Part shown: one piece after another, positions 1-64,000 of the stretch | Numbering within the stretch: the stretch's first letter is position 1 | Layout of the letters: the number at the start of each line of letters is the position of its first letter | NCBI GenBank assembly: GCA_039028615.1 | Contig: JBCCHT010000050.1 | Span: 1-64,000, forward strand | Length of the DNA: 64,000 bases | Source: Myxococcota bacterium | GTDB lineage: Bacteria > Myxococcota_A > Polyangia > Nannocystales > Nannocystaceae | Reading direction: 5' to 3' | Translations under genes and position numbers: made by a program | Notes under the pieces: generated by a model | What the model was told of the DNA's origin: nothing | Databases searched by the model: none | What the model saw: only the letters and a program-made list of their open reading frames with translations

Positions 1-276
1 GGGAGGGCTGAAGCGAAGCCGCGTAGGATGGAGGGGGCCCGGTCGCGCGGAGGCGGCCCCCGACTACCGTCGAGTAACACTCGAGTCTCACGGCCGCCGA
101 GCACGTCCGGGGAGGGTTCCATCCGTCAACAGGCGAGCCCTTCATTCGAACATTCGCCGCCGCACCGCAAGCACTCCACCCTCCGCAAGGAGCAGAACCC
201 ACCCTCCCTCCAAACGCACCAGGGCCCGATTCACACTCACGCGAACCGGGCCCCAGCCTCCGAAGAACCCGCTCGT

Positions 277-3420
<3,144 letters not shown>

Positions 3421-3580
3421 GGGGGTTTTCGTGGGGCTGTCAGCGGTCCGGGAAGACAGGGCGCGTTCCCGGCCGGCAAGGGGCGCAAAGGTACTGCTCG
3501 GTCGCGGCACGTGTCCACGCGCCGAGGACGCGGATCCGAGGGGTCCGGGGGTGGGCTATAGTCGCGGCCGAAGGCCCGCC

Positions 3581-4384
3581 ATGACTGAATCTGCGATCCT
3601 CGAGGTCCGCCACGTCCGTTTGGCCGATGAGGCCACGTTGAGCCCCGCGCCCCTCGCCGAAGGCGAAGAAGGCGTGTTCGTCGCGCTCGCCGAACCGCCC
3701 CCCGTGCGCACCGTGCTGTCGGTCGTCTCGGGCGACCAACGTCGCGCCCTGGAGGTCGCGCAGGTGGTCGAGGTCACCAGCCGTGACGAGCATGGCACGC
3801 GGGGCTTTTATGGCCGCTGGGTTGGCGAGGAGGCGCTCGAGCGCGCCGCGAAGGTGGGAACGGAACATCTTGAGGATGGGACGCCGGTCGTGCAGCCCGT
3901 CAGCAGAGACGATAACGCGGTGATCGTCGCATCTGACGCGCCGGTCATGGCCGTGCCTGCGCCGGTCATGAACGTCGACGACACGGGGGTCATCTCCGTC
4001 GGCGACCGTGAGGATGCCGACGACGTCGACGAGAACGCGATGACCGTGGCGCTGGACTCGGTGCCGGGCGAGGCGAGCGAGAGCGCCGAGTCCGAAGCCA
4101 CGGGCGAAGCGTCCGGGGACGACGGGTCCGCCGAGGCGACCGAGGCCTCCGAAGATTCTCCCGTGCAGGCGCCGGCCGAAGACGCCGAGGCCTCCGAGGA
4201 CTCTCCCGTACAGGCTCAGGCCGAGACCGCCGAGGCTTCCGAAGACTCCCCGGTCCAAGCGCAGCCCGAAGAAGCCTCCGCCGAGAGCGAGCCCGCCGCA
4301 GCCGAGGCGGCCCCCGCCAAGAACGAGGGCGGCGGACGTCGCTCGCGGGGGGGTCGAAAGAAGCGGGGCCGGCGTAAGCGGTGA
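3581..4384 (+). CDS. Hypothetical protein with acidic low-complexity repeats and a basic C-terminal tail
   Basis: ATG 3581 (MTESAILEVR); stop overlaps next start (GTGA); acidic repeats and a tail ending RKKRGRRKR. Confidence 0.75.
   Translation: MTESAILEVRHVRLADEATLSPAPLAEGEEGVFVALAEPPPVRTVLSVVSGDQRRALEVAQVVEVTSRDEHGTRGFYGRWVGEEALERAAKVGTEHLEDGTPVVQPVSRDDNAVIVASDAPVMAVPAPVMNVDDTGVISVGDREDADDVDENAMTVALDSVPGEASESAESEATGEASGDDGSAEATEASEDSPVQAPAEDAEASEDSPVQAQAETAEASEDSPVQAQPEEASAESEPAAAEAAPAKNEGGGRRSRGGRKKRGRRKR
4141..4275 (+). repeat. Three 45-bp tandem coding repeats (EASEDSPVQA-containing 15-aa unit)
   Basis: Units start at 4141, 4186 and 4231; nucleotide differences are mainly synonymous. 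Confidence 0.85.
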
Positions 4385-5307
4385 GCTCCCTCCCGAACGC
4401 CGTCCGCCCCGGCGACCGCGTGCACGTGGTCGCCCCCTCGGGCCCGGTGCCAGCCGAGCGCTTCGATCGTGGCCTCCGGGTCGTGCGACGCGAACTCGAA
4501 GTCGACCCGATCCTGGCGGACAACATTCACGAGCAAGAGGGCTACTTCGCCGGCTCGGACCAGCTGCGCCTTCGCTGCCTGCACGCCGCCTTGGGTGACG
4601 CCGACGCGAGCGCAGTGTTGTGCGCGCGCGGAGGCTACGGGGCCACGCGCCTGCTCGGGGCCCTCGACCCGGAGCGGCTGCGCGCCAACCCCAAGCTCAT
4701 CGTCGGCTTCTCGGACATCACGGCGCTGCTGTGCTGGGCCTGGGCGCGCGCGGGCGTGCCGTCGATCCACGGCCCGGTCGTCACCCAGCTGTCCACGGTG
4801 AGCCCCGACGACGTGCAGCGCCTCGAGGATCTGCTGCGCGGCCAGGTCCCGCCTCCGCTCGAGGCGACCGAGGGCACCGTGCTGCACGGCGGCACGGTCG
4901 AGGGCACGCTCATCGCCGCCAACCTCGAGATCCTGCGCTCGCTCATCGGCACCAAGTTCATGCCCTCGATGGCGGGGGCAATCCTGGCCATCGAAGACGT
5001 GGGCGAGCGCCCCTACCGGATCGACCGCATGCTGACCCACCTGCTCAGCGCGGGCGCCCTGCGGGGGGTCCGAGGCGTGGTGGTGGGCCAGCTCAGCCGC
5101 TGCGAAGAGCCCGAGGGCGGCCAGTACGGCCCCGATGCCCTCGAGGCGGTGGTCGAGCGGCTGTCGACGCTGGGCGTGCCCGTGGTGACCGGGTTTCCCT
5201 TTGGCCACGACGCCCAGCACAATGCGCCCCTTCCCTTCGGTGCCAAGGTTCGGCTCGCCGCCGACGACTGCACGATGCTCTTCCTCGAGCCCGTCGCCCA
5301 CGCATGA
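4381..5307 (+). CDS. LD-carboxypeptidase (peptidase S66, LdcA-like)
   Basis: RGGYG, GFSDIT (catalytic Ser), EDVGE (Glu) and FGH (His) motifs. Confidence 0.92.
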   Translation: MSSLPNAVRPGDRVHVVAPSGPVPAERFDRGLRVVRRELEVDPILADNIHEQEGYFAGSDQLRLRCLHAALGDADASAVLCARGGYGATRLLGALDPERLRANPKLIVGFSDITALLCWAWARAGVPSIHGPVVTQLSTVSPDDVQRLEDLLRGQVPPPLEATEGTVLHGGTVEGTLIAANLEILRSLIGTKFMPSMAGAILAIEDVGERPYRIDRMLTHLLSAGALRGVRGVVVGQLSRCEEPEGGQYGPDALEAVVERLSTLGVPVVTGFPFGHDAQHNAPLPFGAKVRLAADDCTMLFLEPVAHA

Positions 5308-5924
5308 ACCCGCCCTCGGAGCTCGGACCCTGGCTCTTCATCGCCATCGCCGTGCTGGGCGTGGTGGTGCTGGGCTGGCTATGGTTCCGCCGACCCAGCG
5401 GCACCGACCGACTCGAGTCGGACGCCTGCGATCCCTATCGCCGCTGGGTGCAGAACGTGTTCCTGTTGGTGACCACCGACTGCGACTACGGGCACCTGCC
5501 GGGGGCCGAGGCGCGCCGCATCCTCGCGCACTGGTGGGACGTGTACGGCCCGCTCGAGCATCGCCGCACGCTCGAGCAGCTGGGCCACGCCCCGCACCAG
5601 GACCACGCCTGGGACCTGATTCGCTTCATCTTGGTGTCCCGCCTCGGCGCGGCGGCCAGCCTCTGTGACGACGACGTCAGCTGGGCCGAGATTCTCCCCG
5701 TCGCCCGACGCCTGCAGGCGGCCTACTCCGGCTGGCGCCCCATGGCCCGCGCCTACCTCCTCGCTCGCCGCCAATCCAAGGGCCTGTCCCTCGACGGCTG
5801 CGCCGACGACCTCAGCATGCAGCAACTCCTCGACAACCTCGCCCGTCTCGACGACACCCGCTGGGCCGAGCAGCCCTTCGACACGCCGCTGTGCATCGAC
5901 TACGCCGAGGTGATCGATGGGTGA
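5304..5924 (+). CDS. Membrane-anchored DUF1266-like protein
   Basis: ATGA overlap with upstream gene; N-terminal TM helix; AWDLIRFILVSRLG...YSGWRPMARAYLLAR pattern resembles DUF1266. Confidence 0.6.
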   Translation: MNPPSELGPWLFIAIAVLGVVVLGWLWFRRPSGTDRLESDACDPYRRWVQNVFLLVTTDCDYGHLPGAEARRILAHWWDVYGPLEHRRTLEQLGHAPHQDHAWDLIRFILVSRLGAAASLCDDDVSWAEILPVARRLQAAYSGWRPMARAYLLARRQSKGLSLDGCADDLSMQQLLDNLARLDDTRWAEQPFDTPLCIDYAEVIDG

Positions 5925-7182
5925 GCGAAAGGGACGACGCCGACGCGGACGCCGTCGTGGGCCTCCGATGCCCCCGCCCCCGCCCGGTCTCGAAGTGGAC
6001 CAGGTGGTCGAAGCCACGGTGACCGGAATCGCGCCCAAGGGCGACGGCGTGGGCACGCTCGGCGAAAAGGCGTTCTTCGCCGCGGGCACCATCCCCGGCG
6101 AGACCATCTCCGTTCGAATTCGCCGCCACCGCCGGGAGTGGATCGCCGTCGACGTGCTCGAAGTGCTCGAGCCCTCGCCCGACCGCGTGACGCCCCGCTG
6201 CCCGCTCTTCGAGCAGTGCGCCGGCTGCCAGTTCCAACACGTCGCCTACCCCCGCCAGCTCGAGTTCAAGCGCTCCATCGTGCTGGAGCGGCTGCGCGAG
6301 TACGGCGACTTCGAAGACCCCCCGGTGCCGCCCATGGTCGGCGCCGAAGACCCGTGGCACTACCGCAACCACGGCCGCTTCACCGTCAAGGACGGCCAGC
6401 TCGGCTTCGTACGGCATTTCCGGCGCGAGTTCCTGCCCGTGCCCCACTGCCACATCATGGAGCCGGCCATCAACGAGGTGCTCGACAACCTCCAGGGACG
6501 GCTGCAGGGCTCCACGCAGTGCAACGTGAGGGTCGGTCACCCCGCCGGCTCCATCATGATCCAGCCCAAGCTCGACGTGCCCGATGCACCGCCGAGCGGG
6601 CAGAAGATGCTGGTCGACGAGCTGCTCGGACGCTCGTTTCGGGTCTCGGCCGCCGCGTTCTTCCAGGTCAACCGGGCGCAGGCCGAGCGCCTGATCGAGC
6701 TGGCCTGCGAGCGAATCGGCGCGGGGCCCTCGGGGGTGGTGGTCGACGCCTACGCCGGGGTGGGCACCTTTGCCGTGCTCATGGCGCCCCACGTCAAAAC
6801 GGTGATCGCGATCGAAGAATCGGGTCCTGCCGTCGAAGACGCTCGCCACAACGCGGCCGGGATCGACAACATCGAGTTCCGACTCGGCAAGACCGAGGAC
6901 ATTCTGGGACAGCTGGAAGGCCCGGTGGATGCGATCGTGCTCGACCCTCCCCGCAGCGGGTGCCAGCCCTCGGCCCTGGAAGCGGTCATCAAACATGGTC
7001 CAGCTCGCGTCGTTTACGTGTCCTGTGACCCGGAGACACTGGCTCGCGACCTCCGGGTGCTGGTCGACGCCTCGCCGGGATTCGATCTGATCGAAGTTCA
7101 GCCGGTCGACATGTTCCCGCAGACGCACCACATCGAGTGCGTCGCGACGCTGCAGCGCCGAGACGAACCCACGCCCGAATGA
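5917..7182 (+). CDS. rlmD: 23S rRNA m5U methyltransferase, RlmD/TrmA family
   Basis: TRAM-like N-terminus, Fe-S motif CPLFEQCAGC, LDPPRSG, YVSCDPETLARD, DMFPQTHHIE. Confidence 0.88.
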   Translation: MGERKGRRRRGRRRGPPMPPPPPGLEVDQVVEATVTGIAPKGDGVGTLGEKAFFAAGTIPGETISVRIRRHRREWIAVDVLEVLEPSPDRVTPRCPLFEQCAGCQFQHVAYPRQLEFKRSIVLERLREYGDFEDPPVPPMVGAEDPWHYRNHGRFTVKDGQLGFVRHFRREFLPVPHCHIMEPAINEVLDNLQGRLQGSTQCNVRVGHPAGSIMIQPKLDVPDAPPSGQKMLVDELLGRSFRVSAAAFFQVNRAQAERLIELACERIGAGPSGVVVDAYAGVGTFAVLMAPHVKTVIAIEESGPAVEDARHNAAGIDNIEFRLGKTEDILGQLEGPVDAIVLDPPRSGCQPSALEAVIKHGPARVVYVSCDPETLARDLRVLVDASPGFDLIEVQPVDMFPQTHHIECVATLQRRDEPTPE

Positions 7183-7239
7183 CGCAGCGCGTCACCTCGT
7201 GGTGAAGGTGGGGTGAACACGCGCCCCGCATGTGTCACC

Positions 7240-7815
7240 ATGAGCTTCGTGCGAGTCTCTGGGGGAACGGTACGAGCACGCGAACTCTTCGTACGTTCGA
7301 AGGGTCCGGACGCATGGGCCAAGGTTCTCGCCGAGGTCTCTCCGCAGACCCGCGAAGCCGCCGAAGCGGGGATCTTGGAGACACGCTGGTATCCCTACGA
7401 GATCCTCGTGGACATCAGCTCCACCGCCGACCGCGTGCTCGGGCAAGGAGACATGGCGCTGTGCCACGAGATGGGGCGCTTCTCCTGCGAGGTCACCCTG
7501 ACCACCGTGCATCGCCTCTTGCTCAAGTTCGGCAACGTGGGGCACCTGGTCGAGCGAGCCTCCACCGCCTGGCGCACCCAGTTCGACAAGGGCGAGTTCG
7601 TCGTCCACGAAAAGAGCCCCGACCTGTACATCTTCGAGGTCCGCGGCGTGCCCGACCCCAGCCGGGCACACTGTGCCGCGATCACGGGATGGATGGCTCG
7701 GGCCGCCGAGCTCTCTGGTGAGGACGACTTCCAGTACGAGGAAAAGTGCCGAGCCCTCGGCCACCCCTACTGCTTGTGGACCTTCACTCGCCGTCCCCTG
7801 CCCGGGTTCACCTGA
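7240..7815 (+). CDS. Myxobacterial conserved protein (DUF2378/V4R-like small-ligand-binding fold)
   Basis: WYP motif and C-terminal C...GW...C...C pattern; family call is tentative. Confidence 0.55.
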   Translation: MSFVRVSGGTVRARELFVRSKGPDAWAKVLAEVSPQTREAAEAGILETRWYPYEILVDISSTADRVLGQGDMALCHEMGRFSCEVTLTTVHRLLLKFGNVGHLVERASTAWRTQFDKGEFVVHEKSPDLYIFEVRGVPDPSRAHCAAITGWMARAAELSGEDDFQYEEKCRALGHPYCLWTFTRRPLPGFT

Positions 7816-7826
7816 GCCGGCGGCGC

Positions 7827-7860
7827 AAAAAGAAAAAGGCCACGCTGGACGAGCGTGACC
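7827..7860 (-). terminator. Rho-independent terminator (minus strand)
   Basis: Minus strand reads GGUCACGCU-CGUCC-AGCGUGGCC followed by UUUUUCUUUUU. Confidence 0.75.
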
Positions 7861-8125
7861 TCTAAAGAACGACCCGGGATGGCACCCCACGATCCCGCGG
7901 GTGTGTGGCCTGCGGAAGTTTGTCTGTGCGGGACTCGTGGACTACGACGAAGCACTCTGCATATGGCGGAGGGCTCGCGTGGGATGCCTACCCAGATCGG
8001 GACCAAAATGCGCCGTGGCTGTCTCCAGCCCGTGCGAATCAAGGGATTCAATCAGTACATGGCGGAAGCGGGGTGGGTCCTTCACCCCAACTTCATTTTT
8101 TTCTCGACCTTTGTTGCCCGGCCGT

Positions 8126-9367
8126 TTAGCCGGCCGGCGAAGTCACCGGAGGCTGCCCAGAACAGCCCCAGTGCACGCCATCCAGCACCACCGCGGTGTC
8201 GACGATGGCATCGGTCATGTCGAACAACGCGAAGATCAACTCGATCTCCTCGCCGGGCACGACAGGTGCGATCGTTTCTAGCCACCGCGTACCGGCGTGC
8301 CCATCCATCGCGAAGCCGTCGAGCTCGGGCGCCACGCAGGGATCTTTCGTGCACAGCGGCGACTCGGCATCGAGGTAGTCGAGGAAGACACCGTTGATCG
8401 AGATGGGATGACCTAGTTCGTCGAACGAGATGTTCCCGGTCCAAGCCTCCGACTCGAGCCAGGCGATGTACATGTCGTTGAACGGCATGTCCGTCTGCTC
8501 GCCATTGGCGGAGAAACCCGGATACTCGGCCGAGAAGAACGCGAACTGATAGACGATCGCGTCGGCCTCCTCGGGGACCTTGGCGACCAGTCGCATCTCG
8601 GCGTAGTCGTAGGTGCCTTGGCCTGCGTCCCACTCCTCTTGCAGGGTGTTGGAGCAGTCGCCCGTGCCGACGAGGGATGGATCGTCGAAACAGTTCTTGG
8701 ACTCGTGCACCCGGCCGACGTCGATCGGCGGAGGCAGAGTGGTGAGCTGGACGTCGGGCTGCAGCGCGGTGCTCAGACAAACACCGACATCATCACAGCC
8801 GAGGTCGGCCCGACTGCGGGGCAAGTCGGAGGCACGACCGGTGGACAGCACCACCATGCGCTCGCCTTCACGGGGCGAGTAGACACCATTCGTGCCAAGG
8901 GTTCCCTCGAGGACGAACAGCGCCTCGGGGTCTCCCGTAAAGGTCGTCTCGATGCGATCGAATCCGTCGCACGCCACTCCGAGCGCATGCCAGGGACCGT
9001 CGTCGAGGTGATCGCAGCTCGTGGTCGACGGCGCGAGACAAACTTCGGCCCAGTCGGCCACGCCGACATCGAAGAACACGGGATCCGAATCGCCGCCACC
9101 GCCTCCGCCACCGGAGCCGGCACCGTCGTCGTCACTGACCTGTGACCCGGTGCTCGCGGCACCCGACGTGGCCGCGCCGGACTGGCCGCCTTCGTCGTCG
9201 CCGTCGTCGCTGCCGAAGGCCGCACTCGCGTTCGAACCGACGAGTCCGTACACGTTGCATCCCATCGATGCAGCCACGGCCACCAGGGTGGTGACTCGCG
9301 AACATGGACCCCATCCCAGCACGCTGCCGAAACCATAGCGCGGCTCGGCGCCCCCGCGCGAGGTCAT
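8126..9367 (-). CDS. Secreted lipoprotein, choice-of-anchor L-like domain
   Basis: Lipobox-like SMGC, Gly/Ser/Asp-rich linker, motifs VVLSTG, FFSAEYP, FNDMY, ISFD, DTAVVLD; start uncertain. Confidence 0.65.
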   Translation of the reverse strand: MTSRGGAEPRYGFGSVLGWGPCSRVTTLVAVAASMGCNVYGLVGSNASAAFGSDDGDDEGGQSGAATSGAASTGSQVSDDDGAGSGGGGGGGDSDPVFFDVGVADWAEVCLAPSTTSCDHLDDGPWHALGVACDGFDRIETTFTGDPEALFVLEGTLGTNGVYSPREGERMVVLSTGRASDLPRSRADLGCDDVGVCLSTALQPDVQLTTLPPPIDVGRVHESKNCFDDPSLVGTGDCSNTLQEEWDAGQGTYDYAEMRLVAKVPEEADAIVYQFAFFSAEYPGFSANGEQTDMPFNDMYIAWLESEAWTGNISFDELGHPISINGVFLDYLDAESPLCTKDPCVAPELDGFAMDGHAGTRWLETIAPVVPGEEIELIFALFDMTDAIVDTAVVLDGVHWGCSGQPPVTSPAG

Positions 9368-9431
9368 GCAACGAAGATCACAGCGCTACGACATCGGGTC
9401 GCAGCGATCCGCGCGAGGCCACAAACGGGCC

Positions 9432-10247
9432 TCAGTCGGCCGCTAGCGCCCGTCGAACGGCTGCCGCATGAGCGCCGCGACCGTACTTCGTGAGAAAGGC
9501 ATCAGCGCGTTGCTGCGCTTGATCACGTCGGCCGAGTCGGACGAGCGCCAGGATTTCGATCGCGCGTCGCTCCTCGATCAATTGACCGTCGGAAAATTCT
9601 TTCTCGGCTTCGTGCACGAGTCGCAGCGACTTGCCCGGGTTGCTCTCCAGGCTCGCTCGCGCGGCGGCAATTTTCTTGGCCTCTCGCAGCACCGCATCGT
9701 CGGCCGCGGGCGCACCCGCGCTGGCCGACTTGGCCGAACGGTGGGAGCGCTTGGCTGCCTTGCGTGCCTCGGCCGGCTCGATCTCGACCGGCGTCGCTTC
9801 GACGGCGTCGGCGGTGGGAAGCTCGGCCGGCTCTTCGGGCGCGGCCGCGGGCTCGGGCTTGGTGACCGGGGTCGGCGGAATCTCGACGCCCTCGATCAAG
9901 ACCGCGGGGTTGGTTCGCCCGCTCGCGTTCGGCGTGGCCGCGACCGGAGCCGGGCCTTGCGTCACGAGCGCGGGCGCCGACGCGGCCGACCCCGAGGGGC
10001 CGGACATCCCGACCCACAGCCCGATGGCTCCGGCGGTGATGACGGCACCGATGCCCACCTTGGCCAGCAGCGACAACCCGGTACTGGTCACGGTGGTCGA
10101 CGTGGTCGCCGTTGCCGCGGTGAGAGAAGCGAGTCCAGCGGACAAGTCCAACCCCTCGACGGTGGCGAGGCTGGCTTCGGTCAAGTCACCGCGAAGTGCG
10201 GCGTTAGCGGAAATATCTTCGAGCAATCGGGGGGGATCGACGGTCAT
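9432..10247 (-). CDS. Putative anti-sigma factor (single TM, Pro/Ala linker, C-terminal TPR-like helices)
   Basis: Coupled to the ECF sigma gene by a 4-nt overlap; one TM helix; C-terminal FSDGQLIEERRAIEILAL...FLTKYGRG. Confidence 0.65.
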   Translation of the reverse strand: MTVDPPRLLEDISANAALRGDLTEASLATVEGLDLSAGLASLTAATATTSTTVTSTGLSLLAKVGIGAVITAGAIGLWVGMSGPSGSAASAPALVTQGPAPVAATPNASGRTNPAVLIEGVEIPPTPVTKPEPAAAPEEPAELPTADAVEATPVEIEPAEARKAAKRSHRSAKSASAGAPAADDAVLREAKKIAAARASLESNPGKSLRLVHEAEKEFSDGQLIEERRAIEILALVRLGRRDQAQQRADAFLTKYGRGAHAAAVRRALAAD

Positions 10248-10843
10248 GCTCGTGCTCCTGCAACTGCCCCGTGCATCAGCTCGCGGGCGGAAGGAGTTTC
10301 CTCGACCAATCGTTCGTGAACTCTGGCGAACTCACGGCGGGCCGAGTGGAGACGGGAGTAGACGGTGCCCACGGGGATCCCGAGTCCCTGGGCGATGACA
10401 TCACAGCTCTCCCCTTCCAGCTCGTACAAGATGAAGACTGCACGCTTTTCCGGGGTGAGTGTGTTGAGAGCGGTCTGAACGCGCGCAAGGGCCTGACGCT
10501 TCTCGGTGCGCTCGGCGGGAGAGCTGGCCTGGGACGGGGCCATGATGACGCTCTCGGTATCGAAGTCCTCGAGCTTTCGGCGGGACTTCTTGCGGCGGTC
10601 GGAAAAAACACGGAACGAGATCTCAGCAAGCCAGGTCGTGGGTTTGGCCCTATCTGGAACAAACCCGCCCCGGCGGTGGGCGACCAAGAACACCTCTTGG
10701 ATGAGGTCGGGGACATCTTGACCACGGGCTCCCAAACGCATCAGGAATCGCGCGACAAAATCGGCATGCGCTCGGTAGAGCGCTTCCGCATCGAGGTGCT
10801 CGCCTGTCACCGTCTTTCGTCTGGGAGTCTTCGCTCTCTTCAT
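10244..10843 (-). CDS. ECF RNA polymerase sigma factor
   Basis: Region 2 (DLIQEVFLVAHR...TWL) and region 4 HTH (IAQGLGIPVGTVYSRL). Confidence 0.92.
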   Translation of the reverse strand: MKRAKTPRRKTVTGEHLDAEALYRAHADFVARFLMRLGARGQDVPDLIQEVFLVAHRRGGFVPDRAKPTTWLAEISFRVFSDRRKKSRRKLEDFDTESVIMAPSQASSPAERTEKRQALARVQTALNTLTPEKRAVFILYELEGESCDVIAQGLGIPVGTVYSRLHSARREFARVHERLVEETPSARELMHGAVAGARA

Positions 10844-10864
10844 GGCGTCACCCGTCGAGCTCCT

Positions 10865-12004
10865 TCACCGTAATACGACGATCAGTCCCAAACCGAGCAG
10901 GGCTCCGACGCGGGGCAGCGCACTGATCGTGTGAGGTTCCATATCGGTCCCCACCTGGAAGACGGGTCGAACCGCGGTAATCACGCCCTCGATCCCCATC
11001 GAGACCCGAACGCGAGGCCCCAGCGCCACCCGCACATCACCGCCAAAGGTCGGAGCGACCCACGGCAGCGTGATCCGATAGTCCCGCATCGATCCCTGAC
11101 CTTCGCCGATGGCGGCGCCGAACATCGCACCGAGACATCCGCGAGGCCGAAGGTTCTTGTTCCGTCCCACCCACGGGCCCGCACACGCGTTGGCCCGACC
11201 CGCGACCAGAGCCACGTCGAGCAGCACCCCATCGATGGGCCGCGCCCCGCTGGACGACGCCATGAGCCCGAGCTCGAAGTCGAGCAGAGAACGCCAGCCG
11301 AACTCGACGCCGAGGGTACCGCCGCCGCCTACATCGGGGGGCACGTTGTAGCCCGCCAAGGCGCGGACCTTGGCGCGGACCTGCCAGTTCGCTTCGGGCT
11401 CGGAGAGATCGACCGTCGAAGGAGACGAGCGCGGCTCGCCTTCCGGTTCGGGCTCCGGCTCCGGCTCCGGTTCGGGCTCCGGCTCCGGTTCGGGCTCCGG
11501 CTCCGGCTCCGGCTCCGGCTCAGCGATGACTCCGACCGCCTCGAGCACGGTGGCATCGACCGCCATCGCGATGGCCAGCGCCACGACGGCATGCAGATCC
11601 TCGCATCGCGACGGACCCGGTTCGAACTCGCGCTCCGACAGCACCGTGCCGCGATCTTGGAGCGTGTACCGAAGCACTCGCGATCGGGTGGAGTCTCCTT
11701 CGACGACGATGGTGAGGCGTGCGTCGAGTTCATCCCGACCGAGCCAGCCGACGATCTGCTCCGAGAGTCGATCGTGCTCGAGACACGTCGCCCCGGGATC
11801 GACGATCAATGCGTCGGCGGTGGCGACCGTCGGAGCATTCGATTCCGCGTCCGCGTCGTCGGGCGCGACGCTCACCGCGGGTGCAGTGTCGGGCGCGGGC
11901 GCAGACGCAGGCGCCTGGTGAGCTCGAGCCGAGCTCGGTGCGAGGACCCACCCGACGCCAATGCAGGCGACGGCCCAGGTCAGCACGCTCCGAGTTCCAA
12001 ACAC
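10865..12004 (-). CDS. Exported protein with (PE)n linker and C-terminal beta-strand-rich domain
   Basis: Signal peptide ending ARA; (PE)n tract; alternating hydrophobic C-terminal strands; first gene of the ECF cluster. Confidence 0.7.
11441..11521 (-). repeat. Hexanucleotide coding microsatellite encoding a (PE)n tract
   Basis: Tandem CCGGCT/CCGGTT/CGGGCT units. Confidence 0.9.
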
Positions 12005-12213
12005 GGTGAGTCATGGTGTCATACGAGCACTTTTCGTGCCGTGCCCGTCGAAGACGTTTTGGTGACGACGCAAACCCTCGAACCGCGTTGTCTGGCGGTC
12101 AGCGCAAGACGACGTGATGCAACGCAAGGAATGCGTCGTTTCGGCGAACCCACCGCCCGTCGGTCGAAGGTGAGCGTGTCTTCGTCACTATCGTCGCAGG
12201 AGATCCATGAAGC

Positions 12214-12341
12214 GGGCCATGTGTGCGAAAGAGGGACCCAGTTGCTCCCGGACAACCCGCGACGATAGGGACGAAGCGCGCTCGTCCCCTGCCGTCGCGG
12301 GACATCACGGGAGCTGGGCCATGAATGCGAAAGAGGAACCC
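12214..12341. repeat. Two 26-bp direct repeats flanking a long nested hairpin
   Basis: GGGCCATGtgTGCGAAAGAGGgACCC (12214-12239) and GGGCCATGaaTGCGAAAGAGGaACCC (12316-12341), 3 mismatches; nested stems lie between them. Confidence 0.7.
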
Positions 12342-12968
12342 GTTTTCGCGCCCAGACATCCTGCGACGGCAGGGGGCGAGCGCGGGCCATCCGAGCTGCG
12401 AGCACACGAAAACCAACCGCGGCCATCGGCGCGGCGAATTGGCTGTCGTGTCGCTCGAGCACGGGGCCCGACTCGACCTTCAGACCGCAGCGCCCGAGCG
12501 ACGACACGACGAGGTCGTGTTCGATCGGTGCGCCGCTGCCTGGGAAGCGCCGGGATTCGGGAGAATCGGGGGGCTTCCCAGACTCGCGTGTGGATGGCCG
12601 TCCCGACGTGCGCGGGAGGAGCGATACTCGGGTCTCGAGACCGGGAACCGGAAGGGAACCGAGATTGAAAACGCTACGAGTGCACGCGTCGGGCGATCAT
12701 CAACATGCGGTGCGAGCGAAGTACTGCTCGCCGAGATTCTGTTGCATGGTGATCGAAAGCATGACGCGTTGCTCCTGTCGAAGCGTTACGGTCGAGATAG
12801 ACGGCAAAGAGTCCTACGTCAAGCAATCATTCGGCCGTTTTTTTTCGTGCGGGTCCTCCCGCGTTCGAAGGTGCGAAAAAATCACCCGTGGCACGTATCA
12901 CTATGACTCTCGGTGACGTGACACCTACGAGGCTCGGCGGGGTTCCAAAGCCGAGTCCCTCTCGTCCG

Positions 12969-13523
12969 ATGCATCGCTTTTCCACCATCGTCGCTTCCCT
13001 GTTGCTCGTGGGCGCGTGTGCGACCCCCGAGCCGAGCGACGACATGGGCGTGGTGATGCCCGAAGAGCCGACGTGGCGCACGCTCATCGACCACACGCAG
13101 TGGCAGGAGCAAAACGCCGACGTCGACCCCGCGGCCGGCCATCGCCCGGGCGCGGTCGAGTGCGCGGGCGGCTGGTACGAGGAGCTCGGTGGCCTCGAGG
13201 TGGACACCAGCCTGTGCAACTACCTGTCGATCGAGCAGCCGCTGCTGGCCGACCTCGAAGAGGGCGACCTGGTGCGCCTGCGCATGTGGTGGGCGAGCCT
13301 CGCCAGCGTCGACCCAGCCGAAGGCCACATCGCGGTGTTCGTCGACGGCATGCCGCTTTGGGAAGAGCATGTCGCCATTCCCGGGCCGGCCGAAGCGCGC
13401 AGCCTGGAATTCGAGAGCCCCATTTCCGCCCCCGAAGGGGCTACATTGACCCTTCATCTTCACAACCACGGGTACAATACGTGGAATTTTCACGAGCTGA
13501 TCGCCCTCGGCTCGGACACTTGA
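12969..13523 (+). CDS. Hypothetical lipoprotein with C-terminal His-rich motif
   Basis: Lipobox VGAC; HLHNHGYNTW near the C-terminus; 9 bp upstream of the copper monooxygenase gene. Confidence 0.75.
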   Translation: MHRFSTIVASLLLVGACATPEPSDDMGVVMPEEPTWRTLIDHTQWQEQNADVDPAAGHRPGAVECAGGWYEELGGLEVDTSLCNYLSIEQPLLADLEEGDLVRLRMWWASLASVDPAEGHIAVFVDGMPLWEEHVAIPGPAEARSLEFESPISAPEGATLTLHLHNHGYNTWNFHELIALGSDT

Positions 13524-13532
13524 GCATTCGTC

Positions 13533-14951
13533 ATGCAACGACCCAGCCCCTCGCTCCCCCTGTCCACCCTCGGCCTGCTCATGGCCCTGGGCCTTCCCGC
13601 TTGTGGAGACGACTCCACCAACAACGATGACGGGGCCGCGACCGAAGGCGCCGCCACGACCACGGGCGACACCGATTCCGTGGTCGATGACACCGGCACC
13701 AGCGGAGGGTCGACCGCCGCGATCACCTACTGGGACGACGTCGCACCCGTTCTGTACCAGCGCTGCACGGGCTGCCACCAAGACGGGAGCATCGGGCCCT
13801 TCAACCTGCAGACCTACGAAGACGCGCAGACCTGGGGCGCGGCCATGGTCGCGGCCATGGAGGCCCGCACCATGCCGCCGTGGCTGGTCACCGACGACGG
13901 CAGCTGCGGCGAGTTCCGTGACTCGCGATGGATGCCCGACGAGGAAATCGCGCTCATCTCCGCCTGGGTGGACGATGGCGCGCCCGAGGGCGAGCCCCGC
14001 GACGACCTCGAGCTTCCCTCCTTCCCCGCGCTCGACAACCCCACCACGTTCGAGACGCCCAACTTCACGCCGGAGATCCAGGGCGGCGAGCTGGCCGAGT
14101 TCGACGAGTACCGCTGCTTCCTCGTCGACCCCGACCTGCCCGGCGATCGCTTCATGACCGGCTACGACGTGCTGCCCGGCAACGAGGCCATCGTGCACCA
14201 CGTGCTCGTGATGCCGGTCGACCCCGACCTCCAGGTCAACGGCACGCAGACCAACGCCGAGGTCATGCAGGCGCTGGACGACGAGTCTCCCGACCGGGCG
14301 GGCTGGCCCTGCTTCGGTGCTGCGGGCGACGGCGTCGACAACCGAGGCATCCCCGTGTCGTGGGCTCCGGGCCAGGGCGTGGTCAGCTACCCCGAAGGCA
14401 CCGGCCTGCGCATCGCACAGAACGAGCAGCTCGTCGTCCAGGTGCACTACAACCTGGTCGACCCGGCCACCCATGGGCAGAGCGACCAGAGCCAGATCCA
14501 GCTGCGGCTCGAGGAGTCGGTCGAGCGCGAGGGCATCATGCTGCTGCCCGACCCCTTCCTCGACTCGATCTTCGGCGACGACCCCATCACCCTGCCGCCC
14601 GGTGAAGAGTCGGTGGAGTACACCTGGGAGGTCCCGGCCCTGCTCGTGCTCGCCGAGCTCGGAATCCCCCAGATCGAGCTGCACGGCGTGTTCCCCCACA
14701 TGCACGAGTTCGGCACGGCCATGCGGCTGGACATCAACGGGGCCGACGACAGCGAGTGCGCGGCCGAGGTGACCGACTGGGACTTCGGCTGGCAGCTCCA
14801 GTACTTCTACGAAGAGCCGCGGGTCCTGACCGCCAGCGATTCCCTGCAGGTGACCTGCGAGTTCAACACCATGAGCGCGACCGAGCCGGTCACCCCCGGC
14901 TGGGGCACCAACAACGAGATGTGCCTGATGGGCGTGTACCTCGTGCCCTGA
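13533..14951 (+). CDS. Lipoprotein: c-type heme domain plus copper type II (PHM/DBM-like) monooxygenase domains
   Basis: Lipobox LPAC; CTGCH heme motif with MPPW; Cu ligands HH (IVHHVL), H (QVHY), HMH and EMC. Confidence 0.82.
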   Translation: MQRPSPSLPLSTLGLLMALGLPACGDDSTNNDDGAATEGAATTTGDTDSVVDDTGTSGGSTAAITYWDDVAPVLYQRCTGCHQDGSIGPFNLQTYEDAQTWGAAMVAAMEARTMPPWLVTDDGSCGEFRDSRWMPDEEIALISAWVDDGAPEGEPRDDLELPSFPALDNPTTFETPNFTPEIQGGELAEFDEYRCFLVDPDLPGDRFMTGYDVLPGNEAIVHHVLVMPVDPDLQVNGTQTNAEVMQALDDESPDRAGWPCFGAAGDGVDNRGIPVSWAPGQGVVSYPEGTGLRIAQNEQLVVQVHYNLVDPATHGQSDQSQIQLRLEESVEREGIMLLPDPFLDSIFGDDPITLPPGEESVEYTWEVPALLVLAELGIPQIELHGVFPHMHEFGTAMRLDINGADDSECAAEVTDWDFGWQLQYFYEEPRVLTASDSLQVTCEFNTMSATEPVTPGWGTNNEMCLMGVYLVP

Positions 14952-15023
14952 TTCGGTCCATCGCGTTGTCGCGTCGCCGCCTTTTTGCGACGCTGAGCGG
15001 GCGCTCCCAACCGGGGCGCCCGC

Positions 15024-17894
15024 ATGCGTTCGAAACCCCATGACGGCCCGGGTTCGGGCTGCCCGACCGATGCCGTGCTGGCTCGCTTCATCGAGGGCGA
15101 GCTGCACGGCACCGAGCTCGACGCGCTCGAGCAACACCTCGACGCCTGTGCGGAGTGCATCGAGCTGGTCGCCGCGCTCAATGAAGATGCGGACAGCGAC
15201 CCCGCCCTGGCGCCGACCGTGTCGAGCGACGGCGAACACGCCCCTATCGCCCCCGTCACCCTGCAGACGGGCAGCCGACTCGGCCGCTATGTGGTGCTCG
15301 ACCCGGTGGGCTCGGGCGGCATGGGCGTCGTGTACGGCGGCTACGATCCGGAGATCGATCGCAAGGTCGCCCTGAAGCTGGTGCGAGTCGCTCGCGACGA
15401 CGAGGGGCAGCACCGCAAGCGGCTGCTGCAAGAGGCGCGAGCGATGGGCCAGCTGGCGCACCCGAACATCGTCGCCGTCTACGACGTGGGCACGAGCGAC
15501 GCCGGGGTCTTCGTGGCCATGGAGTTCATCGACGGGCTCACGCTGCATGCCTGGCAGCGGACCGAGCCCCGGCGCTGGTCCGAGATCATCGAGATCTATC
15601 GCCAGACGGGGCTGGGCCTGGCCGAGGCCCATCAGCACGGCGTGGTGCACCGCGACTTCAAGCCGGGCAACGCCATGGTCGGTGACGATGGTCGGGTACG
15701 CGTGCTCGACTTCGGGCTGGCTCGGCTGGCCCCGTCGACCGAGCGGTCTCGCGAACGAGCCATCGCCACCGCCGAGTCCCGCAGCGCCGCCAGCTCGTTG
15801 CTGACCCGGGCGGGCACGATCATGGGCACGCCCGGCTATATGGCGCCCGAGCAGCGCGCGGGCGACCCCGCGGATGCCCGGAGCGACCAGTACTCGTTTT
15901 GCGTGGCTCTTCACGAGGCGCTCGTCGGCGTGCGGCCGGGCGCGGACGACCCCTCCGGCACGACCCACAAGGTCCCCGCCTTCGTACGCCAGGCGCTGAG
16001 CCGGGGACTCGCCGAAGACCCAGCCCAGCGCTGGCCAGACATGCGCAGCCTGCTGGACGCGCTCGATCCCCGACCGAGGCGACAAAAGCGGTGGCTGGCC
16101 GCCGCGGCGGTGGGCGGCTTGGCGTTGGCGTCCGCCTTTGCCTACGAACGCAGCCTCGACGGGCCCCCCGCCCCCTGTCAAAACGCGGCCGCCCAGTTCG
16201 ACGAAGTCTGGGGGCCGGAGTCCAAGGACGCGCTGAAGGCAGCCATCTCCGCCAGCAACAGCCCGATGCGCGCCGATCTCGAGCGCACCGTGCCCGCGCT
16301 GCTCGACGACTATCGCGACGACTGGATCGAGGGCCACACCACCGCCTGCGAGGCCACCCGAGTGCACGGAGAGCAGTCGGCCACGGTGCTCGACCGACGC
16401 ATGACCTGCCTGGAGCGAGTCCGTCGCGAGACCGGGAGCGCGGTCGAGCTGCTTCGCGGCGGCGACGAGGGCGTCCTTCGTCGGGCGGCGGAGATCGTGA
16501 CCGAGCTGCCCGCGTTGTCTCGGTGTGCCGATCGACAGGCCCTGCTCGCCGCCGTGCCACCGCCCGACGATCCCGACACCGCGCGACTGGTCGAAGCGCT
16601 GCACGCGGTCCTGGGCGACGTACGAGTGCAGCAACGCGCCGGTCGCTACCAGCGAGGCATCGCCCTGGCCACCGAGGCCATCGCCAAGGCCGACACGCTC
16701 GACTACGAGCCCATCGCGGCCCGCACTCGCCTCCAGGCCGGGAGCCTGCACAAGTCGGCCGGCGACGACGAGCGGGCGGCCGAGCGACTATGGGAGGCCT
16801 ACTGGATCGCGAGACGAATCGGCGACGACGAGACGATCGTCGAGGCGGAGCTCGAGCTGCTGCTCGTGCTCGGAGCGCGCCTCCAACAGACCGATGCCGC
16901 CCGTGACATCGGTCGGCACGCCCGGGCCGACATCGAGCGGATCGGCAACCGCGACGAACACTGGCACCACTACCATCGCAGCGAAGGCGCGGGGCGACTG
17001 GCCGTGGGCGACTTCGAGGCGGCCGACGAGGCATTCGAGGAGTCGCTCCGGCTCAGCCGCCAGCTCTACGGCTCCAACCCCACCACCGCGATGGATCTGA
17101 CCAACCTCGCGATGACCCGCACCAAGCTCGCGCGCGGCGAGGAGGCGGTCGAGCTGCTCACGGAAGCTCGCCAGATCTACGAGCAGTTCCTCGGCCCGCG
17201 GCACCCCTTGTTCATGGGCTTGCTCGACTCCATGGGCCAGGCCCTCCCGGGCCTGGACCGCACGACGGAAGCGATCGACCTCTTCGAGCGGGCGATCGAG
17301 ATCGGCGACGAGACCTGGGGCCCCAAGGCCGCCCGCGTGGCCCACGTGAGGATGAACCTCGGCACTGCCCTGTTCGACGTGCGGCGCTTCGACGAGGCCG
17401 AAGCTCTGTTCACCCGGGTCGCGGAGGTCTACGCCGATCACTACGGCCCGACGCACACCTACGTGGCCACGGCCGAGTACAACCTGGGTGACGCCGCCGC
17501 GGCGCGGGAGGCCTTCGAATCGGCGCTCGAGCACTACGCGCGTGCACTGACGATCTTCGAAGAACAGCTGGGCGCCGACAACCGGCACCTGTCCCCGCTG
17601 CACTTGGTGATCGCCCGCGCTCACCTGGGCATCGGTCGGCTCGACGACGCCGCACGGTCCCTCGACCGCGCCGAGGCCCGGTGCACCCACGAAGACACGC
17701 TCGAGGACACCTGCGCCGAGGTCTCGTTCACCCGTGCCCGGCTCATGGCCGAGAACCCCGAGCGCCGCCCCGACGCGGTGGCGCTGGCCCGCCGAGCCCG
17801 CGACACCCTACGGAAGCTCCGACCGCGGCACCCCGACCTCCCGGCGATGGATCGCTTCGTGGAGGCTCAGGGGGTGGCCGAGCCCAAGCCCTGA
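15024..17894 (+). CDS. Ser/Thr protein kinase with N-terminal zinc-finger, TM helix and C-terminal TPR repeats
   Basis: HLDACAEC; GSGGMG, VALK, HRDFKPGN, DFG, GTPGYMAPE; TPR repeats with LGPRHP/YGPTH. Confidence 0.92.
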   Translation: MRSKPHDGPGSGCPTDAVLARFIEGELHGTELDALEQHLDACAECIELVAALNEDADSDPALAPTVSSDGEHAPIAPVTLQTGSRLGRYVVLDPVGSGGMGVVYGGYDPEIDRKVALKLVRVARDDEGQHRKRLLQEARAMGQLAHPNIVAVYDVGTSDAGVFVAMEFIDGLTLHAWQRTEPRRWSEIIEIYRQTGLGLAEAHQHGVVHRDFKPGNAMVGDDGRVRVLDFGLARLAPSTERSRERAIATAESRSAASSLLTRAGTIMGTPGYMAPEQRAGDPADARSDQYSFCVALHEALVGVRPGADDPSGTTHKVPAFVRQALSRGLAEDPAQRWPDMRSLLDALDPRPRRQKRWLAAAAVGGLALASAFAYERSLDGPPAPCQNAAAQFDEVWGPESKDALKAAISASNSPMRADLERTVPALLDDYRDDWIEGHTTACEATRVHGEQSATVLDRRMTCLERVRRETGSAVELLRGGDEGVLRRAAEIVTELPALSRCADRQALLAAVPPPDDPDTARLVEALHAVLGDVRVQQRAGRYQRGIALATEAIAKADTLDYEPIAARTRLQAGSLHKSAGDDERAAERLWEAYWIARRIGDDETIVEAELELLLVLGARLQQTDAARDIGRHARADIERIGNRDEHWHHYHRSEGAGRLAVGDFEAADEAFEESLRLSRQLYGSNPTTAMDLTNLAMTRTKLARGEEAVELLTEARQIYEQFLGPRHPLFMGLLDSMGQALPGLDRTTEAIDLFERAIEIGDETWGPKAARVAHVRMNLGTALFDVRRFDEAEALFTRVAEVYADHYGPTHTYVATAEYNLGDAAAAREAFESALEHYARALTIFEEQLGADNRHLSPLHLVIARAHLGIGRLDDAARSLDRAEARCTHEDTLEDTCAEVSFTRARLMAENPERRPDAVALARRARDTLRKLRPRHPDLPAMDRFVEAQGVAEPKP

Positions 17895-18901
17895 GTCGCG
17901 CTGGCGGCCCGCGAGGGCGCGGTGGCCAGCACGAAGGCGTCGGCGAAGATGCGGCGCGAGGACAGGCCGGCGAGGAAGAGCCCGCGGCGCAGACGATGGA
18001 CGACCGCCGAGTCTCCGCACAGCAACACGCGATAGCGGGCCTTGGTGGCCGGGTCGGCCCGCGCAAACAGCTGTAGGGCAAACTTGTCGACCGGCGCCCG
18101 GAGGATGTTCTCGGAGTCGGTCCCGTCGCCTTCGAGCACACAGCTGTGCATGTGCAGCGTGCCGTGCTCGCGGGCCAAGGCACGCAGGTCGTCGTGCAGG
18201 TACAACCCCTGCCGATCGAGCCCGGCCTCGACGATGGTCATGGAGCCGCGGTGGTCGCTGGCCAACGCCTCGCGCACGACCCCCCATAGCGGAGCGATGC
18301 CCGTGCCCACGCCCACCATCAGCAGCGGCGCGTCGGGATCGTCGGGGGCGTAGACGCAGTCGCCATAGGGACCGCGGATGCGCACCCGCGTGCCGCGGCG
18401 AGCATCGTGGTACGCCCAGCCGCTCATCGCCCCCCCCGCCATCAGCCGAATGTGCAGCTCGAGCCAAGGCTCGCCCGGGCGGTTGGCCATGGAGTAGCTG
18501 CGAGACAGACCGTCTTCACGCTCGAGGACGAGGTACTGCCCCGCCTGGTGCTCGACCGGAGCGTCGGGCCGCAGCCGCAGTCGCACCACGGTGGCGCTCA
18601 GGCGGGTCACGTCGACGATCTCCGCCTCGGTCGAACCCGCATCGTCGGCCGGGAACGCATGGAGGTCGGTCACGGGGCGACAAAGACAGGCCAGGAACAA
18701 CCCCCGAGCCGACTCGCTGGGCAGCAAGCCCCGCTGGGCGGCGCTGGGCACCGAGTCGGGGGTTGCCTGGAGGACACACGTCTTGCAAAGGCCACGACGG
18801 CAGGTATGCGGGACGGAAGCACCGACCCGCAGGAGCCCTTCGAGCACGGTCTCGCCCCGCTGCAGCGTGACTTCCCGGCCCTGGTAGACGATCGTGGCCA
18901 T
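17867..18901 (-). CDS. 2Fe-2S ferredoxin / FAD-NAD(P)H oxidoreductase
   Basis: CRRGLCKTC...LAC 2Fe-2S motif; RSYSMA (FAD), GAMS, GPYG, GVGTGIAP, LCG. Confidence 0.9.
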   Translation of the reverse strand: MATIVYQGREVTLQRGETVLEGLLRVGASVPHTCRRGLCKTCVLQATPDSVPSAAQRGLLPSESARGLFLACLCRPVTDLHAFPADDAGSTEAEIVDVTRLSATVVRLRLRPDAPVEHQAGQYLVLEREDGLSRSYSMANRPGEPWLELHIRLMAGGAMSGWAYHDARRGTRVRIRGPYGDCVYAPDDPDAPLLMVGVGTGIAPLWGVVREALASDHRGSMTIVEAGLDRQGLYLHDDLRALAREHGTLHMHSCVLEGDGTDSENILRAPVDKFALQLFARADPATKARYRVLLCGDSAVVHRLRRGLFLAGLSSRRIFADAFVLATAPSRAASATQGLGSATP

Positions 18902-18912
18902 GGAGGTCGGGC

Positions 18913-19287
18913 CTAGCGACCGAGCACGTCGTTGCGGACGCTCTCGGCCACGGCCGCCACCTTGCCGATGAGCTCGGCTGGCACGTTGAGCGAAGCCAAC
19001 GTGTCACCCAGGTGCTTGATGACCAGGTCGACGTGCCGATCGGTGATGCCCAACCCCTGCACGCGGGCATGAGCGGTGCGCATGTCCTTGCCCGTGTATT
19101 CGTTGGGACCGCCCGTCACCATGGTGAGGAAGGCCTTCTGCTTGGCGATCTGGCCGTTCATGTCGACGTCGTCGAAGAAGTTGGCCAGCTCGGAGTCGGA
19201 CAGTACTCGGCGGTAGAAGTCCTCCACCGCCGCATCGATGGCCGGTTCTCCACCTAACTGATCGTAGATGCTCTTATCTTCACTCAT
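18913..19287 (-). CDS. Group I truncated hemoglobin (GlbN/trHbN-like)
   Basis: SIYDQLGG, FYRRVLSD, FF, GGPNEYTGKDMRTAH (proximal His). Confidence 0.93.
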   Translation of the reverse strand: MSEDKSIYDQLGGEPAIDAAVEDFYRRVLSDSELANFFDDVDMNGQIAKQKAFLTMVTGGPNEYTGKDMRTAHARVQGLGITDRHVDLVIKHLGDTLASLNVPAELIGKVAAVAESVRNDVLGR

Positions 19288-19378
19288 TACTGCAACCCGT
19301 ACTCGTACGAGTACCTACCCGAGGCGCCCAGAGCAAGCGAAAGGGCCCCAGGTGGCCCATGGTAGGCTGGGTTGACGC

Positions 19379-19981
19379 GTGAAAACTGGACGCCACCATC
19401 CGCGAGTCTGCCTGTGCATGCTGCTGCTCGTCGGGCCGCTGGGGTGTTTCGGTGACTGGGTCAGCGCCCGTACCCGTCCGCATCGCGAGACCCTGCCCGC
19501 CGCCACGAAGCCGGACCCCGAGCCGGACCCCAGCATGGCGCCCGAACAACGATGCCCCGCGTATCTCGATGCGGTGACCAAGCTGTGCACCGAGGTGTTG
19601 CGTGGCTCCCCGCACTCCCCGGGATGCCACGCGCAGATCGTCCGCGTGATGGCGCTGGCCGACAGCAAGGACCCGACCCCCCGCCACGAACGCTGCTGGA
19701 AGCACCTGCAGGACATGCCGGAGACGAACGGGGCCGTAGCGGACACGGGCACCGACGACTCCGAGGTGGTGAGCCTCGGCCCGCAGTGCCAGGCCTGGGG
19801 CGCCGCCATCTACGAGCGCTGCGTGACCCCGCTGAGCGACCCCGAACCAAAGCTCGACCAGTGCCCCGCCGACCTCGCGGCGTTCGAGGGCACGCTCGCC
19901 AGCATCGCGTTCGGGAGGGCCCAGGAGTACGAGCCCTCGTGTCGCGACGCCGCCGAGCGGCTCGAATCCCTCGAGCCCTGA
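19379..19981 (+). CDS. Hypothetical Cys-containing exported protein/lipoprotein
   Basis: Hydrophobic N-terminus with PLGC; paired Cys residues; start uncertain. Confidence 0.55.
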   Translation: MKTGRHHPRVCLCMLLLVGPLGCFGDWVSARTRPHRETLPAATKPDPEPDPSMAPEQRCPAYLDAVTKLCTEVLRGSPHSPGCHAQIVRVMALADSKDPTPRHERCWKHLQDMPETNGAVADTGTDDSEVVSLGPQCQAWGAAIYERCVTPLSDPEPKLDQCPADLAAFEGTLASIAFGRAQEYEPSCRDAAERLESLEP

Positions 19982-19993
19982 TCGAGCCGTCGA

Positions 19994-20770
19994 CTACTTC
20001 GAGTTGCCCACGCACTCGAAGGGCGCGAGGCACTCGTCCAGGCCCTTGCCCGTCGCGGGACACTCTGCGCCGCCGGTACAGGCATACACGTCGGGCAGGT
20101 CCGCGATGGGGCAGTCGGCGAGGTCGACCATGCACGCCGCAGCACAGTCCTCGGCTTTGGACCACGGGTGCATGTCCGCGGGCTCGCACTCGCACGCGGT
20201 CTGGCAGAAGTCCTCGATGTCGACGTGCGTGGTCGAGTCTTGCTGCCACATGCACTGCGGCGGCTCCCCTTGCACGCAGGTCATCCCGTTCGGGCACGAG
20301 GTGACATCGGGAACGCACACCAGCCGACACACCCCCGCCGACTCGTCCGAAGACACGCAGACCGGGCTGGCGTTGCCGCCATCGGGCGCCGGGCATTCCT
20401 CGTCGCTCTCGCACGGGAACCCGCAGACGCTATAGGCCCCGGCCGTCGTGTCGCGCTCCAGGCATTGCCCCGCGGCGCCGCCACCCGTGCCCGAGTCCGC
20501 GGGCATGTCCACGCACTGCTCGGTGGTCGCCAGCGGCCCCGCACACGCAGCGTAGGCATGATCGGCGGGCTCCTGGTCGCCTGTCCCGGACGAGCCTCCG
20601 GTGGAATCGCCCGTGCCTCCGCCGGTCTCGGTCGCGCTGCCGCTCGTGGTCGCGCTTGCTCCCGTGGAGGTCATCGCGATCTGCCCCGGCACGAACGAAT
20701 CGTCGTCGGAGCACCCGAGGACCATAGCCCCCATCAGCAACGGAAAAAGCCAAGTTCGTAGACCCGTCAT
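19994..20770 (-). CDS. Cys-rich lipoprotein
   Basis: MTGLRTWLF...VLGC lipobox; Thr/Gly linker; many Cys. Confidence 0.75.
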   Translation of the reverse strand: MTGLRTWLFPLLMGAMVLGCSDDDSFVPGQIAMTSTGASATTSGSATETGGGTGDSTGGSSGTGDQEPADHAYAACAGPLATTEQCVDMPADSGTGGGAAGQCLERDTTAGAYSVCGFPCESDEECPAPDGGNASPVCVSSDESAGVCRLVCVPDVTSCPNGMTCVQGEPPQCMWQQDSTTHVDIEDFCQTACECEPADMHPWSKAEDCAAACMVDLADCPIADLPDVYACTGGAECPATGKGLDECLAPFECVGNSK

Positions 20771-20913
20771 GCAGGTGCACCGATACAGGACGAGCCCGGC
20801 CAAGGGCAAGCCAGAGGGCCGCACACCGTGCGCTCCTAGACACACATTGTGACCGGCCCAGTGTGGGGCAATCGCACGGTCGTGCTCCCCTCGCCTCTCC
20901 GTGCCGTTTTACG

Positions 20914-23439
20914 ATGACCACGTCGATGGTGGGTTGGTTGCGATGGCTGATGGTGATCGCCATGCCGTGGTTGTTGTTCGCGTGCACTTCGGGCGACGAA
21001 CGACGCATCGATCGGTGGACCCTGCACGCCGACGAGCACGGCGCCCCCGTCGAGATCGAGCTGCCGCAACACGTCGACGAGTACCTGCCCGACGCCGACA
21101 CGCGCTACCGCTTGGTGGCAGACGTCGAGCTCGGCTCGCTTGCGGGCACCGAGCTCAGCCTCGTCATCCCCCACTTCGAAGGCATCGCCGAGCTGCACGT
21201 CGACGGACGCGACGCCGTGGCGACGCACCTCGGCCCCGGCGATCGCTACCGCCACGCGGGCCCGCACGTGTGGCGCCTGCCCGCGGTTAGCGAGCAGGCC
21301 GATCACGTCACGCTCGAGCTGCTCGTCGAGCATCGCTGGTCGCAGAGCGCGTGGCTCGACACCGTGCCCCGCCTGCGCCCCGCCGACGATCTCGGGCCGG
21401 CCGCGCTGACCGTGCTCGTGCTCAACCACGTCGGGGCGATCGCAGCCGCGTGCGGCTTGGTCTTGATCGGCCTGATGTCGATGGGCCTTCACCTCGCCAA
21501 CCCCTCGCGGCGTAGCTACCTGTGGTTTTCGATCCAGATGCTGTGCGCCGCCTGGTACCCGATTCACGTCTCCGGCTACGCCCAGCTGCTGGTCGGTCGC
21601 TACGAGACGGTGCTCATGATGCTGGCCCTCGAGCTCGCCGTGTTCGCGGCGCTCGAGTACAGCGTGGCCGAGTTCGGTCGAGGCCGCCCTCATCACACGC
21701 GGTGGTGGGCGATCGGCATCGGCATCGCGGCGCTCATCACCCTGGGCTCGGCCGATCCTTACTCCGTCACCGAGGTCGGAGGTCGAGCCGCGGTCGCGGC
21801 CATCGCCGCGGTGACCACCTTCTTGATCTTCTTGGGCATCGCCGCGCTGTCCGATGAAAACCCCCCGCGGGGCTCGGTGAACTTCTTGATCGAGTGGTGC
21901 GTGCTCGGAGCGGCCATCGTCCTCGATTCGATTCCCTGGCTGGGCCTGGGAGAACCGCTCGGCGGAGCGCGAGCTGCCTGCCTGGGCCTGGGTACGTTCG
22001 CCCTGTTCAACTCGCTCCGGCTGACGCGGGAGCACATCCACTCGCTGGGTACCACCGATCGCCTCAATCGCCAGCTCGAGCGGCGCGTCACCGCCCTCGA
22101 GGCGCAGCGCAACGAGGTCGAGCGCCTGCACGAGCAGCTCCGCGACCAGCTGGGCCATCGCTCTCGTCAGCTGTTCAGCATGCTGAGCATGGTCGGGCGC
22201 GATGCCGAGCCTACGCCCGTGCTCAACCCCGGAGACTCGGTCGGCGGCAAGTACCGCGTGATGCATCAGCTCGGCAAAGGCGGCATGGGGGTCGTGTACG
22301 CGGTACTCCGCCAGGCCGACGAGCAACGCCTCGCCCTGAAGATCGCCGTGCACGCCGATGCCTGGGGCCTGGCCCGGCTCGCCCGCGAAGCCGAGATCGC
22401 GACCCGCGTCGATCATCCCAATGTGGTCACCGTCACCGACGTCGACATCGACCCTCGGGGTTTCCTTTATATGGTCATGGAACACGTCGATGGCTCGACG
22501 CTCGCCGAGTACAAACCCGGCTTCGGGCGCGACCAACGATGGGCCATGGACGTGCTGCGGCAGGTCGCGGAGGGGCTCGCGGCGCTGCACGAAGAAGGCG
22601 TGGTCCATCGCGATCTCAAGCCGGGCAACATCCTGCTGCTGATGCGGCTCGACGGCGAGCTTCAGGTCAAGATCACCGATTTCGGCATCTCCCGCACGCT
22701 CGACGCCGACATGGCCGGGCCGCTCGATCCGCAGGACTCCACCGTCCACATGCCGATTCAGCCCGCCCCCGACACGCTCGAACCGGCGGCGCGGCGGCTG
22801 CTCGATGCTCAGATTCGCGGGGAGGCAGCCGAGCAGGCCCAAGCGCACGTCGAGCAGGCCCAAACGAGCGTCGATCCGCCCACCGTTCCCGGAATCAAAC
22901 CTCCCGCCACGCCCGCCGAACTCGCCGAGGAGAACACTCGACCGCTGCGGGTCGACGAGGTTCGCAACCTCGAGCTGTGGGAACGGAGTTCACCCATCAC
23001 CGAGGCGGGCACCATCATCGGAACGCCGGTCTACATGGCTCCCGAGCTCGCCGAAGACCCGCCCATCATCAGCCCGGCCGCGGACATCTTCAGTTTTGGC
23101 GTTCTCGCCCATATGCTCCTGACTGGCGCGCGTCCGTTCTCCGAGCCCCCGGTCATGGAGGTCGCCGACGGTCGCCCGCTGCCGCCCCGCCTCGACCTCG
23201 ATCTGTCGCGAATTCCCGAGGCGCTGCATGGCATCATGCGGTCCTGTCTGAGCTTCAAGACAGACGAGCGTCCCACTGCGGCCCGGCTGGCGATGGCGTT
23301 CGCCGAGCAACGTCGGGCGCTCGGAGAGCCGCCCGCCACGATGGCGCGCAACGAGCTGGAGGCCACGGGCGAGCACACGCTCGACGTCCCCGTCCGGCGT
23401 CGACACGAGCGCTCTCCGCCCGAGCCTCACGCCGCTTAA
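20914..23439 (+). CDS. Multi-pass membrane sensor Ser/Thr protein kinase
   Basis: Extracellular N-terminal domain, about 7 TM helices, coiled coil, then GKGGMG, ALK, HRDLKPGN, DFG, GTPVYMAPE. Confidence 0.88.
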   Translation: MTTSMVGWLRWLMVIAMPWLLFACTSGDERRIDRWTLHADEHGAPVEIELPQHVDEYLPDADTRYRLVADVELGSLAGTELSLVIPHFEGIAELHVDGRDAVATHLGPGDRYRHAGPHVWRLPAVSEQADHVTLELLVEHRWSQSAWLDTVPRLRPADDLGPAALTVLVLNHVGAIAAACGLVLIGLMSMGLHLANPSRRSYLWFSIQMLCAAWYPIHVSGYAQLLVGRYETVLMMLALELAVFAALEYSVAEFGRGRPHHTRWWAIGIGIAALITLGSADPYSVTEVGGRAAVAAIAAVTTFLIFLGIAALSDENPPRGSVNFLIEWCVLGAAIVLDSIPWLGLGEPLGGARAACLGLGTFALFNSLRLTREHIHSLGTTDRLNRQLERRVTALEAQRNEVERLHEQLRDQLGHRSRQLFSMLSMVGRDAEPTPVLNPGDSVGGKYRVMHQLGKGGMGVVYAVLRQADEQRLALKIAVHADAWGLARLAREAEIATRVDHPNVVTVTDVDIDPRGFLYMVMEHVDGSTLAEYKPGFGRDQRWAMDVLRQVAEGLAALHEEGVVHRDLKPGNILLLMRLDGELQVKITDFGISRTLDADMAGPLDPQDSTVHMPIQPAPDTLEPAARRLLDAQIRGEAAEQAQAHVEQAQTSVDPPTVPGIKPPATPAELAEENTRPLRVDEVRNLELWERSSPITEAGTIIGTPVYMAPELAEDPPIISPAADIFSFGVLAHMLLTGARPFSEPPVMEVADGRPLPPRLDLDLSRIPEALHGIMRSCLSFKTDERPTAARLAMAFAEQRRALGEPPATMARNELEATGEHTLDVPVRRRHERSPPEPHAA

Positions 23440-23739
23440 AATGAGAGAGTCGCTCTCCCATCGGGGAACCGCCGAAGCGCTACGCTCCGTACGACGTTCG
23501 TTCCCACGCGAACGATGATGGCTTCATCAGCGCTCGCCAAGGTCGGCTCTCGCGATCATGTCGATGACGTTGTTCCCCACGTCGGGGTCTCATTGACGTG
23601 ACATTCAGTGCAATGGACCGGTTCAGGACCATGCCGTATATCCGGGTTTCGAGTCCGAGTTGGAGGGTGTAGCCTACCCACCCCAAACACGAGCCGCCCC
23701 CGTGTTTGACCGTTCGAGAGCGTACGAGAGTTCTTGCCC

Positions 23740-25767
23740 ATGAGTCGCACGACGATTGCCGACAGTGAACGACCGCCCCTCGATCTCGCCGCGTCGAACG
23801 ACGCGAGCGCGGAAGAGTTCGTCGTCTCCCTGGTGCTGCGTGCCGGGGGCGAAGGCTCGGGCCTGCCCACCGCCAGCGAGATGGAAGAGCGCGCCCGGCA
23901 AGGGGCCGCGCCGCTGAGCTACGACGAGTTCACCCGCCAATACGGGGCCAGCGACGACGACGTCGCCAAGGTCCGCGACTTCGCCCAGGCGCACGGGCTG
24001 AGCGTGGGCACCGTCGATCGAACCAGCGCAGTGGTGGATGTCGCCGGCTCCGTCGACCGCCTCGCCAACGCGTTCAACGTCGACCTGAAAAAACTCGTCG
24101 GGGACAACGGCGAGTTCCTTCACCACACGTCCCCCGCCTCGGTGCCCTCCGAGCTCGCGGGAATCGTGGGCTTTGCCTTCGGGCTCTCCGGCCAGCCCAC
24201 ACAGCGCGGGCGGGCCTCGCTGCACCACCGACCGACCACCGACGACGACACCACCCCGCAGGCGACCCCGAGCTACACCACGTCGCGGCTGGCCGAGATC
24301 TACGACTTCCCGCCCCTGGACGGCAGCGGGCAGGTCGCGGGCATCATCGAACTCGCGGGCGGCTACCAGCTCAGCGACATCAAGGCCTACCTCGACGAGC
24401 TGGGCCTGCCGATGCCCACCATCGTCAACGTGGGGCCCAACGAGCGCTCGCAGGATTTCGTCTCGAACCTCGAGGTCACGATGGACCTGGCCATCGTCGC
24501 CTCGCTGGCGCCCAAGTCCACGGTCGTCGTCTACAACGCCAACTCCAAGGACTACTCGTTCAGCGACTACTACGAGATCTTCCGCACCGCGGTCTTCGAC
24601 CGCGTCAACAAGCCGAAGGTCCTGTCCAATAGCTGGTCGTGGCCGGAGGTCGAGGGCATCAAGCCCAACCCGGCCGAGCGCAAGCAGTTCGAGGAGCTGT
24701 TCATCAAGGCGGCCCTGCTCGGCATCACCATCTGCTCGTCCTCGGGCGACAGCGGCTCGCTCGTCACCAACCTCAAGGGTCGCATCCTCGCGCGCACCTC
24801 GTTCCCCGTCACCAGCCCCATGATCCTCGGCTGCGGCGGCACCACCCTGCTCGCCAAGGACGACGACGTCCACGAGACGGTGTGGAACTCCATGGCCGAG
24901 ACGCTCGTCATCGAGGAGAGCGAGGGCAGCCAAGGGTCCAACGCCAACGGCATGTCGACCGGCGGCGGGGTCAGCCGCGACGTCGCGCTCCCCCGCTTTC
25001 AGTCCGAGGCCCGCGTGCCGCCCCAGGTCACCCGCAAGTGGGTCGACGGCGTGCTGACGCCTCCGGTCACCTTCGCCGGCCGCGGCGTGCCCGACGTCGC
25101 CGCCAACGCCGACCTCAACACCGGCTACAAATACATCTACGAGGGCCAAGCGGTTACGGGCGGGGGTACCAGCGCCTCGGCTCCCCTATGGACGGGGCTG
25201 TTCACCCGCATCAACCAAGGCCTCGAGCGCCCCTGCGGCTACGTCACGCCGCTGCTGTACCACTTCCAGACCGAGGTGACCGACGGGCCCTCGGTGTTCC
25301 GCCCCATCGACCGCGGCAGCAATGGCGCCTACGAGGCCCACCCCGGCGATCGCTGGAACCCATGCACTGGCCTGGGCGTGCCCATCGGCACCCGGCTCTT
25401 GGCGGCCCTTCGCGAGCACCACGACGCTCACCCCATCCTCACGAGTTCCGATCCTTCAACCGACAATCAGACGACTTCGGAGAACACCACAATGTCAGAC
25501 GGTAAGGCCAAGCAAACTTTCACGTACCTCTCGGGCCACGACTGGGGCCGCATCATGGCGCACGCGTGGCGCGACGCAGACTTCAAGGCGAAGCTCGAAG
25601 CCGATCCCACCACCACCCTGCGTGCGTACATCTCCGAGACCTGGCCCGACCGCGAGTACACCAACCTGTTCCAGATCCACGACAAGCCCGCCGACATCGC
25701 CGAGGATCAGGTCCACCAGATGGCCGACTCGGACGGGCTCGCGTACCACTGCTCCGATCTTTGCTGA
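23740..25767 (+). CDS. S53 (sedolisin/kumamolisin) serine peptidase with pro-domain, in-frame fused to an NHLP-like RiPP precursor
   Basis: Pro-kumamolisin-like N-terminus; catalytic EVTMD (Glu/Asp), SSGDSG (oxyanion Asp), GRGVPDVA, GGTSASAP (Ser), WNPCTGLG; no stop codon before the precursor segment; no evident signal peptide. Confidence 0.88.
   Translation: MSRTTIADSERPPLDLAASNDASAEEFVVSLVLRAGGEGSGLPTASEMEERARQGAAPLSYDEFTRQYGASDDDVAKVRDFAQAHGLSVGTVDRTSAVVDVAGSVDRLANAFNVDLKKLVGDNGEFLHHTSPASVPSELAGIVGFAFGLSGQPTQRGRASLHHRPTTDDDTTPQATPSYTTSRLAEIYDFPPLDGSGQVAGIIELAGGYQLSDIKAYLDELGLPMPTIVNVGPNERSQDFVSNLEVTMDLAIVASLAPKSTVVVYNANSKDYSFSDYYEIFRTAVFDRVNKPKVLSNSWSWPEVEGIKPNPAERKQFEELFIKAALLGITICSSSGDSGSLVTNLKGRILARTSFPVTSPMILGCGGTTLLAKDDDVHETVWNSMAETLVIEESEGSQGSNANGMSTGGGVSRDVALPRFQSEARVPPQVTRKWVDGVLTPPVTFAGRGVPDVAANADLNTGYKYIYEGQAVTGGGTSASAPLWTGLFTRINQGLERPCGYVTPLLYHFQTEVTDGPSVFRPIDRGSNGAYEAHPGDRWNPCTGLGVPIGTRLLAALREHHDAHPILTSSDPSTDNQTTSENTTMSDGKAKQTFTYLSGHDWGRIMAHAWRDADFKAKLEADPTTTLRAYISETWPDREYTNLFQIHDKPADIAEDQVHQMADSDGLAYHCSDLC
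25492..25767 (+). CDS. NHLP-like RiPP precursor peptide (91 aa; nested in frame, own RBS)
   Basis: GGAGA at 25479-25483, 8 nt before ATG 25492; leader motif GRIMAHAWRDADFKAKLEADP; C-terminal Cys/Ser-containing core ...DGLAYHCSDLC; directly upstream of the YcaO gene. Confidence 0.8.
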   Translation: MSDGKAKQTFTYLSGHDWGRIMAHAWRDADFKAKLEADPTTTLRAYISETWPDREYTNLFQIHDKPADIAEDQVHQMADSDGLAYHCSDLC

Positions 25768-25894
25768 ACCCGAAAGGCCCCTCGACCGACCCGATGAGTC
25801 ACCCTGACGACGCCCCCTGGAACTCGGCACCGAGAGTTCCGCGGCGCAGCGCAGCGACGACGGTCGGTCGAGACCTTCTCGCTCGGGAGGCCCC

Positions 25895-28141
25895 GTGACG
25901 GCACGCCCTCGACTCAAGCGAAACCTTCGCTGCGTCGTCGTGCCCGACGGGGTCTTCCTGCTCTCGGAGGGAGAGCCGATCCACCTGCGCGGCCGGGCCC
26001 TGCCCGCCCTGGTGCCCCTGCTCGACGGTCGACACACCGAGGACGAGATCGTCGACGCCCTCGCCGGTCGGCTGCGGCCGGCCGAGGTCTTCTACTCGCT
26101 CGAGACCCTGCGCCGCGATCGACTCGTCGTCGACGAAGACGGTGCTGCGCTGGCCGAGGGAGCGTTTTGGGATGCACGCGACGTCCCCTCCGCCTCCGCG
26201 ACGCAGCGCGTTCGCGACGGGGCAGTGGCCCTCGTTCGTGTCGGTGACGCCCCCGGGCTGGAAGCGGCCGAGCAGGCCCTCCGCCACACGCTGACCAGCA
26301 ACGACGTCGCGCTTGCCGACGATGGCTCGCTGGTCGTCGTGCTCACCGATGACTTTCTCGACGAGCGGATCGCCGAGCAGTGGCAGACGCCGCGCCAGGT
26401 CCTGCTCGTGCGCCCGCTGGGTAACGAGCCCTGGCTGGGGCCGCTGTTCGTGCCCGAGCAGACCGGGTGCTGGCACTGCCTGACGCATCGACTCCGTGCG
26501 CACCGAAGGGTCGAGGCCTACGCCGAGCGTCATCGCAGCGGCGAGGGCCCCTCGGGCACCACGCCATGGTTGCCCTCCACCCTCGCGGTCGTGGCCGGGC
26601 TCGTGGCCACCGAGATCACGCAGTGGCTGGCCTGCGGCGAGAGCCCCTTGCTCGGCCGGGTGCAGACCCTCGATCTTCGCACCTTCGCCACGCAGTCCCA
26701 TGCGGTCGTGCGGCGCCCCCAGTGTCATCACTGCGGCGACGCCGAGCTCGTCGCTACCAAGCAACGCGCGCCGCTGGTGCTCGAGTCGCGGGCCAAGATC
26801 TTCACCAGCGACGGCGGCCATCGATCGTCCACGCCCGCGCAGACCGTCGCCGCGCTCGAGCATCACGTCAGCCCGATCACCGGCCTCATTCGCCGCCTGC
26901 GGAGCAACTGCCGCGACGAGTCGGCGCGCCTGGTGACCCCCTCGTACGTCACCGATCACAACTTCGCTCACCTCGACGACGACGGGGCCTTCTTGCGCCG
27001 CAGCTCGCGGAGCCGCTCGGGCGGCAAGGGCCGCGGCGACATGCAGGCCCGCGCCAGCGCCATCTGCGAGTCGATCGAGCGCTATAGCGGCGTGTTCCAG
27101 GGCGACGAGGCCCGACGCCGCGCCACCGTGGCCGAGCTGGGCGCGGACGCGATCGAGCCCAACCGCAGCATGCTCTTCAGCGAGCGCCAGCTCGACGCCT
27201 TCGACCCCAGCGCCGCCATGCCGCCGCGCTACCGCTGGGTCCCCGCCCGCTTCGATCCCACGCAGGCCATCGACTGGACCCCGGTGTGGTCGCTGACCCA
27301 TCGGACCCATCGCTACCTCCCGACCGCCCTGTGCTTCTTCGGCTACGCCCGAGCGCACGGCATCGACTTCGCGACCGCCGACTCCAACGGCTGCGCCGCG
27401 GGCCGAAGCGTCGAGGAGGCCATCGTGCAGGGCTTCCTCGAGCTGGTCGAGCGCGATGCCGTCGCGCTGTGGTGGTACAACCGCGCCTCGCGACCCACCG
27501 TCGAGCTGGGTGATTTTGGCGAGCCCTACCTCGAGCAGGTCCGCGACTACTACGCGACCATCGATCGCGAGCTGTGGGTCTTGGACATCACCAGCGACTT
27601 GGGCATCGCCACCTTCGCCGCCGTCTCTCGCCGGGTCGGGCACGAGCGCGAGGACATCACCCTGGGCTTCGGCTGCCACCTCGATCCTCGCATCGCGATC
27701 CTGCGGGCGGTGACCGAGCTCAACCAGATCCTGCCCGCGGTCTACGACGGCTCGCAGCGCCACGACCTCGACCCGAGCTTCGACCCCAACACCCTCGGGT
27801 GGTGGAAGACGGCGACGCTCGAAAACCAGTCCTACCTGCGCCCCGCCGCCAGCGCCCCCGCCCGGCGCCGCGCCGACTACGACGACCTCAGCACCGACGA
27901 CGTGCGCTCCGACATCGCCCGTTGTGTGGGCCTAGCCGCCGAACGCGGGTTGGAAACGTTGGTCCTCGACCAGAGCCGCCCCGATACGGGCCTGGCCGTG
28001 GTCAAGGTCATCGTGCCCGGCCTGCGCCATTTCTGGTCGCGCTTCGCCGCGGGACGCCTATTCGAGGTCCCGGTTACACTGGGCTGGCAGCCCCACGTGC
28101 TCACCGAGGACCAGCTCAACCCCCACTCGATGTATTTCTGA
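25895..28141 (+). CDS. Fused TOMM cyclodehydratase (leader-binding/E1-like domain + YcaO)
   Basis: GPLFVP, CWHC and PQCHHC motifs, DGGHR, SPITG, GKG...SAICESIERYS, SNGCAAG, ELVERD, RAVTELNQ, PGLRHFW. Confidence 0.93.
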   Translation: MTARPRLKRNLRCVVVPDGVFLLSEGEPIHLRGRALPALVPLLDGRHTEDEIVDALAGRLRPAEVFYSLETLRRDRLVVDEDGAALAEGAFWDARDVPSASATQRVRDGAVALVRVGDAPGLEAAEQALRHTLTSNDVALADDGSLVVVLTDDFLDERIAEQWQTPRQVLLVRPLGNEPWLGPLFVPEQTGCWHCLTHRLRAHRRVEAYAERHRSGEGPSGTTPWLPSTLAVVAGLVATEITQWLACGESPLLGRVQTLDLRTFATQSHAVVRRPQCHHCGDAELVATKQRAPLVLESRAKIFTSDGGHRSSTPAQTVAALEHHVSPITGLIRRLRSNCRDESARLVTPSYVTDHNFAHLDDDGAFLRRSSRSRSGGKGRGDMQARASAICESIERYSGVFQGDEARRRATVAELGADAIEPNRSMLFSERQLDAFDPSAAMPPRYRWVPARFDPTQAIDWTPVWSLTHRTHRYLPTALCFFGYARAHGIDFATADSNGCAAGRSVEEAIVQGFLELVERDAVALWWYNRASRPTVELGDFGEPYLEQVRDYYATIDRELWVLDITSDLGIATFAAVSRRVGHEREDITLGFGCHLDPRIAILRAVTELNQILPAVYDGSQRHDLDPSFDPNTLGWWKTATLENQSYLRPAASAPARRRADYDDLSTDDVRSDIARCVGLAAERGLETLVLDQSRPDTGLAVVKVIVPGLRHFWSRFAAGRLFEVPVTLGWQPHVLTEDQLNPHSMYF

Positions 28142-28151
28142 AGAGGGCTTC

Positions 28152-28867
28152 ATGCAACCGCAACCCCAACGCCCGGCTCCCTCGAACCCCGCAGCAGCCA
28201 TCGCCTCGCGCGATCGCTCCGAGCAGGTCGAGTTCTTTCGCGAGCAGGGGTTCTTGAAGCTCGACCAGCTCATCGACGCCGAAGAGGTGAAGCGCCTGGC
28301 CTCCATCTACGACGACATCGTCCGGGCGCACATGGGCTTTACCCCCGCGGAGATGAAGGACAAGGTCCGGCTCGAGGAGCGCCCCTTGTTGGTGGTCTAC
28401 CCCTCGAACGACGAGATCGCCCGCCTGCGCGAGGGCAACGTCTACGAGGCCGCCACTCAGCTGGTGGCGCAGCTGGTCGGGCTCGACCCCGACCGCATCG
28501 TCGGGGGCTGGCGCCTGTTCTTCAAGCCGCCCGCCTACGGGCCCTCCAAGTGGCACCAAGACGCAGCCTATCGCCCGCCGCCCCACGAGACGGTGAGCGT
28601 GTGGCTGCCCATCGACGATGCCACGCCCGAAAACAGCTGCATGACCTACCTCGGCGGGACGCACCACACCCGCAAGATCTGGCCGCACGAGTTCGAGGAC
28701 GACCACCTCATCGCCAAGGACTTCGACCCCACGGGCGCCGTGCAGTGCCCGATCCCGGCTGGCGGCGCCACCGTTCACCACAGCTGTACGCTGCATTGTT
28801 CTGGACCGAACCAAACGCAACGACCCCGGCGCACGCTGGGCATCGTGTGCAGGATGACGAAAAGCTC

Positions 28868-28871
<4 letters not shown>
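28152..28871 (+). CDS. PhyH-family Fe(II)/2-oxoglutarate dioxygenase
   Basis: FFREQGF, WHQD (HxD), SVWLPIDDATPENSC, TLHCSGPN...RR (distal His, 2OG-binding Arg). Confidence 0.9.
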
Positions 28872-34184
<5,313 letters not shown>

Positions 34185-34207
<23 letters not shown>

Positions 34208-34931
34208 GGCGGTGGGTGGCGAGGGTCAGCCACCACGCCATCCACCCGCCGAACACGTCGAGCAGGGCGTGCAAGAGGATGGGCAGCAGCAGGGACTCGG
34301 TCACCACGAAGATCGAGCCGAAGAACACCGAGAGCACGAAGATCTTCGCCATCGCCCGCCAGCCCTGGTAGCGGTGGATGGCGGCGAAGCCGAAAGCGGG
34401 CAGCAAGACCACCGCGACGAGGCCGGCCGGGCTGCTGCCCGTGAACACCAGCAAGTACGAGATGGCAAAGCCGCGGGCGATGATCTCCTCGGTCAGGCCG
34501 GCCGAGGCCCCGAACACGCTGAAGTGACGCGCCTCGCGGAGGGTAGCGGGAAGAAAGGGCACCTCTTTCCGTAGCCGTCCCAGGGTCTCGATGCGCTTGG
34601 CGGCCGTGCACGCCCCCCGCCAGGTCTCGAAGGCGATCCACCCCACGAACGCCGCGGCGATGGCCAGCCCCGTGCCGCGCTCGGCCTGCTGCCAGGTCAG
34701 GCCGAGCGACGCGAAGGAGCGGCCGGCCGAGGCCCAGACCGCACAGGTCGCCCCGGCCGCGGCCAGCATGATGGCGCCGTTGATCCAATAGATCGCCAGC
34801 TTGGCCTTGGTGTCGAACGACTCTTCGTGGCCGAGCGACTGGCCGCGGACCAGGTTGAACAGCGCGAACGCGCCGATGAGGCCGGCCAAGACGTGCTCTG
34901 CGAGGGTCGGATCGTCCATGCTCGACGTCAT
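34185..34931 (-). CDS. CPBP (Abi/CAAX) family intramembrane metalloprotease
   Basis: EEIIARG, FAAIH and HALLD motifs; multiple TM helices; start may be 34919. Confidence 0.88.
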
Positions 34932-34958
34932 GATAAAATTATGTTAAAAATTTTACCA
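34931..34958. promoter_or_regulatory. AT-rich inverted repeat, probable operator between divergent genes
   Basis: TGATAAAATT-N8-AATTTTACCA (one mismatch) filling the 28-bp gap between the CPBP gene and the HTH regulator. Confidence 0.65.
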
Positions 34959-34959
34959 A

Positions 34960-35532
34960 TTGAAGACGCCGAAGCGACGCAAGACCTTCGTGGTCGAAGA
35001 CGATGCTCAACGGGCGGCGCTGACCTCACCGGTTCGACTCGAGCTGATCGAGCACCTGGCGGCGATCGGCCCCGCTTCCGTCCGCGATCTCGCCGCTCGG
35101 GTCGGCAGCACGACCCACGCCCTGCACTATCACGTGCGACAGCTGCGAGACGTCGGCCTTTTGGTCCCGGCGGGCTCGCGCCGCAGCGGTGCCCGCGACG
35201 AGACGCTCTACGACCTCATCGCCGAGCGTATCGAGATCTCCATGGACTCCAGCCATGGGGCCCAGGCCGGCATCAAGACCGCGCGCACCATCCTGCGCAA
35301 GGCCGAGCGCGACTTCACGGCGATCGCCGAGGCGGCCCCCGAGCGACTCGAAGCGGGCGATGGCATGGCGTGTCGAGCCCGCGCTCGTCTTTCCCGGGGC
35401 GCCCACAAGGAAGTCCTGCAGCACCTGGCCGCCATCGATCGCATCTTCCAACGCGAGCTGAAGCGTGAGCACCCGCCCCAGGCCCGCACCGAGGCCTTCA
35501 CGATGACCGTGGTGTTCGTGCCCGAGGTCTGA
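34960..35532 (+). CDS. ArsR-like winged-helix transcriptional regulator
   Basis: ALTSPVRLELIEHL...SVRDLA...LHYHVRQLRDVGLL; TTG start. Confidence 0.82.
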   Translation: MKTPKRRKTFVVEDDAQRAALTSPVRLELIEHLAAIGPASVRDLAARVGSTTHALHYHVRQLRDVGLLVPAGSRRSGARDETLYDLIAERIEISMDSSHGAQAGIKTARTILRKAERDFTAIAEAAPERLEAGDGMACRARARLSRGAHKEVLQHLAAIDRIFQRELKREHPPQARTEAFTMTVVFVPEV

Positions 35533-35538
35533 GCGCCG

Positions 35539-36108
35539 CTACCTCGCGTCGGCGGGCTTGGTGTTGCGCTCGAGGTAGCCCCCCAGCGACTCGAGCCCGT
35601 AGACATCGTGGGAGTCGTCGTCGCGAGCACCGATCTCCAGGTACGCGATGCGAGCGGCCGCTTCCTCGCCGACGCCGGCCTCGATGATCTGCAGGCCGAT
35701 CTCCGCCCACGCCTCGAGCCCGGGGTTCGGCACCAGCAAGCGGATCGCGGGCTGGGAGGGCGCCTCGTCGGGGCGCAGCGGCATGAAGCTCAGGGCCTTG
35801 GCCTCGAAGACCATGCCCCCTGCGTCGACCTGGAACTCGAAGCCGCGAGCGGGTCGGAACGCGACGAAGGACCAGCCGGCCACGCTCGGCGCCGACTCGA
35901 CCACACGCCGCACGACGGCGAAGGCTTCGACCTCCCCGCCCGCCGTCACGACGACGGTTCGAGTGCCGCTGTCGTCGCTGACCTCCGCTCCGATGCGCTC
36001 GTCGACGGCCGCCAATGCGCTCGTGATCGCCTCGCTCGCAGCGTCGGGGCTCATCGCCCGCAGCTCGTCCTCGCGCCCCGAAAGCCAGCTCCAGTCTGCC
36101 GTGCTCAT
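35539..36108 (-). CDS. Hypothetical protein
   Basis: ATG 36108 (MSTADWSWL); coding-like codon bias; fills the gap between + strand genes. Confidence 0.65.
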   Translation of the reverse strand: MSTADWSWLSGREDELRAMSPDAASEAITSALAAVDERIGAEVSDDSGTRTVVVTAGGEVEAFAVVRRVVESAPSVAGWSFVAFRPARGFEFQVDAGGMVFEAKALSFMPLRPDEAPSQPAIRLLVPNPGLEAWAEIGLQIIEAGVGEEAAARIAYLEIGARDDDSHDVYGLESLGGYLERNTKPADAR

Positions 36109-36171
36109 GGACCCCAGGTACCAGGGCGGGCAAAGGGAATGCAAGGGCGCCCCCGGGGCGTACGGGGGCCG

Positions 36172-37149
36172 ATGCGCATCACCGCCACCTCCCTGGGATT
36201 GCTGGGAACGCTGCTCGCCGGGTGCATGGCTCCGATGGAGGCCGAGGACCTCGTGCTCGAAGACGCGGAGGCGGTGACCTTCGACGAGCTTCGGTCTGTC
36301 CCCGATGCGCAACGTCTGGCCCCAACCCCGCCGCCGCCGACGGTGGAGGTCGAGGTCGAGCCCCCGGTCCCCGCGGCGCGGTCGGGTTCCGCCGTGCGAC
36401 CGCGCTTCATCGAGGATACGAGCGAGCAGTCCTGTGCTTCGGTCTGGGCGGCGGGCTTTCCCGCGATCTCGGCCGACGGCCAGACAGTGGTCGTGCCGCG
36501 AGCCGACCACCTGGAGCTCAGCATGATCTCCGGGGCGCTCGAGCTGCAGTGGCACGACGTCGGTAGCGGAGCGATCACGGAGGTCGATCCCGTCGTCGAC
36601 GGCATGAACAATGAAAACGGCAGCTGCTCCACGATGGAGCGGGGAGATCATCGTCAGATCCAACGGGTCAACCGCGCTCTCGCCAAGCATCGCTGGCGTA
36701 CGATGGAGCCCCTGCCCGTCGCGTTCTTCAACCCGGACACGGGTCACCAGGAGTACCGCGACGAGTATTTCGGTGACGTACCCGGCAGCGCCCGCGTGCC
36801 CCAGCTCGGAATCCGCCACGGTGAGATTTTCCTGCGGATCCCCGGCGTGCGGGTCCTCGAGCGTCACGCGGCCTCCGCCGAGCTCAATTGGCACCCCTTT
36901 GCCGTGTTCGGCGACCGCAGCACGGGCACCGCCGTCATCGTGAGCATGGATTGCGCGGGCGAGTCGTGTACCTGTGATCCCAGCTACACCGCGCAGGTCG
37001 TGCAGTGGCAGCCCGAGACCTTCGACGTCATCGAGCAGCGGCCCTGCCTCGACCCCGACACGCACGACGAGGTCGCGGACGGCTGGGCCATCTGCGAGCC
37101 GATCGATTTCGGCATCGGCACCGTCGGGTCCGCGTGGGCCATCGGCTGA
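36172..37149 (+). CDS. Hypothetical lipoprotein
   Basis: MRITATSLGLLGTLLAGC lipobox; Pro-rich linker. Confidence 0.75.
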   Translation: MRITATSLGLLGTLLAGCMAPMEAEDLVLEDAEAVTFDELRSVPDAQRLAPTPPPPTVEVEVEPPVPAARSGSAVRPRFIEDTSEQSCASVWAAGFPAISADGQTVVVPRADHLELSMISGALELQWHDVGSGAITEVDPVVDGMNNENGSCSTMERGDHRQIQRVNRALAKHRWRTMEPLPVAFFNPDTGHQEYRDEYFGDVPGSARVPQLGIRHGEIFLRIPGVRVLERHAASAELNWHPFAVFGDRSTGTAVIVSMDCAGESCTCDPSYTAQVVQWQPETFDVIEQRPCLDPDTHDEVADGWAICEPIDFGIGTVGSAWAIG

Positions 37150-37196
37150 CGAGCCCTCCTTGAGGTCTCATTGCATTCCTGTACCATCCTCGCATT

Positions 37197-38735
37197 CTGA
37201 ATCTCGACCCAGAGGAGCTGATCGACAGCCGACTTCGCGTCCATGATGACAACCAAGTCGAGATCAAGCTCGACTACACCGTCGGCACGGACCGACGCCG
37301 TAGTCACTATCGCGTCACGACCTATTTCTTCATCCCGCGGAGCCTGGGCCTCGACTCACACTCGTACCAGCGCGACCAGTTCTATGCCGACGTCCAGGCC
37401 TACCTGCGCTTCAAGACGCCCAAGGTCTCGCTCGCGGAGCTGATCAACCCCAACGAGGCACGCTCGCCGCTGACCCGCGCCCAGCAGATCATGCACGCGG
37501 CCAACGGCTCGAGCGACGGCCTCGAGCGGACACGGCTGCAGCGTGAGCTACGACTGCTCGGCTGCCTCGTCCGCACCAACCTCCGCGACGGCGTCGCCGA
37601 CATTCGCAACAAGACGGCGCGGCTCAACGAGCCCGAAGCGCAGAAGGTCCTGCTCGAGGACGTGCGACAGGCCATCGAGCGCCTCCTGTCCGACATCGAC
37701 GAGCTGCTGTCCGGGTTCCGGGGGCTCCGCCCGGACTTCCTGCAGCCCAAGCACCCGCAGTGGCTCCGTGAGCTGTTCGAGTACGTCGACGAGTACCTGA
37801 GCATCTCCGTCGAGAGCTACCTGACGGTCGTGCTCTCTCTGCTCGACGCCAGCGAGCCTCTACGACGAGCCATCAACGAGACGCGACAGCTCGTGGCCCA
37901 GCGGGTGCTCGCCGAGCAGCAGCACCGCTCGGGCGCAGGCTACGTCAGCGTGCTCGACCCCGACGGCCAGAACCGGTCCTACGTCCATCGCAAGAGCGCG
38001 CTCAAGAAGTTCATGAGCTCGGTCCTGTTCCTGGGGATGAGCAAGGAGCAAGCCGGCCGCCGTATGGCCAACCTCAGCGCCGGGATCGCAGCCGCGGTCG
38101 CCATGGCGTTCTCCACCGTCGCCGCGATTTGGTCGCAGGGGGTATACGGCCTCAACAGCTTCCCCTTCGTGATCGCGCTGGTCATCTCCTACGTGTTCAA
38201 GGACCGCATCAAGGAGTGGCTTCGCACCTACTTCTCCGGGTTGGTGTCTCGCTGGCTCTACGACTACAGCGTGCTGATCCACGACCCGGTGCCCGACGCC
38301 GTCGTCGGCCGTTGCCGCGAGGCCTTCGGCTTTCTGTCCGCGAGCCGGGTCCCCGAGCACATCGTGCAGCTGCGGCACTGTGACTCGAGCTCGATGCTGG
38401 AGCCCGACACCAAGCCCGAGGTCGTGATGAAGTACATCAAGGACGTCACGCTCCGGGGTCGCAGGATCCTCCGCGCCCACGGCCGCCTCGCCGACGTCAA
38501 CGACATCATCCGCTTCAACATCTCCAGCTTCCTCGCCCGCATGGACGAGCCCATCCAAGCGGTCGAGAGCTACAGCGCCGAGCTCGATGCCGTGACCAGT
38601 GTTCCTTGCCCCAAGGCCTATCATGTCAACCTGGTGATGGTGCTCGAAGCCGAGGGCCGAGAGGCCTCCGTCGATCGGTTTCGCATCATCCTGGACAAGC
38701 ACGGCATCCAAGACCTCCAGGTCGTGGCAGTCTAG
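37197..38735 (+). CDS. Conserved-looking hypothetical membrane protein; true start probably non-canonical and upstream of the first ATG (37491)
   Basis: Frame is open from 37164 with coding-like codons (...QVEIKLDY...YFFIPRSLGL...FYADVQAYLRFKTP...); two TM helices in the C-terminal half; start coordinate is a guess (CTG 37197). Confidence 0.7.
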   Translation: MNLDPEELIDSRLRVHDDNQVEIKLDYTVGTDRRRSHYRVTTYFFIPRSLGLDSHSYQRDQFYADVQAYLRFKTPKVSLAELINPNEARSPLTRAQQIMHAANGSSDGLERTRLQRELRLLGCLVRTNLRDGVADIRNKTARLNEPEAQKVLLEDVRQAIERLLSDIDELLSGFRGLRPDFLQPKHPQWLRELFEYVDEYLSISVESYLTVVLSLLDASEPLRRAINETRQLVAQRVLAEQQHRSGAGYVSVLDPDGQNRSYVHRKSALKKFMSSVLFLGMSKEQAGRRMANLSAGIAAAVAMAFSTVAAIWSQGVYGLNSFPFVIALVISYVFKDRIKEWLRTYFSGLVSRWLYDYSVLIHDPVPDAVVGRCREAFGFLSASRVPEHIVQLRHCDSSSMLEPDTKPEVVMKYIKDVTLRGRRILRAHGRLADVNDIIRFNISSFLARMDEPIQAVESYSAELDAVTSVPCPKAYHVNLVMVLEAEGREASVDRFRIILDKHGIQDLQVVAV

Positions 38736-38750
38736 AAAAGACGGTGACCC

Positions 38751-40313
38751 ATGTCGATTCGCGTGACCCCTGTGCATCTCGTCCTCGGCGTCCTGACGGC
38801 CACTTCCGCGCTGTCGTGCTCGCTGTTCAAGGGCGCCATCTCGCAGCCGCCGACCATGGTCGAGCGCAGCTGGGCGGTCGAGTCTTTGTTCACCGAAGAG
38901 GGCACCCGCAAGCTCGACACGCCGTCGGTGTTCGTGGACGAGCACGGTCAGCCCGGGTTCGCGCTCGCCAACCGGGCGTTCACCATGGGCGCGCAATCCA
39001 TTGCGGTCGGAGAGCACTCCGATGAAGGTTGGCGCGTCTCGTTCCCGGAGATGGACGCCCCGTGGCGGGTCTGCGGTCGAGCCGAGGGCGATGGCGTCCT
39101 CGTCTCCCACGGAGAAACCAACGGGCCGCTGAGCGCGTTCACGTGGGACGGCACGACCACCGCGCCCGCCGAGGCCGGGTTTTGCCCCGAGCTGGCGCCC
39201 AACCGCCGCTTCACCGAGGGCCCGAGCGGCAACGACGAGCTCGAGCTGTCCAACGATGGGCGCACGCTGTGGCACAAGTCCGAGGGGCAGGCGTGCCCTC
39301 CTCACGACGTCACGCCCGGGTTCGTCATCGAGCAGTTCGCGTTTGCCGTGGGCGCCAACGGAAAGCCGAGCGCAGTCGTATTCGAACGCCCCGACAACGA
39401 CGACGAGGCGCTGGGGCACCTTCGCCACGCCACCTGCGAGGGCGGAGCCTGGACCTCCTCCATGATCGCGCCGCAGTCCAAGGTGACCGCGGTCGGCCTC
39501 GCCCTGGCCGACGACGGGACCCCCCATGTGGTCTTCGTCGACGAGAGCGGCGGAGGCTCGACGTTACGCCACGCGACCCCCAGGAACGCGGCGGCGCCTG
39601 GGGACCACGATCCTCGGGTCCAACCGGCCGTCGATGCCTGCGCACGTCTGTGGCCGGCACCGCCGCAAGGCGAAGGGGTCGAGCCCTTCCAGAGCGGGGA
39701 CGCCTTCCGCTGCGCCGTGCTCCAGCACGCCCCCGAGACCTCGGCGCAGGCCCTCGAGTCCTCGAGTTCCGCGTGCAGTGCCGACAATTCGACGGGCTGC
39801 ATCCTCGCTGGTTCGTTGCACCACTGGCTCATGGGGCGCGTGTCGATCGTGCTCGAGGTGCCCACCGACGCGGGCAGCCGTTTTCAGATCGAGTGGTCGG
39901 GCCTGCGCGCCAACGGGATCGAGGCCGACGACGCCAAGGCGGCCGCGTTCTTTGGCAAGGCCTGCGACGATGGCGATGCTCGGGCCTGCATGCACCAGGC
40001 GTTCGTGTTGCCGGGCGACGATCCGAAGCGCCTCGAGCGGGCGACCACCGCGTGCCAAGCCGGACTCGCTTCAGCCTGCACCCTGGCGCTGGCGGCCCGC
40101 GGCGGCCGGCCGACGCCCGAGCTCGCCGCGATGGCCGAGCCCGCCCTACGAACCGCCTGCGAGGGCGATGACGCAGCTTCGTGCAATTCCCTCGGCGTGC
40201 TGCTGCACGTGGGCGGAGACGCGGCCGGAGCCCGCACCGCCCTCGACCAAGCGTGTCGGGCCGGCCTCGCGCAGGCGTGCGACAACCTCGGTCGCGTGCC
40301 CGCCCGCCAGTAA
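38751..40313 (+). CDS. Lipoprotein with C-terminal Cys-rich Sel1-like repeats
   Basis: Lipobox ALSC; repeats KACDDGDARAC, TACEGDDAASCNSLG, QACRAGLAQACDNLG. Confidence 0.75.
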   Translation: MSIRVTPVHLVLGVLTATSALSCSLFKGAISQPPTMVERSWAVESLFTEEGTRKLDTPSVFVDEHGQPGFALANRAFTMGAQSIAVGEHSDEGWRVSFPEMDAPWRVCGRAEGDGVLVSHGETNGPLSAFTWDGTTTAPAEAGFCPELAPNRRFTEGPSGNDELELSNDGRTLWHKSEGQACPPHDVTPGFVIEQFAFAVGANGKPSAVVFERPDNDDEALGHLRHATCEGGAWTSSMIAPQSKVTAVGLALADDGTPHVVFVDESGGGSTLRHATPRNAAAPGDHDPRVQPAVDACARLWPAPPQGEGVEPFQSGDAFRCAVLQHAPETSAQALESSSSACSADNSTGCILAGSLHHWLMGRVSIVLEVPTDAGSRFQIEWSGLRANGIEADDAKAAAFFGKACDDGDARACMHQAFVLPGDDPKRLERATTACQAGLASACTLALAARGGRPTPELAAMAEPALRTACEGDDAASCNSLGVLLHVGGDAAGARTALDQACRAGLAQACDNLGRVPARQ

Positions 40314-40324
40314 GCCAGCCGGGT

Positions 40325-41023
40325 TCAGCGGGTGAGCACCAGCTCGCGACGACGCACCAGCAGCCCGGACAGCGTCACGCACAGCGCGACGAGTCCCACC
40401 AGCACCAGGACCGACACCCACCACGGACCTGGCCCGCTGGCGGAGACCATGGGGAACGACGAGGGCTGGCCCAGCTCGGCGAGGTTGCGCATGTGCGAGC
40501 GCAGGGTGAGCGACGAGAGCCACCCGGGCACCCCCTGGAGCGCCTGCTCCCACACCAGCACATAGGCCAGGCCGAGCCAGGTGGGGCGCTTGAGCAGCAG
40601 GCCCCACAGGCCAAAGAGGCTCGCGTGGGCCAGGGTGCCGAGCACGGCGGCCGCGATCATGCGAGCGCCGTCTTCGAAGCCGTCGGCGGCGATGATCACC
40701 GCGGGCACGATGGCGATCAGCACGGGACCGATGGCCGCGACCAACCGCGCCCCGAACAGCGCCGCACGATTGACCGGCCGGGTGAAGCCGTAGGTCAGCG
40801 TCTGGTCCTCGACCTCCTCGCGGAGCACCCCGCCGCCGAAGGCCAGCGACATCAGGGGCACGAGGAAGATCAGCATGAGCTGACCGAGCGCCCCGTGGGG
40901 CACATCGAAGAGGAAGCGCAGGATCGCGACGAGCACGGGCACCGCGATCACCCACACCAGCGTGCCCCGCCGCAGCAAGTTGCGGCGCAAGTGAAAGCCA
41001 GCCCAGAAAATCGCGGGGTTCAT
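40325..41023 (-). CDS. ABC-2 type transporter permease
   Basis: About 6 TM helices; EVEDQTLTYGFTRPVNR motif. Confidence 0.85.
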   Translation of the reverse strand: MNPAIFWAGFHLRRNLLRRGTLVWVIAVPVLVAILRFLFDVPHGALGQLMLIFLVPLMSLAFGGGVLREEVEDQTLTYGFTRPVNRAALFGARLVAAIGPVLIAIVPAVIIAADGFEDGARMIAAAVLGTLAHASLFGLWGLLLKRPTWLGLAYVLVWEQALQGVPGWLSSLTLRSHMRNLAELGQPSSFPMVSASGPGPWWVSVLVLVGLVALCVTLSGLLVRRRELVLTR

Positions 41024-41038
41024 GCTCAGGCTCGATCC

Positions 41039-41965
41039 TCAGTCGATGAGATAGCGATAGAGGCTCTCGAGGTCGGCATCGGGGGAGCCGAGCTTCTCGA
41101 TGACCATGCCGAGCCGCGCCGCCTCGGTGGGCAGCACCCGGCACAGCTCGCTCAGGTTGGTGGTGGTGAGCTCGAGGGTGGTGTCGCCGACGACCTCGGC
41201 CGCCTGCACGTGCGGCAGAGCGACCAACGCCGCCGCCAGCGGACGCGGGCCCGAGACCTCGATGCGAAAGCGATAGGGCCGATCGTCGAGCAGCGCCCGC
41301 AGGCGCGCGATGTCCCCGGTGGCGCGTAGCCGGCCGTAGCGGACCATCACCACCTGGTGGGTCATGGCCTCGACCTCGTGCAGCACGTGGCTGGAGACGA
41401 TGACGCAGCGGCCCTGCTGGCCCAGCGTGCGCACGAGCGCGATGAGGTCGGCTCGCCCGATGGGGTCGGTGCCGGTCAGCGGCTCGTCGAGCAAGACGAT
41501 GGGCGGGTCGTGGGCGATGGCCTGGGCGATCTTGGTGCGCTGCCGCATGCCCCGGCTCATCTCGCGGATGCGCTTGCCCATGTTGTCGGCCATGCCGACC
41601 TGCGCCAACGCAGCGTGGGCCCGCTGCCGAGACTCGCGCGCGGAGTACCCGAACAGGCGGGTCAGCGCGGTCACGAACGCCTCGCCCGTCTGCTCTTCGT
41701 AGAACTTGTCTTGCTCGGGGCACAGGCCGAGGCGACGGAAGATCTCGGGCTCGGCGAAGGGATCGAGCCCGCCCACGCGCACCGTGCCCGTGTCGGGCCG
41801 AAGCTGGCCGGAGATGAGCTTGAGCAAGGTGGACTTGCCCGAGCCGTTGGGGCCGAGCAGGCCGGTCACCCCCGGACCGATCTCCAGATCGATCTCGTCG
41901 AGCGCACGCACCATGCCGAAGAGCTTGGTGACGCCGCGGACCTCGATGGCGGGCGGAGCGTTCAT
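41039..41965 (-). CDS. ABC transporter ATP-binding protein
   Basis: GPNGSGKS, MSRGMRQR, LLDEP, SSH. Confidence 0.92.
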   Translation of the reverse strand: MNAPPAIEVRGVTKLFGMVRALDEIDLEIGPGVTGLLGPNGSGKSTLLKLISGQLRPDTGTVRVGGLDPFAEPEIFRRLGLCPEQDKFYEEQTGEAFVTALTRLFGYSARESRQRAHAALAQVGMADNMGKRIREMSRGMRQRTKIAQAIAHDPPIVLLDEPLTGTDPIGRADLIALVRTLGQQGRCVIVSSHVLHEVEAMTHQVVMVRYGRLRATGDIARLRALLDDRPYRFRIEVSGPRPLAAALVALPHVQAAEVVGDTTLELTTTNLSELCRVLPTEAARLGMVIEKLGSPDADLESLYRYLID

Positions 41966-42879
41966 CCCGAGACCTCCTTGCGCACCCGCCACATCAGCAA
42001 GGCGAGGCCAGCCGCGCTCAGCCCCGCGACGCACAGCATCGCCAGCGCCAACGAGGGGTTCACCGCCGGGCGATTGGTGAGCATCGACAGCAGCATGCCG
42101 CTGCCTCCCGCGTCGAGCACCGAGTCGGCCAGGGTCTGGATGTTGCGCGACGGCGACAGATAGCCCGCCCAGCGGTGCCCGGCATTGGGCAGCTGCTCGC
42201 CGAGGAAGGTCAGCATCAGCATGCCGACCACGTAGAGCACGCCCACCGTACGACCGCGCTCTCCGATCGCGCTGAGACCCAAGATGGTGGTGGTGAGCAG
42301 GACGGCGGCGACCAAGACCCCGAGCAGCCCCGGCGGCAGCAGCCACCACAGCTCGGAGGACGTGCCCGGCGGGGCCATGCCCACCGCGAACAGCCACAGC
42401 AAGAAGAACGGCACCACCATCACCGCGAAGGGCACCAGGCCCGCGGCCAGCAGCTTGCCGATGAGGTAGTCGCGCTGGCGGAGCGGCCGGGAGAAGTACA
42501 GCTCCATGGCCCCGGTGCGACGATCTTCGGCCACGAGCGGCGCGGCCACCATCGCCAGCAAGAACGCGCAGGCGACCATCTGCACGCCGATGAAGTTGGC
42601 CAGGGTCGCGTGCACGTCCCCCACCACCCCCTTGATGAAGGTCTGCGCCATGCCGACCGGGGCACCGTGGGTGGCCTGGGTGAAGCGCTCGGCGAGGATC
42701 TGGGCGGTCAGGGCCATGCCGTGGCCGAACACCGACATCGAACACAGGACCAGGCCGAACTTGGTGGAGCGCTTGCGCCACGCGAGGCTGAGCGCGGTGC
42801 GGGCGATGGGCCACGGCACCCAGCGGTGGGATCGCTCGGGCAGACGGCGGTAGCCGACCCCGAAGACCTGATCCTTCAT
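41962..42879 (-). CDS. ABC-2 type transporter permease
   Basis: EDRRTGAMELYFSRPLRQRDYLIGKL; multiple TM helices; 4-nt overlaps with neighbours. Confidence 0.85.
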   Translation of the reverse strand: MKDQVFGVGYRRLPERSHRWVPWPIARTALSLAWRKRSTKFGLVLCSMSVFGHGMALTAQILAERFTQATHGAPVGMAQTFIKGVVGDVHATLANFIGVQMVACAFLLAMVAAPLVAEDRRTGAMELYFSRPLRQRDYLIGKLLAAGLVPFAVMVVPFFLLWLFAVGMAPPGTSSELWWLLPPGLLGVLVAAVLLTTTILGLSAIGERGRTVGVLYVVGMLMLTFLGEQLPNAGHRWAGYLSPSRNIQTLADSVLDAGGSGMLLSMLTNRPAVNPSLALAMLCVAGLSAAGLALLMWRVRKEVSG

Positions 42880-43802
42880 TGCACCTCCTGGGGGCCGACC
42901 GCGGCCATGAACGCGTCTTCGAGTCGTTGACCGCGGGGCTGCACTTGCCACAGCGACACGCCCACCGCCGCCGCCGCGGCCCAGATGGCCTCGGGGCCAT
43001 GGCCGGGAGCGAGGCGCACCCGCAGCGCGTCGGGCTGGGCTCCCGGGCTCACGCCGTGCCCGGCCTGGGTGAGTGTGCCCGCCAGCGGCCGCAGATCGTC
43101 CGAGCCGCGGATCTCGTAGTCGTCGTCGCCCATGCGCGCGCGCAGCTGCTCGAGCGTGCCCGCGTAGCGCACCTGGCCGCGGTCCATGATGATGCAGGCG
43201 TCGCAGGTGCGCTCCACGTCGTGGAGCAGGTGGGTCGACAGCAGCACGGCCGGACCATCGCCATCGCGCAAGCGCACGATGAGCTGCAAGAGTTCGTCGC
43301 GGCTGCTGGGGTCGAGGCCGCTGGTGGGCTCGTCGAGCATGAGCAGCTCGGGGTCGTGGACCAGGGCCATGGCGATCTTGACCCGCTGGTGCATGCCCGT
43401 GCTGTACTCCTCGACCGGCCGCTGGCGTGCGTCGTCGAGGCCGACCAGGTCGAGCATCTCGTGGGCGCGCAAGAGTGCGATGCGCCGCGGCAGCCCGCAC
43501 AGCTCCGCCGCGTAGGCCACCGATTCCAGCCCGGACAGCCCGGGAATGCGATGCGCCCCCTCGGCCGCGTAGCCCAGGCGCATGCGCACCGCTCCGGGGT
43601 TGCGACGTGCATCGACCCCGAGCACGCCCACCTCCCCCGCGTCGGGTTTCAGCAGGCCCAGGCACGCGCGCATCAGCGTGGTCTTGCCCGCACCGTTGGG
43701 CCCGAGCAGGCCGACCGCGCGACCGTCGACGCGACAGGTCACCTCGTCGAGCGCCTTCAGGGCGCCGAATCGCTTGCTCACGCCGCGGAGGTCAAGCAGC
43801 AC
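42876..43802 (-). CDS. ABC transporter ATP-binding protein
   Basis: GPNGAGKT, YSTGMHQR, LDEPTSGLD, STH; GTG start at 43802. Confidence 0.92.
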   Translation of the reverse strand: MLLDLRGVSKRFGALKALDEVTCRVDGRAVGLLGPNGAGKTTLMRACLGLLKPDAGEVGVLGVDARRNPGAVRMRLGYAAEGAHRIPGLSGLESVAYAAELCGLPRRIALLRAHEMLDLVGLDDARQRPVEEYSTGMHQRVKIAMALVHDPELLMLDEPTSGLDPSSRDELLQLIVRLRDGDGPAVLLSTHLLHDVERTCDACIIMDRGQVRYAGTLEQLRARMGDDDYEIRGSDDLRPLAGTLTQAGHGVSPGAQPDALRVRLAPGHGPEAIWAAAAAVGVSLWQVQPRGQRLEDAFMAAVGPQEVQ

Positions 43803-43950
43803 AGGCGCTTTGTACCGCACCCCCGCCGCCCTTCTTCCCGATTTCTCGACCAATCGCGATCCGGCGACGATGAACGGTCGGAGGCTCGACCCGAAGGGCC
43901 CCGCGGACCCGACCGCGCGAAACCGGCACGGACACGCTATCGTCGGGCCC

Positions 43951-45486
43951 GTGGCCGAGATTGCGGTCAGCGAAGCCGAAGCGCGCTTCGATCGTCGCCG
44001 TCGAGCGATAGGCCTGGTGGCGGCACCGCTGGTCCTGGTGGGGCTCATCGCGTGGCCCATGCCGGGACTGAGCTACGAGGCGCACATGCTGGCCGGCGTC
44101 GCGGCGATGACCGTGGTGCTGTGGGTCACCGAGGCCATCCCGCTGGCGGCCGCGGCTCTGCTCGGCCCCTCGCTCGCGGTGGTGCTCGGCGTGGCCAATG
44201 CCAAGGTCGCCCTGGCGGCGTTCGGCGATCCGCTGATCTTCTTGTTCCTCGGCGGCTTCCTGCTCGCGTCGGCGCTGTCTGGCCAGGGTTTCGATCGGCG
44301 CGCCGCGTTGTGGCTCGTCTCGCGACGCTTCGTGGGCGGCTCACCCACGCGGGCGCTTTATGCCGTGGGGGCGATCGGCTTCGCCTTCTCGATGTGGATC
44401 TCCAATACGGCCACCACCGCGATGCTGATCCCGGTGGCGCTGGGCCTGTACCAGACGGTGAAGCGGGTGGCCCCGGGTGACGAGGAGACCCGGCGCCAGC
44501 TCGATCGCTACGGCGGCGGCATGTGCCTCGCGCTGGCCTACGCGTGCTCGATGGGCGGCTCCACCACGCCGATCGGCACCGCCCCCAACGTCATCGCCGT
44601 GGCCATGCTCGACGAGCAGACCGGCACGACCATCGACTTTGCGACCTGGATGGCGCTGAGCCTGCCCGTGGCGCTGGTGATGACCGCGATCATCCTGGTG
44701 ATGACCGCCCGGGCCTTCCCCGCCCCGGTCGCACGCGTGGAAGGACTGACGGCGGAGGTCGAGCGCCTGCTCGCCGAGCTCGGCCCCCTGCGCCCGGGTG
44801 AGCGCCGCGTGCTCATCGTGTTCGGACTGACGGTGGCGGGCTGGCTGCTGCCCGCCATCCTCAAGCTCAGCCTCGGCGTCGAGCACCCCTGGGCGATCTG
44901 GGCGAAGGCATCGTTCAACGAGGGCGTCATCGCGATGGTCGGGGCGTGCTCGTTGTTCATGCTGCCCGCGAGCAAGGCCGAGCCGAACGAAGAGGCGCCG
45001 CGGCTGCTCACCTGGGACATGGCCCAGAAGATCGACTGGGGCACGCTGCTGCTGCTCGGCGGCGGTTTTGCCCTGGGCAAGCTGACCTTCAAGACCGGCC
45101 TGGCCGAGGCGATCGGCCGCGGTGTGCTCGACCTGGCGGGCCCCATCGCCCAGCACCCGGCGGGCCTTCTGGCGGCGGCGGTCCTGCTGGTGATCTTCCT
45201 GACCGAGGCCACAAGCAACACGGCGACCACCAGCATGATGCTGCCCGTGATCATCGGCATCGCCCAGGCCAGCGGCTTCCCTCCCGTGGCCACCGCGATC
45301 ACGGTGACGCTGGCCGCGAGCTATGCCTTCATGCTGCCCGTGTCCACGCCGCCCAACGCCATGGCCTACGGCACGCGCCTGGTTCGGCTGGACTCGATGG
45401 TGCGGGTGGGCTTCCGCTTCAACCTCATCGGCTTCGCGCTGCTGTCCGCGCTGGGGATCGGCGTGCTCCAGGCCGTGTTCGGCTGA
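43951..45486 (+). CDS. SLC13/DASS family divalent anion:Na+ symporter
   Basis: Two SNTATT motifs, PIGTAPN, STPPNA, many TM helices; start could be 43870. Confidence 0.9.
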   Translation: MAEIAVSEAEARFDRRRRAIGLVAAPLVLVGLIAWPMPGLSYEAHMLAGVAAMTVVLWVTEAIPLAAAALLGPSLAVVLGVANAKVALAAFGDPLIFLFLGGFLLASALSGQGFDRRAALWLVSRRFVGGSPTRALYAVGAIGFAFSMWISNTATTAMLIPVALGLYQTVKRVAPGDEETRRQLDRYGGGMCLALAYACSMGGSTTPIGTAPNVIAVAMLDEQTGTTIDFATWMALSLPVALVMTAIILVMTARAFPAPVARVEGLTAEVERLLAELGPLRPGERRVLIVFGLTVAGWLLPAILKLSLGVEHPWAIWAKASFNEGVIAMVGACSLFMLPASKAEPNEEAPRLLTWDMAQKIDWGTLLLLGGGFALGKLTFKTGLAEAIGRGVLDLAGPIAQHPAGLLAAAVLLVIFLTEATSNTATTSMMLPVIIGIAQASGFPPVATAITVTLAASYAFMLPVSTPPNAMAYGTRLVRLDSMVRVGFRFNLIGFALLSALGIGVLQAVFG

Positions 45487-45498
45487 CCGCGAACGGCC

Positions 45499-46380
45499 TC
45501 AGCTCGGGCACGCGGCGGCCATCTGGGCGAACGCATCGAGGATGTCCGGCCAGGCCCCGCGCGGCAGGTCGTGGCCCATGCCTTCGACCCGCAGCAGTCG
45601 GGCATCGGGCATGACCTCGGCCGTACGCACGCCGCCGCGGAAGGGCACCAGCGGATCGGCGCTGCCGTGCACCACCAATGCGGGCACGTCGAGGCGAGCG
45701 AGCGATGCCCGGCGATCGGGGGCGGCCAGCACCGCGGTGATCTGTCGAGCGAAGCCCCGTGGCGAAGGCCCCCGCTCGAAGTGCAGGCCCGCGCGCTCCC
45801 GCAGCCCTGGTTCATCGAACAAGAACCCCGGGCTGCCCACGCTGCGAAAGAACTTCACCCACGAGTCCTCCGCTTCTCGCCGAGTGGTGGGTGCCTTGCG
45901 AAACAAGGCCTTGGCCGCCTTGGGATGAGGCACCAGCGAGCGGCGATCGCCCGGGCTCGACATGATGGAGGTCAACGATCGCACCCGTCGCGGGTGCCGA
46001 ATCGCGACGAGCTGGGCGATCATCCCGCCCATCGACGCGCCCAGCACATGCGCCCGCGGAATCTCCAGAGCATCGAGCAGTCCCGCCGCGTCGTCGGCCA
46101 TGTCCTCGAGCCCGTAGGGCGCCCGCACCCGCTTGCCCGCGGCCCAGCGGGCGACCTCCACGGGGAAGCGCGGCACGCCGAGGTGATCGAGTCGCGTCGA
46201 GTACCCCGCATCGCGGTTGTCGAATCGCACCACCCGAAAGCCGCGATCGACCAGGCCCTGACAGAACTCTTCGGGCCAGAACACCAGCTGCGCGCCCAGG
46301 CCCATGATCATCAAGACGGCCGGGCCCTCCCCCGCGGATTCGTAACAGAGTTCGATTTCTCCGACGCGGGCCTGGGGCAT
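45499..46380 (-). CDS. Alpha/beta-fold hydrolase (esterase/lipase-like)
   Basis: FDNRDAG, GASMGG nucleophile, HGSADPL, GMGHD. Confidence 0.9.
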   Translation of the reverse strand: MPQARVGEIELCYESAGEGPAVLMIMGLGAQLVFWPEEFCQGLVDRGFRVVRFDNRDAGYSTRLDHLGVPRFPVEVARWAAGKRVRAPYGLEDMADDAAGLLDALEIPRAHVLGASMGGMIAQLVAIRHPRRVRSLTSIMSSPGDRRSLVPHPKAAKALFRKAPTTRREAEDSWVKFFRSVGSPGFLFDEPGLRERAGLHFERGPSPRGFARQITAVLAAPDRRASLARLDVPALVVHGSADPLVPFRGGVRTAEVMPDARLLRVEGMGHDLPRGAWPDILDAFAQMAAACPS

Positions 46381-46567
46381 GGGGCCGAGCTTCAGGGGAC
46401 TGGTGGGTGTCGTCAAGCACCGCGCCGCTCACCGTCGACATTGCTCGCACAGAGGGCGTCCGGTCGCGAGATCGAGTGCTGTCACTTTCCACGAGAGCCC
46501 CTGTTCGTGCCCAGGTGAAACTAACTTCCCCCCGGGTCTCGGGCCCCGTCGGGCATGGTGACACCCG

Positions 46568-47659
46568 ATGCGGTGGATGGTTTCGCTCTCGGGTCTGGTG
46601 GTGGCGTGTTCCGTGGAGACGAACGATCCAGTGTTCGACCCCGCCGGGCTCGGCGATGACGACTCCACGGGGACGACCCCTAGCATCACCGCGGCGGCCG
46701 AGGGCTCCGCCACATCGGAAACCACGACCGCCCCGTCCTCCGGTGACGGAGTAGACGAAGGCTCGGGGGAGACGGACTCGATCCTCCTCGATGTCGGCAG
46801 CACGCTCGACCTCGACCCCGGAGGCAAGGGCGGTGGTGAGGGCTGCGAGAAGATCGACTTCCTGTTCGTCATCGACAACTCCAACTCCATGTCGGACGAG
46901 CAGGCCCAGCTCGTCGCGGCCTTTCCCGGCTTCGTCGATGCGATCGTCGACACCCTGCCCGATGCCACCGACTTCCACGTGGGCGTGACCCGAACCGACG
47001 TCCAAGGCTTCGACGATACGCCCACCCCCGACCCCAGCAATCCCTGCGCCTACGTCATGGGCGGGCTGCTCAGTCATGGGACCGAGCCGGACGACCACAG
47101 CGGGCTCGGCCCCGACTGCGGCTTTTCTTCGGGTGCCAACTACATGGTCAACTCCCCGTCGCTCACCGCCGAGTTCGAGTGCGTGGCCCCCGTGGGCACC
47201 CGCGGCAACACGGGCGAGCGACAAGCCGAGGCCACCCTCGCCGCGCTCTCGCCCGCCGCCGCCCAGGCCAGCGAGTGCAGCGAGGGCTTCCTGCGCAGCG
47301 ACGCGCTGCTGGTCGTGGTCGTCATCACCGACGAAGACGACGACTGGAGCGCCCCCGACACGAGCCCCGCCGTCGACGTGCAGGCCTGGACCGACGAGCT
47401 CACCGCCGCCAAGGGTGGGATCGAGAGCAACGTGGTGTTCCTGCTCATCTCCGGGGGCTCGCCGTCCTGGGACACCTGCGGGCCGCTCGACTTCGGCAGC
47501 ATGACCGGCGCCGACGACAGCCCCAAGCTCACCGCCTGGGCCCAGAACTTCAGCAACCACGTGCTGGGCAACGTCTGCGAGGCGGGCTACGAGGCCTATC
47601 TGCAGACCGCGATCTCCACCATCGAGACCGCCTGCATCGACTTCGAGCCCGAGGGTTGA
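46568..47659 (+). CDS. Myxobacterial vWA-like lipoprotein
   Basis: Lipobox VVAC; DFLFVIDNSNSM (MIDAS DxSxS); FLRSDALLVVVVITDEDD. Confidence 0.8.
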   Translation: MRWMVSLSGLVVACSVETNDPVFDPAGLGDDDSTGTTPSITAAAEGSATSETTTAPSSGDGVDEGSGETDSILLDVGSTLDLDPGGKGGGEGCEKIDFLFVIDNSNSMSDEQAQLVAAFPGFVDAIVDTLPDATDFHVGVTRTDVQGFDDTPTPDPSNPCAYVMGGLLSHGTEPDDHSGLGPDCGFSSGANYMVNSPSLTAEFECVAPVGTRGNTGERQAEATLAALSPAAAQASECSEGFLRSDALLVVVVITDEDDDWSAPDTSPAVDVQAWTDELTAAKGGIESNVVFLLISGGSPSWDTCGPLDFGSMTGADDSPKLTAWAQNFSNHVLGNVCEAGYEAYLQTAISTIETACIDFEPEG

Positions 47660-47744
47660 GGCGCTGATTCCGCTCCGCCCATGGAGTGCAAATCAGGCCG
47701 CGAAAGGCCGTAACAACGCCCCGGTCGATCCTGTTCTTTGGCCG

Positions 47745-49601
47745 ATGGCCTCGTCTCCGCGCTCCCGAGCATCCCTGGTCGCCGTCACCGGATTGTTGGC
47801 CCTGGCAACCTGCCAAGACGAGGGCCTGCCGCCGTGCAACGCGCCACATGGCGACTGCCCGGTCGCCAGCACCGAGACCTTCGTCGACCCCCTGGTGCAC
47901 GTGGGTCGAGCCGCCGGCCCCACCTTCATCGAGATCGTCGACGTCGTCACCCACGGCGACCTGGTGCTGGCGTGCACGGGCACCAAGGGCCTGACCATCT
48001 GGGACGCCTCGGGCGATGGCGCGCCCCGACTGCTGTCGGAGAAGATCGGTCCCACCCACCAGGGCCTGGCCAACGGCAGCTTTCCCCGCTGCCAGCACGT
48101 GTCCGTCGACCCCACGGGTACTCGGGTGGTGATCACCAACCGCGGCGACGAGATCCAGCCCACCCCGTGGCTGTGGGTCTACGACATCTCCGATCCGCGC
48201 AGCCCCGACGACATCGGCGGCTGGACCGACCTCAGCTCGATCGAAGGCGTGGTCTACAACGATGGCCTCGTCTACGCCGCCCTGCACGGCACGGGCGTGC
48301 TCGTCTACCGGGTGACCGAGGCGGGTGGAGTCGACATCCAGGGCGGCTACAAGGACGAGTTCTCCGACGCGTGGCAGCCTGCCCTGGCCGGCAACCACCT
48401 CTACGTGGCCGAGGGCGCGACGGGCCTGCGGATCTACGACGTCGAAAGCGGCGATCCAGAGCTGCTGTCCACTCTGCCGCTACCGGGCTCGAGCCGTGAC
48501 GTGATCGTCGAGGGTGACCGGGCCTATGTCGCCGACTCGGCCGGGATGGCGATCGTCGACATCAGCGATCCTCGCGACCCGCAGCTGCTCAGCCAGATCG
48601 ACTCCGACGGCACCTCGCTGGCGCTGGCCATGGGCGCGGACGATACGGTGGTGATGGCCGAGTGGGACCAGGTTCGCGGCTACGACGTCTCCGACCCGAC
48701 CGCGGTGGAGACCGTCTTCGCCGAGACCGTCCCCACCGACGACGAGTTCTCCCGCGTGCTCGCCATCGATGCCGACCGCGACCGTCGGCGGGTCTACGCG
48801 GGCGAGTGGCGCGGCCTTCAGGTGTTCGACCACGTGTCGGGAGGCCATGGCCCCGACATCTCGATCACGCCCAACGTGCTGCAGTACGGCCTGCTGACGG
48901 GAGGCGAGAGCGACTCGCGGGTGGTGGTCGTGCGCAACCGCGGCGACGTTCCCCTGACCGTGCACGACGTGGTCGGAGGCCCCGGCGTCACCGTGGACAC
49001 CGAGTGCTTCCAGGTCCCGCCGGGCGGGGCCACGGCCATCGAGGTCACCTTGCAGGTCAACGACCACGACCAGGTCGACACCGGCCTGAAGTTCTGCTCG
49101 GACGACCCAGACGAGAGCGAGCACGTCGTCTCGCTGTCGGCCAACGTGCCCGGCCTGGGCGTGGGCGACGAGGTGCCCGCGTTCGCCCTCCAAGATCTCG
49201 ACGGCAATACTTGGTCCACCGAGCAGCTACGCGGCAATATCGCGGTACTCGCGTATTTCGCCACCTTCTGACCCGTCTGCAGTCTGGAGTTTCCAGACCT
49301 CGAAACTCAGATCTGGCAGCGCTACGAGGACCAAGGGGTCGTCGTCTTGGGCATCGCCGGGGCGGGCCTGTTCGGCAACGAGACCTCCGCGACCCTGGCC
49401 GCCTTCGTCGAACAAACCGGAATCACGTTCCCGGTGCTTCGAGGGGATGCCTCGTACTTCGACTACGCCAACCCGGACGGGGCCATCTCCCCCTTCCCGC
49501 TGGACGTGATCATCGATCGAGAGGGGCGGATCCGCTACCTGCGCCACGAATTCGACGGAGACGCGATGACCTCTGAAATCGAGCGTCTGCTGGCCGAGTG
49601 A
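47745..49601 (+). CDS. Putative selenoprotein: LVIVD-repeat lipoprotein + Ig-like domain + thioredoxin-fold redoxin domain with UxxC
   Basis: In-frame TGA at 49269-49271 in context FATF-U-PVC; same frame stays open to 49601 and completes a TlpA/AhpC-TSA-like domain (ITFPVL, PFPLDVIIDREGRIRY). Confidence 0.85.
49282..49298 (+). promoter_or_regulatory. Candidate bacterial SECIS element
   Basis: Perfect 7-bp stem GUCUGGA/UCCAGAC with a GUU apical loop starting 18 nt after the UGA. Confidence 0.7.
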
Positions 49602-49800
49602 GCCCCGCAGGCCGCCCCACGGGCGGTGGATCGACCGGGGCCGTGATGCAAGCGACCACCGCGTGTGGAGTCTCGGAGCCGACGGGGGTCCCCGGAGGCC
49701 ATTGAGGCTGGCCCCAGGGCGGGCGGGGGTGATATCTCAAAACCCCGGCCGCGCCCCCTTACGGGTGCTTTGCCGGCCCCCACGGAGGAACCCGGCCCAC

Positions 49801-50958
49801 ATGTCCAGCGACTTCATCGTGTTCGGCAGCCCGCTCATCGGGCCAGAGGAGATCGAGGCGGTCACCGAGACCCTGCGCACCTGCTGGCTGGGCACGGGTC
49901 CCCGGACCAAAGAGTTCGAAGAGAAGATCGCCGAGTACACCGGGGCCAAGCACGCGATCGCGGTGTCCTCGTGCACCGCCGCCCTGCACCTGTCGCTGGT
50001 CGCCCTGGGCATCGGCCAAGGCGACGAGGTCATCACCACTCCGATGACCTTCGCCGCCACCGCCAACTCCGTCGCCCACACCGGGGCGACCCCCGTGTTC
50101 GTCGACTGCCAGCGCGACACCCTCAACCTCGATCCGGCCGGGGTCGAGGCGGCGATCACCGAGCGCACCAAGGCCATCCTCCCCGTGCACTTCGCGGGTC
50201 GGGCCCTCGACATGGACGCGCTCACGGCCATCGCCAAGAAGCACGACCTGCACCTCATCGAGGATGCCGCCCATGCGCTCGAGACCCGCTACAAGGGCAA
50301 GACCATCGGCCAGACCGGGGGCGACACCGCCTGCCTGAGCTTCTACGTCACCAAGAACATCACCACCGGTGAGGGTGGGATGCTGCTGACCAACGACGAC
50401 GAGATCGCTCGCAAGGCTCGGGTCTTGTCGCTGCACGGGCTGTCGGCCGACGCCTGGTCGCGCTTCAGCGACGCCGCGCCCAAGCACTACGAGGTCGTCG
50501 TTCCCGGCTACAAGTACAACCTCACCGACATTGCCTCCTCGCTCGGCCTCATTCAGCTCAGCCACATCGAACAGTGGCTGCCCAAACGCGACGCGCTGTG
50601 GGAGCGCTACAACGAGGCCTTCGCCGATCTGCCGCTCATCGTGCCCGCCCCGGTCGAGGCCGAGACCCGGCACGCCCGGCACCTGTACACGCTGCTGGTG
50701 ACGGACGACGCTCCCGTCGATCGCGATGGCTTCCGCGAGGGGCTGCACACCGAGGGCGTGGGCACGGGCATCCACTACGCGCCCCTGCACCGTCACCCCT
50801 ACTATCGCGACCGCTTCGGGCATACCGACGAGCAGTTCCCGAACGCGTCGTTCATCGGTTCGCGTACGTTCTCGCTGCCGCTGTCGCCCAAGGTGACCGA
50901 CGAGCAGGCGGACCGCATCATCGCCGCCGTCCGCAAGGTCGCCACGGGCGGCAAGTAG
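49801..50958 (+). CDS. DegT/DnrJ/EryC1/StrS family PLP-dependent aminotransferase
   Basis: SSCTAALHL, TFAATAN, IEDAAH, SFYVTKNITTGEGG, GYKYN. Confidence 0.93.
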   Translation: MSSDFIVFGSPLIGPEEIEAVTETLRTCWLGTGPRTKEFEEKIAEYTGAKHAIAVSSCTAALHLSLVALGIGQGDEVITTPMTFAATANSVAHTGATPVFVDCQRDTLNLDPAGVEAAITERTKAILPVHFAGRALDMDALTAIAKKHDLHLIEDAAHALETRYKGKTIGQTGGDTACLSFYVTKNITTGEGGMLLTNDDEIARKARVLSLHGLSADAWSRFSDAAPKHYEVVVPGYKYNLTDIASSLGLIQLSHIEQWLPKRDALWERYNEAFADLPLIVPAPVEAETRHARHLYTLLVTDDAPVDRDGFREGLHTEGVGTGIHYAPLHRHPYYRDRFGHTDEQFPNASFIGSRTFSLPLSPKVTDEQADRIIAAVRKVATGGK

Positions 50959-51146
50959 GGCCGTAGAGCCCCGAAGCCCGCGTTCGCGCGGGCGCGCGGT
51001 CGACCCGGCCTGCCACGCCGCCTCCGTGCAGGTCTCGCCGAGGCCGGCCTGCAATTGCCGCACGGCCATCGCCGTCGAGCCGAGCGCAATCCTCCGAAAG
51101 ATCAGCGATCGGCCCCCTGTGCTCGCTTCTTGCACATCGTCGGGGC

Positions 51147-51896
51147 ATGCGAACGTCGTGGTTTCGATTGTCGGTGCTGATCTTGGGCCTGTCCTCCGCG
51201 AGCTGTGGGGATTCCGAGGAGCTCGACCCCGCCGATGCCGAGCACGCGGACGCCATCTTGCTGGGCATGTGGGCCGACGACGTCGACATCGACGTCGGGG
51301 CGGAGGCCATCGTGTTCTCGAGCGACGGCGTTCCCAACCACGACGTGCTCGAGGCCTATGCCCTCTCCGATAGCTCCACCATCCAGGTCGTGGCGAGCGA
51401 CACCACCGTCAGCGTACCCGTGAGACCCGAGTACTCCAGCACCACCACCGCCACCGGCCTGGGGACCATCGGCTTCGCCATCAGCGGCGCGGTGTTCTTC
51501 AACCCCTACGAGGGCGACGGCGTGAGCGTGGCGGTGGACAACAACTTCGACGTGGGTGGCGTGCCCTTCATCGACGCCTGCAACGGGCACCCTCTACCGC
51601 CCAGCGGCGGGAGCTACCACTACCACGCCATTCCCTATTGCATCACCGACGTGGTCGACACCGCGGGTGCCCACTCCTCGCTCATCGGTGTGCTGCTCGA
51701 CGGCTTCCCCGTCTATGGACCCAACGGCGAGGGAGGCACCGCCCCCAGCGACCTCGACGAGTGCAGCGGCCACGACGGGGCGACGCCGGAGTTCCCCGAC
51801 AGCGTCTACCACTACCACCTCACCGAGACCTCGCCCTACAGCATCACCTGCTACCACGGGACCGTGGACGCAGGGGGCAACACCGGACGTCCGTGA
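51147..51896 (+). CDS. YHYH-domain lipoprotein
   Basis: Lipobox SASC; DACNGH...YHYH, DGFPVYG, LDECSGH...YHYH. Confidence 0.85.
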   Translation: MRTSWFRLSVLILGLSSASCGDSEELDPADAEHADAILLGMWADDVDIDVGAEAIVFSSDGVPNHDVLEAYALSDSSTIQVVASDTTVSVPVRPEYSSTTTATGLGTIGFAISGAVFFNPYEGDGVSVAVDNNFDVGGVPFIDACNGHPLPPSGGSYHYHAIPYCITDVVDTAGAHSSLIGVLLDGFPVYGPNGEGGTAPSDLDECSGHDGATPEFPDSVYHYHLTETSPYSITCYHGTVDAGGNTGRP

Positions 51897-51923
51897 GGGC
51901 GCTACCGAGACGCGAGCGACGGC

Positions 51924-52637
51924 TCAGCTACGCACGTAGGTCCCGAGCAGCTTGTCGGCGAAGGGGAACGTGACGTTGAAGTTCGCCTTCGTCATGTGCT
52001 CGAGCTGATGATGGTGGTGGTGATGCGCCCGCAGGGAAGCCAGCGCGCGGCTACGACCCCACCGGGTGCGATCGAGCATCGCCTGCGGCAGGTGATGCAG
52101 CGTATGGATCAGCTCGTAGAGCAAGAAGTAGCCCACCGCCGACACGAGGAACACGCCGGCCAGACCCGGTCCCCCGATGAGCCCGGCCGCAACCGCGATG
52201 GGTGAGGCGCCCGAGAAGATGATGATGAGCGTGTACCAGGGCATCATCACCAGCGACAGATCCTGCACCTGGCGAATCTCCTGGTGCTGCCCCGTAAACG
52301 CGCGGTGATGAATGATCGCGTGCTTTTTGTAGAGCACCCGCGGCTGCAGCGGCTGGTGCATGGGGTAGCGATGGGTGGCCCACTCGAAGACGTTGGCCAC
52401 GAGCCAGAACACGGGCATCGCCAGCCATAGCCACGCCGAGGTGCCCAGGGTCAGCCACACGCCCAGCGCGGCGATGAGCGACGCGATTCCGAACGTGCGG
52501 GTCAGGTGCACGGCCAGGGTGAACGAGGGCTCGATGTGCTCGTCACGCTTGCGAAGAACGCGCTCTCTCGACTGAGCGTCGCGCTCCTGCCCGGGCGCGA
52601 TTGGTTCTTCGAGGCCGCGTCGCGTGCCATCGAGCAT
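51924..52637 (-). CDS. Fatty acid hydroxylase / sterol desaturase family membrane protein
   Basis: His boxes HRYPMH, HAIIHH, HTLHH, HHHHHH; NFNVT...DKLLGT. Confidence 0.85.
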   Translation of the reverse strand: MLDGTRRGLEEPIAPGQERDAQSRERVLRKRDEHIEPSFTLAVHLTRTFGIASLIAALGVWLTLGTSAWLWLAMPVFWLVANVFEWATHRYPMHQPLQPRVLYKKHAIIHHRAFTGQHQEIRQVQDLSLVMMPWYTLIIIFSGASPIAVAAGLIGGPGLAGVFLVSAVGYFLLYELIHTLHHLPQAMLDRTRWGRSRALASLRAHHHHHHQLEHMTKANFNVTFPFADKLLGTYVRS

Positions 52638-52652
52638 GCATTCAGCATGACC

Positions 52653-52681
52653 TGCATACCCCCGACTGACCAGTCGTTCAA
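52653..52681 (-). promoter_or_regulatory. Sigma-70-like promoter with palindromic operator in the spacer
   Basis: Minus strand TTGAAC-N17-TATGCA; palindrome CGACTG-AC-CAGTCG at 52663-52676. Confidence 0.5.
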
Positions 52682-52737
52682 TCTAGGCAATCGTCCCACG
52701 AGCGGGACGGCGCGGGGGTCTGAAGCCCCCTCGGGAG

Positions 52738-53649
52738 CTAGGCCCCCGGGCGCGAGGTCATGGCCGCGGGTCGATGGCCGGCTTCATAGATCCGGCGTGG
52801 CGGCGGCTTGAGATCCCAGACCAGACCGACCCAGCTCATCGCGAGGAGGATGTAGTAGGTCATGTCGATCTCCCACCAGAAGAAGCCCTGACGGCAGGAG
52901 CTCATGGTGTGGTGGTGGTTGTTGTGCCAGCCCTCGCCCATCGTCAGCAGGGCGAGCACCCAGTTGTTGCGGCTGTCGTCGGTGGTCTCGTAGCGGCGCT
53001 TGCCCCAGATGTGGGCGAGCGAGTTGATGGTGAAGGTGCCGTGCCACAGCACCACCGTGCTGAAGAAGAACCCGATGAAGTAGCCCCACCAGCCCAGGAA
53101 GTACAGGCAGCCCAGGGCGAGGATGGTGGGCGGCAGCAGCCAGAAGCGATCGAGAAACACCAGCTCGGGATAGCGAGCGAAGTCTTTGATGCGCGCGGGG
53201 TCGAAGCCTTCGTTGTCGTCGAAGACCCACATGATCTGCGAGTGCCAAAAACCCCAGCGCACGGGCGAGTGCACGTCGCGATCGGTATCGGCATGGCGAT
53301 GGTGGTCGCGATGCTGGGCCGCCCACCACAGGGCGCCGCGCTGCGCCGAGCAGGTCGCCCCGAACGCGAACAAGAACTGCACGAAGCGGCTGGTCTTGAA
53401 GCTGCGGTGCGAGAAGTAGCGGTGGTAGCCCGCGGTGATGAAGAACATCCGCACCCAGTACAGGACCACGGCGAGGATCCACGCCGAGGCGGGTGCCCCC
53501 ATGAGGATGCCCGCGACCGCCCCACCGATGCCCGCCACGTGACAGGCACCGAACTTGGCCATCTCCGACCACTGGTACTCGCGAGCGGACATGGCGATGC
53601 GACCCCGGGCGCGGGGCGGTGGTGCAGGAGGTAGCTCGAAGAGCTTCAT
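52738..53649 (-). CDS. Acyl-CoA (delta-9-like) fatty acid desaturase
   Basis: His boxes HRYFSH, HRDHH and GEGWHNNHH. Confidence 0.92.
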   Translation of the reverse strand: MKLFELPPAPPPRARGRIAMSAREYQWSEMAKFGACHVAGIGGAVAGILMGAPASAWILAVVLYWVRMFFITAGYHRYFSHRSFKTSRFVQFLFAFGATCSAQRGALWWAAQHRDHHRHADTDRDVHSPVRWGFWHSQIMWVFDDNEGFDPARIKDFARYPELVFLDRFWLLPPTILALGCLYFLGWWGYFIGFFFSTVVLWHGTFTINSLAHIWGKRRYETTDDSRNNWVLALLTMGEGWHNNHHHTMSSCRQGFFWWEIDMTYYILLAMSWVGLVWDLKPPPRRIYEAGHRPAAMTSRPGA

Positions 53650-53815
53650 GAAATCGTCAGCCCAGGCTAGGGGTTCCCCCGGAGTTTAAAGCCGGTTGGG
53701 AGGGGAGAACACTGTGAAGTGGGAGTCCCCACCGATGCCCGACTTGTTCAAATCGAGAGAAGAATTTCCGAGATTTCATCCCCGGACCCACCTCCGTGAA
53801 AACTCACGGTTCGAC

Positions 53816-54715
53816 TCAGTAATACAGCGCCGCCATGGCATGCACGAGCATGAGCACCACGACCAAGACGGCCAAGGGGATGTGCATCAGCTGCCAATCG
53901 AAGATCCAGTGGTGGAGGCGACGCTCCTCCATGCACATGCGGATTTCCTGGATGATGCTCTCGATCTGGGTGACGAGCTCGTAGCGGGAGGGCTCGACGT
54001 TGGCCCGCAGGGCGTCGAGGGCCAGGCGCGCCTCGGACTCGCTGGCCAGGGACCCGGAAGCCTTGGAGCCGACCACGAAGGGCACGATCCGCGTGGCATA
54101 AAAGGACGCGATCGTCTCGAGATCGATGGCGTCCGCCTCGGCCCGCTCCTTGCTCGCGGGGGCCGACCCGACCTCGGGCAAGCCCGCCGCCCGCTCGGCC
54201 CGCGCCAGCTCGTGTGCCGCCTCGGGCTGCGGACCACACTCGGCGACCACCAGGTCGTGGACCCGCCGCCAGTGCCCCACCAGCAACGCGGGGAAGTAGC
54301 GATGGGGCGACTCGCGATGCAGGCGCGAGGTCATCAGCTTCGGGATGTTGACCTGGAGCACCGAGCCGACCAGGCCGCTGATGGTCAGCAGCACCAGACC
54401 GCCCAAGAGCGCGGAGGTCAGGACTCCGCCCCACTGAAAGCCGCAGTGCAGCAAACCCAACAGCAGCGCCAGCGCTCCCAGGGCGTTGTGTGAGGCATTC
54501 CACCAGCGGATGGGCCCCATCCGCAGCCTCAGCATGCGCTTGCGGGGGCCCAGCAGCCCGCACGCCAGCAGCAGCGATGCCGCCCCGATCCCGAGCCACA
54601 GGCTACGACCGGTCCCGCCTCGTACCGGGGACAGCAGGATCTCCCCGGCGACGGCGGCCGACCCTGCGATGCCGACCAGCCACCACCACGTGGCTCGCGA
54701 GGACATGCCCTTCAT
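53816..54715 (-). CDS. Membrane protein with conserved-looking His residues (possible heme b partner of the adjacent Fe-S protein)
   Basis: TM helices with His residues (WNASH, LLH, WQLMHIP, VH); starts 1 bp after the stop of the cNMP/Fe-S gene. Confidence 0.65.
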   Translation of the reverse strand: MKGMSSRATWWWLVGIAGSAAVAGEILLSPVRGGTGRSLWLGIGAASLLLACGLLGPRKRMLRLRMGPIRWWNASHNALGALALLLGLLHCGFQWGGVLTSALLGGLVLLTISGLVGSVLQVNIPKLMTSRLHRESPHRYFPALLVGHWRRVHDLVVAECGPQPEAAHELARAERAAGLPEVGSAPASKERAEADAIDLETIASFYATRIVPFVVGSKASGSLASESEARLALDALRANVEPSRYELVTQIESIIQEIRMCMEERRLHHWIFDWQLMHIPLAVLVVVLMLVHAMAALYY

Positions 54716-54716
54716 C

Positions 54717-56381
54717 TCAGGCCCCCTCCTTCACGCCGCTGCGCCCCTCGAAGAAGGTGCGACCGTCGACGCGCTGCGCCGCTCCGGCCCCGCAGGCATA
54801 CACGCACATCGGCGTGCCGTCGCCCACCGACGCGCACTGATCGCAGGTGACCGCCTTCTTCGCCTGACCTCGGCTCGCGATCTGGATCGCCTGGTAGGGG
54901 CACTGCTCGGAGCACAGCCCGCAGCCGATGCACCAGTCTTCGATCACGATCTCGTTGTCGAGGCCGCGGTGAATCGATCCCACCGGGCAGCCGATCATGC
55001 AGGTTGGGTCCACGCACTGGCGGCAGGTATCGGGGACGAGGAAGTTGCCGAAGCGGGGCCCCTGGCGAGTGAGACGCGGGATGCCCTGGTGGGTGTCGGC
55101 GCAGGCCCGCACGCAGTCGTTGCAGCGGGTGCAGGTGTCGAGGTCGATGAGCATGACCTTCTCGGCCCGGATCAACCCGAGGGCATCGGCGAGGCTCTCC
55201 ACCGCGAAGGGCGTGGCGGGTGAGGCCTGGCTCTCGCGACGTTGTCGGAGGAAGCGACGGGCATTGGCCGCGATCTCCGAGTAGCCCTCGACCATCTTGT
55301 CGACGGTGCGCTTGGGAATGCGGATCAGCTCGGCGCCGAAGCGCCCGACCATCCTCCGCGACTGCCCCACGTCCTTGCCCGTGGGCGAGTAGACCTGGCA
55401 GCGGAACTCGTGGACCCCATCTTTGAGCACCTCGCCGATGGCCAGCGACTCCCCGCGCGAGATGTAGCGAATGACCCGCCCGCCCGGCTTGCCGCGGGTC
55501 AGGGCCAGGGTGCCCGCCCGCACGAGATAGATGGCGTCCGCCTCGTCGCCGACGTCGAAGACCACCTCGCCCGCCTTGCACGAGATCATTTGGGCGTGGC
55601 GCCGCACGGTGGCCAGGGCGTCGACCGGCGCGCCTTCGAAGAGCGGGATGCCGGTCAGGGCGCTCTGCAGCGAGCGCTTGCGGAAGATCTCGTCGAGGGT
55701 CTGCTTGAAGCGCTCGTTCTCGAGGGCCATCTCGAGCACGTTGCGGACCATCTCGATGACGTAGCAATCCTCGATGGCCCGGATGCTGGCGCTGCGCGGG
55801 GTGTGGTTGAAGCAGCTCGTCTCCCCGAAGATCTCACCCTCGCGGAGGTAGGCCACCAGCGCCCCTTGGTCCTCGGCCTCCACCGTCACCGTGCCGCCCG
55901 CGGCTTCGATCTGCTTGCGCCTCGAACGACGAAAGAACAGGTCGCCCAAGCGCGTCAGCCCGGAGGGATTCTCGACAGCGGTGGGAGCGGCATCGGGGGC
56001 GATGAAGACCTCGGCCTTGCGCGGCAGCTCGCTGTTGCCCGCGAGCAGAAACCCCGCCTTGGTGGCCGAGTTGGAGTCGATCTCGCCTTCGTGCTCGACC
56101 CGAGCACCATCGTTGCCGAGCGGCGGCAGCTCGAGCGCCCGCACGTCGGCATCGCGGAGCAAGTAGAACGCGGTCCAGCCCGGCTCCCCTTGGCGAACGA
56201 TGAACTCTCCCGCCTGGTACTTGCGCACGACGGTCGCGCCCTGACCCAGCAACGAACGCAGCCGGCGATCGATGGAACGGGGGGCGCCCGCCAGCAATGG
56301 CGTGTGGCGGAGCTGCTCGGCCGTGAGCCGGATGTCGTCGTTGCGAACGCTCAGGCGATCCGGGTGCGCTTGCGTGGTCAT
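54717..56381 (-). CDS. Cyclic-nucleotide-binding (2x) + 4Fe-4S dicluster protein
   Basis: EIFGE...PRSASIRA cNMP motif; CTRCNDCVRAC, CRQCVDPTC, CIGCGLCSEQCP, CDQC...CVYAC. Confidence 0.85.
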   Translation of the reverse strand: MTTQAHPDRLSVRNDDIRLTAEQLRHTPLLAGAPRSIDRRLRSLLGQGATVVRKYQAGEFIVRQGEPGWTAFYLLRDADVRALELPPLGNDGARVEHEGEIDSNSATKAGFLLAGNSELPRKAEVFIAPDAAPTAVENPSGLTRLGDLFFRRSRRKQIEAAGGTVTVEAEDQGALVAYLREGEIFGETSCFNHTPRSASIRAIEDCYVIEMVRNVLEMALENERFKQTLDEIFRKRSLQSALTGIPLFEGAPVDALATVRRHAQMISCKAGEVVFDVGDEADAIYLVRAGTLALTRGKPGGRVIRYISRGESLAIGEVLKDGVHEFRCQVYSPTGKDVGQSRRMVGRFGAELIRIPKRTVDKMVEGYSEIAANARRFLRQRRESQASPATPFAVESLADALGLIRAEKVMLIDLDTCTRCNDCVRACADTHQGIPRLTRQGPRFGNFLVPDTCRQCVDPTCMIGCPVGSIHRGLDNEIVIEDWCIGCGLCSEQCPYQAIQIASRGQAKKAVTCDQCASVGDGTPMCVYACGAGAAQRVDGRTFFEGRSGVKEGA

Positions 56382-56590
56382 GGAGGGCGGGGGCGGCTGG
56401 GGATTTTCCCACCAAGGGCCGCGGCTCGACAATCAACGACATACCGCTCCTGTCGCCGTCGTGCACGGAAGCGACGCTTGTGTCGCTTTGTCGGGGCGCG
56501 GCTGGACCCCCACACGCCGCCAAGCCACGGATTTTCCTGGACTCGCGCCGTCCGGGGCCCGCCTGCACGGACCTTGCTCTGACGAAGGCC

Positions 56591-58285
56591 GTGAGCAGCT
56601 CCACGCTGACCGAGCCCCGACGTCTGCCGATCGTCGACGCCCCGTCTCGGCGGCCGCCGGTCGAGCCTTCGCTGGTCGGCCTCCTCCAGGAGTCGCTGCG
56701 GGAGCAATCGGATCTCAGCGGAGTGGAGCGGTTCTCCACCCTGCACGAGGCGGGCGCCCTCGACTCGATGGCGAGTCGATACTCCGCGCTGCTGCCCGCC
56801 ACCGCGCCCGGACCCGGTCAGCAGTACGGCTTCGAGGTCGATCTCGACGCCTGCACCGGATGCAAGGCGTGCGTCACCGCTTGCCACACCCTCAACGGGC
56901 TCGACGACGGCGAGGCATGGCGCGACGTGGGCACCCTGCGAGGGGGCAGCACCGCCCGGCCCGTGATCCAGCCGGTCACCACCGCGTGCCACCACTGCGT
57001 GGAGCCGGCGTGCCAGTCGGGGTGCCCCGTGCTCGCCTACGAAAAGGACCCGGTCACGGGCATCGTGCGGCACCTCGACGACCAGTGCATCGGCTGCCAG
57101 TACTGCGTGCTCAAGTGCCCCTACGACGTCCCCAAGTACAACGCCCAGCGCGGGATCGTCCGCAAGTGCGACATGTGCTCGCAACGCCTCGCCGTAGGGG
57201 AGCCGCCCGCGTGCGCCCAGGCCTGCCCGACCGGAGCCATTCGCGTTCGTGTGGTGTCGACCGACGACGTCGTCGAGGCCTCGGAGGCGGGCCGCTTCTT
57301 GCCGGGCAGCCCGGACCCCATCTTCACCCTGCCCACCACCACCTTCACCAGCCGTCAGCCGCTGCCCACCAACATGCTGGCCGCCGACCACTACCGGGTG
57401 CACCGCGAGCACGCGCACCTGCCCCTGGTGTGGATGCTGGTGCTCACCCAGATGGCGGTGGGTGCCGTCGTCCTGCAAGAGCTCGTGCGACGCACGGCCG
57501 ATGTCGGCGTGTCCACCTCGCAATCCCTGTTCGCGATGGTCGTGGGTTTCGTCGCCCTCGCGGCCAGCACCCTGCACCTGGGGCGACCCCACCTCGCGTT
57601 TCGGGCGGTGCTGGGCATTCGCCGATCGTGGCTGAGCCGGGAGATCGTGGCGTTCGGAGGCTTCGCGGCGCTTTCGGTAGGCTACGCGGCAACCCACGCC
57701 TGGGGCGGCCCGGCCCCCGCGTGGCTCGACCCGCTGGGCACGATGGTCTGCGTCGTGGGGCTCGGCGCGGTCGCGTGTTCGGCGATGGTCTATCACGACA
57801 CCAAGCGCGTGGCCTGGGATCTATCTTCGGGCCTGCCGCGCTTCTTGCTGACGACCGCGATCTTGGGCGTGGTCGCTCTGCTGGTGACCAGCGCCCCCGG
57901 TTCGTTTCAGCCGATTCCCCCGCCGTGGATCCGCAGCCTGCTGCTCGTGCTGCCGCTGTTGGTCGGCCTGCGGCTCGGCCATGAGCTGCTGGTGCTCCTG
58001 CACCGCCACGACCGTCGCCACTGCCCCAACAAGCGCACCGCGTTGCTGCTGATGGGCGAGCTGCGCTCGGTCCTGTGCACTCGCGTCGCGTTCGCGGCCG
58101 TCGGGGGCATCGGCCTCCCCGCCGTGCTGCTGTGGGCCGCCGATGCGCCCGGCATCCGGGTCGCGGCCGACGTGCCGATCTTCGTGGGGGCCATCGCCGC
58201 GCTGACCTTCGTGGGCGAGCTGCTCGCTCGCTACCTGTTCTTCGTCTCCGTCGTCTCTCCGAAGATGCCGGGAGGAGCGCTCTGA
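56591..58285 (+). CDS. DmsB-like 4x[4Fe-4S] domain fused to a DmsC-type membrane anchor
   Basis: CTGCKACVTAC, CHHCVEPAC, CIGCQYCVLKCPY, KCDMC...CAQACP; HLGRP...SWLSREI; ELLARYLFF; GTG start. Confidence 0.88.
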   Translation: MSSSTLTEPRRLPIVDAPSRRPPVEPSLVGLLQESLREQSDLSGVERFSTLHEAGALDSMASRYSALLPATAPGPGQQYGFEVDLDACTGCKACVTACHTLNGLDDGEAWRDVGTLRGGSTARPVIQPVTTACHHCVEPACQSGCPVLAYEKDPVTGIVRHLDDQCIGCQYCVLKCPYDVPKYNAQRGIVRKCDMCSQRLAVGEPPACAQACPTGAIRVRVVSTDDVVEASEAGRFLPGSPDPIFTLPTTTFTSRQPLPTNMLAADHYRVHREHAHLPLVWMLVLTQMAVGAVVLQELVRRTADVGVSTSQSLFAMVVGFVALAASTLHLGRPHLAFRAVLGIRRSWLSREIVAFGGFAALSVGYAATHAWGGPAPAWLDPLGTMVCVVGLGAVACSAMVYHDTKRVAWDLSSGLPRFLLTTAILGVVALLVTSAPGSFQPIPPPWIRSLLLVLPLLVGLRLGHELLVLLHRHDRRHCPNKRTALLLMGELRSVLCTRVAFAAVGGIGLPAVLLWAADAPGIRVAADVPIFVGAIAALTFVGELLARYLFFVSVVSPKMPGGAL

Positions 58286-60453
58286 TGCTGTACACGCGAG
58301 TCGGACCGCATACCCGCGACCTCGAGCTTCATCCGAGCGGGCTGGGCCGAGTGCCGAGCGAGCTGCGAGAGTGTCGAACCACGGGCTCGGTCTGTGGCTT
58401 CTGCTCGACCGGGTGCGAGCTGTCGATTCACACGCGAGACGGCCGTGCCCAGGGCCTGACCCCCTCCCCGACATGGCCGGTCAACCGGGGCGTCGCGTGT
58501 CCCAAGGGCTGGGAGGCCTTGGCGGTGACGCAGTCGGCCGCGCGAGCCACCACCCCGCTGCTGCGCGACGACGGGGGCGTCCATCGACCCATCGCGTGGG
58601 ACCGCGCCATGCGGCTCTTCGCCGATCGCTTCGGCGCCATCGCCCGCCGCCATGGGCCGGAGTCGGTCGCGTTCCTCTCCACCGGCCAGATCCCCAGCGA
58701 AGAGATGCTCATGCTCGGCGTGCTGGCCAAGTGCGGCATGGGCATGGTGCACGGCGACGGCAACACCCGGCAGTGCATGGCCACCGCCGTCACCGCCTAC
58801 AAGGGCTCGTTCGGCTTCGACGCCCCGCCCTATACCTACGCCGACTTCGAGCAGTCCGATCTCATCGTCCTGGTCGGCTCGAACCTGTGCATCGCTCATC
58901 CCATCCTGTGGTCGCGCGTCGTCGCCAATCGTCGAGACCCCGCGATCGTGACCCTCGATCCGCGCATGTCCGAGACGGCGCGGGCCAGCACGCTGCACCT
59001 GCGGCTGCGGCCGGGCAGCGATCTGGCGCTCTTCCATGGCGTCGCCCGGGCGCTCATCGAGCGAGGCGCGGTGGACCAAGCCTTCGTCGATGCATCCACC
59101 GTGGGATTCGAATCTTTTGCCCGCTTCGTCCAGGCCTACGACCTGCCGCGGGTCGCCTCCGCCACCGACCTCGAAGTGGCGCAGATCGAGCAGTTCATCG
59201 AACTCATCGCCGAGCGCGGTCGCGCCTCGTTTTGGTGGACGATGGGCATCAACCAGAGCCACCAGGGCACCCGCACCGCCCAGGCGATCATCAACGTCGC
59301 GCTCATGACCGGCAACATCGGGCGTCCGGGCACGGGGGCCAACTCGATCACCGGGCAGTGCAACGCCATGGGCTCGCGGCTGTTCAGCAACACCACGGCC
59401 CTCCCCGGCGGTTACCGCTACGACGACCCCAAGGGGCGCGCCACCGTGTCCCGGGCGCTGTCCATCGATGCCGGCCGCTTCCAGACCGAGCCCGGGCACG
59501 CCTACGACCGCATCGTCCGCGGCATCACCCAAGGCGAGATCAAGGGGCTGTGGATCATCGCGACCAATCCCGGGCACTCATGGATCGACCGTCGCACCAT
59601 CGAAAATGCCTTGGGCATGCTCGACTTCGTGGTGGTGCAGGACCTGTTCGCCGACACCGAGACGGCGCGCCGGGCCGACCTCGTGCTGCCCGCGGCCGGC
59701 TGGGGCGAAAAGGACGGCACCTTCATCAACTCCGAGCGTCGGCTCGGCCGCATTCGCAAGGTCCAGCGCGCATCGGGGCAAGCCCTCGCCGACTTCCACA
59801 TCTTCCGCTTGGCCGCCGCGGCCACGGGCAACGGGGCGCTCTTCGACACCTGGACGAGCCCCGAGCATGTGTTCCACAAGCTCAAGGCCACCACTGCCGG
59901 TCAGCCCTGCGACATCACGGGCATCGAAGACTACGCCATGCTCGACCGTCATGGCGGCATCCAGTGGCCGCTGCCCGCCGGGCACCCGGTCGAGGACCAA
60001 CACCGACGGCTCTTCGAGGACGGCGTGTTCCACCACGAAGACGGACGGGCCCGCTTCGTGTTCGAGCCGCCACGCCCCCTGCCCGAGACCATCTCGGCCC
60101 GCTTTCCGCTGCTGCTCAATACCGGTCGGGGTACCTCGGCACAGTGGCATACCACCACCCGCACCCAGAACTCGACGGTGCTCGCCCGGTTGCACCCGCC
60201 TCAGGCGTACGTCGAGCTCCACCCGAGCGATGCCAAACACCGATGCATCGCCGATGGGGATCGGGTGCGGGTGGTGTCTCGGCGCGGCAAGATCCACGCC
60301 CGGGCTCACGTCACCCGCAGCGTTCGAATCGGCGAGGCGTTCATGGCCATGCACTACGCCACCACCAACCTCGTGACCCGGGCGCAGTTCGATCCGCACT
60401 CTCGCCAACCCGCCTACAAGGCGTGCGCGATCGAGATCCAGCGGCTCGAGTAG
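58285..60453 (+). CDS. Molybdopterin nitrate reductase catalytic subunit (NasA/NarB-like)
   Basis: CGFCSTGC...CPKG Fe-S motif, NTRQCMA (Mo-Cys), TGQCNAMG, EKDGTFINSERR; TGATG overlap with upstream gene; no Tat signal seen. Confidence 0.88.
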   Translation: MLYTRVGPHTRDLELHPSGLGRVPSELRECRTTGSVCGFCSTGCELSIHTRDGRAQGLTPSPTWPVNRGVACPKGWEALAVTQSAARATTPLLRDDGGVHRPIAWDRAMRLFADRFGAIARRHGPESVAFLSTGQIPSEEMLMLGVLAKCGMGMVHGDGNTRQCMATAVTAYKGSFGFDAPPYTYADFEQSDLIVLVGSNLCIAHPILWSRVVANRRDPAIVTLDPRMSETARASTLHLRLRPGSDLALFHGVARALIERGAVDQAFVDASTVGFESFARFVQAYDLPRVASATDLEVAQIEQFIELIAERGRASFWWTMGINQSHQGTRTAQAIINVALMTGNIGRPGTGANSITGQCNAMGSRLFSNTTALPGGYRYDDPKGRATVSRALSIDAGRFQTEPGHAYDRIVRGITQGEIKGLWIIATNPGHSWIDRRTIENALGMLDFVVVQDLFADTETARRADLVLPAAGWGEKDGTFINSERRLGRIRKVQRASGQALADFHIFRLAAAATGNGALFDTWTSPEHVFHKLKATTAGQPCDITGIEDYAMLDRHGGIQWPLPAGHPVEDQHRRLFEDGVFHHEDGRARFVFEPPRPLPETISARFPLLLNTGRGTSAQWHTTTRTQNSTVLARLHPPQAYVELHPSDAKHRCIADGDRVRVVSRRGKIHARAHVTRSVRIGEAFMAMHYATTNLVTRAQFDPHSRQPAYKACAIEIQRLE

Positions 60454-60469
60454 GCCCGAACGACGCCAA

Positions 60470-60485
60470 CCTACAAAATTGTAGG
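60470..60485. promoter_or_regulatory. Perfect palindrome, candidate enhancer (bEBP) site
   Basis: CCTACAA-AA-TTGTAGG, about 95 bp upstream of the sigma-54 motif. Confidence 0.6.
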
Positions 60486-60579
60486 AAGCGCGCCCGAGGC
60501 GAACACAAACGTCGTTTCAAAGCGTGTGAGGCTTCATAATTTCTCGTCTTCCCCGGCACTTGGGCACCCACTCGGCGGG

Positions 60580-60595
60580 CGGCACGACATTTGCA
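60580..60595 (+). promoter_or_regulatory. Sigma-54 (-24/-12) promoter
   Basis: CGGCACG-ACAT-TTGCA closely matches TGGCACG-N4-TTGCW with the invariant GG and GC correctly spaced. Confidence 0.75.
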
Positions 60596-60610
60596 TTGAA
60601 GCCCCCCACC

Positions 60611-63535
60611 ATGAGCGACAGCAAAGCTCGGATCGTCGTCGTCGGTAATGGCATGGTGGGACATCGGTTCTGCGAACGACTCGTAGAGCAGGGGATCCAA
60701 CAACGTCACCGCGTCGTCGTATTCGGCGAGGAGCCATGGTCGGCCTACGACCGCGTCCACCTCAGCGAGTACTTCGCCAGCCGCGATCCGCTGGAGCTCG
60801 GCCTTCGCTCGAGAGACTGGTACGCGCAGGTCGGGATCGAGCTGCGGACGGGGACCGCGATCGTCTCGATCGATCGCGAAGCGCAGGTCGTCGTCGATGA
60901 TGCCGGGCAGGCGCACGGCTACGACCAGCTCGTGCTGGCTACCGGCTCGTCGTGCTTCATGCCTCCCGTGCCCGGCATCGATCGGCCCGGCGTTTTTCCC
61001 TACCGCACCATCGCGGACCTCGACCGGATCATCGCGTACGCCGAGGGTCGAGGTCGCGGCACGATCCTCGGCGGAGGCTTGCTCGGGCTCGAGGCGGCCA
61101 AGGCCCTGAAGGAGCTGGGGGTGGACACGACCATCGTCGAGATGGCGCCGCGGCTGATGCCCCGGCAGCTCGATGACGCGGGGGCGCGCGTGCTCGGCCG
61201 CACCATCAAAGACCTCGGTTTGGCGCTACGCCTCGGTGCCCGCACCACCGAGCTCGCCGGCCGAGACGCGGTGCAGCGGCTGGTGTTCGACGACGGCACC
61301 CAGCTGGACACGGACATGGTGGTCGTCTCCGCCGGAGTTCGGGCCCGCGACGAGCTCGCGCGTGAAGCCGGGCTGGAGCTCGGGCCGCGGGGAGGCGCGG
61401 CCGTCGATGCTCATCTGCAAACCTCGGATCCCCAGATCTTCGCGATCGGTGAGGTCGCCGCGTTCCACGGCGAGCTGTACGGCCTGGTCGCCCCCGGCTA
61501 TGCGATGGCCGACGTGCTGGCCAAGCGCCTCGCGGGCACCGATGCCACCTTCGAGCGCCCCGATCTCTCCACCAAGCTCAAGCTCCTGGGCGTGGACGTG
61601 GGCAGCTTCGGCGATGCCTTTGCCGAGGGCGACGACATCGATTGCATCACCATCGAGGACCTGCGCAACCGGATCTACAAGCGCATCAACATCCGTCGCT
61701 CCGACTCCGCCCTCGTCGGCGGGATGCTGGTGGGCGACGTCAGCCAATTCGCCCAGCTCGATCACCTGGCCCGCAGCCGCACTCCGATCCCCGACTCACC
61801 CGAGCGCCTGATCATCGGCGACCCGGCGGCCCCCGCCGCCCGCCTGCCCGACGAGGCGGGCGTCTGCTCGTGCGAAGGCGTCTGTGCGGGCACCATCCGT
61901 CGCACGATCCAGCAGCAGGAGCTCGACGCGGTGGACGGCATCAAGCGCTGCACCAAGGCCGGCACCGGCTGCGGCGGCTGCGTGCCCATGCTCGAGACGA
62001 TCCTCGACGAAGAGCTCGCCGCCGCGGGCAAGGCCGTGTCGCGCAGCCTGTGCCAGCACTTCGACCATAGCCGGCAGGATCTGGTCAGCATCATCAAGGT
62101 CGAGCAGCTGCGCAGCTTCGACGAGATCATCGAGCGCCACGGCCGAGGACAAGGCTGCGAGATCTGCAAGCCGGCCGTCGCCTCCATCCTCGCCAGCCTG
62201 TGGAACGAGCTGGTGGTCGAGCATGCGAACATCCAGGACACCAACGACCGTTTCCTCGCCAACATCCAGCGCGGCGGCACCTACTCGGTGATCCCCCGCG
62301 TGCCCGGCGGAGAGCTGTTGCCCCATCAGCTGGTCGCGCTCGGTCGCATCGCCCAGGACTACGACCTGTACACCAAGATCACGGGCGGGCAGCGGGTCGC
62401 CCTATTCGGCGCCCGGGTGGAGGACCTGCCGAAGATCTGGGAGGAGCTCATCGAGCACGGGTTCGAGAGCGGCCACGCCTACGGCAAGGCCCTGCGTACG
62501 GTGAAGTCCTGCGTGGGTACCGACTGGTGCAGGTATGGCATCGGTGACTCGTGCGGGCTCGCGATTCGGGTGGAGAAGCGCTACCGCGGCATTCGAGCGC
62601 CCCACAAGATCAAGATGGCGGCCTCCGGCTGCATCCGCGAGTGCGCCGAGGCCCGCAGCAAGGACGTGGGCTTCATCGCGGTGGAGGGCGGCTGGAACGT
62701 CTATGTGGGAGGCAACGGCGGCGCCAAGCCCCGGCACGCCGAGCTGCTGGCCGAGGGCGTCGACGAGACGACCGCCATTCGCTACGTCGACCGATTCCTC
62801 ATGTACTACATCCACTCTGCCGACAAGCTGACCCGCACCGCGGCGTGGATCGAGAGCCTCGAGGGCGGCATCGACTATGTGCGCTCGGTGGTCGTCGACG
62901 ATGCGCTGGGCATCGCCGACCGCCTCGAGCGAGACATGGCACGCCTGGTCGACACGTATGCGTGCGAGTGGAAACGAGTCGTGGAAGACGAAACCCTACG
63001 GGCTCGCTTCACGCACGCCGCGACCGATCGGCACGGCGATCCCAACGTGCGTTTCATACGGGTGCGCGGTCAAAAGCGGCCCGCGCCCTGGAGCGAACCG
63101 GCCAAGGCTCCGCGTAGCAAGACCCGCCTGCCGACCTTTCAGCCCACGCGTGCACGGTGGGTTCGCGTTGGAAGCGCAGCGGAAGTCCCGCCAGACGCGG
63201 GCACCACCTTCCGGTATGGTTCCTTCCAGATCGCCGTCTTCAACTTCGCGAGTCGCGGACGCTTCTATGCCACCCAAAACATGTGCCCGCACATGCAGGA
63301 CATGGTGCTCGCGCGAGGCCTCACCGGAGATGATAATGGAGTCCCCAAGGTGATCTGCCCCATGCACAAACGAAGGTTCTCGCTCGAGTCGGGCCAGTCC
63401 CTCGACGGTGATCTTCCCGGCATTCGCACCTTCCCCATCCGAGTCGAGGCCGGCCAAGTCTTCGTGAAGCTCCCCCCCGCCGACAGCCACGAACTCACCA
63501 CGCCCGCGTGCGGGCGGAAATCGAGCCCACGATGA
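60611..63535 (+). CDS. nirB: NADH-dependent siroheme nitrite reductase NirB with C-terminally fused NirD (Rieske) domain
   Basis: GNGMVG, GGGLLGLE, CSC/GTGCGGC, GCEIC, CVGTDWC, SGCIREC; C-terminal CPH...CPMH Rieske motif. Confidence 0.93.
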   Translation: MSDSKARIVVVGNGMVGHRFCERLVEQGIQQRHRVVVFGEEPWSAYDRVHLSEYFASRDPLELGLRSRDWYAQVGIELRTGTAIVSIDREAQVVVDDAGQAHGYDQLVLATGSSCFMPPVPGIDRPGVFPYRTIADLDRIIAYAEGRGRGTILGGGLLGLEAAKALKELGVDTTIVEMAPRLMPRQLDDAGARVLGRTIKDLGLALRLGARTTELAGRDAVQRLVFDDGTQLDTDMVVVSAGVRARDELAREAGLELGPRGGAAVDAHLQTSDPQIFAIGEVAAFHGELYGLVAPGYAMADVLAKRLAGTDATFERPDLSTKLKLLGVDVGSFGDAFAEGDDIDCITIEDLRNRIYKRINIRRSDSALVGGMLVGDVSQFAQLDHLARSRTPIPDSPERLIIGDPAAPAARLPDEAGVCSCEGVCAGTIRRTIQQQELDAVDGIKRCTKAGTGCGGCVPMLETILDEELAAAGKAVSRSLCQHFDHSRQDLVSIIKVEQLRSFDEIIERHGRGQGCEICKPAVASILASLWNELVVEHANIQDTNDRFLANIQRGGTYSVIPRVPGGELLPHQLVALGRIAQDYDLYTKITGGQRVALFGARVEDLPKIWEELIEHGFESGHAYGKALRTVKSCVGTDWCRYGIGDSCGLAIRVEKRYRGIRAPHKIKMAASGCIRECAEARSKDVGFIAVEGGWNVYVGGNGGAKPRHAELLAEGVDETTAIRYVDRFLMYYIHSADKLTRTAAWIESLEGGIDYVRSVVVDDALGIADRLERDMARLVDTYACEWKRVVEDETLRARFTHAATDRHGDPNVRFIRVRGQKRPAPWSEPAKAPRSKTRLPTFQPTRARWVRVGSAAEVPPDAGTTFRYGSFQIAVFNFASRGRFYATQNMCPHMQDMVLARGLTGDDNGVPKVICPMHKRRFSLESGQSLDGDLPGIRTFPIRVEAGQVFVKLPPADSHELTTPACGRKSSPR

Positions 63536-64000
63536 ACGACACGCGCGCCATCGATCTGCTCTTCGACATCACGCACGCCCTGCTCTCCGATCACAAGGAG
63601 CTCGAGCCCAAGTTCAACCGCGTACTCAAGCTGCTCCAGGGGGCGGGCCTGCAACGCGGGGTGGTGGCCCTGCACGACGAGGGCACCAACGAGCTGCGCA
63701 TCGTGGCCGCCAACGGGCTGACCGCGGCCCAGCGCCGAAAGGGTCGCTACCTGCCCGGCGAAGGCGTGCTCGGCCAGACCTTCGAGCGCAAGGCCCCCAC
63801 CGTCATCCCCTCGATCGCGGACAACGACAACTTCCTCAATCGCACCGAGAGCCGCGACACGGCCCAAGCCTCCAACACCGCGTTCGTGTGTGTGCCCATC
63901 GCCACCGCGGGGGACGGCCCCGTGCTCGGCACGCTGTGCGGCGAGCGAATCTTCGATGGCGACGAGCAGATGACCGACGATGTTCGCCTGCTCAGCATCA
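63532..64000 (+). CDS. GAF-domain protein, NifA-like sigma-54 activator N-terminus (truncated by window edge)
   Basis: ATGA overlap with nirB; MNDTRAIDLL...GRYLPGEGVLG...FLNRT...FVCVPI...LGTL resembles the NifA-family GAF domain; the AAA+ domain is not in the window. Confidence 0.72.
   Translation, partial: MNDTRAIDLLFDITHALLSDHKELEPKFNRVLKLLQGAGLQRGVVALHDEGTNELRIVAANGLTAAQRRKGRYLPGEGVLGQTFERKAPTVIPSIADNDNFLNRTESRDTAQASNTAFVCVPIATAGDGPVLGTLCGERIFDGDEQMTDDVRLLSI

Follow-up and report, generated by a model that had tools for sequence, protein, structure and literature searches.

In the large genome of a marine bacterium, a single open frame (23740-25767, + strand, 675 aa) encodes an S53 pro-protease, a linker and an NHLP-like RiPP precursor peptide. 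The fusion is no artefact and has been retained in evolution. The window, the whole 64,000-nt stretch of DNA that was analysed, comes from a metagenome assembly, and the same S53-precursor fusion occurs in P0057, a 678-aa metagenomic protein from another assembly (75% identity, 100% coverage). With about even confidence, we read the surroundings as a compact azoline-type (TOMM/YcaO) RiPP operon in which a cytoplasmic S53 protease would act as the pathway's leader peptidase and became fused to its own substrate through the loss of a stop codon. The features are as follows.

20863..23439, + strand: upstream membrane Ser/Thr kinase, 858 aa (Pfam Pkinase, E 1.1e-42); cluster membership uncertain
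23740..25767, + strand: fusion gene, 675 aa; single open frame, architecture as in P0057, an independent assembly in agreement
23740..24189, + strand: pro-kumamolisin-type activation (pro) domain, residues 1-150 (PF09286, E 1.5e-12; AF2 pLDDT >87)
24265..25437, + strand: S53 catalytic domain, residues 176-566, by alignment to kumamolisin 1t1e/1gt9
24472-24474, 24484-24486, 24748-24750 and 25171-25173, + strand: catalytic residues E245, D249, oxyanion D337 and S478
25438..25491, + strand: linker, residues 567-584 (PILTSSDPSTDNQTTSENTT), low in GC3 and predicted disordered
25479..25483, + strand: GGAGA Shine-Dalgarno-like motif, 8 nt 5' of the internal ATG, matched in alignment by GGGAGAGCACCATG in L013, a free-standing homologue
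25492..25767, + strand: 91-aa NHLP-like precursor starting at the internal ATG, with phmmer homologues; leader at about residues 1-82
25738..25764, + strand: predicted core LAYHCSDLC (two Cys, one of them C-terminal, and one Ser), with a shared C-terminal pattern
25895..28141, + strand: fused E1-like (RRE/wHTH) and YcaO cyclodehydratase, 748 aa (TIGR03604, TIGR03882, PF02624, PF21084)
28152..28871, + strand: PhyH-family Fe(II)/2-oxoglutarate oxygenase, 239 aa (PF05721, E 1.8e-26)
28868..34207, + strand: Ser/Thr kinase-AAA_16-GAF-HisKA-HATPase signalling protein, its ATG overlapping the PhyH stop codon

Integrity of the fusion frame and its internal start

The initial annotation described one uninterrupted S53-precursor ORF, and this holds: the translation carries EVTMD, SSGDSG, GGTSASAP and WNPCTGLG in a single frame and ends in MSDGKAKQ...GRIMAHAWRDADFKAKLEADP...DGLAYHCSDLC*. 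Started at a TTG, the same ORF spans 23734..25767 (677 aa); only 10 codons are open 5' of the ATG at 23740. A missed stop or frameshift in the linker could in principle have created the frame, given the metagenome assembly and the atypical codon usage of the linker. Such an artefact is extremely improbable and already largely refuted. One 10,891-bp Logan contig from run X1 (depth 20) has 0 differing letters and 0 gaps over 24900-26100, which includes 25400-25500, where a missed stop had been suspected; run X1 may be the source data, so the match represents an independent assembly and not independent reads. P0057 is likewise fused in frame, with 67% identity in the pro-domain, 79% in the catalytic domain, 61% in the linker (11 of 18 residues, ungapped, with QTTSENTTM kept) and 84.6% in the precursor, and with an identical predicted core. 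The initial annotation had offered a recently lost stop codon or a sequencing error as the origin of the fusion. A lost stop is indeed likely, but the 75% identity between the two fused sequences indicates that the event is not recent, and the second assembly and P0057 speak against an error.

These two, the locus and its distant relative, are the fused sequences known so far. Four long S53 homologues with C-terminal extensions (P0123, P0149, P0086 and L060 of G369) were considered as further fusions and rejected, none being NHLP-like; their extensions are a repeat resembling a second pro-domain, a coiled region or a stretch rich in Arg. No RNA run containing the locus was found, and runs X2 and X3 contain short unrelated pieces only.

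Unfused S53 homologues terminate at about residue 560-566, and the linker that follows this point is probably a former intergenic spacer. The S53 gene would have lain just 5' of the precursor gene and lost its stop codon, and the ~54-nt spacer would have become an 18-residue disordered linker (AF2 pLDDT <50 at residues 576-585). The GGAGA reported 8 nt before an in-frame internal ATG (25492) is present, as is the low GC3 claimed for the linker: values of 0.60 (15-codon windows) occur only at the 5' end of the gene and at 25423-25520, against 0.91 over the ORF. The motif and its context, GGAGA[A/G]CACCA..ATG, can be aligned with the 5' start region of the 70%-identical free precursor gene of L013. 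Folding energy (60 nt) around the internal start is -4.3 to -4.8 kcal/mol, compared with a mean of -17.3 (sd 6.0), which ranks the region among the least-structured 2.4% of windows in the ORF. Judged from these alignments and composition, a precursor gene that once stood alone has left its start region in place as the internal RBS and ATG. Because this region is low in GC3, is nearly the least structured and matches a free precursor gene, the 91-aa peptide could plausibly also be made on its own. With the old GGAGA-N8-ATG still present in the frame, the locus may give two products: the protein of 675 aa that joins protease and precursor and, probably, the 91-aa precursor by itself.

Is the fusion then incidental? 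It is possible, though we doubt it, that the free 91-aa peptide is the working substrate and the tail of the S53 protein a passenger tolerated after the stop was lost. In favour of this, the ancestral start region has stayed intact and is rich in AT and unstructured, and all other family members are free or otherwise N-terminally extended, extensions of 30-200 aa being tolerated in, for example, P0002, P0014 and P0030. An indel or stop in the linker would be harmless if only the free peptide mattered, so the frame kept without either down to 75% identity counts against a passenger, although this is one comparison and a weak one.

The precursor domain and the protease

A phmmer search with the precursor returned 56 proteins at E<=1e-3, including the query, with the top free-standing match at E 1.7e-21. 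The 55 others are nearly all free peptides of 64-140 aa, most with a C-terminal Cys, and none in this phmmer list is fused to an S53 domain. The family alignment has a conserved leader and variable C-termini, and the predicted leader/core boundary was placed where conservation ends. The ending Y-x-C-[ST]-x-L-C is common to the locus, P0057, L013, P0002 and P0004. The AF2 model of the fusion protein (mean pLDDT 87), whose final alignment covers the precursor domain with two sequences only, predicts a folded, helical leader region and gives the core a pLDDT <50. RiPP precursors in general are encoded by small genes beside a modifying enzyme and pair a conserved leader with a variable Cys/Ser/Thr core. 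By homology and gene context, the C-terminal 91 aa fit this pattern and are an NHLP-clan precursor of the YcaO/TOMM type.

The nitrile-hydratase-like leader assignment of the initial annotation fared less well against curated models. Homology and synteny support an NHLP-clan precursor, but scores are 17.1 bits for TIGR03793 (NHLP; cut-off 50.9) and 22.5 bits for TIGR03795 (NHLP-Burk; cut-off 41); at E<=0.01, TIGR03793 is matched by 36 of 40 family members (best 9.3e-8). The leader ends ...ADSDG-LAYH and lacks the Gly-Gly cleavage motif of NHLP peptides, and as a single copy it does not form the tandem or fused pair of NHLP-Burk, with which it shares only the C-terminal Cys. On sequence grounds it is a relative of the NHLP clan and not a member by the curated rule. 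The sub-cut-off scores and the folded, helical leader would also suit a nitrile-hydratase-like module that regulates the protease or tethers YcaO and is not a substrate. We regard this as very unlikely: P0057 has the same Cys-bearing core and free homologues a near-identical one, and no other precursor gene was found in the genome, which would leave the YcaO enzyme with no substrate.

The protease half was examined by the same means, and the expected S53 signature was recovered. Pro-kuma_activ (PF09286) scores 48.4 bits against a Pfam cut-off of 23.5, placing the pro-domain N-terminal to the catalytic domain as in S53 enzymes, and Peptidase_S8 also matches (E 4.7e-6, 26.6 bits, cut-off 21.8). 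E245, D249, D337 and S478 align with the EVELD, GDSGS and GGT(S) motifs of kumamolisin, giving the Ser-Glu-Asp triad and the oxyanion Asp; across 100 homologues, E245 and S478 never vary and D249 and D337 hardly do. The closest solved structure is pro-kumamolisin 1t1e (E 2.6e-77, residues 51-558). From alignment and model, the S53 domain looks active. As read from the sequence, the fusion protein has no N-terminal hydrophobic signal sequence. A complex prediction of the mature S53 domain (residues 176-565) with the 91-aa precursor scored 0.00 in two runs without controls, which speaks neither for nor against an interaction.

The operon and its relatives

Downstream, the cyclodehydratase exceeds the curated cut-offs that mark TOMM clusters (TIGR03604, 261.8 bits, cut-off 219.25; TIGR03882, 156.3 bits, cut-off 36.9), with Pfam matches to PF02624 (E 7.3e-100) and the wHTH family PF21084 (E 9.7e-6). 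The PhyH oxygenase, from a small family of 27 proteins at E<=1e-15, is a probable tailoring enzyme. STAND-type regulators flank related clusters, as the signalling protein does here. Pfam scans of called genes revealed no C39/ABC exporter gene across the window and, within ~13.5-41 kb, no other protease except an Rce1-like membrane protease on the opposite strand. A SagB-type dehydrogenase has no above-cut-off match in the genome (two sub-threshold matches lie on other contigs); with no dehydrogenase present, the rings probably remain thiazolines.

In the pathway that we favour, the E1-like/RRE domain of the YcaO enzyme would bind the helical leader, and the enzyme would cyclodehydrate Cys, and perhaps Ser, of LAYHCSDLC to azolines. 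The PhyH-type oxygenase may hydroxylate one core residue. The S53 domain would remove its own pro-domain and then act in cis or in trans to cut the leader from the core once this is modified. A bolder proposal, which we consider unlikely, is that the 675-aa protein is a self-contained single-turnover unit: YcaO would modify the tethered core, and the pro-domain-gated S53 domain, representing an unrecognised family of cytoplasmic RiPP leader peptidases, would free the thiazoline peptide in cis. Each protease molecule would then deliver one product molecule.

The gene order recurs. YcaO lies directly 3' of the precursor in five of six genome loci, the sixth reaching a contig end, and likewise in L013, L014 and L054, so that this arrangement occurs here and in L007, L008, L010-L014 and L054. 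Separate S53 genes also recur in related clusters. In L013, an S53 gene is divergent from the free precursor (hhalign 97.7%, E 1.8e-12), and in G344 an S53 gene lies downstream of precursor, YcaO and dehydrogenase genes. Proteins from the same source on contigs of equal size point the same way (S53, precursor and YcaO at 33,788 bp; S53 and precursor at 2,817 bp; S53 and YcaO at 4,451 bp; P0057 and a YcaO homologue of 87% identity at 6,825 bp; several PhyH and YcaO homologues), although such matches are circumstantial and, by rough estimate, two lists of 120 could share ~1 by chance. Taken from gene neighbourhoods, S53 would appear to belong to the pathway.

S53 genes are absent within 6 kb of the precursor/YcaO genes in all six genome loci of the same family, which carry P450, FAD and halogenase genes, so the protease is not a universal partner of the pathway. 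This bears on whether S53 is the leader peptidase at all. It could instead be a general or regulatory protease beside YcaO clusters, with another enzyme removing the leader: many same-family clusters have no S53 gene, and S53 paralogues occur without RiPP neighbours, including the nearest in this genome (44% identity). Characterised sedolisins act at acid pH, according to the available part of PMC2635056, a poor fit to a cytoplasmic leader peptidase. We nevertheless consider a bystander role quite improbable, because S53 occurs in three arrangements (fused, divergent and downstream) around homologous precursor and YcaO genes, and because ~13.5-41 kb holds neither a C39-ABC transporter nor, bar the Rce1-like one, another protease.

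The distribution is sparse. Among 73 genomes of the order, only the one to which the window belongs has the precursor, and an S53 search in relatives gave weak matches only (2 of 60). In a sample of the phylum, the precursor profile matches 28 of 401 genomes at E<=0.001, and only G344 and G397 fall below 1e-9.

Comparison with known systems and implications

Haft, Basu and Mitchell (2010, PMC2887384) described NHLP and NHLP-Burk TOMM precursors with fused E1-YcaO proteins. Set against the accessible part of that account, the locus has a similar leader motif 1 (IMAHAWRDADFKAKLEADP here, IKKAWSDEEFKQALLNN and IALAWHDPEFRDELLAD there), a motif 2 that is acidic and of the D/E-Q-L type, a short core with a terminal Cys as in NHLP-Burk, and an adjoining fused E1-YcaO gene above curated cut-offs. 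It differs, on the same portion of the source, in lying below the TIGR03793/TIGR03795 cut-offs, in having no Gly-Gly and no C39-peptidase ABC exporter, in encoding one peptide instead of a tandem pair, and in being S53-fused. For the cluster family of NHLP-like peptide, E1-YcaO and the small PhyH clade, no characterised product was found.

Borosins (OphMA-type) are methyltransferase-precursor fusions with the core at the enzyme's C-terminus. Here, too, a pathway enzyme carries the core at its C-terminal end, placing enzyme and substrate in one polypeptide. In borosins, however, the fused enzyme modifies its own core and a separate protease releases it, whereas here the fused partner is the presumed releasing protease and YcaO is separate; the architecture alone is analogous. 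The subtilisin-like S8 proteases of RiPP pathways, PatA/PatG and LanP, are cluster-encoded and belong to clan SB, like S53. Unlike them, the protease described here has a Ser-Glu-Asp triad, a pro-kumamolisin activation domain and a fused substrate.

Kumamolisins are secreted and acid-active. Pro-domain and catalytic residues align with those of pro-kumamolisin 1t1e and kumamolisin-As, but our protein lacks a signal sequence, carries a precursor domain at its C-terminus and lies in the setting of a RiPP operon. Kumamolisins are described as collagenolytic proteases in the available part of PMC11294657. In open-access papers and bioRxiv, we found no S53 enzyme tied to RiPPs and no co-mention of sedolisin and YcaO; sedolisin or kumamolisin together with RiPP gave only incidental genome annotations, judged by title or abstract, such as that in the accessible portion of PMC6423787. 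Where S53 and RiPPs were mentioned together, the titles suggested that S53 was the number of a supplementary figure. An S53-type protease-precursor fusion thus seems undescribed, consistent with the initial annotation, which knew of none.

RiPP mining and engineering assume that short precursor genes adjoin their enzymes. Precursor finders that rely on short genes would overlook one that makes up the C-terminal 13% of a protease ORF of 675 aa. If S53 is the leader peptidase, it would add a new protease family to RiPP maturation, one that combines a Ser-Glu-Asp triad with a pro-domain and lacks a signal sequence, and the fusion would offer a natural setting in which to compare leader removal in cis and in trans. 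To our knowledge, S53 would then also be the first releasing protease that is joined to its substrate. The retained internal start offers a clean system in which to ask whether one ORF yields two functional products. Should the protein prove to be a single-turnover unit, its small His/Asp/thiazoline-carboxylate product could be a metal-binding or signalling molecule and not an exported antibiotic, which the missing exporter and the flanking kinases would fit.

Fusion of an S53 protease to a precursor peptide is real and conserved

The initial annotation described one uninterrupted open reading frame that carries a complete sedolisin-type protease followed by a precursor. All four S53 motifs it quoted, and the C-terminal MSDGKAKQ...DGLAYHCSDLC*, are present in the translation.

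Position, strand and nature of the fusion ORF
23734..25767, + strand, single open frame from TTG

The start is likely the ATG at 23740, giving a protein of 675 aa. Two Pfam models score above their cut-offs, Pro-kuma_activ at E 1.5e-12 and Peptidase_S8 at E 4.7e-6. Residues 51-558 match pro-kumamolisin 1t1e (E 2.6e-77); in the alignment, EVTMD, SSGDSGS and GGTSASAP correspond to the Glu/Asp, the oxyanion Asp and the Ser of kumamolisin. E245 and S478 do not vary across 100 homologues, and D249 and D337 hardly do; at the sequence level, the catalytic set is intact. There are only 10 open codons upstream of the ATG and no hydrophobic stretch at the N-terminus, as judged by reading the sequence, which argues that the S53 lacks a classical signal peptide.

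The same genome encodes an S53 paralogue (G000:C47, L006 8161-9933, 590 aa, 44% identical) in which EVTMN stands in place of EVTMD, replacing the triad Asp. It is surrounded by genes for DUF2804, an unknown 245-aa protein, RidA, an HTH-WYL regulator and an M16 peptidase. The S53 homologues P0123 and P0149 were judged by eye to have a pro-cat-pro arrangement, with a second pro-kumamolisin-activation-like domain behind the catalytic domain.

The AF2 model of the fusion protein, built on the S53 alignment, has a mean pLDDT of 87 and a pTM of 0.83. It depicts the precursor as a tethered helical leader whose core has low confidence and is probably floppy.

Model confidence by region of the fusion protein
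Pro-domain and catalytic domain, residues 1-150 and 176-566: pLDDT mostly >90
Pro/catalytic linker, residues 157-173: pLDDT <50
Fusion linker, residues 576-585: pLDDT <50
Leader, three helices (599-634), residues about 590-644: pLDDT 63-84
Core region, residues 645-675: pLDDT <50

Could the fusion be a sequencing error, as was initially feared? The Logan contig of run X1 (10,891 bp, depth 20) has no differences and no gaps relative to window positions 24900-26100, although X1 is possibly the source of the window, making this an independent assembly rather than independent data. A search of 5.8 billion clustered proteins returned 825 matches at E<=1e-20, and among the best 120 one other protein, P0057, has 100% query coverage (678 aa, 75% identical, from another assembly source). 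A YcaO homologue (87% identical) has the same source and longest contig (6,825 bp) as P0057, and a PhyH homologue (92% identical) the same source type. The identical contig and the fused P0057 from another assembly source largely dispose of the error explanation and, at 75% identity, the fusion is thus old (25% diverged) and has been retained in frame.

Identity between the fusion protein and P0057
Pro-domain: 67%
Catalytic domain: 79%
Linker: 61% (11/18), without a gap
Precursor: 84.6% (77/91), core identical

The homologues were also compared for fusion versus a stop after the S53 domain. P0057 is fused; the remaining S53 homologues among the matches listed (<=44% identical) stop near residue 560-566 of the fusion protein, and the longer ones carry C-terminal extensions unrelated to its precursor. 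A lost stop codon is the inferred origin of the fusion.

The tail and its YcaO-associated relatives

Against curated models, the 91-aa tail scores 22.5 bits for TIGR03795 (cut-off 41) and 17.1 bits for TIGR03793 (cut-off 50.9), and it matches NHase_alpha with E 0.0057, scores that would place it as related to, not a member of, the TIGR03793/TIGR03795 families. When 1.84 billion representatives were searched exhaustively by phmmer, the 91-aa query matched 56 proteins at E<=1e-3, its own included, and nearly all of the 55 homologues are free peptides of 64-140 aa. The family shares a leader pattern, W-G-R-I-x-A-x-A-W-x-D-x-x-F-K-x-x-L-E-x-D-P-T, a second motif, P-x-[RK]-P-x-D-[LM]-[ST]-D-E-Q-L, and short, variable C-termini that end in Cys in most members; 36 of 40 aligned members match TIGR03793 at E<=0.01. 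P0009, P0013, P0030 and P0031 combine such precursors with tandem leaders or other N-terminal domains. In P0030 (288 aa), a ~200-aa domain without a Pfam match precedes the NHLP-like leader, and the core ends ...CPPPACC.

In five of six genome_contigs loci, the peptide is followed within a few hundred bases by the start of a homologous E1-YcaO gene (41-44% identity); the sixth breaks off at its contig end. YcaO also follows the precursor in L014, L054 and L013, the last being the locus of the closest free-standing relative (70% identical over residues 12-91, with its own GGAGG/GGAGA start region). No second precursor copy was found in a search of the whole window genome. By sequence, the tail is homologous to YcaO-associated precursors. 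The proposed NHLP/TOMM-type identity is upheld by this homology, by YcaO synteny and by the TIGR03793 matches of its relatives, but the tail itself falls under both TIGR cut-offs. Passages of Haft et al. (2010, PMC2887384) describe NHLP and NHLP-Burk cores ending in Cys or Cys-Cys, alongside fused cyclodehydratase-docking proteins.

Related loci L007-L012 form a distinct, conserved subtype of the precursor/E1-YcaO family, whose products look like halogenated or cross-linked azol(in)e peptides. Pfam scans covered L007, L008, L010 and L012 fully and the upstream part of L009; L011 was covered by tblastn only. Each of the five Pfam-scanned loci has a P450, four have FAD oxidoreductase/halogenase genes, and a SagB-like dehydrogenase occurs in both loci where that ORF was scanned. 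The order is a STAND regulator (cyclase-AAA_16 or kinase-TPR), the SagB-like dehydrogenase (two loci), P450, one or two precursors and YcaO, then an unknown ~190-aa protein, FAD oxidoreductase and Trp-halogenase-like genes.

An ancestral start region within the fusion

The internal ribosome-binding site noted at the outset is present, with GGAGA at 25479-25483 spaced 8 nt from the in-frame ATG at 25492. When the fusion ORF is aligned at the DNA level with the free L013 gene, cGGAGAACACCACAATG lies opposite gGGAGAGCACCATG; the internal GGAGA-ATG is therefore homologous to the start region of a working gene rather than a GGAG that arose by chance. This region encodes nine residues, QTTSENTTM, which are identical in P0057, whereas the flanks differ. 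The linker is indeed less GC3-biased than the flanking coding sequence: in sliding 15-codon windows GC3 averages 0.91 along the ORF and reaches its minimum of 0.60 at two places only, the 5' end and 25423-25520. A 60-nt stretch centred on 25492 has a folding energy of -4.3 to -4.8 kcal/mol (ORF mean -17.3, sd 6.0) and a GC content of 48%, and falls among the least-structured 2.4% of such stretches in the ORF. Judged from these alignments, the ancestral start region has been retained inside the fusion ORF, and the site has features of a candidate live translation start.

Protease linkage and a putative pathway

Do related clusters also involve S53 proteases? Upstream of the L013 precursor lies a divergent ORF that aligns with the N-terminal part of the profile for the S53 pro-domain (hhalign 97.7%, E 1.8e-12, 77 columns). 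In genome G344, genes for a kinase-AAA_16-TPR protein, precursor, E1-YcaO, ThcOx/nitroreductase dehydrogenase and S53 (654 aa) follow one another on one strand. Common source labels and longest contigs link precursor P0002 (53% identical), S53 P0085 and YcaO P0257 (33,788 bp), precursor P0004 and S53 P0062 (2,817 bp), S53 P0114 and YcaO P0181 (4,451 bp), and S53 P0080 and PhyH P0301 (40,455 bp). This link is circumstantial: by rough estimate, chance could account for about one such coincidence between two lists of 120, so these matches are leads, not proof. Three findings count against a pathway link. None of the six genome_contigs loci has an S53 gene in its 6-kb flanks. The S53 paralogue encoded elsewhere in the genome (44% identity) has neighbours unrelated to the RiPP cluster. 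The cluster is also sporadic: among 73 genomes of the order, the precursor was found in one, that of the window. On gene content, S53 linkage to precursor/YcaO clusters is recurrent, not universal. Among the open-access papers and bioRxiv preprints searched, none connects RiPPs or YcaO with S53, sedolisin or kumamolisin.

The gene at 25895-28141 exceeds the curated cut-offs for a TOMM cyclodehydratase and its leader-binding domain. The clade of the PhyH-type oxygenase (28152-28871) is small (27 proteins at E<=1e-15), and several members match YcaO homologues in longest-contig size (3,884, 11,484, 12,608 and 14,626 bp), which suggests a dedicated tailoring enzyme. The ATG (28868) of a gene for a 1,779-aa kinase-AAA_16-GAF-HisKA-HATPase protein overlaps the PhyH TGA (28869-28871) as ATGA, suggesting that this regulator may be translationally coupled to the biosynthetic genes; related clusters are likewise flanked by STAND-type regulators. 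Convergent with the end of this giant kinase gene is one for an Rce1-like CAAX/CPBP intramembrane protease (34185-34943, - strand; PF02517, E 1.1e-13), a group whose members frequently serve in bacteriocin immunity or processing. Elsewhere, a gene at 13524-14951 (+ strand) encodes both copper type II ascorbate-dependent monooxygenase domains (PHM/DBH-like), which are unusual in bacteria. Pfam scans of called genes across the window found no exporter gene.

The whole genome has no SagB-type dehydrogenase above cut-off, and azolines are therefore expected rather than azoles. Borosins are enzyme-precursor fusions, and offer the nearest architectural analogy. We file the fusion locus as a variant of the NHLP/TOMM kind, in which the YcaO enzyme would form thiazolines on ...YHCSDLC, the PhyH enzyme would hydroxylate the core and the S53 would remove the leader.

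Follow-up and report, generated by a model that had tools for sequence, protein, structure and literature searches.

Organization of the Locus

The stretch of DNA analysed here (the window, 64,000 nt) is part of contig C50 of a 12.3-Mb genome that is 96.7% complete, with a local G+C content of about 67%. Its forward strand carries a 675-aa open reading frame in which an S53 protease is fused to a peptide precursor (gene 1, 23740..25767), followed by an E1-YcaO gene (25895..28141, 748 aa, GTG start), a PhyH dioxygenase gene (28152..28871, 239 aa) and a kinase gene (28868..34207, 1779 aa). The order of encoded domains is pro-kumamolisin and peptidase; E1 and YcaO; PhyH; and kinase-AAA-GAF-HisKA-HATPase, and catalytic motifs are present in all four proteins. 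The YcaO and dioxygenase genes are separated by 10 bp (28142-28151), the dioxygenase and kinase genes overlap in an ATGA sequence (28868-28871), and the gene 1 product ends in YHCSDLC directly before the stop codon. Hydropathy analysis showed no signal peptide or clear membrane segment in any of the four proteins (maximum of 0.89 within the first 60 residues of the gene 1 product). Neither a dehydrogenase nor a transporter is encoded within the four genes, and no SagB-type match in the genome reached the TIGR03605 cut-off, two matches lying below it. A preliminary description of this DNA had reported the four co-oriented genes with their gap and overlap, their domain identities, HCSDLC at the extreme C-terminus and an operon devoid of azoline dehydrogenase and exporter; all of these are present as described, the domain identities being in agreement with profile searches.

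The 127-bp gap between gene 1 and the YcaO gene contains a strong stem-loop on the forward strand, just after the precursor stop codon (25771..25882; −59.6 kcal/mol, z −2.86, equalled by 1 of 200 shuffled sequences), with perfect 11-nt arms, which possibly serves mRNA stabilisation or attenuation. No sigma-70-type promoter was found.

A CAAX-type (Rce1-like) intramembrane protease gene on the reverse strand (34185-34931) overlaps the 3′ end of the kinase gene by 23 bp and is divergent from an ArsR-type regulator gene (region 34185-35532). It was rejected as a cluster member, since it pairs with its own ArsR-type gene and no relative was found by tblastn in the fetched loci; an upstream membrane kinase, also lacking a tblastn match in any fetched locus, was likewise rejected. 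Elsewhere in the window there are reverse-strand ABC ATPase-like and permease-like genes about 6 kb downstream of the operon (40325-44060, identified by eye from the translations), a truncated globin with a ferredoxin-reductase-type partner (17867-19287), and molybdopterin oxidoreductase and nitrite reductase genes (58075-63532).

Gene 1 Encodes a Protease Fused to a Precursor

The first part of the gene 1 product (residues 1 to about 562) is pro-kumamolisin-like. A kumamolisin-type pro-domain (23740..24249, about residues 1-170; PF09286, E 1.4e-12), which aligns to pro-kumamolisin 1t1e, precedes an S53 catalytic domain (24250..25425) with the residues E245, D249 and S478 and the oxyanion residue D337. 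The kumamolisin alignment (E 1.6e-77) covers residues 51-558. The pro-domain, the Glu-Asp-Ser triad and the oxyanion Asp characteristic of the S53 sedolisin/kumamolisin family are thus all present, and the closest named relatives of the protease are myxobacterial.

The catalytic domain is followed by a linker of about 22 codons (25426..25491) with a GC3 of 0.70, as compared with 0.95 in the catalytic domain, and by the precursor (25492..25767, 91 aa). An internal ribosome-binding site, GGAGA, stands 8 nt before the ATG of the precursor (25479..25494); a motif of this type precedes just two of the 62 other in-frame ATGs of the four genes. In most of the free S53 relatives inspected 17-26 residues separate the last GLG from the C-terminus, as against 132 in the fusions. 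From these features gene 1 is read as two genes in one frame, with residues 585-675 as the precursor, and the linker is likely to be former intergenic DNA.

The same fusion, with a linker of equal length, was found in a second protein (P0002) that is 75% identical overall. The two proteins share 79% identity in the catalytic domain, 41% (7/17) in the first 17 linker residues (559-575), 90% (9/10) in residues 576-585, which end at the internal Met, 83% in the leader and 6/6 in the core. An assembly or frame error at the fusion could be ruled out, P0002 having retained it and a second assembly of the window region (a Logan contig from the probable source run, a marine metagenome, and hence not an independent sample) spanning 23400-29400 with zero differences. 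Among the best 120 of 742 S53 matches only the window protein and P0002 bear the tail, and of 56 matches in a representative library the only one longer than 300 aa was the window's own protein. The comparison suggests that the protease most likely became joined to the precursor when its stop codon was lost, and that the fusion is lineage-specific and tolerated rather than required; it may be an accident of the common ancestor of the two lineages. We infer that the precursor's own internal start remains in use, and consider it quite probable that the tail is produced in two forms, one initiated separately at the internal ATG and the other attached to the protease.

In a full-length model the tail forms a domain of its own (pLDDT about 70-92 over residues 590-660). 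Residues 498-582 are not modelled reliably, probably owing to a mixture of protease and precursor rows in the alignment.

The Precursor Family and the HCSDLC Core

The C-terminal sequence of the tail, ...DSDGLAYHCSDLC, contains no double-glycine motif and has a short suffix ending in Cys. Residues 20-52 of the tail carry the nitrile-hydratase-like (NHase-like) motif 1 (AW.D..F...L..D). The 91 residues are divided into a leader, predicted to be folded, and a short predicted core, HCSDLC (25747..25764), whose cleavage site is inferred. The tail matched TIGR03795 with 22.5 bits (E 1e-4, motif 1 only; cut-off of 41 not reached) and TIGR03793 with 17.1 bits (cut-off of 50.9 not reached). In the aligned family, 44 of 47 members match TIGR03793 and 39 match TIGR03795 (E ≤ 0.1), 32 end in Cys, and seven have a GG within the last 30 residues. 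The precursor is single-copy in the genome, with no tandem or fused pair.

Three free-standing relatives of 89-112 aa (P0003, P0004 and P0005) start at the matching place and end in HCSDLC, HCSDLC and HCSNLC, respectively, so that the core is invariant in the window protein, P0002, P0003 and P0004. At one locus (L106) a free HCSDLC precursor, with a profile score of 63.7 bits versus at most 7.9 for 200 shuffled sequences, is encoded directly before an E1-YcaO gene. A gene for an S53 pro-domain lies divergently upstream of it, as an 82-residue fragment too short to be placed in a clade. The P0004 precursor and the S53 protein P0082 come from the same source with matching assembly statistics, an indirect sign that they lie together.

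The model of the tail alone (pLDDT 89.8) consists of three helices, short strands, a fourth helix and a loose core. Structure searches with it gave weak matches (Z 3.5 to 6lk7, Z 2.7 to 8tb1), and Foldseek returned no match at E ≤ 0.001; the family profile matched the NHLP structure 8tb1 with E 1.9e-7. As far as the accessible text goes, the NHLP leader elements described in PMC12537861 resemble the helix/strand pattern of the model. The tail is classified as a RiPP-type precursor, probably of the NHLP clan. That it is a RiPP precursor had been proposed in the preliminary description, and the free-standing relatives with the same core, one of them directly before an E1-YcaO gene, uphold this. 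Another precursor fusion was noticed in P0033 (288 aa), in which an N-terminal domain is joined to an NHLP-like tail ending in PPACC.

The Cyclodehydratase, the Dioxygenase and the Dual Kinase

The product of 25895..28141 contains E1 (TIGR03882, 156 bits; cut-off 36.9) and YcaO (TIGR03604, 262 bits; cut-off 219) regions fused in one chain with conserved ATP-binding motifs, and matches LynD over residues 14-748 (E 6.5e-186). It is assigned by homology as a fused cyclodehydratase of the LynD/TruD/MusD type. A predicted complex of tail and YcaO scored 0.33, the best of three controls scoring 0.00; the runs agreed in at least 82% of contacts, with a partner pLDDT of at least 73. The mark used for this score was reached by 116 of 157 solved complexes and by 2 of 215 mismatched pairs, and values at or below 0.60 account for only 18 of the 157 solved complexes but for both mismatches. 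The prediction thus weakly supports a complex, and its score may echo solved LynD-leader complexes. The genome of the window has three other YcaO matches, all of them distant (27-28% identity; G000:C17 16414-19419 and C63 10456-11436). In another genome a cluster (L101 6371-11124, G005) encodes a precursor ending in IHLVSCC with a Lys/Ala-rich N-terminus, E1-YcaO, a 219-aa protein with no Pfam match and an oxidoreductase-like protein, with a dual kinase about 13 kb downstream.

The product of 28152..28871 matches PF05721 (E 1.8e-26) and has HQD at 135-137 (H135-x-D137) and a distal His in HHSCTLH at 209-215, which gives the H-x-D...H iron triad. In halogenases the motif takes the form H-x-A/G, unlike H-x-D. 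The protein is accordingly assigned, from its motifs, as a PhyH-family Fe(II)/2-oxoglutarate dioxygenase. PhyH was absent from 80 of 80 YcaO loci (the best 80 of 578 confirmed, from a scan covering 36 of 64 parts) and from 42 of 42 S53 loci. In 72 genomes of the family the best PhyH match (32% identity, 80 bits; next match 70) is encoded directly before an E1-YcaO gene in a genome of the same genus, in a cluster that also has SagB, and the dioxygenase-YcaO link would rest on this one other locus. A YcaO cluster of a different kind in the same genus (L102 3256-10765, G001) comprises a 920-aa open reading frame and genes for PhyH, E1-YcaO, SagB and a protein of 336 aa whose C-terminus consists of five Cys and Leu.

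The kinase is soluble and combines a Ser/Thr kinase, an AAA ATPase, a helical region, GAF and a histidine kinase, with catalytic motifs present; its TIGR03903 score is 163 (cut-off 706). At E ≤ 1e-60 the genome has one dual-kinase copy, the one adjoining YcaO, and in the genome G892 the sole copy is also next to YcaO. A strong dual-kinase match was found in 16 of the 80 YcaO loci, many of which are truncated, and in 15 of the 25 loci classed as cyanobacterial (one, L045, by gene content). Kinase-AAA proteins are recurrent neighbours of these YcaO genes in several phyla, at a frequency far exceeding the rough 2% expected from copy number (20 copies × 8 kb / 9 Mb). The dual-kinase family is common (44 of 72 family genomes, and 16-30 copies in three cyanobacteria), and the YcaO-linked copies rank in the middle of the list among paralogs and are not the best match to the window kinase. 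A dedicated kinase subfamily is therefore not supported, and repeated recruitment is indicated instead. The cyanobacterial loci (L021-L055) show a recurring set of E1-YcaO, an amidohydrolase-like protein, proteins of 150-390 aa with YIP..T-like ends and the dual kinase; four of the proteins with these ends matched no NCBIfam model.

An S53 Clade Linked to E1-YcaO Clusters

S53 family searches centred on Cystobacter and Polyangium genomes covered 201 genomes each, of which 36 and 6, respectively, gave matches at E ≤ 1e-60; a phylum-wide search, too broad to be informative, gave matches in 3 of 401. The 42 S53 loci comprise 35 of 36 and 6 of 7 matches (two on very short stretches were left out) and the paralog of this genome. 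In a quick tree of 65 rows, which flags long branches, the window protein groups with 36 loci of known context on a branch with SH-aLRT 100, apart from six others. E1/YcaO was encoded in the fetched 10-20 kb at 33 of the 36 clade loci (one counted from an E1 fragment at a contig end) and at none of the six outside. The three clade loci with no YcaO in the fetched DNA are L105, L239 and L252; L252 is truncated by a contig end, yet encodes a precursor. Some 20 of the 33 linked loci are closely related and share one gene order; among groups the S53/YcaO arrangement differs, being divergent, downstream of SagB, convergent or fused. In the cultured myxobacterium Polyangium fumosum (L042) S53 and precursor form an unfused pair. 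At L229, which also has a partial TIGR03903 match, a true TIGR03795 precursor (71 bits; cut-off 41) is present, and this ties the S53 clade to the NHLP-Burk system.

The contrast between 33 of 36 loci inside the clade and 0 of 6 outside points to a likely leader-removing protease, and by its clade membership the S53 enzyme of the window likely removes leaders of precursors with no double-glycine site. The view of the preliminary description that the S53 protease is part of the YcaO system is thereby strengthened. It had also suggested a search for co-occurrence of S53, YcaO and PhyH: the pairing of S53 with E1/YcaO was recovered, PhyH did not recur in the YcaO or S53 loci, and the full set of S53-precursor, E1-YcaO, PhyH and dual kinase was found in no other genome searched. 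S53 lies within 8 kb at only one of the 80 best YcaO loci, so that most such clusters do without a nearby S53. An amidohydrolase-like protein, which could remove the leader instead, is also encoded in most S53-linked loci; a SagB or amidohydrolase acting from elsewhere in this 96.7% complete genome was not found with the queries used. The cores vary widely between S53-linked clusters.

Further features were seen at S53 loci. The genome of the window has a second S53 gene of the same clade (L105 8161-9933, G000:C47). Its product is 41% identical and lacks the tail, no YcaO gene lies within 18 kb, and the protein could act in trans or be an orphan. A LanM gene (TIGR03897 above cut-off) lies in an S53-linked YcaO cluster with a precursor ending in CANSSTA (L247 9287-12064), a possible hybrid azole/lanthipeptide cluster, and a B12-binding radical SAM-like gene was found in S53-linked TIGR03795 clusters (L229 13222-15174, precursor ending in HCCGSPCC).

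Proposed Pathway and Alternative Explanations

What is observed directly is the gene content, the intact motifs, the fusion, the start signal of the tail, the free precursors with the same core and the linkage of S53 with YcaO. The reading that we favour on balance is an NHLP-Burk-like azoline peptide cassette with an S53 protease fused in frame to the precursor, in which E1-YcaO would form thiazolines and S53 would cut the core off. The leader would bind to the E1 part of the cyclodehydratase, which would close Cys671 and the terminal Cys675 (perhaps also Ser672) to azolines; the dioxygenase would then oxidise the core, S53 would free about five or six residues from the leader, and the product would stay in the cell as a signal for the soluble dual kinase. 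These chemical steps are drawn from knowledge of the families. That the tail is the substrate of YcaO is very probable, and leader removal by S53 fairly probable. Oxidation of the core by the dioxygenase is favoured with moderate confidence; the enzyme would either stand in for the absent flavin dehydrogenase and turn the terminal thiazoline into a thiazole, or hydroxylate Asp or His. Retention of the product in the cell, coupled to the dual kinase, is given slightly better than even chances. An intracellular signal is preferred as the purpose because no exporter is present and the soluble kinase is co-translated. S53 enzymes are typically acid-active, which fits a neutral cytoplasm poorly; this preference is the main difficulty, and could as well be a gate.

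The fusion could instead have been selected, as a self-releasing precursor whose tail is modified by YcaO and the dioxygenase and then cut in cis by the attached S53 after removal of the pro-domain, for example on acidification. In its fullest form, a pH-gated sedolisin would carry a precursor that is ring-closed, oxidised, cut in cis and read as a signal by a Ser/Thr-His dual kinase; the S53 clade would then represent a new class among the RiPP leader proteases, and the fusion would be the first protease-borne precursor. Retention of the reading frame and linker length in two proteins only 75% identical, and the folding of the tail as its own domain in the full-length model, speak for selection. 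However, the tail occurs on just 2 of 120 S53 relatives (the best 120 of 742), and the internal start signal is kept, its codons being better conserved than the enzyme, which would be expected of a precursor that works in its free form; moreover, some 22 GC-rich codons can presumably stay open by chance. Both forms are considered unlikely.

Two other explanations keep the cassette and change its purpose. The core might never be released, the ring-modified folded leader being a protein switch acting on the dual kinase and S53 resetting or destroying it. The absence of a double-glycine site and an exporter, the very short core (with the Cys end in 32 of 47 family members) and the adjoining soluble kinase would suit such a switch, as would the 25 cyanobacterial loci, none of which has an S53 and 15 of which retain the kinase; but a protease clade tied to these clusters best fits leader removal, and the cores of the S53-linked clusters vary like those of natural products, which makes a switch improbable. 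An outward-acting metabolite, antimicrobial or metal-binding, which leaves through a transporter encoded elsewhere or by lysis, with the kinase as regulator of the operon or as passenger and PhyH maybe also a passenger, ranks last and is judged quite improbable. His and two Cys in the core suit metal binding, ABC-type transporter genes are encoded on the opposite strand about 6 kb downstream, dual kinases are abundant and PhyH is not a regular member of related clusters; against these stand the tight junctions of the YcaO, PhyH and kinase genes (10-bp gap, 4-bp overlap) and the kinase-AAA neighbours of these YcaO genes in several phyla, at a frequency far exceeding the rough 2%.

The fusion draws attention to one particular protease clade as a candidate for the leader-removal step that is missing in myxobacteria, and the clade makes this long-open step testable. 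Three enzymes and a six-residue core constitute a small and direct test of leader removal, and the locus also allows the role of a dioxygenase where the flavin dehydrogenase is missing, and a peptide input to the adjoining giant kinases, to be tested.

Comparison with Known Systems

The preliminary description had called the operon apparently undescribed, a view that is weakened by earlier work. In the accessible text of Haft et al. (2010; PMC2887384) NHLP-Burk comprises terminal-Cys precursors without motif 2, a fused cyclodehydratase and a large Ser/Thr kinase, with no transporter, so that the layout without exporter has been described and the system is not wholly new. With that system (TIGR03795/TIGR03882/TIGR03604/TIGR03903), as there presented, the window shares the NHase-like motif 1, the lack of a double-glycine site, the Cys-ended suffix, the fused cyclodehydratase, the large Ser/Thr kinase and the lack of a transporter. 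It differs in having a single 91-aa precursor, below the model cut-off and fused to S53, instead of a tandem pair, in the presence of PhyH and absence of SagB, and in a histidine kinase as the kinase output, unlike the TIGR03903 kinase/cyclase. From its sequence the locus would work like NHLP-Burk, but it is no member by score or pairing.

The accessible text of a 2023 review of RiPP leader proteases (PMC10885120) contains no occurrence of S53, sedolisin or kumamolisin, and that of PMC13174530 presents, within a different architecture, a predicted S8/S53 domain whose presumed role is the removal of a follower peptide. Within the accessible open-access literature no paper was found that deals with a fusion of S53 to a precursor, with S53 in azoline clusters, or with the product, leader removal or purpose of NHLP-Burk-type systems; the S53 link and the protease-precursor fusion are therefore the parts with no paper found there.

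With the NHLP/proteusin group (TIGR03793; 8tb1), as far as PMC12537861 is accessible, the tail shares the predicted leader elements, three helices and short strands, and the profile match to 8tb1, whereas it lacks the ELSDEQL..GG cleavage motif, has a core of about six residues and is accompanied by no peptidase-ABC transporter in the operon. The cyclodehydratase is homologous over its full length to the cyanobactin heterocyclases LynD, TruD and MusD, but the locus has an S53-type protease and an NHLP-like precursor in place of PatA/PatG-type S8 proteases and a PatE-type precursor. According to the accessible part of Cox et al. (2015; PMC4603692), PatA/G-like proteases are absent from NHLP and Nif11 clusters. 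The pro-domain, Glu-Asp-Ser triad and oxyanion Asp are shared with kumamolisin, from which gene 1 differs by the lack of a signal peptide, the C-terminal precursor domain and its place in a YcaO-linked myxobacterial clade. Borosins and plant BURP cyclases, as presented in the accessible sources, likewise unite a maturation enzyme and its peptide substrate in a single chain. In those systems the modification is installed by the fused enzyme, whereas the enzyme fused here is a protease presumed to release the peptide, and the tail retains a complete leader and a start of its own.

Follow-up and report, generated by a model that had tools for sequence, protein, structure and literature searches.

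Does an in-frame TGA codon end a lipoprotein at its 508th residue, or does it encode a selenocysteine (Sec) at the catalytic position of a C-terminal redoxin domain? This question is raised by a gene located at positions 47745-49601, on the forward strand of the window, the 64,000-nucleotide stretch of DNA analyzed here. The frame comprises 618 codons followed by a terminal TGA, and its lone internal TGA is codon 509 (49269-49271). The list of open reading frames splits the gene into two parts (47745-49271 and 49347-49601) that, as an earlier note on this DNA had pointed out, lie in one and the same frame. The terminal TGA is a true stop, with which the ends of homologues coincide (..LLAE-stop), and the product would count 618 residues if TGA509 is read as Sec. 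The peptide around this codon is VLAYFATF-U-PVCSLEFPDL, in which the TGA occupies the first Cys position of a TlpA/ResA-type redoxin motif (FATF-U-PVC), where the note had located it; Cys homologues read CPVC at this place. Neither TGC, TGT, nor any letters other than TGA were found at 49269-49271 in the assembled contigs of public run X1, which is possibly the source sample. The public runs listed include no RNA data set with this DNA, which does not bear on its expression, and run X2 contains only a small share.

The domain layout put forward in the earlier note agrees with the Pfam matches and with the predicted structure. A lipoprotein signal peptide (47745-47813) is predicted from the sequence alone: a basic N-region and a hydrophobic stretch are followed by the lipobox L-A-T-C23, in which the Thr at position -1 is atypical. 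Residue C23 falls in a column occupied by Cys in at least 90% of the rows of alignment A1, and 62 of the 84 family proteins show a lipobox-like pattern; among the remainder are several with truncated starts. A seven-bladed β-propeller follows (residues ~48-364, 47886-48836), the middle blades of which carry LVIVD repeats. PF08309 (LVIVD) scores 51.9 bits over residues 247-284, versus a cut-off of 20.2 bits, which assigns it to the LVIVD propellers. The next domain is an Ig-like β-sandwich of the HYDIN/ASH, choice-of-anchor-D-like type (residues ~370-467, 48852-49145), recognized by PF22544 (E-value 2e-5, residues 370-464, just under the cut-off) and by NF012200, also under its cut-off. The C-terminal domain (residues ~470-618, 49152-49598) has a thioredoxin fold of the TlpA/ResA type. 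Matches to PF00578 (AhpC-TSA, 61.4 versus 26 bits) and PF08534 (Redoxin, 46.1 versus 26.6 bits) extend over residues 473-614 and span the TGA; these profiles over cut-off and the UxxC motif place the domain among the TlpA/ResA-like redoxins. It harbors U509-P-V-C512 and a conserved P583-x-P585-x-D587, and is nearest in sequence to ResA, TlpA, DsbE, and DipZ, with structures of the first three as top PDB matches. The best NCBIfam model for this part is that of ResA (61.7 bits versus a cut-off of 170). None of the 11 NCBIfam families listed for the whole protein exceeds its cut-off, nor does any for four Cys homologues, and no NCBIfam model over its cut-off names an activity.

The AlphaFold2 model of residues 24-618, computed with 93 sequences, reaches a pLDDT of 94.8 and a pTM of 0.92, the latter implying an ordered and compact domain arrangement. 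Its strand pattern consists of seven four-stranded blades, followed by the β-sandwich and the thioredoxin fold. Among the fold-search matches listed are generic seven-bladed WD40-type propellers (Z up to 34.1), and the chain 7djl of SOQ1, comprising its propeller and CTD, ranks 11 in Foldseek over 508 columns. The propeller profile yields weak PDB matches, the first of which are to a phosphotriesterase of Sphingobium and to a surface-layer protein from an archaeon. An Atlas search with the propeller returned generic LVIVD clusters only, and a profile search of 1.84 billion representatives gave matches dominated by giant LVIVD-repeat proteins.

Immediately downstream of the TGA, a bacterial SECIS-like hairpin is located at 49282-49298 on the forward strand (+11 to +27). 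Its sequence, GTCTGGA-GTT-TCCAGAC, contains a GGAGTT core and presents a loop G that is the 18th base past the TGA. The earlier note had described it as a perfect hairpin with a loop G at 18 nt; sequence and position stand, but the innermost A-U pair is mostly not conserved. It is kept in 12 of 25 homologue sites, and what is conserved is therefore a stem of 6 bp closed by a loop of 5 nt, AGUUN. The hairpin has an energy of -8.6 kcal/mol alone and -9.6 kcal/mol in context. According to the available text of PMC13188914, bacterial SECIS elements have a loop of 3-9 nt with a G in its first two positions, a stem of 4-16 bp, a spacing of 16-37 nt, and an energy of -7.5 kcal/mol or lower. The present hairpin falls within this consensus whether described as a 7-bp stem with a GUU loop or as a 6-bp stem with an AGUUU loop (spacing of 17 and 16 nt, respectively; -8.6 kcal/mol). 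An Rfam search across the gene returned no match at E-values up to 1, and neither promoter-like nor terminator-like sites were detected.

When the segment from +1 to +39 is folded, the hairpin dominates and its six outer pairs have pair probabilities of 0.93-1.0. Extending the segment to +45 lowers the pair probability to 0.15, and in a window of 60 nt it is 0, an alternative fold beating the hairpin once the folded window exceeds ~42 nt; the folding z-scores range from -0.2 to -1.8. Thermodynamic folding as sole proof of the hairpin was rejected, since the alternative fold wins in longer windows. The support for the hairpin rests on covariation in the aligned sites, not on stability. Over 25 TGA sites, 90.9% of the cells of the stem (+11 to +17 with +21 to +27) are paired, and 44 stem cells have changed on both sides. 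The stem covariation score is 0.658, versus 0.158 for shuffled alignments (0 of 500 shuffles) and at most 0.091 for slid controls. In the pooled distinct sequences, the GGAGTT core (+15 to +20) is present in all 66 TGA sites, which come from Myxococcota, Acidobacteriota, and Chloroflexota, and 63 of them pair 6/6 in the stem; these 66 sequences are related rather than independent, but the stem changes nonetheless span deep clades. At the eight sites with a Cys codon (TGC), 0-3 stem pairs are possible in each, the GGAGTT core is kept in two, and the stem is formed in none.

The codon following the core behaves likewise. It is TTT, TTG, or TTA in 66/66 TGA sites, and CTG, TTC, or CTC in 8/8 Cys sites. 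In this genome TTT accounts for 11% of Phe codons and TTG plus TTA for 9% of Leu codons, TTC, CTC, and CTG being strongly preferred. The presence of a rare Phe or Leu codon in the loop at all TGA sites points to selection at the RNA level. Genome-wide, among 228,673 TGAs, 802 are followed by six pairs at the hairpin offset and 17 by the GGAGTT core. Core and stem are both present after only three of them, which belong to the gene studied here and its two paralogues.

The machinery for Sec insertion, the presence of which had been named in the note as a check, is complete. The genome (12.3 Mb, 68% GC, 96.7% complete) contains selA, selB, and selD, each over its curated cut-off, and a tRNA-Sec gene (selC) detected by aragorn as the one tRNA with a TCA anticodon and by Rfam RF01852 at 68.6 bits. 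Nine of the 38 AhpC-TSA matches in the genome, including Prx-like and GPx-like genes, contain one in-frame TGA. It is found at the catalytic position in 9/9, with a short hairpin downstream in most of them, so that selenoproteins are numerous in this organism. Two of these nine genes, at 338598-340241 of contig C1 and 15306-16919 of contig C14, are full-length paralogues of 47745-49601 with a TGA at the same site, bringing the copies of the family in this genome to three.

The family is widespread. Its nearest named homologues are from Myxococcota, mostly Nannocystaceae, and the TGA at the site is conserved down to ~25% identity. Among the 120 homologous proteins listed, 75 (the present one included) end at the residue before the TGA, nine are full-length and read CPVC, and the remaining 36 are LVIVD proteins unrelated to the family. 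Relatives and paralogues supplied 31 long rows, with TGA in 27 and TGC in four. A scan of GTDB retrieved 64 loci, spread over Myxococcota (Nannocystaceae, Polyangiaceae, Kofleriaceae), Acidobacteriota, and Chloroflexota, among other groups. A long upstream frame is present at 61 sites in 56 of these loci, and the aligned codon is TGA in 56/61 and TGC in 5/61, a ratio biased toward Sec by a scan pattern drawn from a Sec-rich clade. Overall, homologues mostly carry the TGA together with the covarying hairpin, and those with a Cys codon are devoid of the hairpin, so that the comparison that the note had proposed speaks for Sec.

The distribution of selA was compared with that of the TGA. It scores over cut-off in 12 of the 14 relatives that bear the TGA, versus 38 of 61 relatives overall; the two TGA-bearing relatives without it have genomes that are 71% and 83% complete, the latter possessing selB. 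For 35 of the 64 GTDB loci, the parent genomes were tested as well: selA is present in 28 of 30 TGA carriers, which belong to several phyla, the other two having none over cut-off, and in 5/5 Cys carriers. Loss of the Sec machinery as the cause of the Cys forms was rejected, selA being found in 5/5 Polyangium genomes and in all four relatives with Cys forms. On a FastTree phylogeny of 94 rows, of which 77 are Sec and 17 Cys, from which frameshifted and short loci were excluded and which was midpoint-rooted for drawing only, the Sec/Cys label requires nine changes, eight of them forced by well-supported branches, and most Cys rows are nested among Sec rows. This nesting and the number of changes suggest repeated replacement in the family, probably from Sec to Cys. 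About five homologues, the nearest one among them, are frameshifted or partly deleted, which would mean either that some lineages can do without the gene or that their copies are misassembled. 3' remnants alone are found at three family loci. No close and intact stand-alone version of the Sec domain was found among shorter proteins, the matches being mostly post-TGA fragments; whole TlpAs among these shorter proteins are 33-37% identical to the Sec domain.

From the single frame, the TGA at the catalytic Cys, the covarying hairpin, the complete Sec machinery, and the Sec/Cys interchange in homologues, the gene 47745-49601 very likely encodes a selenoprotein through Sec readthrough of TGA509. 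Its in-frame UGA is aligned with the Cys of homologues inside a conserved domain, as is characteristic of selenoproteins. Were TGA509 a genuine stop codon or the outcome of a nonsense mutation, the product would be a 508-residue propeller-Ig lipoprotein, accompanied by a separate or dead 3' fragment. Database annotation does end the protein at the TGA, and the fold of lowest energy overall is not the hairpin; however, the thioredoxin fold would then be cut at its own catalytic residue, the TGA would have to recur at 66 distinct sites together with a covarying stem, and the Cys homologues are continuous, with a downstream half conserved up to its last residues. Such a stop is very improbable. 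Even less credible is the reading of UGA509 as Cys or Trp, by an altered genetic code or a suppressor tRNA: Cys does occupy position 509 in homologues, but the same gene terminates with TGA at a conserved C-terminus, the sole TCA-anticodon tRNA found is tRNA-Sec, and the genome possesses selA, selB, and selD.

How does this protein compare with known systems? In Table 1 of PMC13188914, the bacterial UxxC families include Prx-like (PF00578), redoxin (PF08534), and TlpA-like (cd02966) proteins. As in these thioredoxin-fold selenoproteins, Sec comes first in the UxxC motif of a PF00578/PF08534 domain and is followed by a canonically spaced 3' SECIS; unlike in them, the domain forms the last quarter of a 618-residue lipoprotein, behind a propeller and an Ig-like domain. 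With ResA, TlpA, and DsbE (CcmG), it shares an extended thioredoxin fold, the F-A-T-F-C/U-x-x-C motif, and a membrane anchoring that is predicted here, whereas it differs from them by the Sec replacing the nucleophilic Cys, by ~440 extra N-terminal residues, and by a P-F-P-x-D sequence in the cis-Pro region. A likely dependence on DsbD is a further point in common with these oxidoreductases. SOQ1, from the plant thylakoid lumen, and the animal NHLRC2 combine a thioredoxin-like domain, an NHL β-propeller, and a β-sandwich. The same three fold types are found in one chain here, and the match to 7djl covers propeller and sandwich, but the order is reversed (Trx-propeller-CTD there, propeller-Ig-Trx here), the repeats are LVIVD instead of NHL, with no NHL Pfam match, and the sequence alignment is confined to the Trx part. 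The likeness is thus one of analogy, not of shown homology. In SOQ1, the available text of 10.1101/2024.11.01.621559 describes a methionine sulfoxide reductase whose Trx domain passes electrons to a second Cys pair; this pair is located in the sandwich, in contrast with the propeller here. Finally, the Sphingobium TCM1 phosphotriesterase (5hrm/5ioj) also displays a seven-bladed propeller, with a weak similarity (E-value 1.5e-5) to the family at the repeat level only, and is devoid of a redoxin domain.

The second Cys pair of the family comprises Cys77, at the end of strand B of blade 1 (47973-47975), and Cys116, just before strand A of blade 2 (48090-48092), each conserved in 69/71 rows; the latter would pair with Cys77 on the top face. 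Both are present in 83 of 84 family proteins. Across the 71 family rows, conservation amounts to 97% for C77 and for C116, 93% for E167, 100% for W307, 99% for R337, 100% for W355, 85% for H118, 83% for W210, and 76% for H181. H118, H181, and E63 vary between subclades, and W307 is in part a generic LVIVD-repeat residue, being found in 108 of 339 control domains. Neither the giant LVIVD-repeat proteins nor the 36 non-family LVIVD proteins align over C77/C116. In the strand register of the model, the conserved polar and aromatic propeller residues map to the DA and BC loops. In seven-bladed propellers, it is these loops that make up the top face, where ligands are bound; from this register, we infer that they are exposed on the top face.

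The gene neighborhood varies among copies. The window copy is preceded by the gene of an unassigned lipoprotein (46568-47659) and followed by a DegT aminotransferase, and no redox genes were found near it. In 16 of the 79 family loci, some of which are duplicated, an adjacent gene encodes a Cys-pair lipoprotein with a carboxypeptidase-regulatory-like fold. Another redoxin gene is found in 12/79 loci, versus 3.8% of the 13.8-kb windows of this genome, an enrichment drawn from related and partly duplicated loci. Next to the C1 paralogue, in head-to-head orientation, are genes for two lipoproteins of the redoxin (TlpA) kind and for a DUF6029 protein. DUF6029 is treated as a β-barrel with a possible role in polysaccharide export in the available text of PMC9603273. 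A DUF6029-like barrel profile matched in 6/79 loci, five of these six being sequences from which the profile was built. Genome-level counts of DUF6029 carry no information, the six-frame search having overlooked the copy of one genome (G000) that Pfam detects at 28.5 bits. One DsbD_TM protein is encoded in the genome.

On balance, the protein is probably a lipid-anchored thiol-disulfide reductase of the cell envelope, with a substrate-binding propeller. In such a mechanism, SelB-Sec-tRNA would bind the hairpin and Sec509 would be inserted, after which the product would be exported, then lipidated. The Sec509 selenolate would attack the disulfide of a target, Cys512 would resolve the mixed selenenylsulfide, and the re-reduction of U509/C512 would fall to a membrane protein of the DsbD/CcdA type, of which the genome encodes one. 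The top-face residues C77, C116, H118, E167, H181, W210, W307, R337, and W355 may form a client-binding pocket, and C77-C116 may be either a structural disulfide or the first electron acceptor of a SOQ1-type relay. The profile proximity of the redoxin to ResA/TlpA/DsbE, the DsbD_TM protein, and the redoxin neighbors at some loci are in favor of a reductase, as are, for a propeller that binds substrate, the ordered model, the conserved loop residues, and the match to 7djl; the window copy without redox neighbors and the lack of an activity-naming model over cut-off speak against it.

Two other functions may be considered for this selenoprotein. TlpA reduces copper centers for metal loading, and the propeller could be a metal-binding enzyme whose Cys/His site is kept reduced by the Sec-TlpA domain for that purpose. 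In both main subclades, Cys, His, and Glu residues do cluster on blades 1-3 of the putative top face, the best-scoring PDB match by sequence is the binuclear-metal Sphingobium phosphotriesterase 5hrm/5ioj (E-value 1.5e-5; Z of 32.4 over 310 residues), and one of 46 members weakly matches the methanethiol oxidase MtoX (E-value 0.006). However, the 5hrm match falls in generic repeat strands and not at the ligands, dozens of non-enzymatic WD40 propellers score equal or higher, the His positions are only 76-85% conserved, and blades 4-7 bear Trp and Arg instead of metal ligands, making a metal site unlikely. Also doubtful, to a similar degree, is a Sec-containing envelope peroxidase or sulfenic-acid scavenger, for which propeller and Ig-like domain would be a mere scaffold or tether. 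This proposal draws on AhpC-TSA as the top Pfam match, on a weak GSHPx match, and on the nine AhpC-TSA-family genes with an in-frame TGA, Prx-like and GPx-like ones included. It is at odds with the UxxC motif (YFATF-U-PVC), the signature of peroxiredoxin selenoproteins being PxxxTxxU (available text of PMC13188914): PxxxTxxC/U is absent here, which sets the protein apart from peroxiredoxins. Moreover, ResA/TlpA profiles far outscore those of peroxidases, peroxiredoxin models are far under cut-off, and the strongly conserved propeller residues suggest more than a tether.

The earlier note had expected standard annotation to miss this architecture, and it does: besides the 75 of 120 listed proteins that end at the TGA, the RefSeq entry WP_106090929.1 from Enhygromyxa salina ends at AYFATF, i.e., at the same position. 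An LVIVD/propeller fusion is absent from Table 1 of the 119-family catalogue of 2026 (PMC13188914). The propeller-Ig-TlpA architecture is absent from the fusion lists of PMC2398784 and PMC9402790, the available text of which reports other Trx-fold fusions with conserved Cys in the fused domains, and the family motif is absent from the GOS sequence files (PMC2398784). The family was not found by a search of the terms and supplement of deep-Sep (PMC12013277). BSepDB (PMC13326102) covers, according to its available text, Enhygromyxa and Nannocystaceae genomes, and may therefore hold the family under a generic name. The available parts of PMC5029168, PMC4807772, PMC11277490, and 10.1101/2022.07.06.499078 have no bearing on the family. 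No description of a propeller-Ig-Sec-TlpA architecture was found in the full-text literature, a scope to which subscription papers do not belong. The "hidden selenoprotein" of the note is thus well supported as a prediction, and extends to a multi-phylum family with three copies in this genome, but Sec in a redoxin is not new in itself: Sec redoxins are already known as a class, and the new part is the lipoprotein architecture, apparently uncatalogued.

The present analysis adds an apparently uncatalogued, multi-phylum architecture to the selenoproteins. The bacterial Trx-fold members listed are for the most part small proteins of a single domain, with few that are exported and lipid-anchored. 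The analysis also corrects a systematic annotation error, at least 75 database proteins, including the RefSeq entry of a cultured strain, being stopped at their catalytic codon. The 66 Sec sites with a covarying stem and the eight Cys sites without it form a natural data set for the rules of bacterial SECIS elements, which also informs on repeated Sec/Cys switching in genomes that retain the Sec machinery. Cultured carriers exist for both forms, Enhygromyxa salina (TGA) and Polyangium (Cys), making the function directly testable. A further, tentative idea, to which we give only a small chance, is that the Sec-thioredoxin domain recharges a Cys pair carried by the face of the propeller in the same chain, this propeller site being the true catalytic one; the family would then be one of surface or periplasmic selenoenzymes, a bacterial, domain-reversed counterpart of SOQ1/NHLRC2. 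If so, the propeller site would serve the repair of oxidized Met or Cys in envelope proteins, or a metal-dependent reaction, and in some lineages the protein would cooperate with additional TlpA lipoproteins and an outer-membrane barrel of the DUF6029 type in bringing reducing power to the cell surface.

The LVIVD propeller-Ig-TlpA lipoproteins, which carry an in-frame TGA (predicted Sec) or a Cys codon (TGC) at the UxxC motif, include tandem, broken, and divergent copies. Members are paired in tandem at homologue loci L048, L049, L050, L053, and L054, with the TGA and the SECIS-like hairpin just 3' of it in both copies. Frameshifted, deleted, or remnant copies are found at L058 (6001-7319), L066, L102, L105, L068 (minus strand), L110, and L065. 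The nearest homologue of the window gene combines a frameshift with an internal deletion; the others carry a single frameshift or are reduced to a 3' remnant, with the TGA and hairpin still in place. A divergent clade (L023, L025, and L037-L045; 20-25% identity) exhibits motifs such as FLKLF..-U/C-PTCAEELP and retains the propeller Cys pair, the hairpin being kept in TGA members and absent from TGC members.

Upstream of the window gene lies a lipoprotein (46568-47659, plus strand) for which a Pfam search gave no match. Downstream are a DegT aminotransferase (49801-50958, plus), also found downstream at the nearest homologue's locus, a YHYH protein (51147-51896, plus), and a fatty-acid desaturase (52738-53649, minus). 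The stretch 54717-63535 harbors, in order, a cNMP-binding/4Fe-4S protein (minus), a 4Fe-4S/DmsC fusion, and molybdopterin oxidoreductase-like and NirB-like ORFs, the last two recognized by eye; it looks like a nitrate/nitrite reduction locus.

At 16 loci (L093:7933-8751, L090:7790-8548, L087:4911-5903, and 13 more), the family gene is adjoined by an unnamed lipoprotein of ~270 residues, in which a Cys pair is conserved (LAC-x-A-x-x-C) and whose fold is carboxypeptidase-regulatory-like. It has no match in a Pfam search, and tblastn of the source genome, G000, did not detect it there.

In G000, an in-frame TGA occupies the catalytic position of six more genes of the thioredoxin fold, on contigs C42 (70068-70430), C6 (131141-131512), C18 (139105-139482 and 212364-212633), C60 (23343-23651), and C11 (238829-239002). 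Four are Prx-like (UxxC), one is GPx-like, and one carries FGSYSUPPF, which is reminiscent of a deiodinase-like motif. Most have a short hairpin 3' of the TGA, and several have lipoprotein-like N-termini.

An "AGWCxPC" redoxin lipoprotein, a TlpA, and a DUF6029-like outer-membrane barrel repeatedly cluster beside family members: head to head with a family paralogue on G000 contig C1 (L113:4779-8145), and at L062, L089, L051, L035, and L061. This cluster is a candidate envelope redox module.
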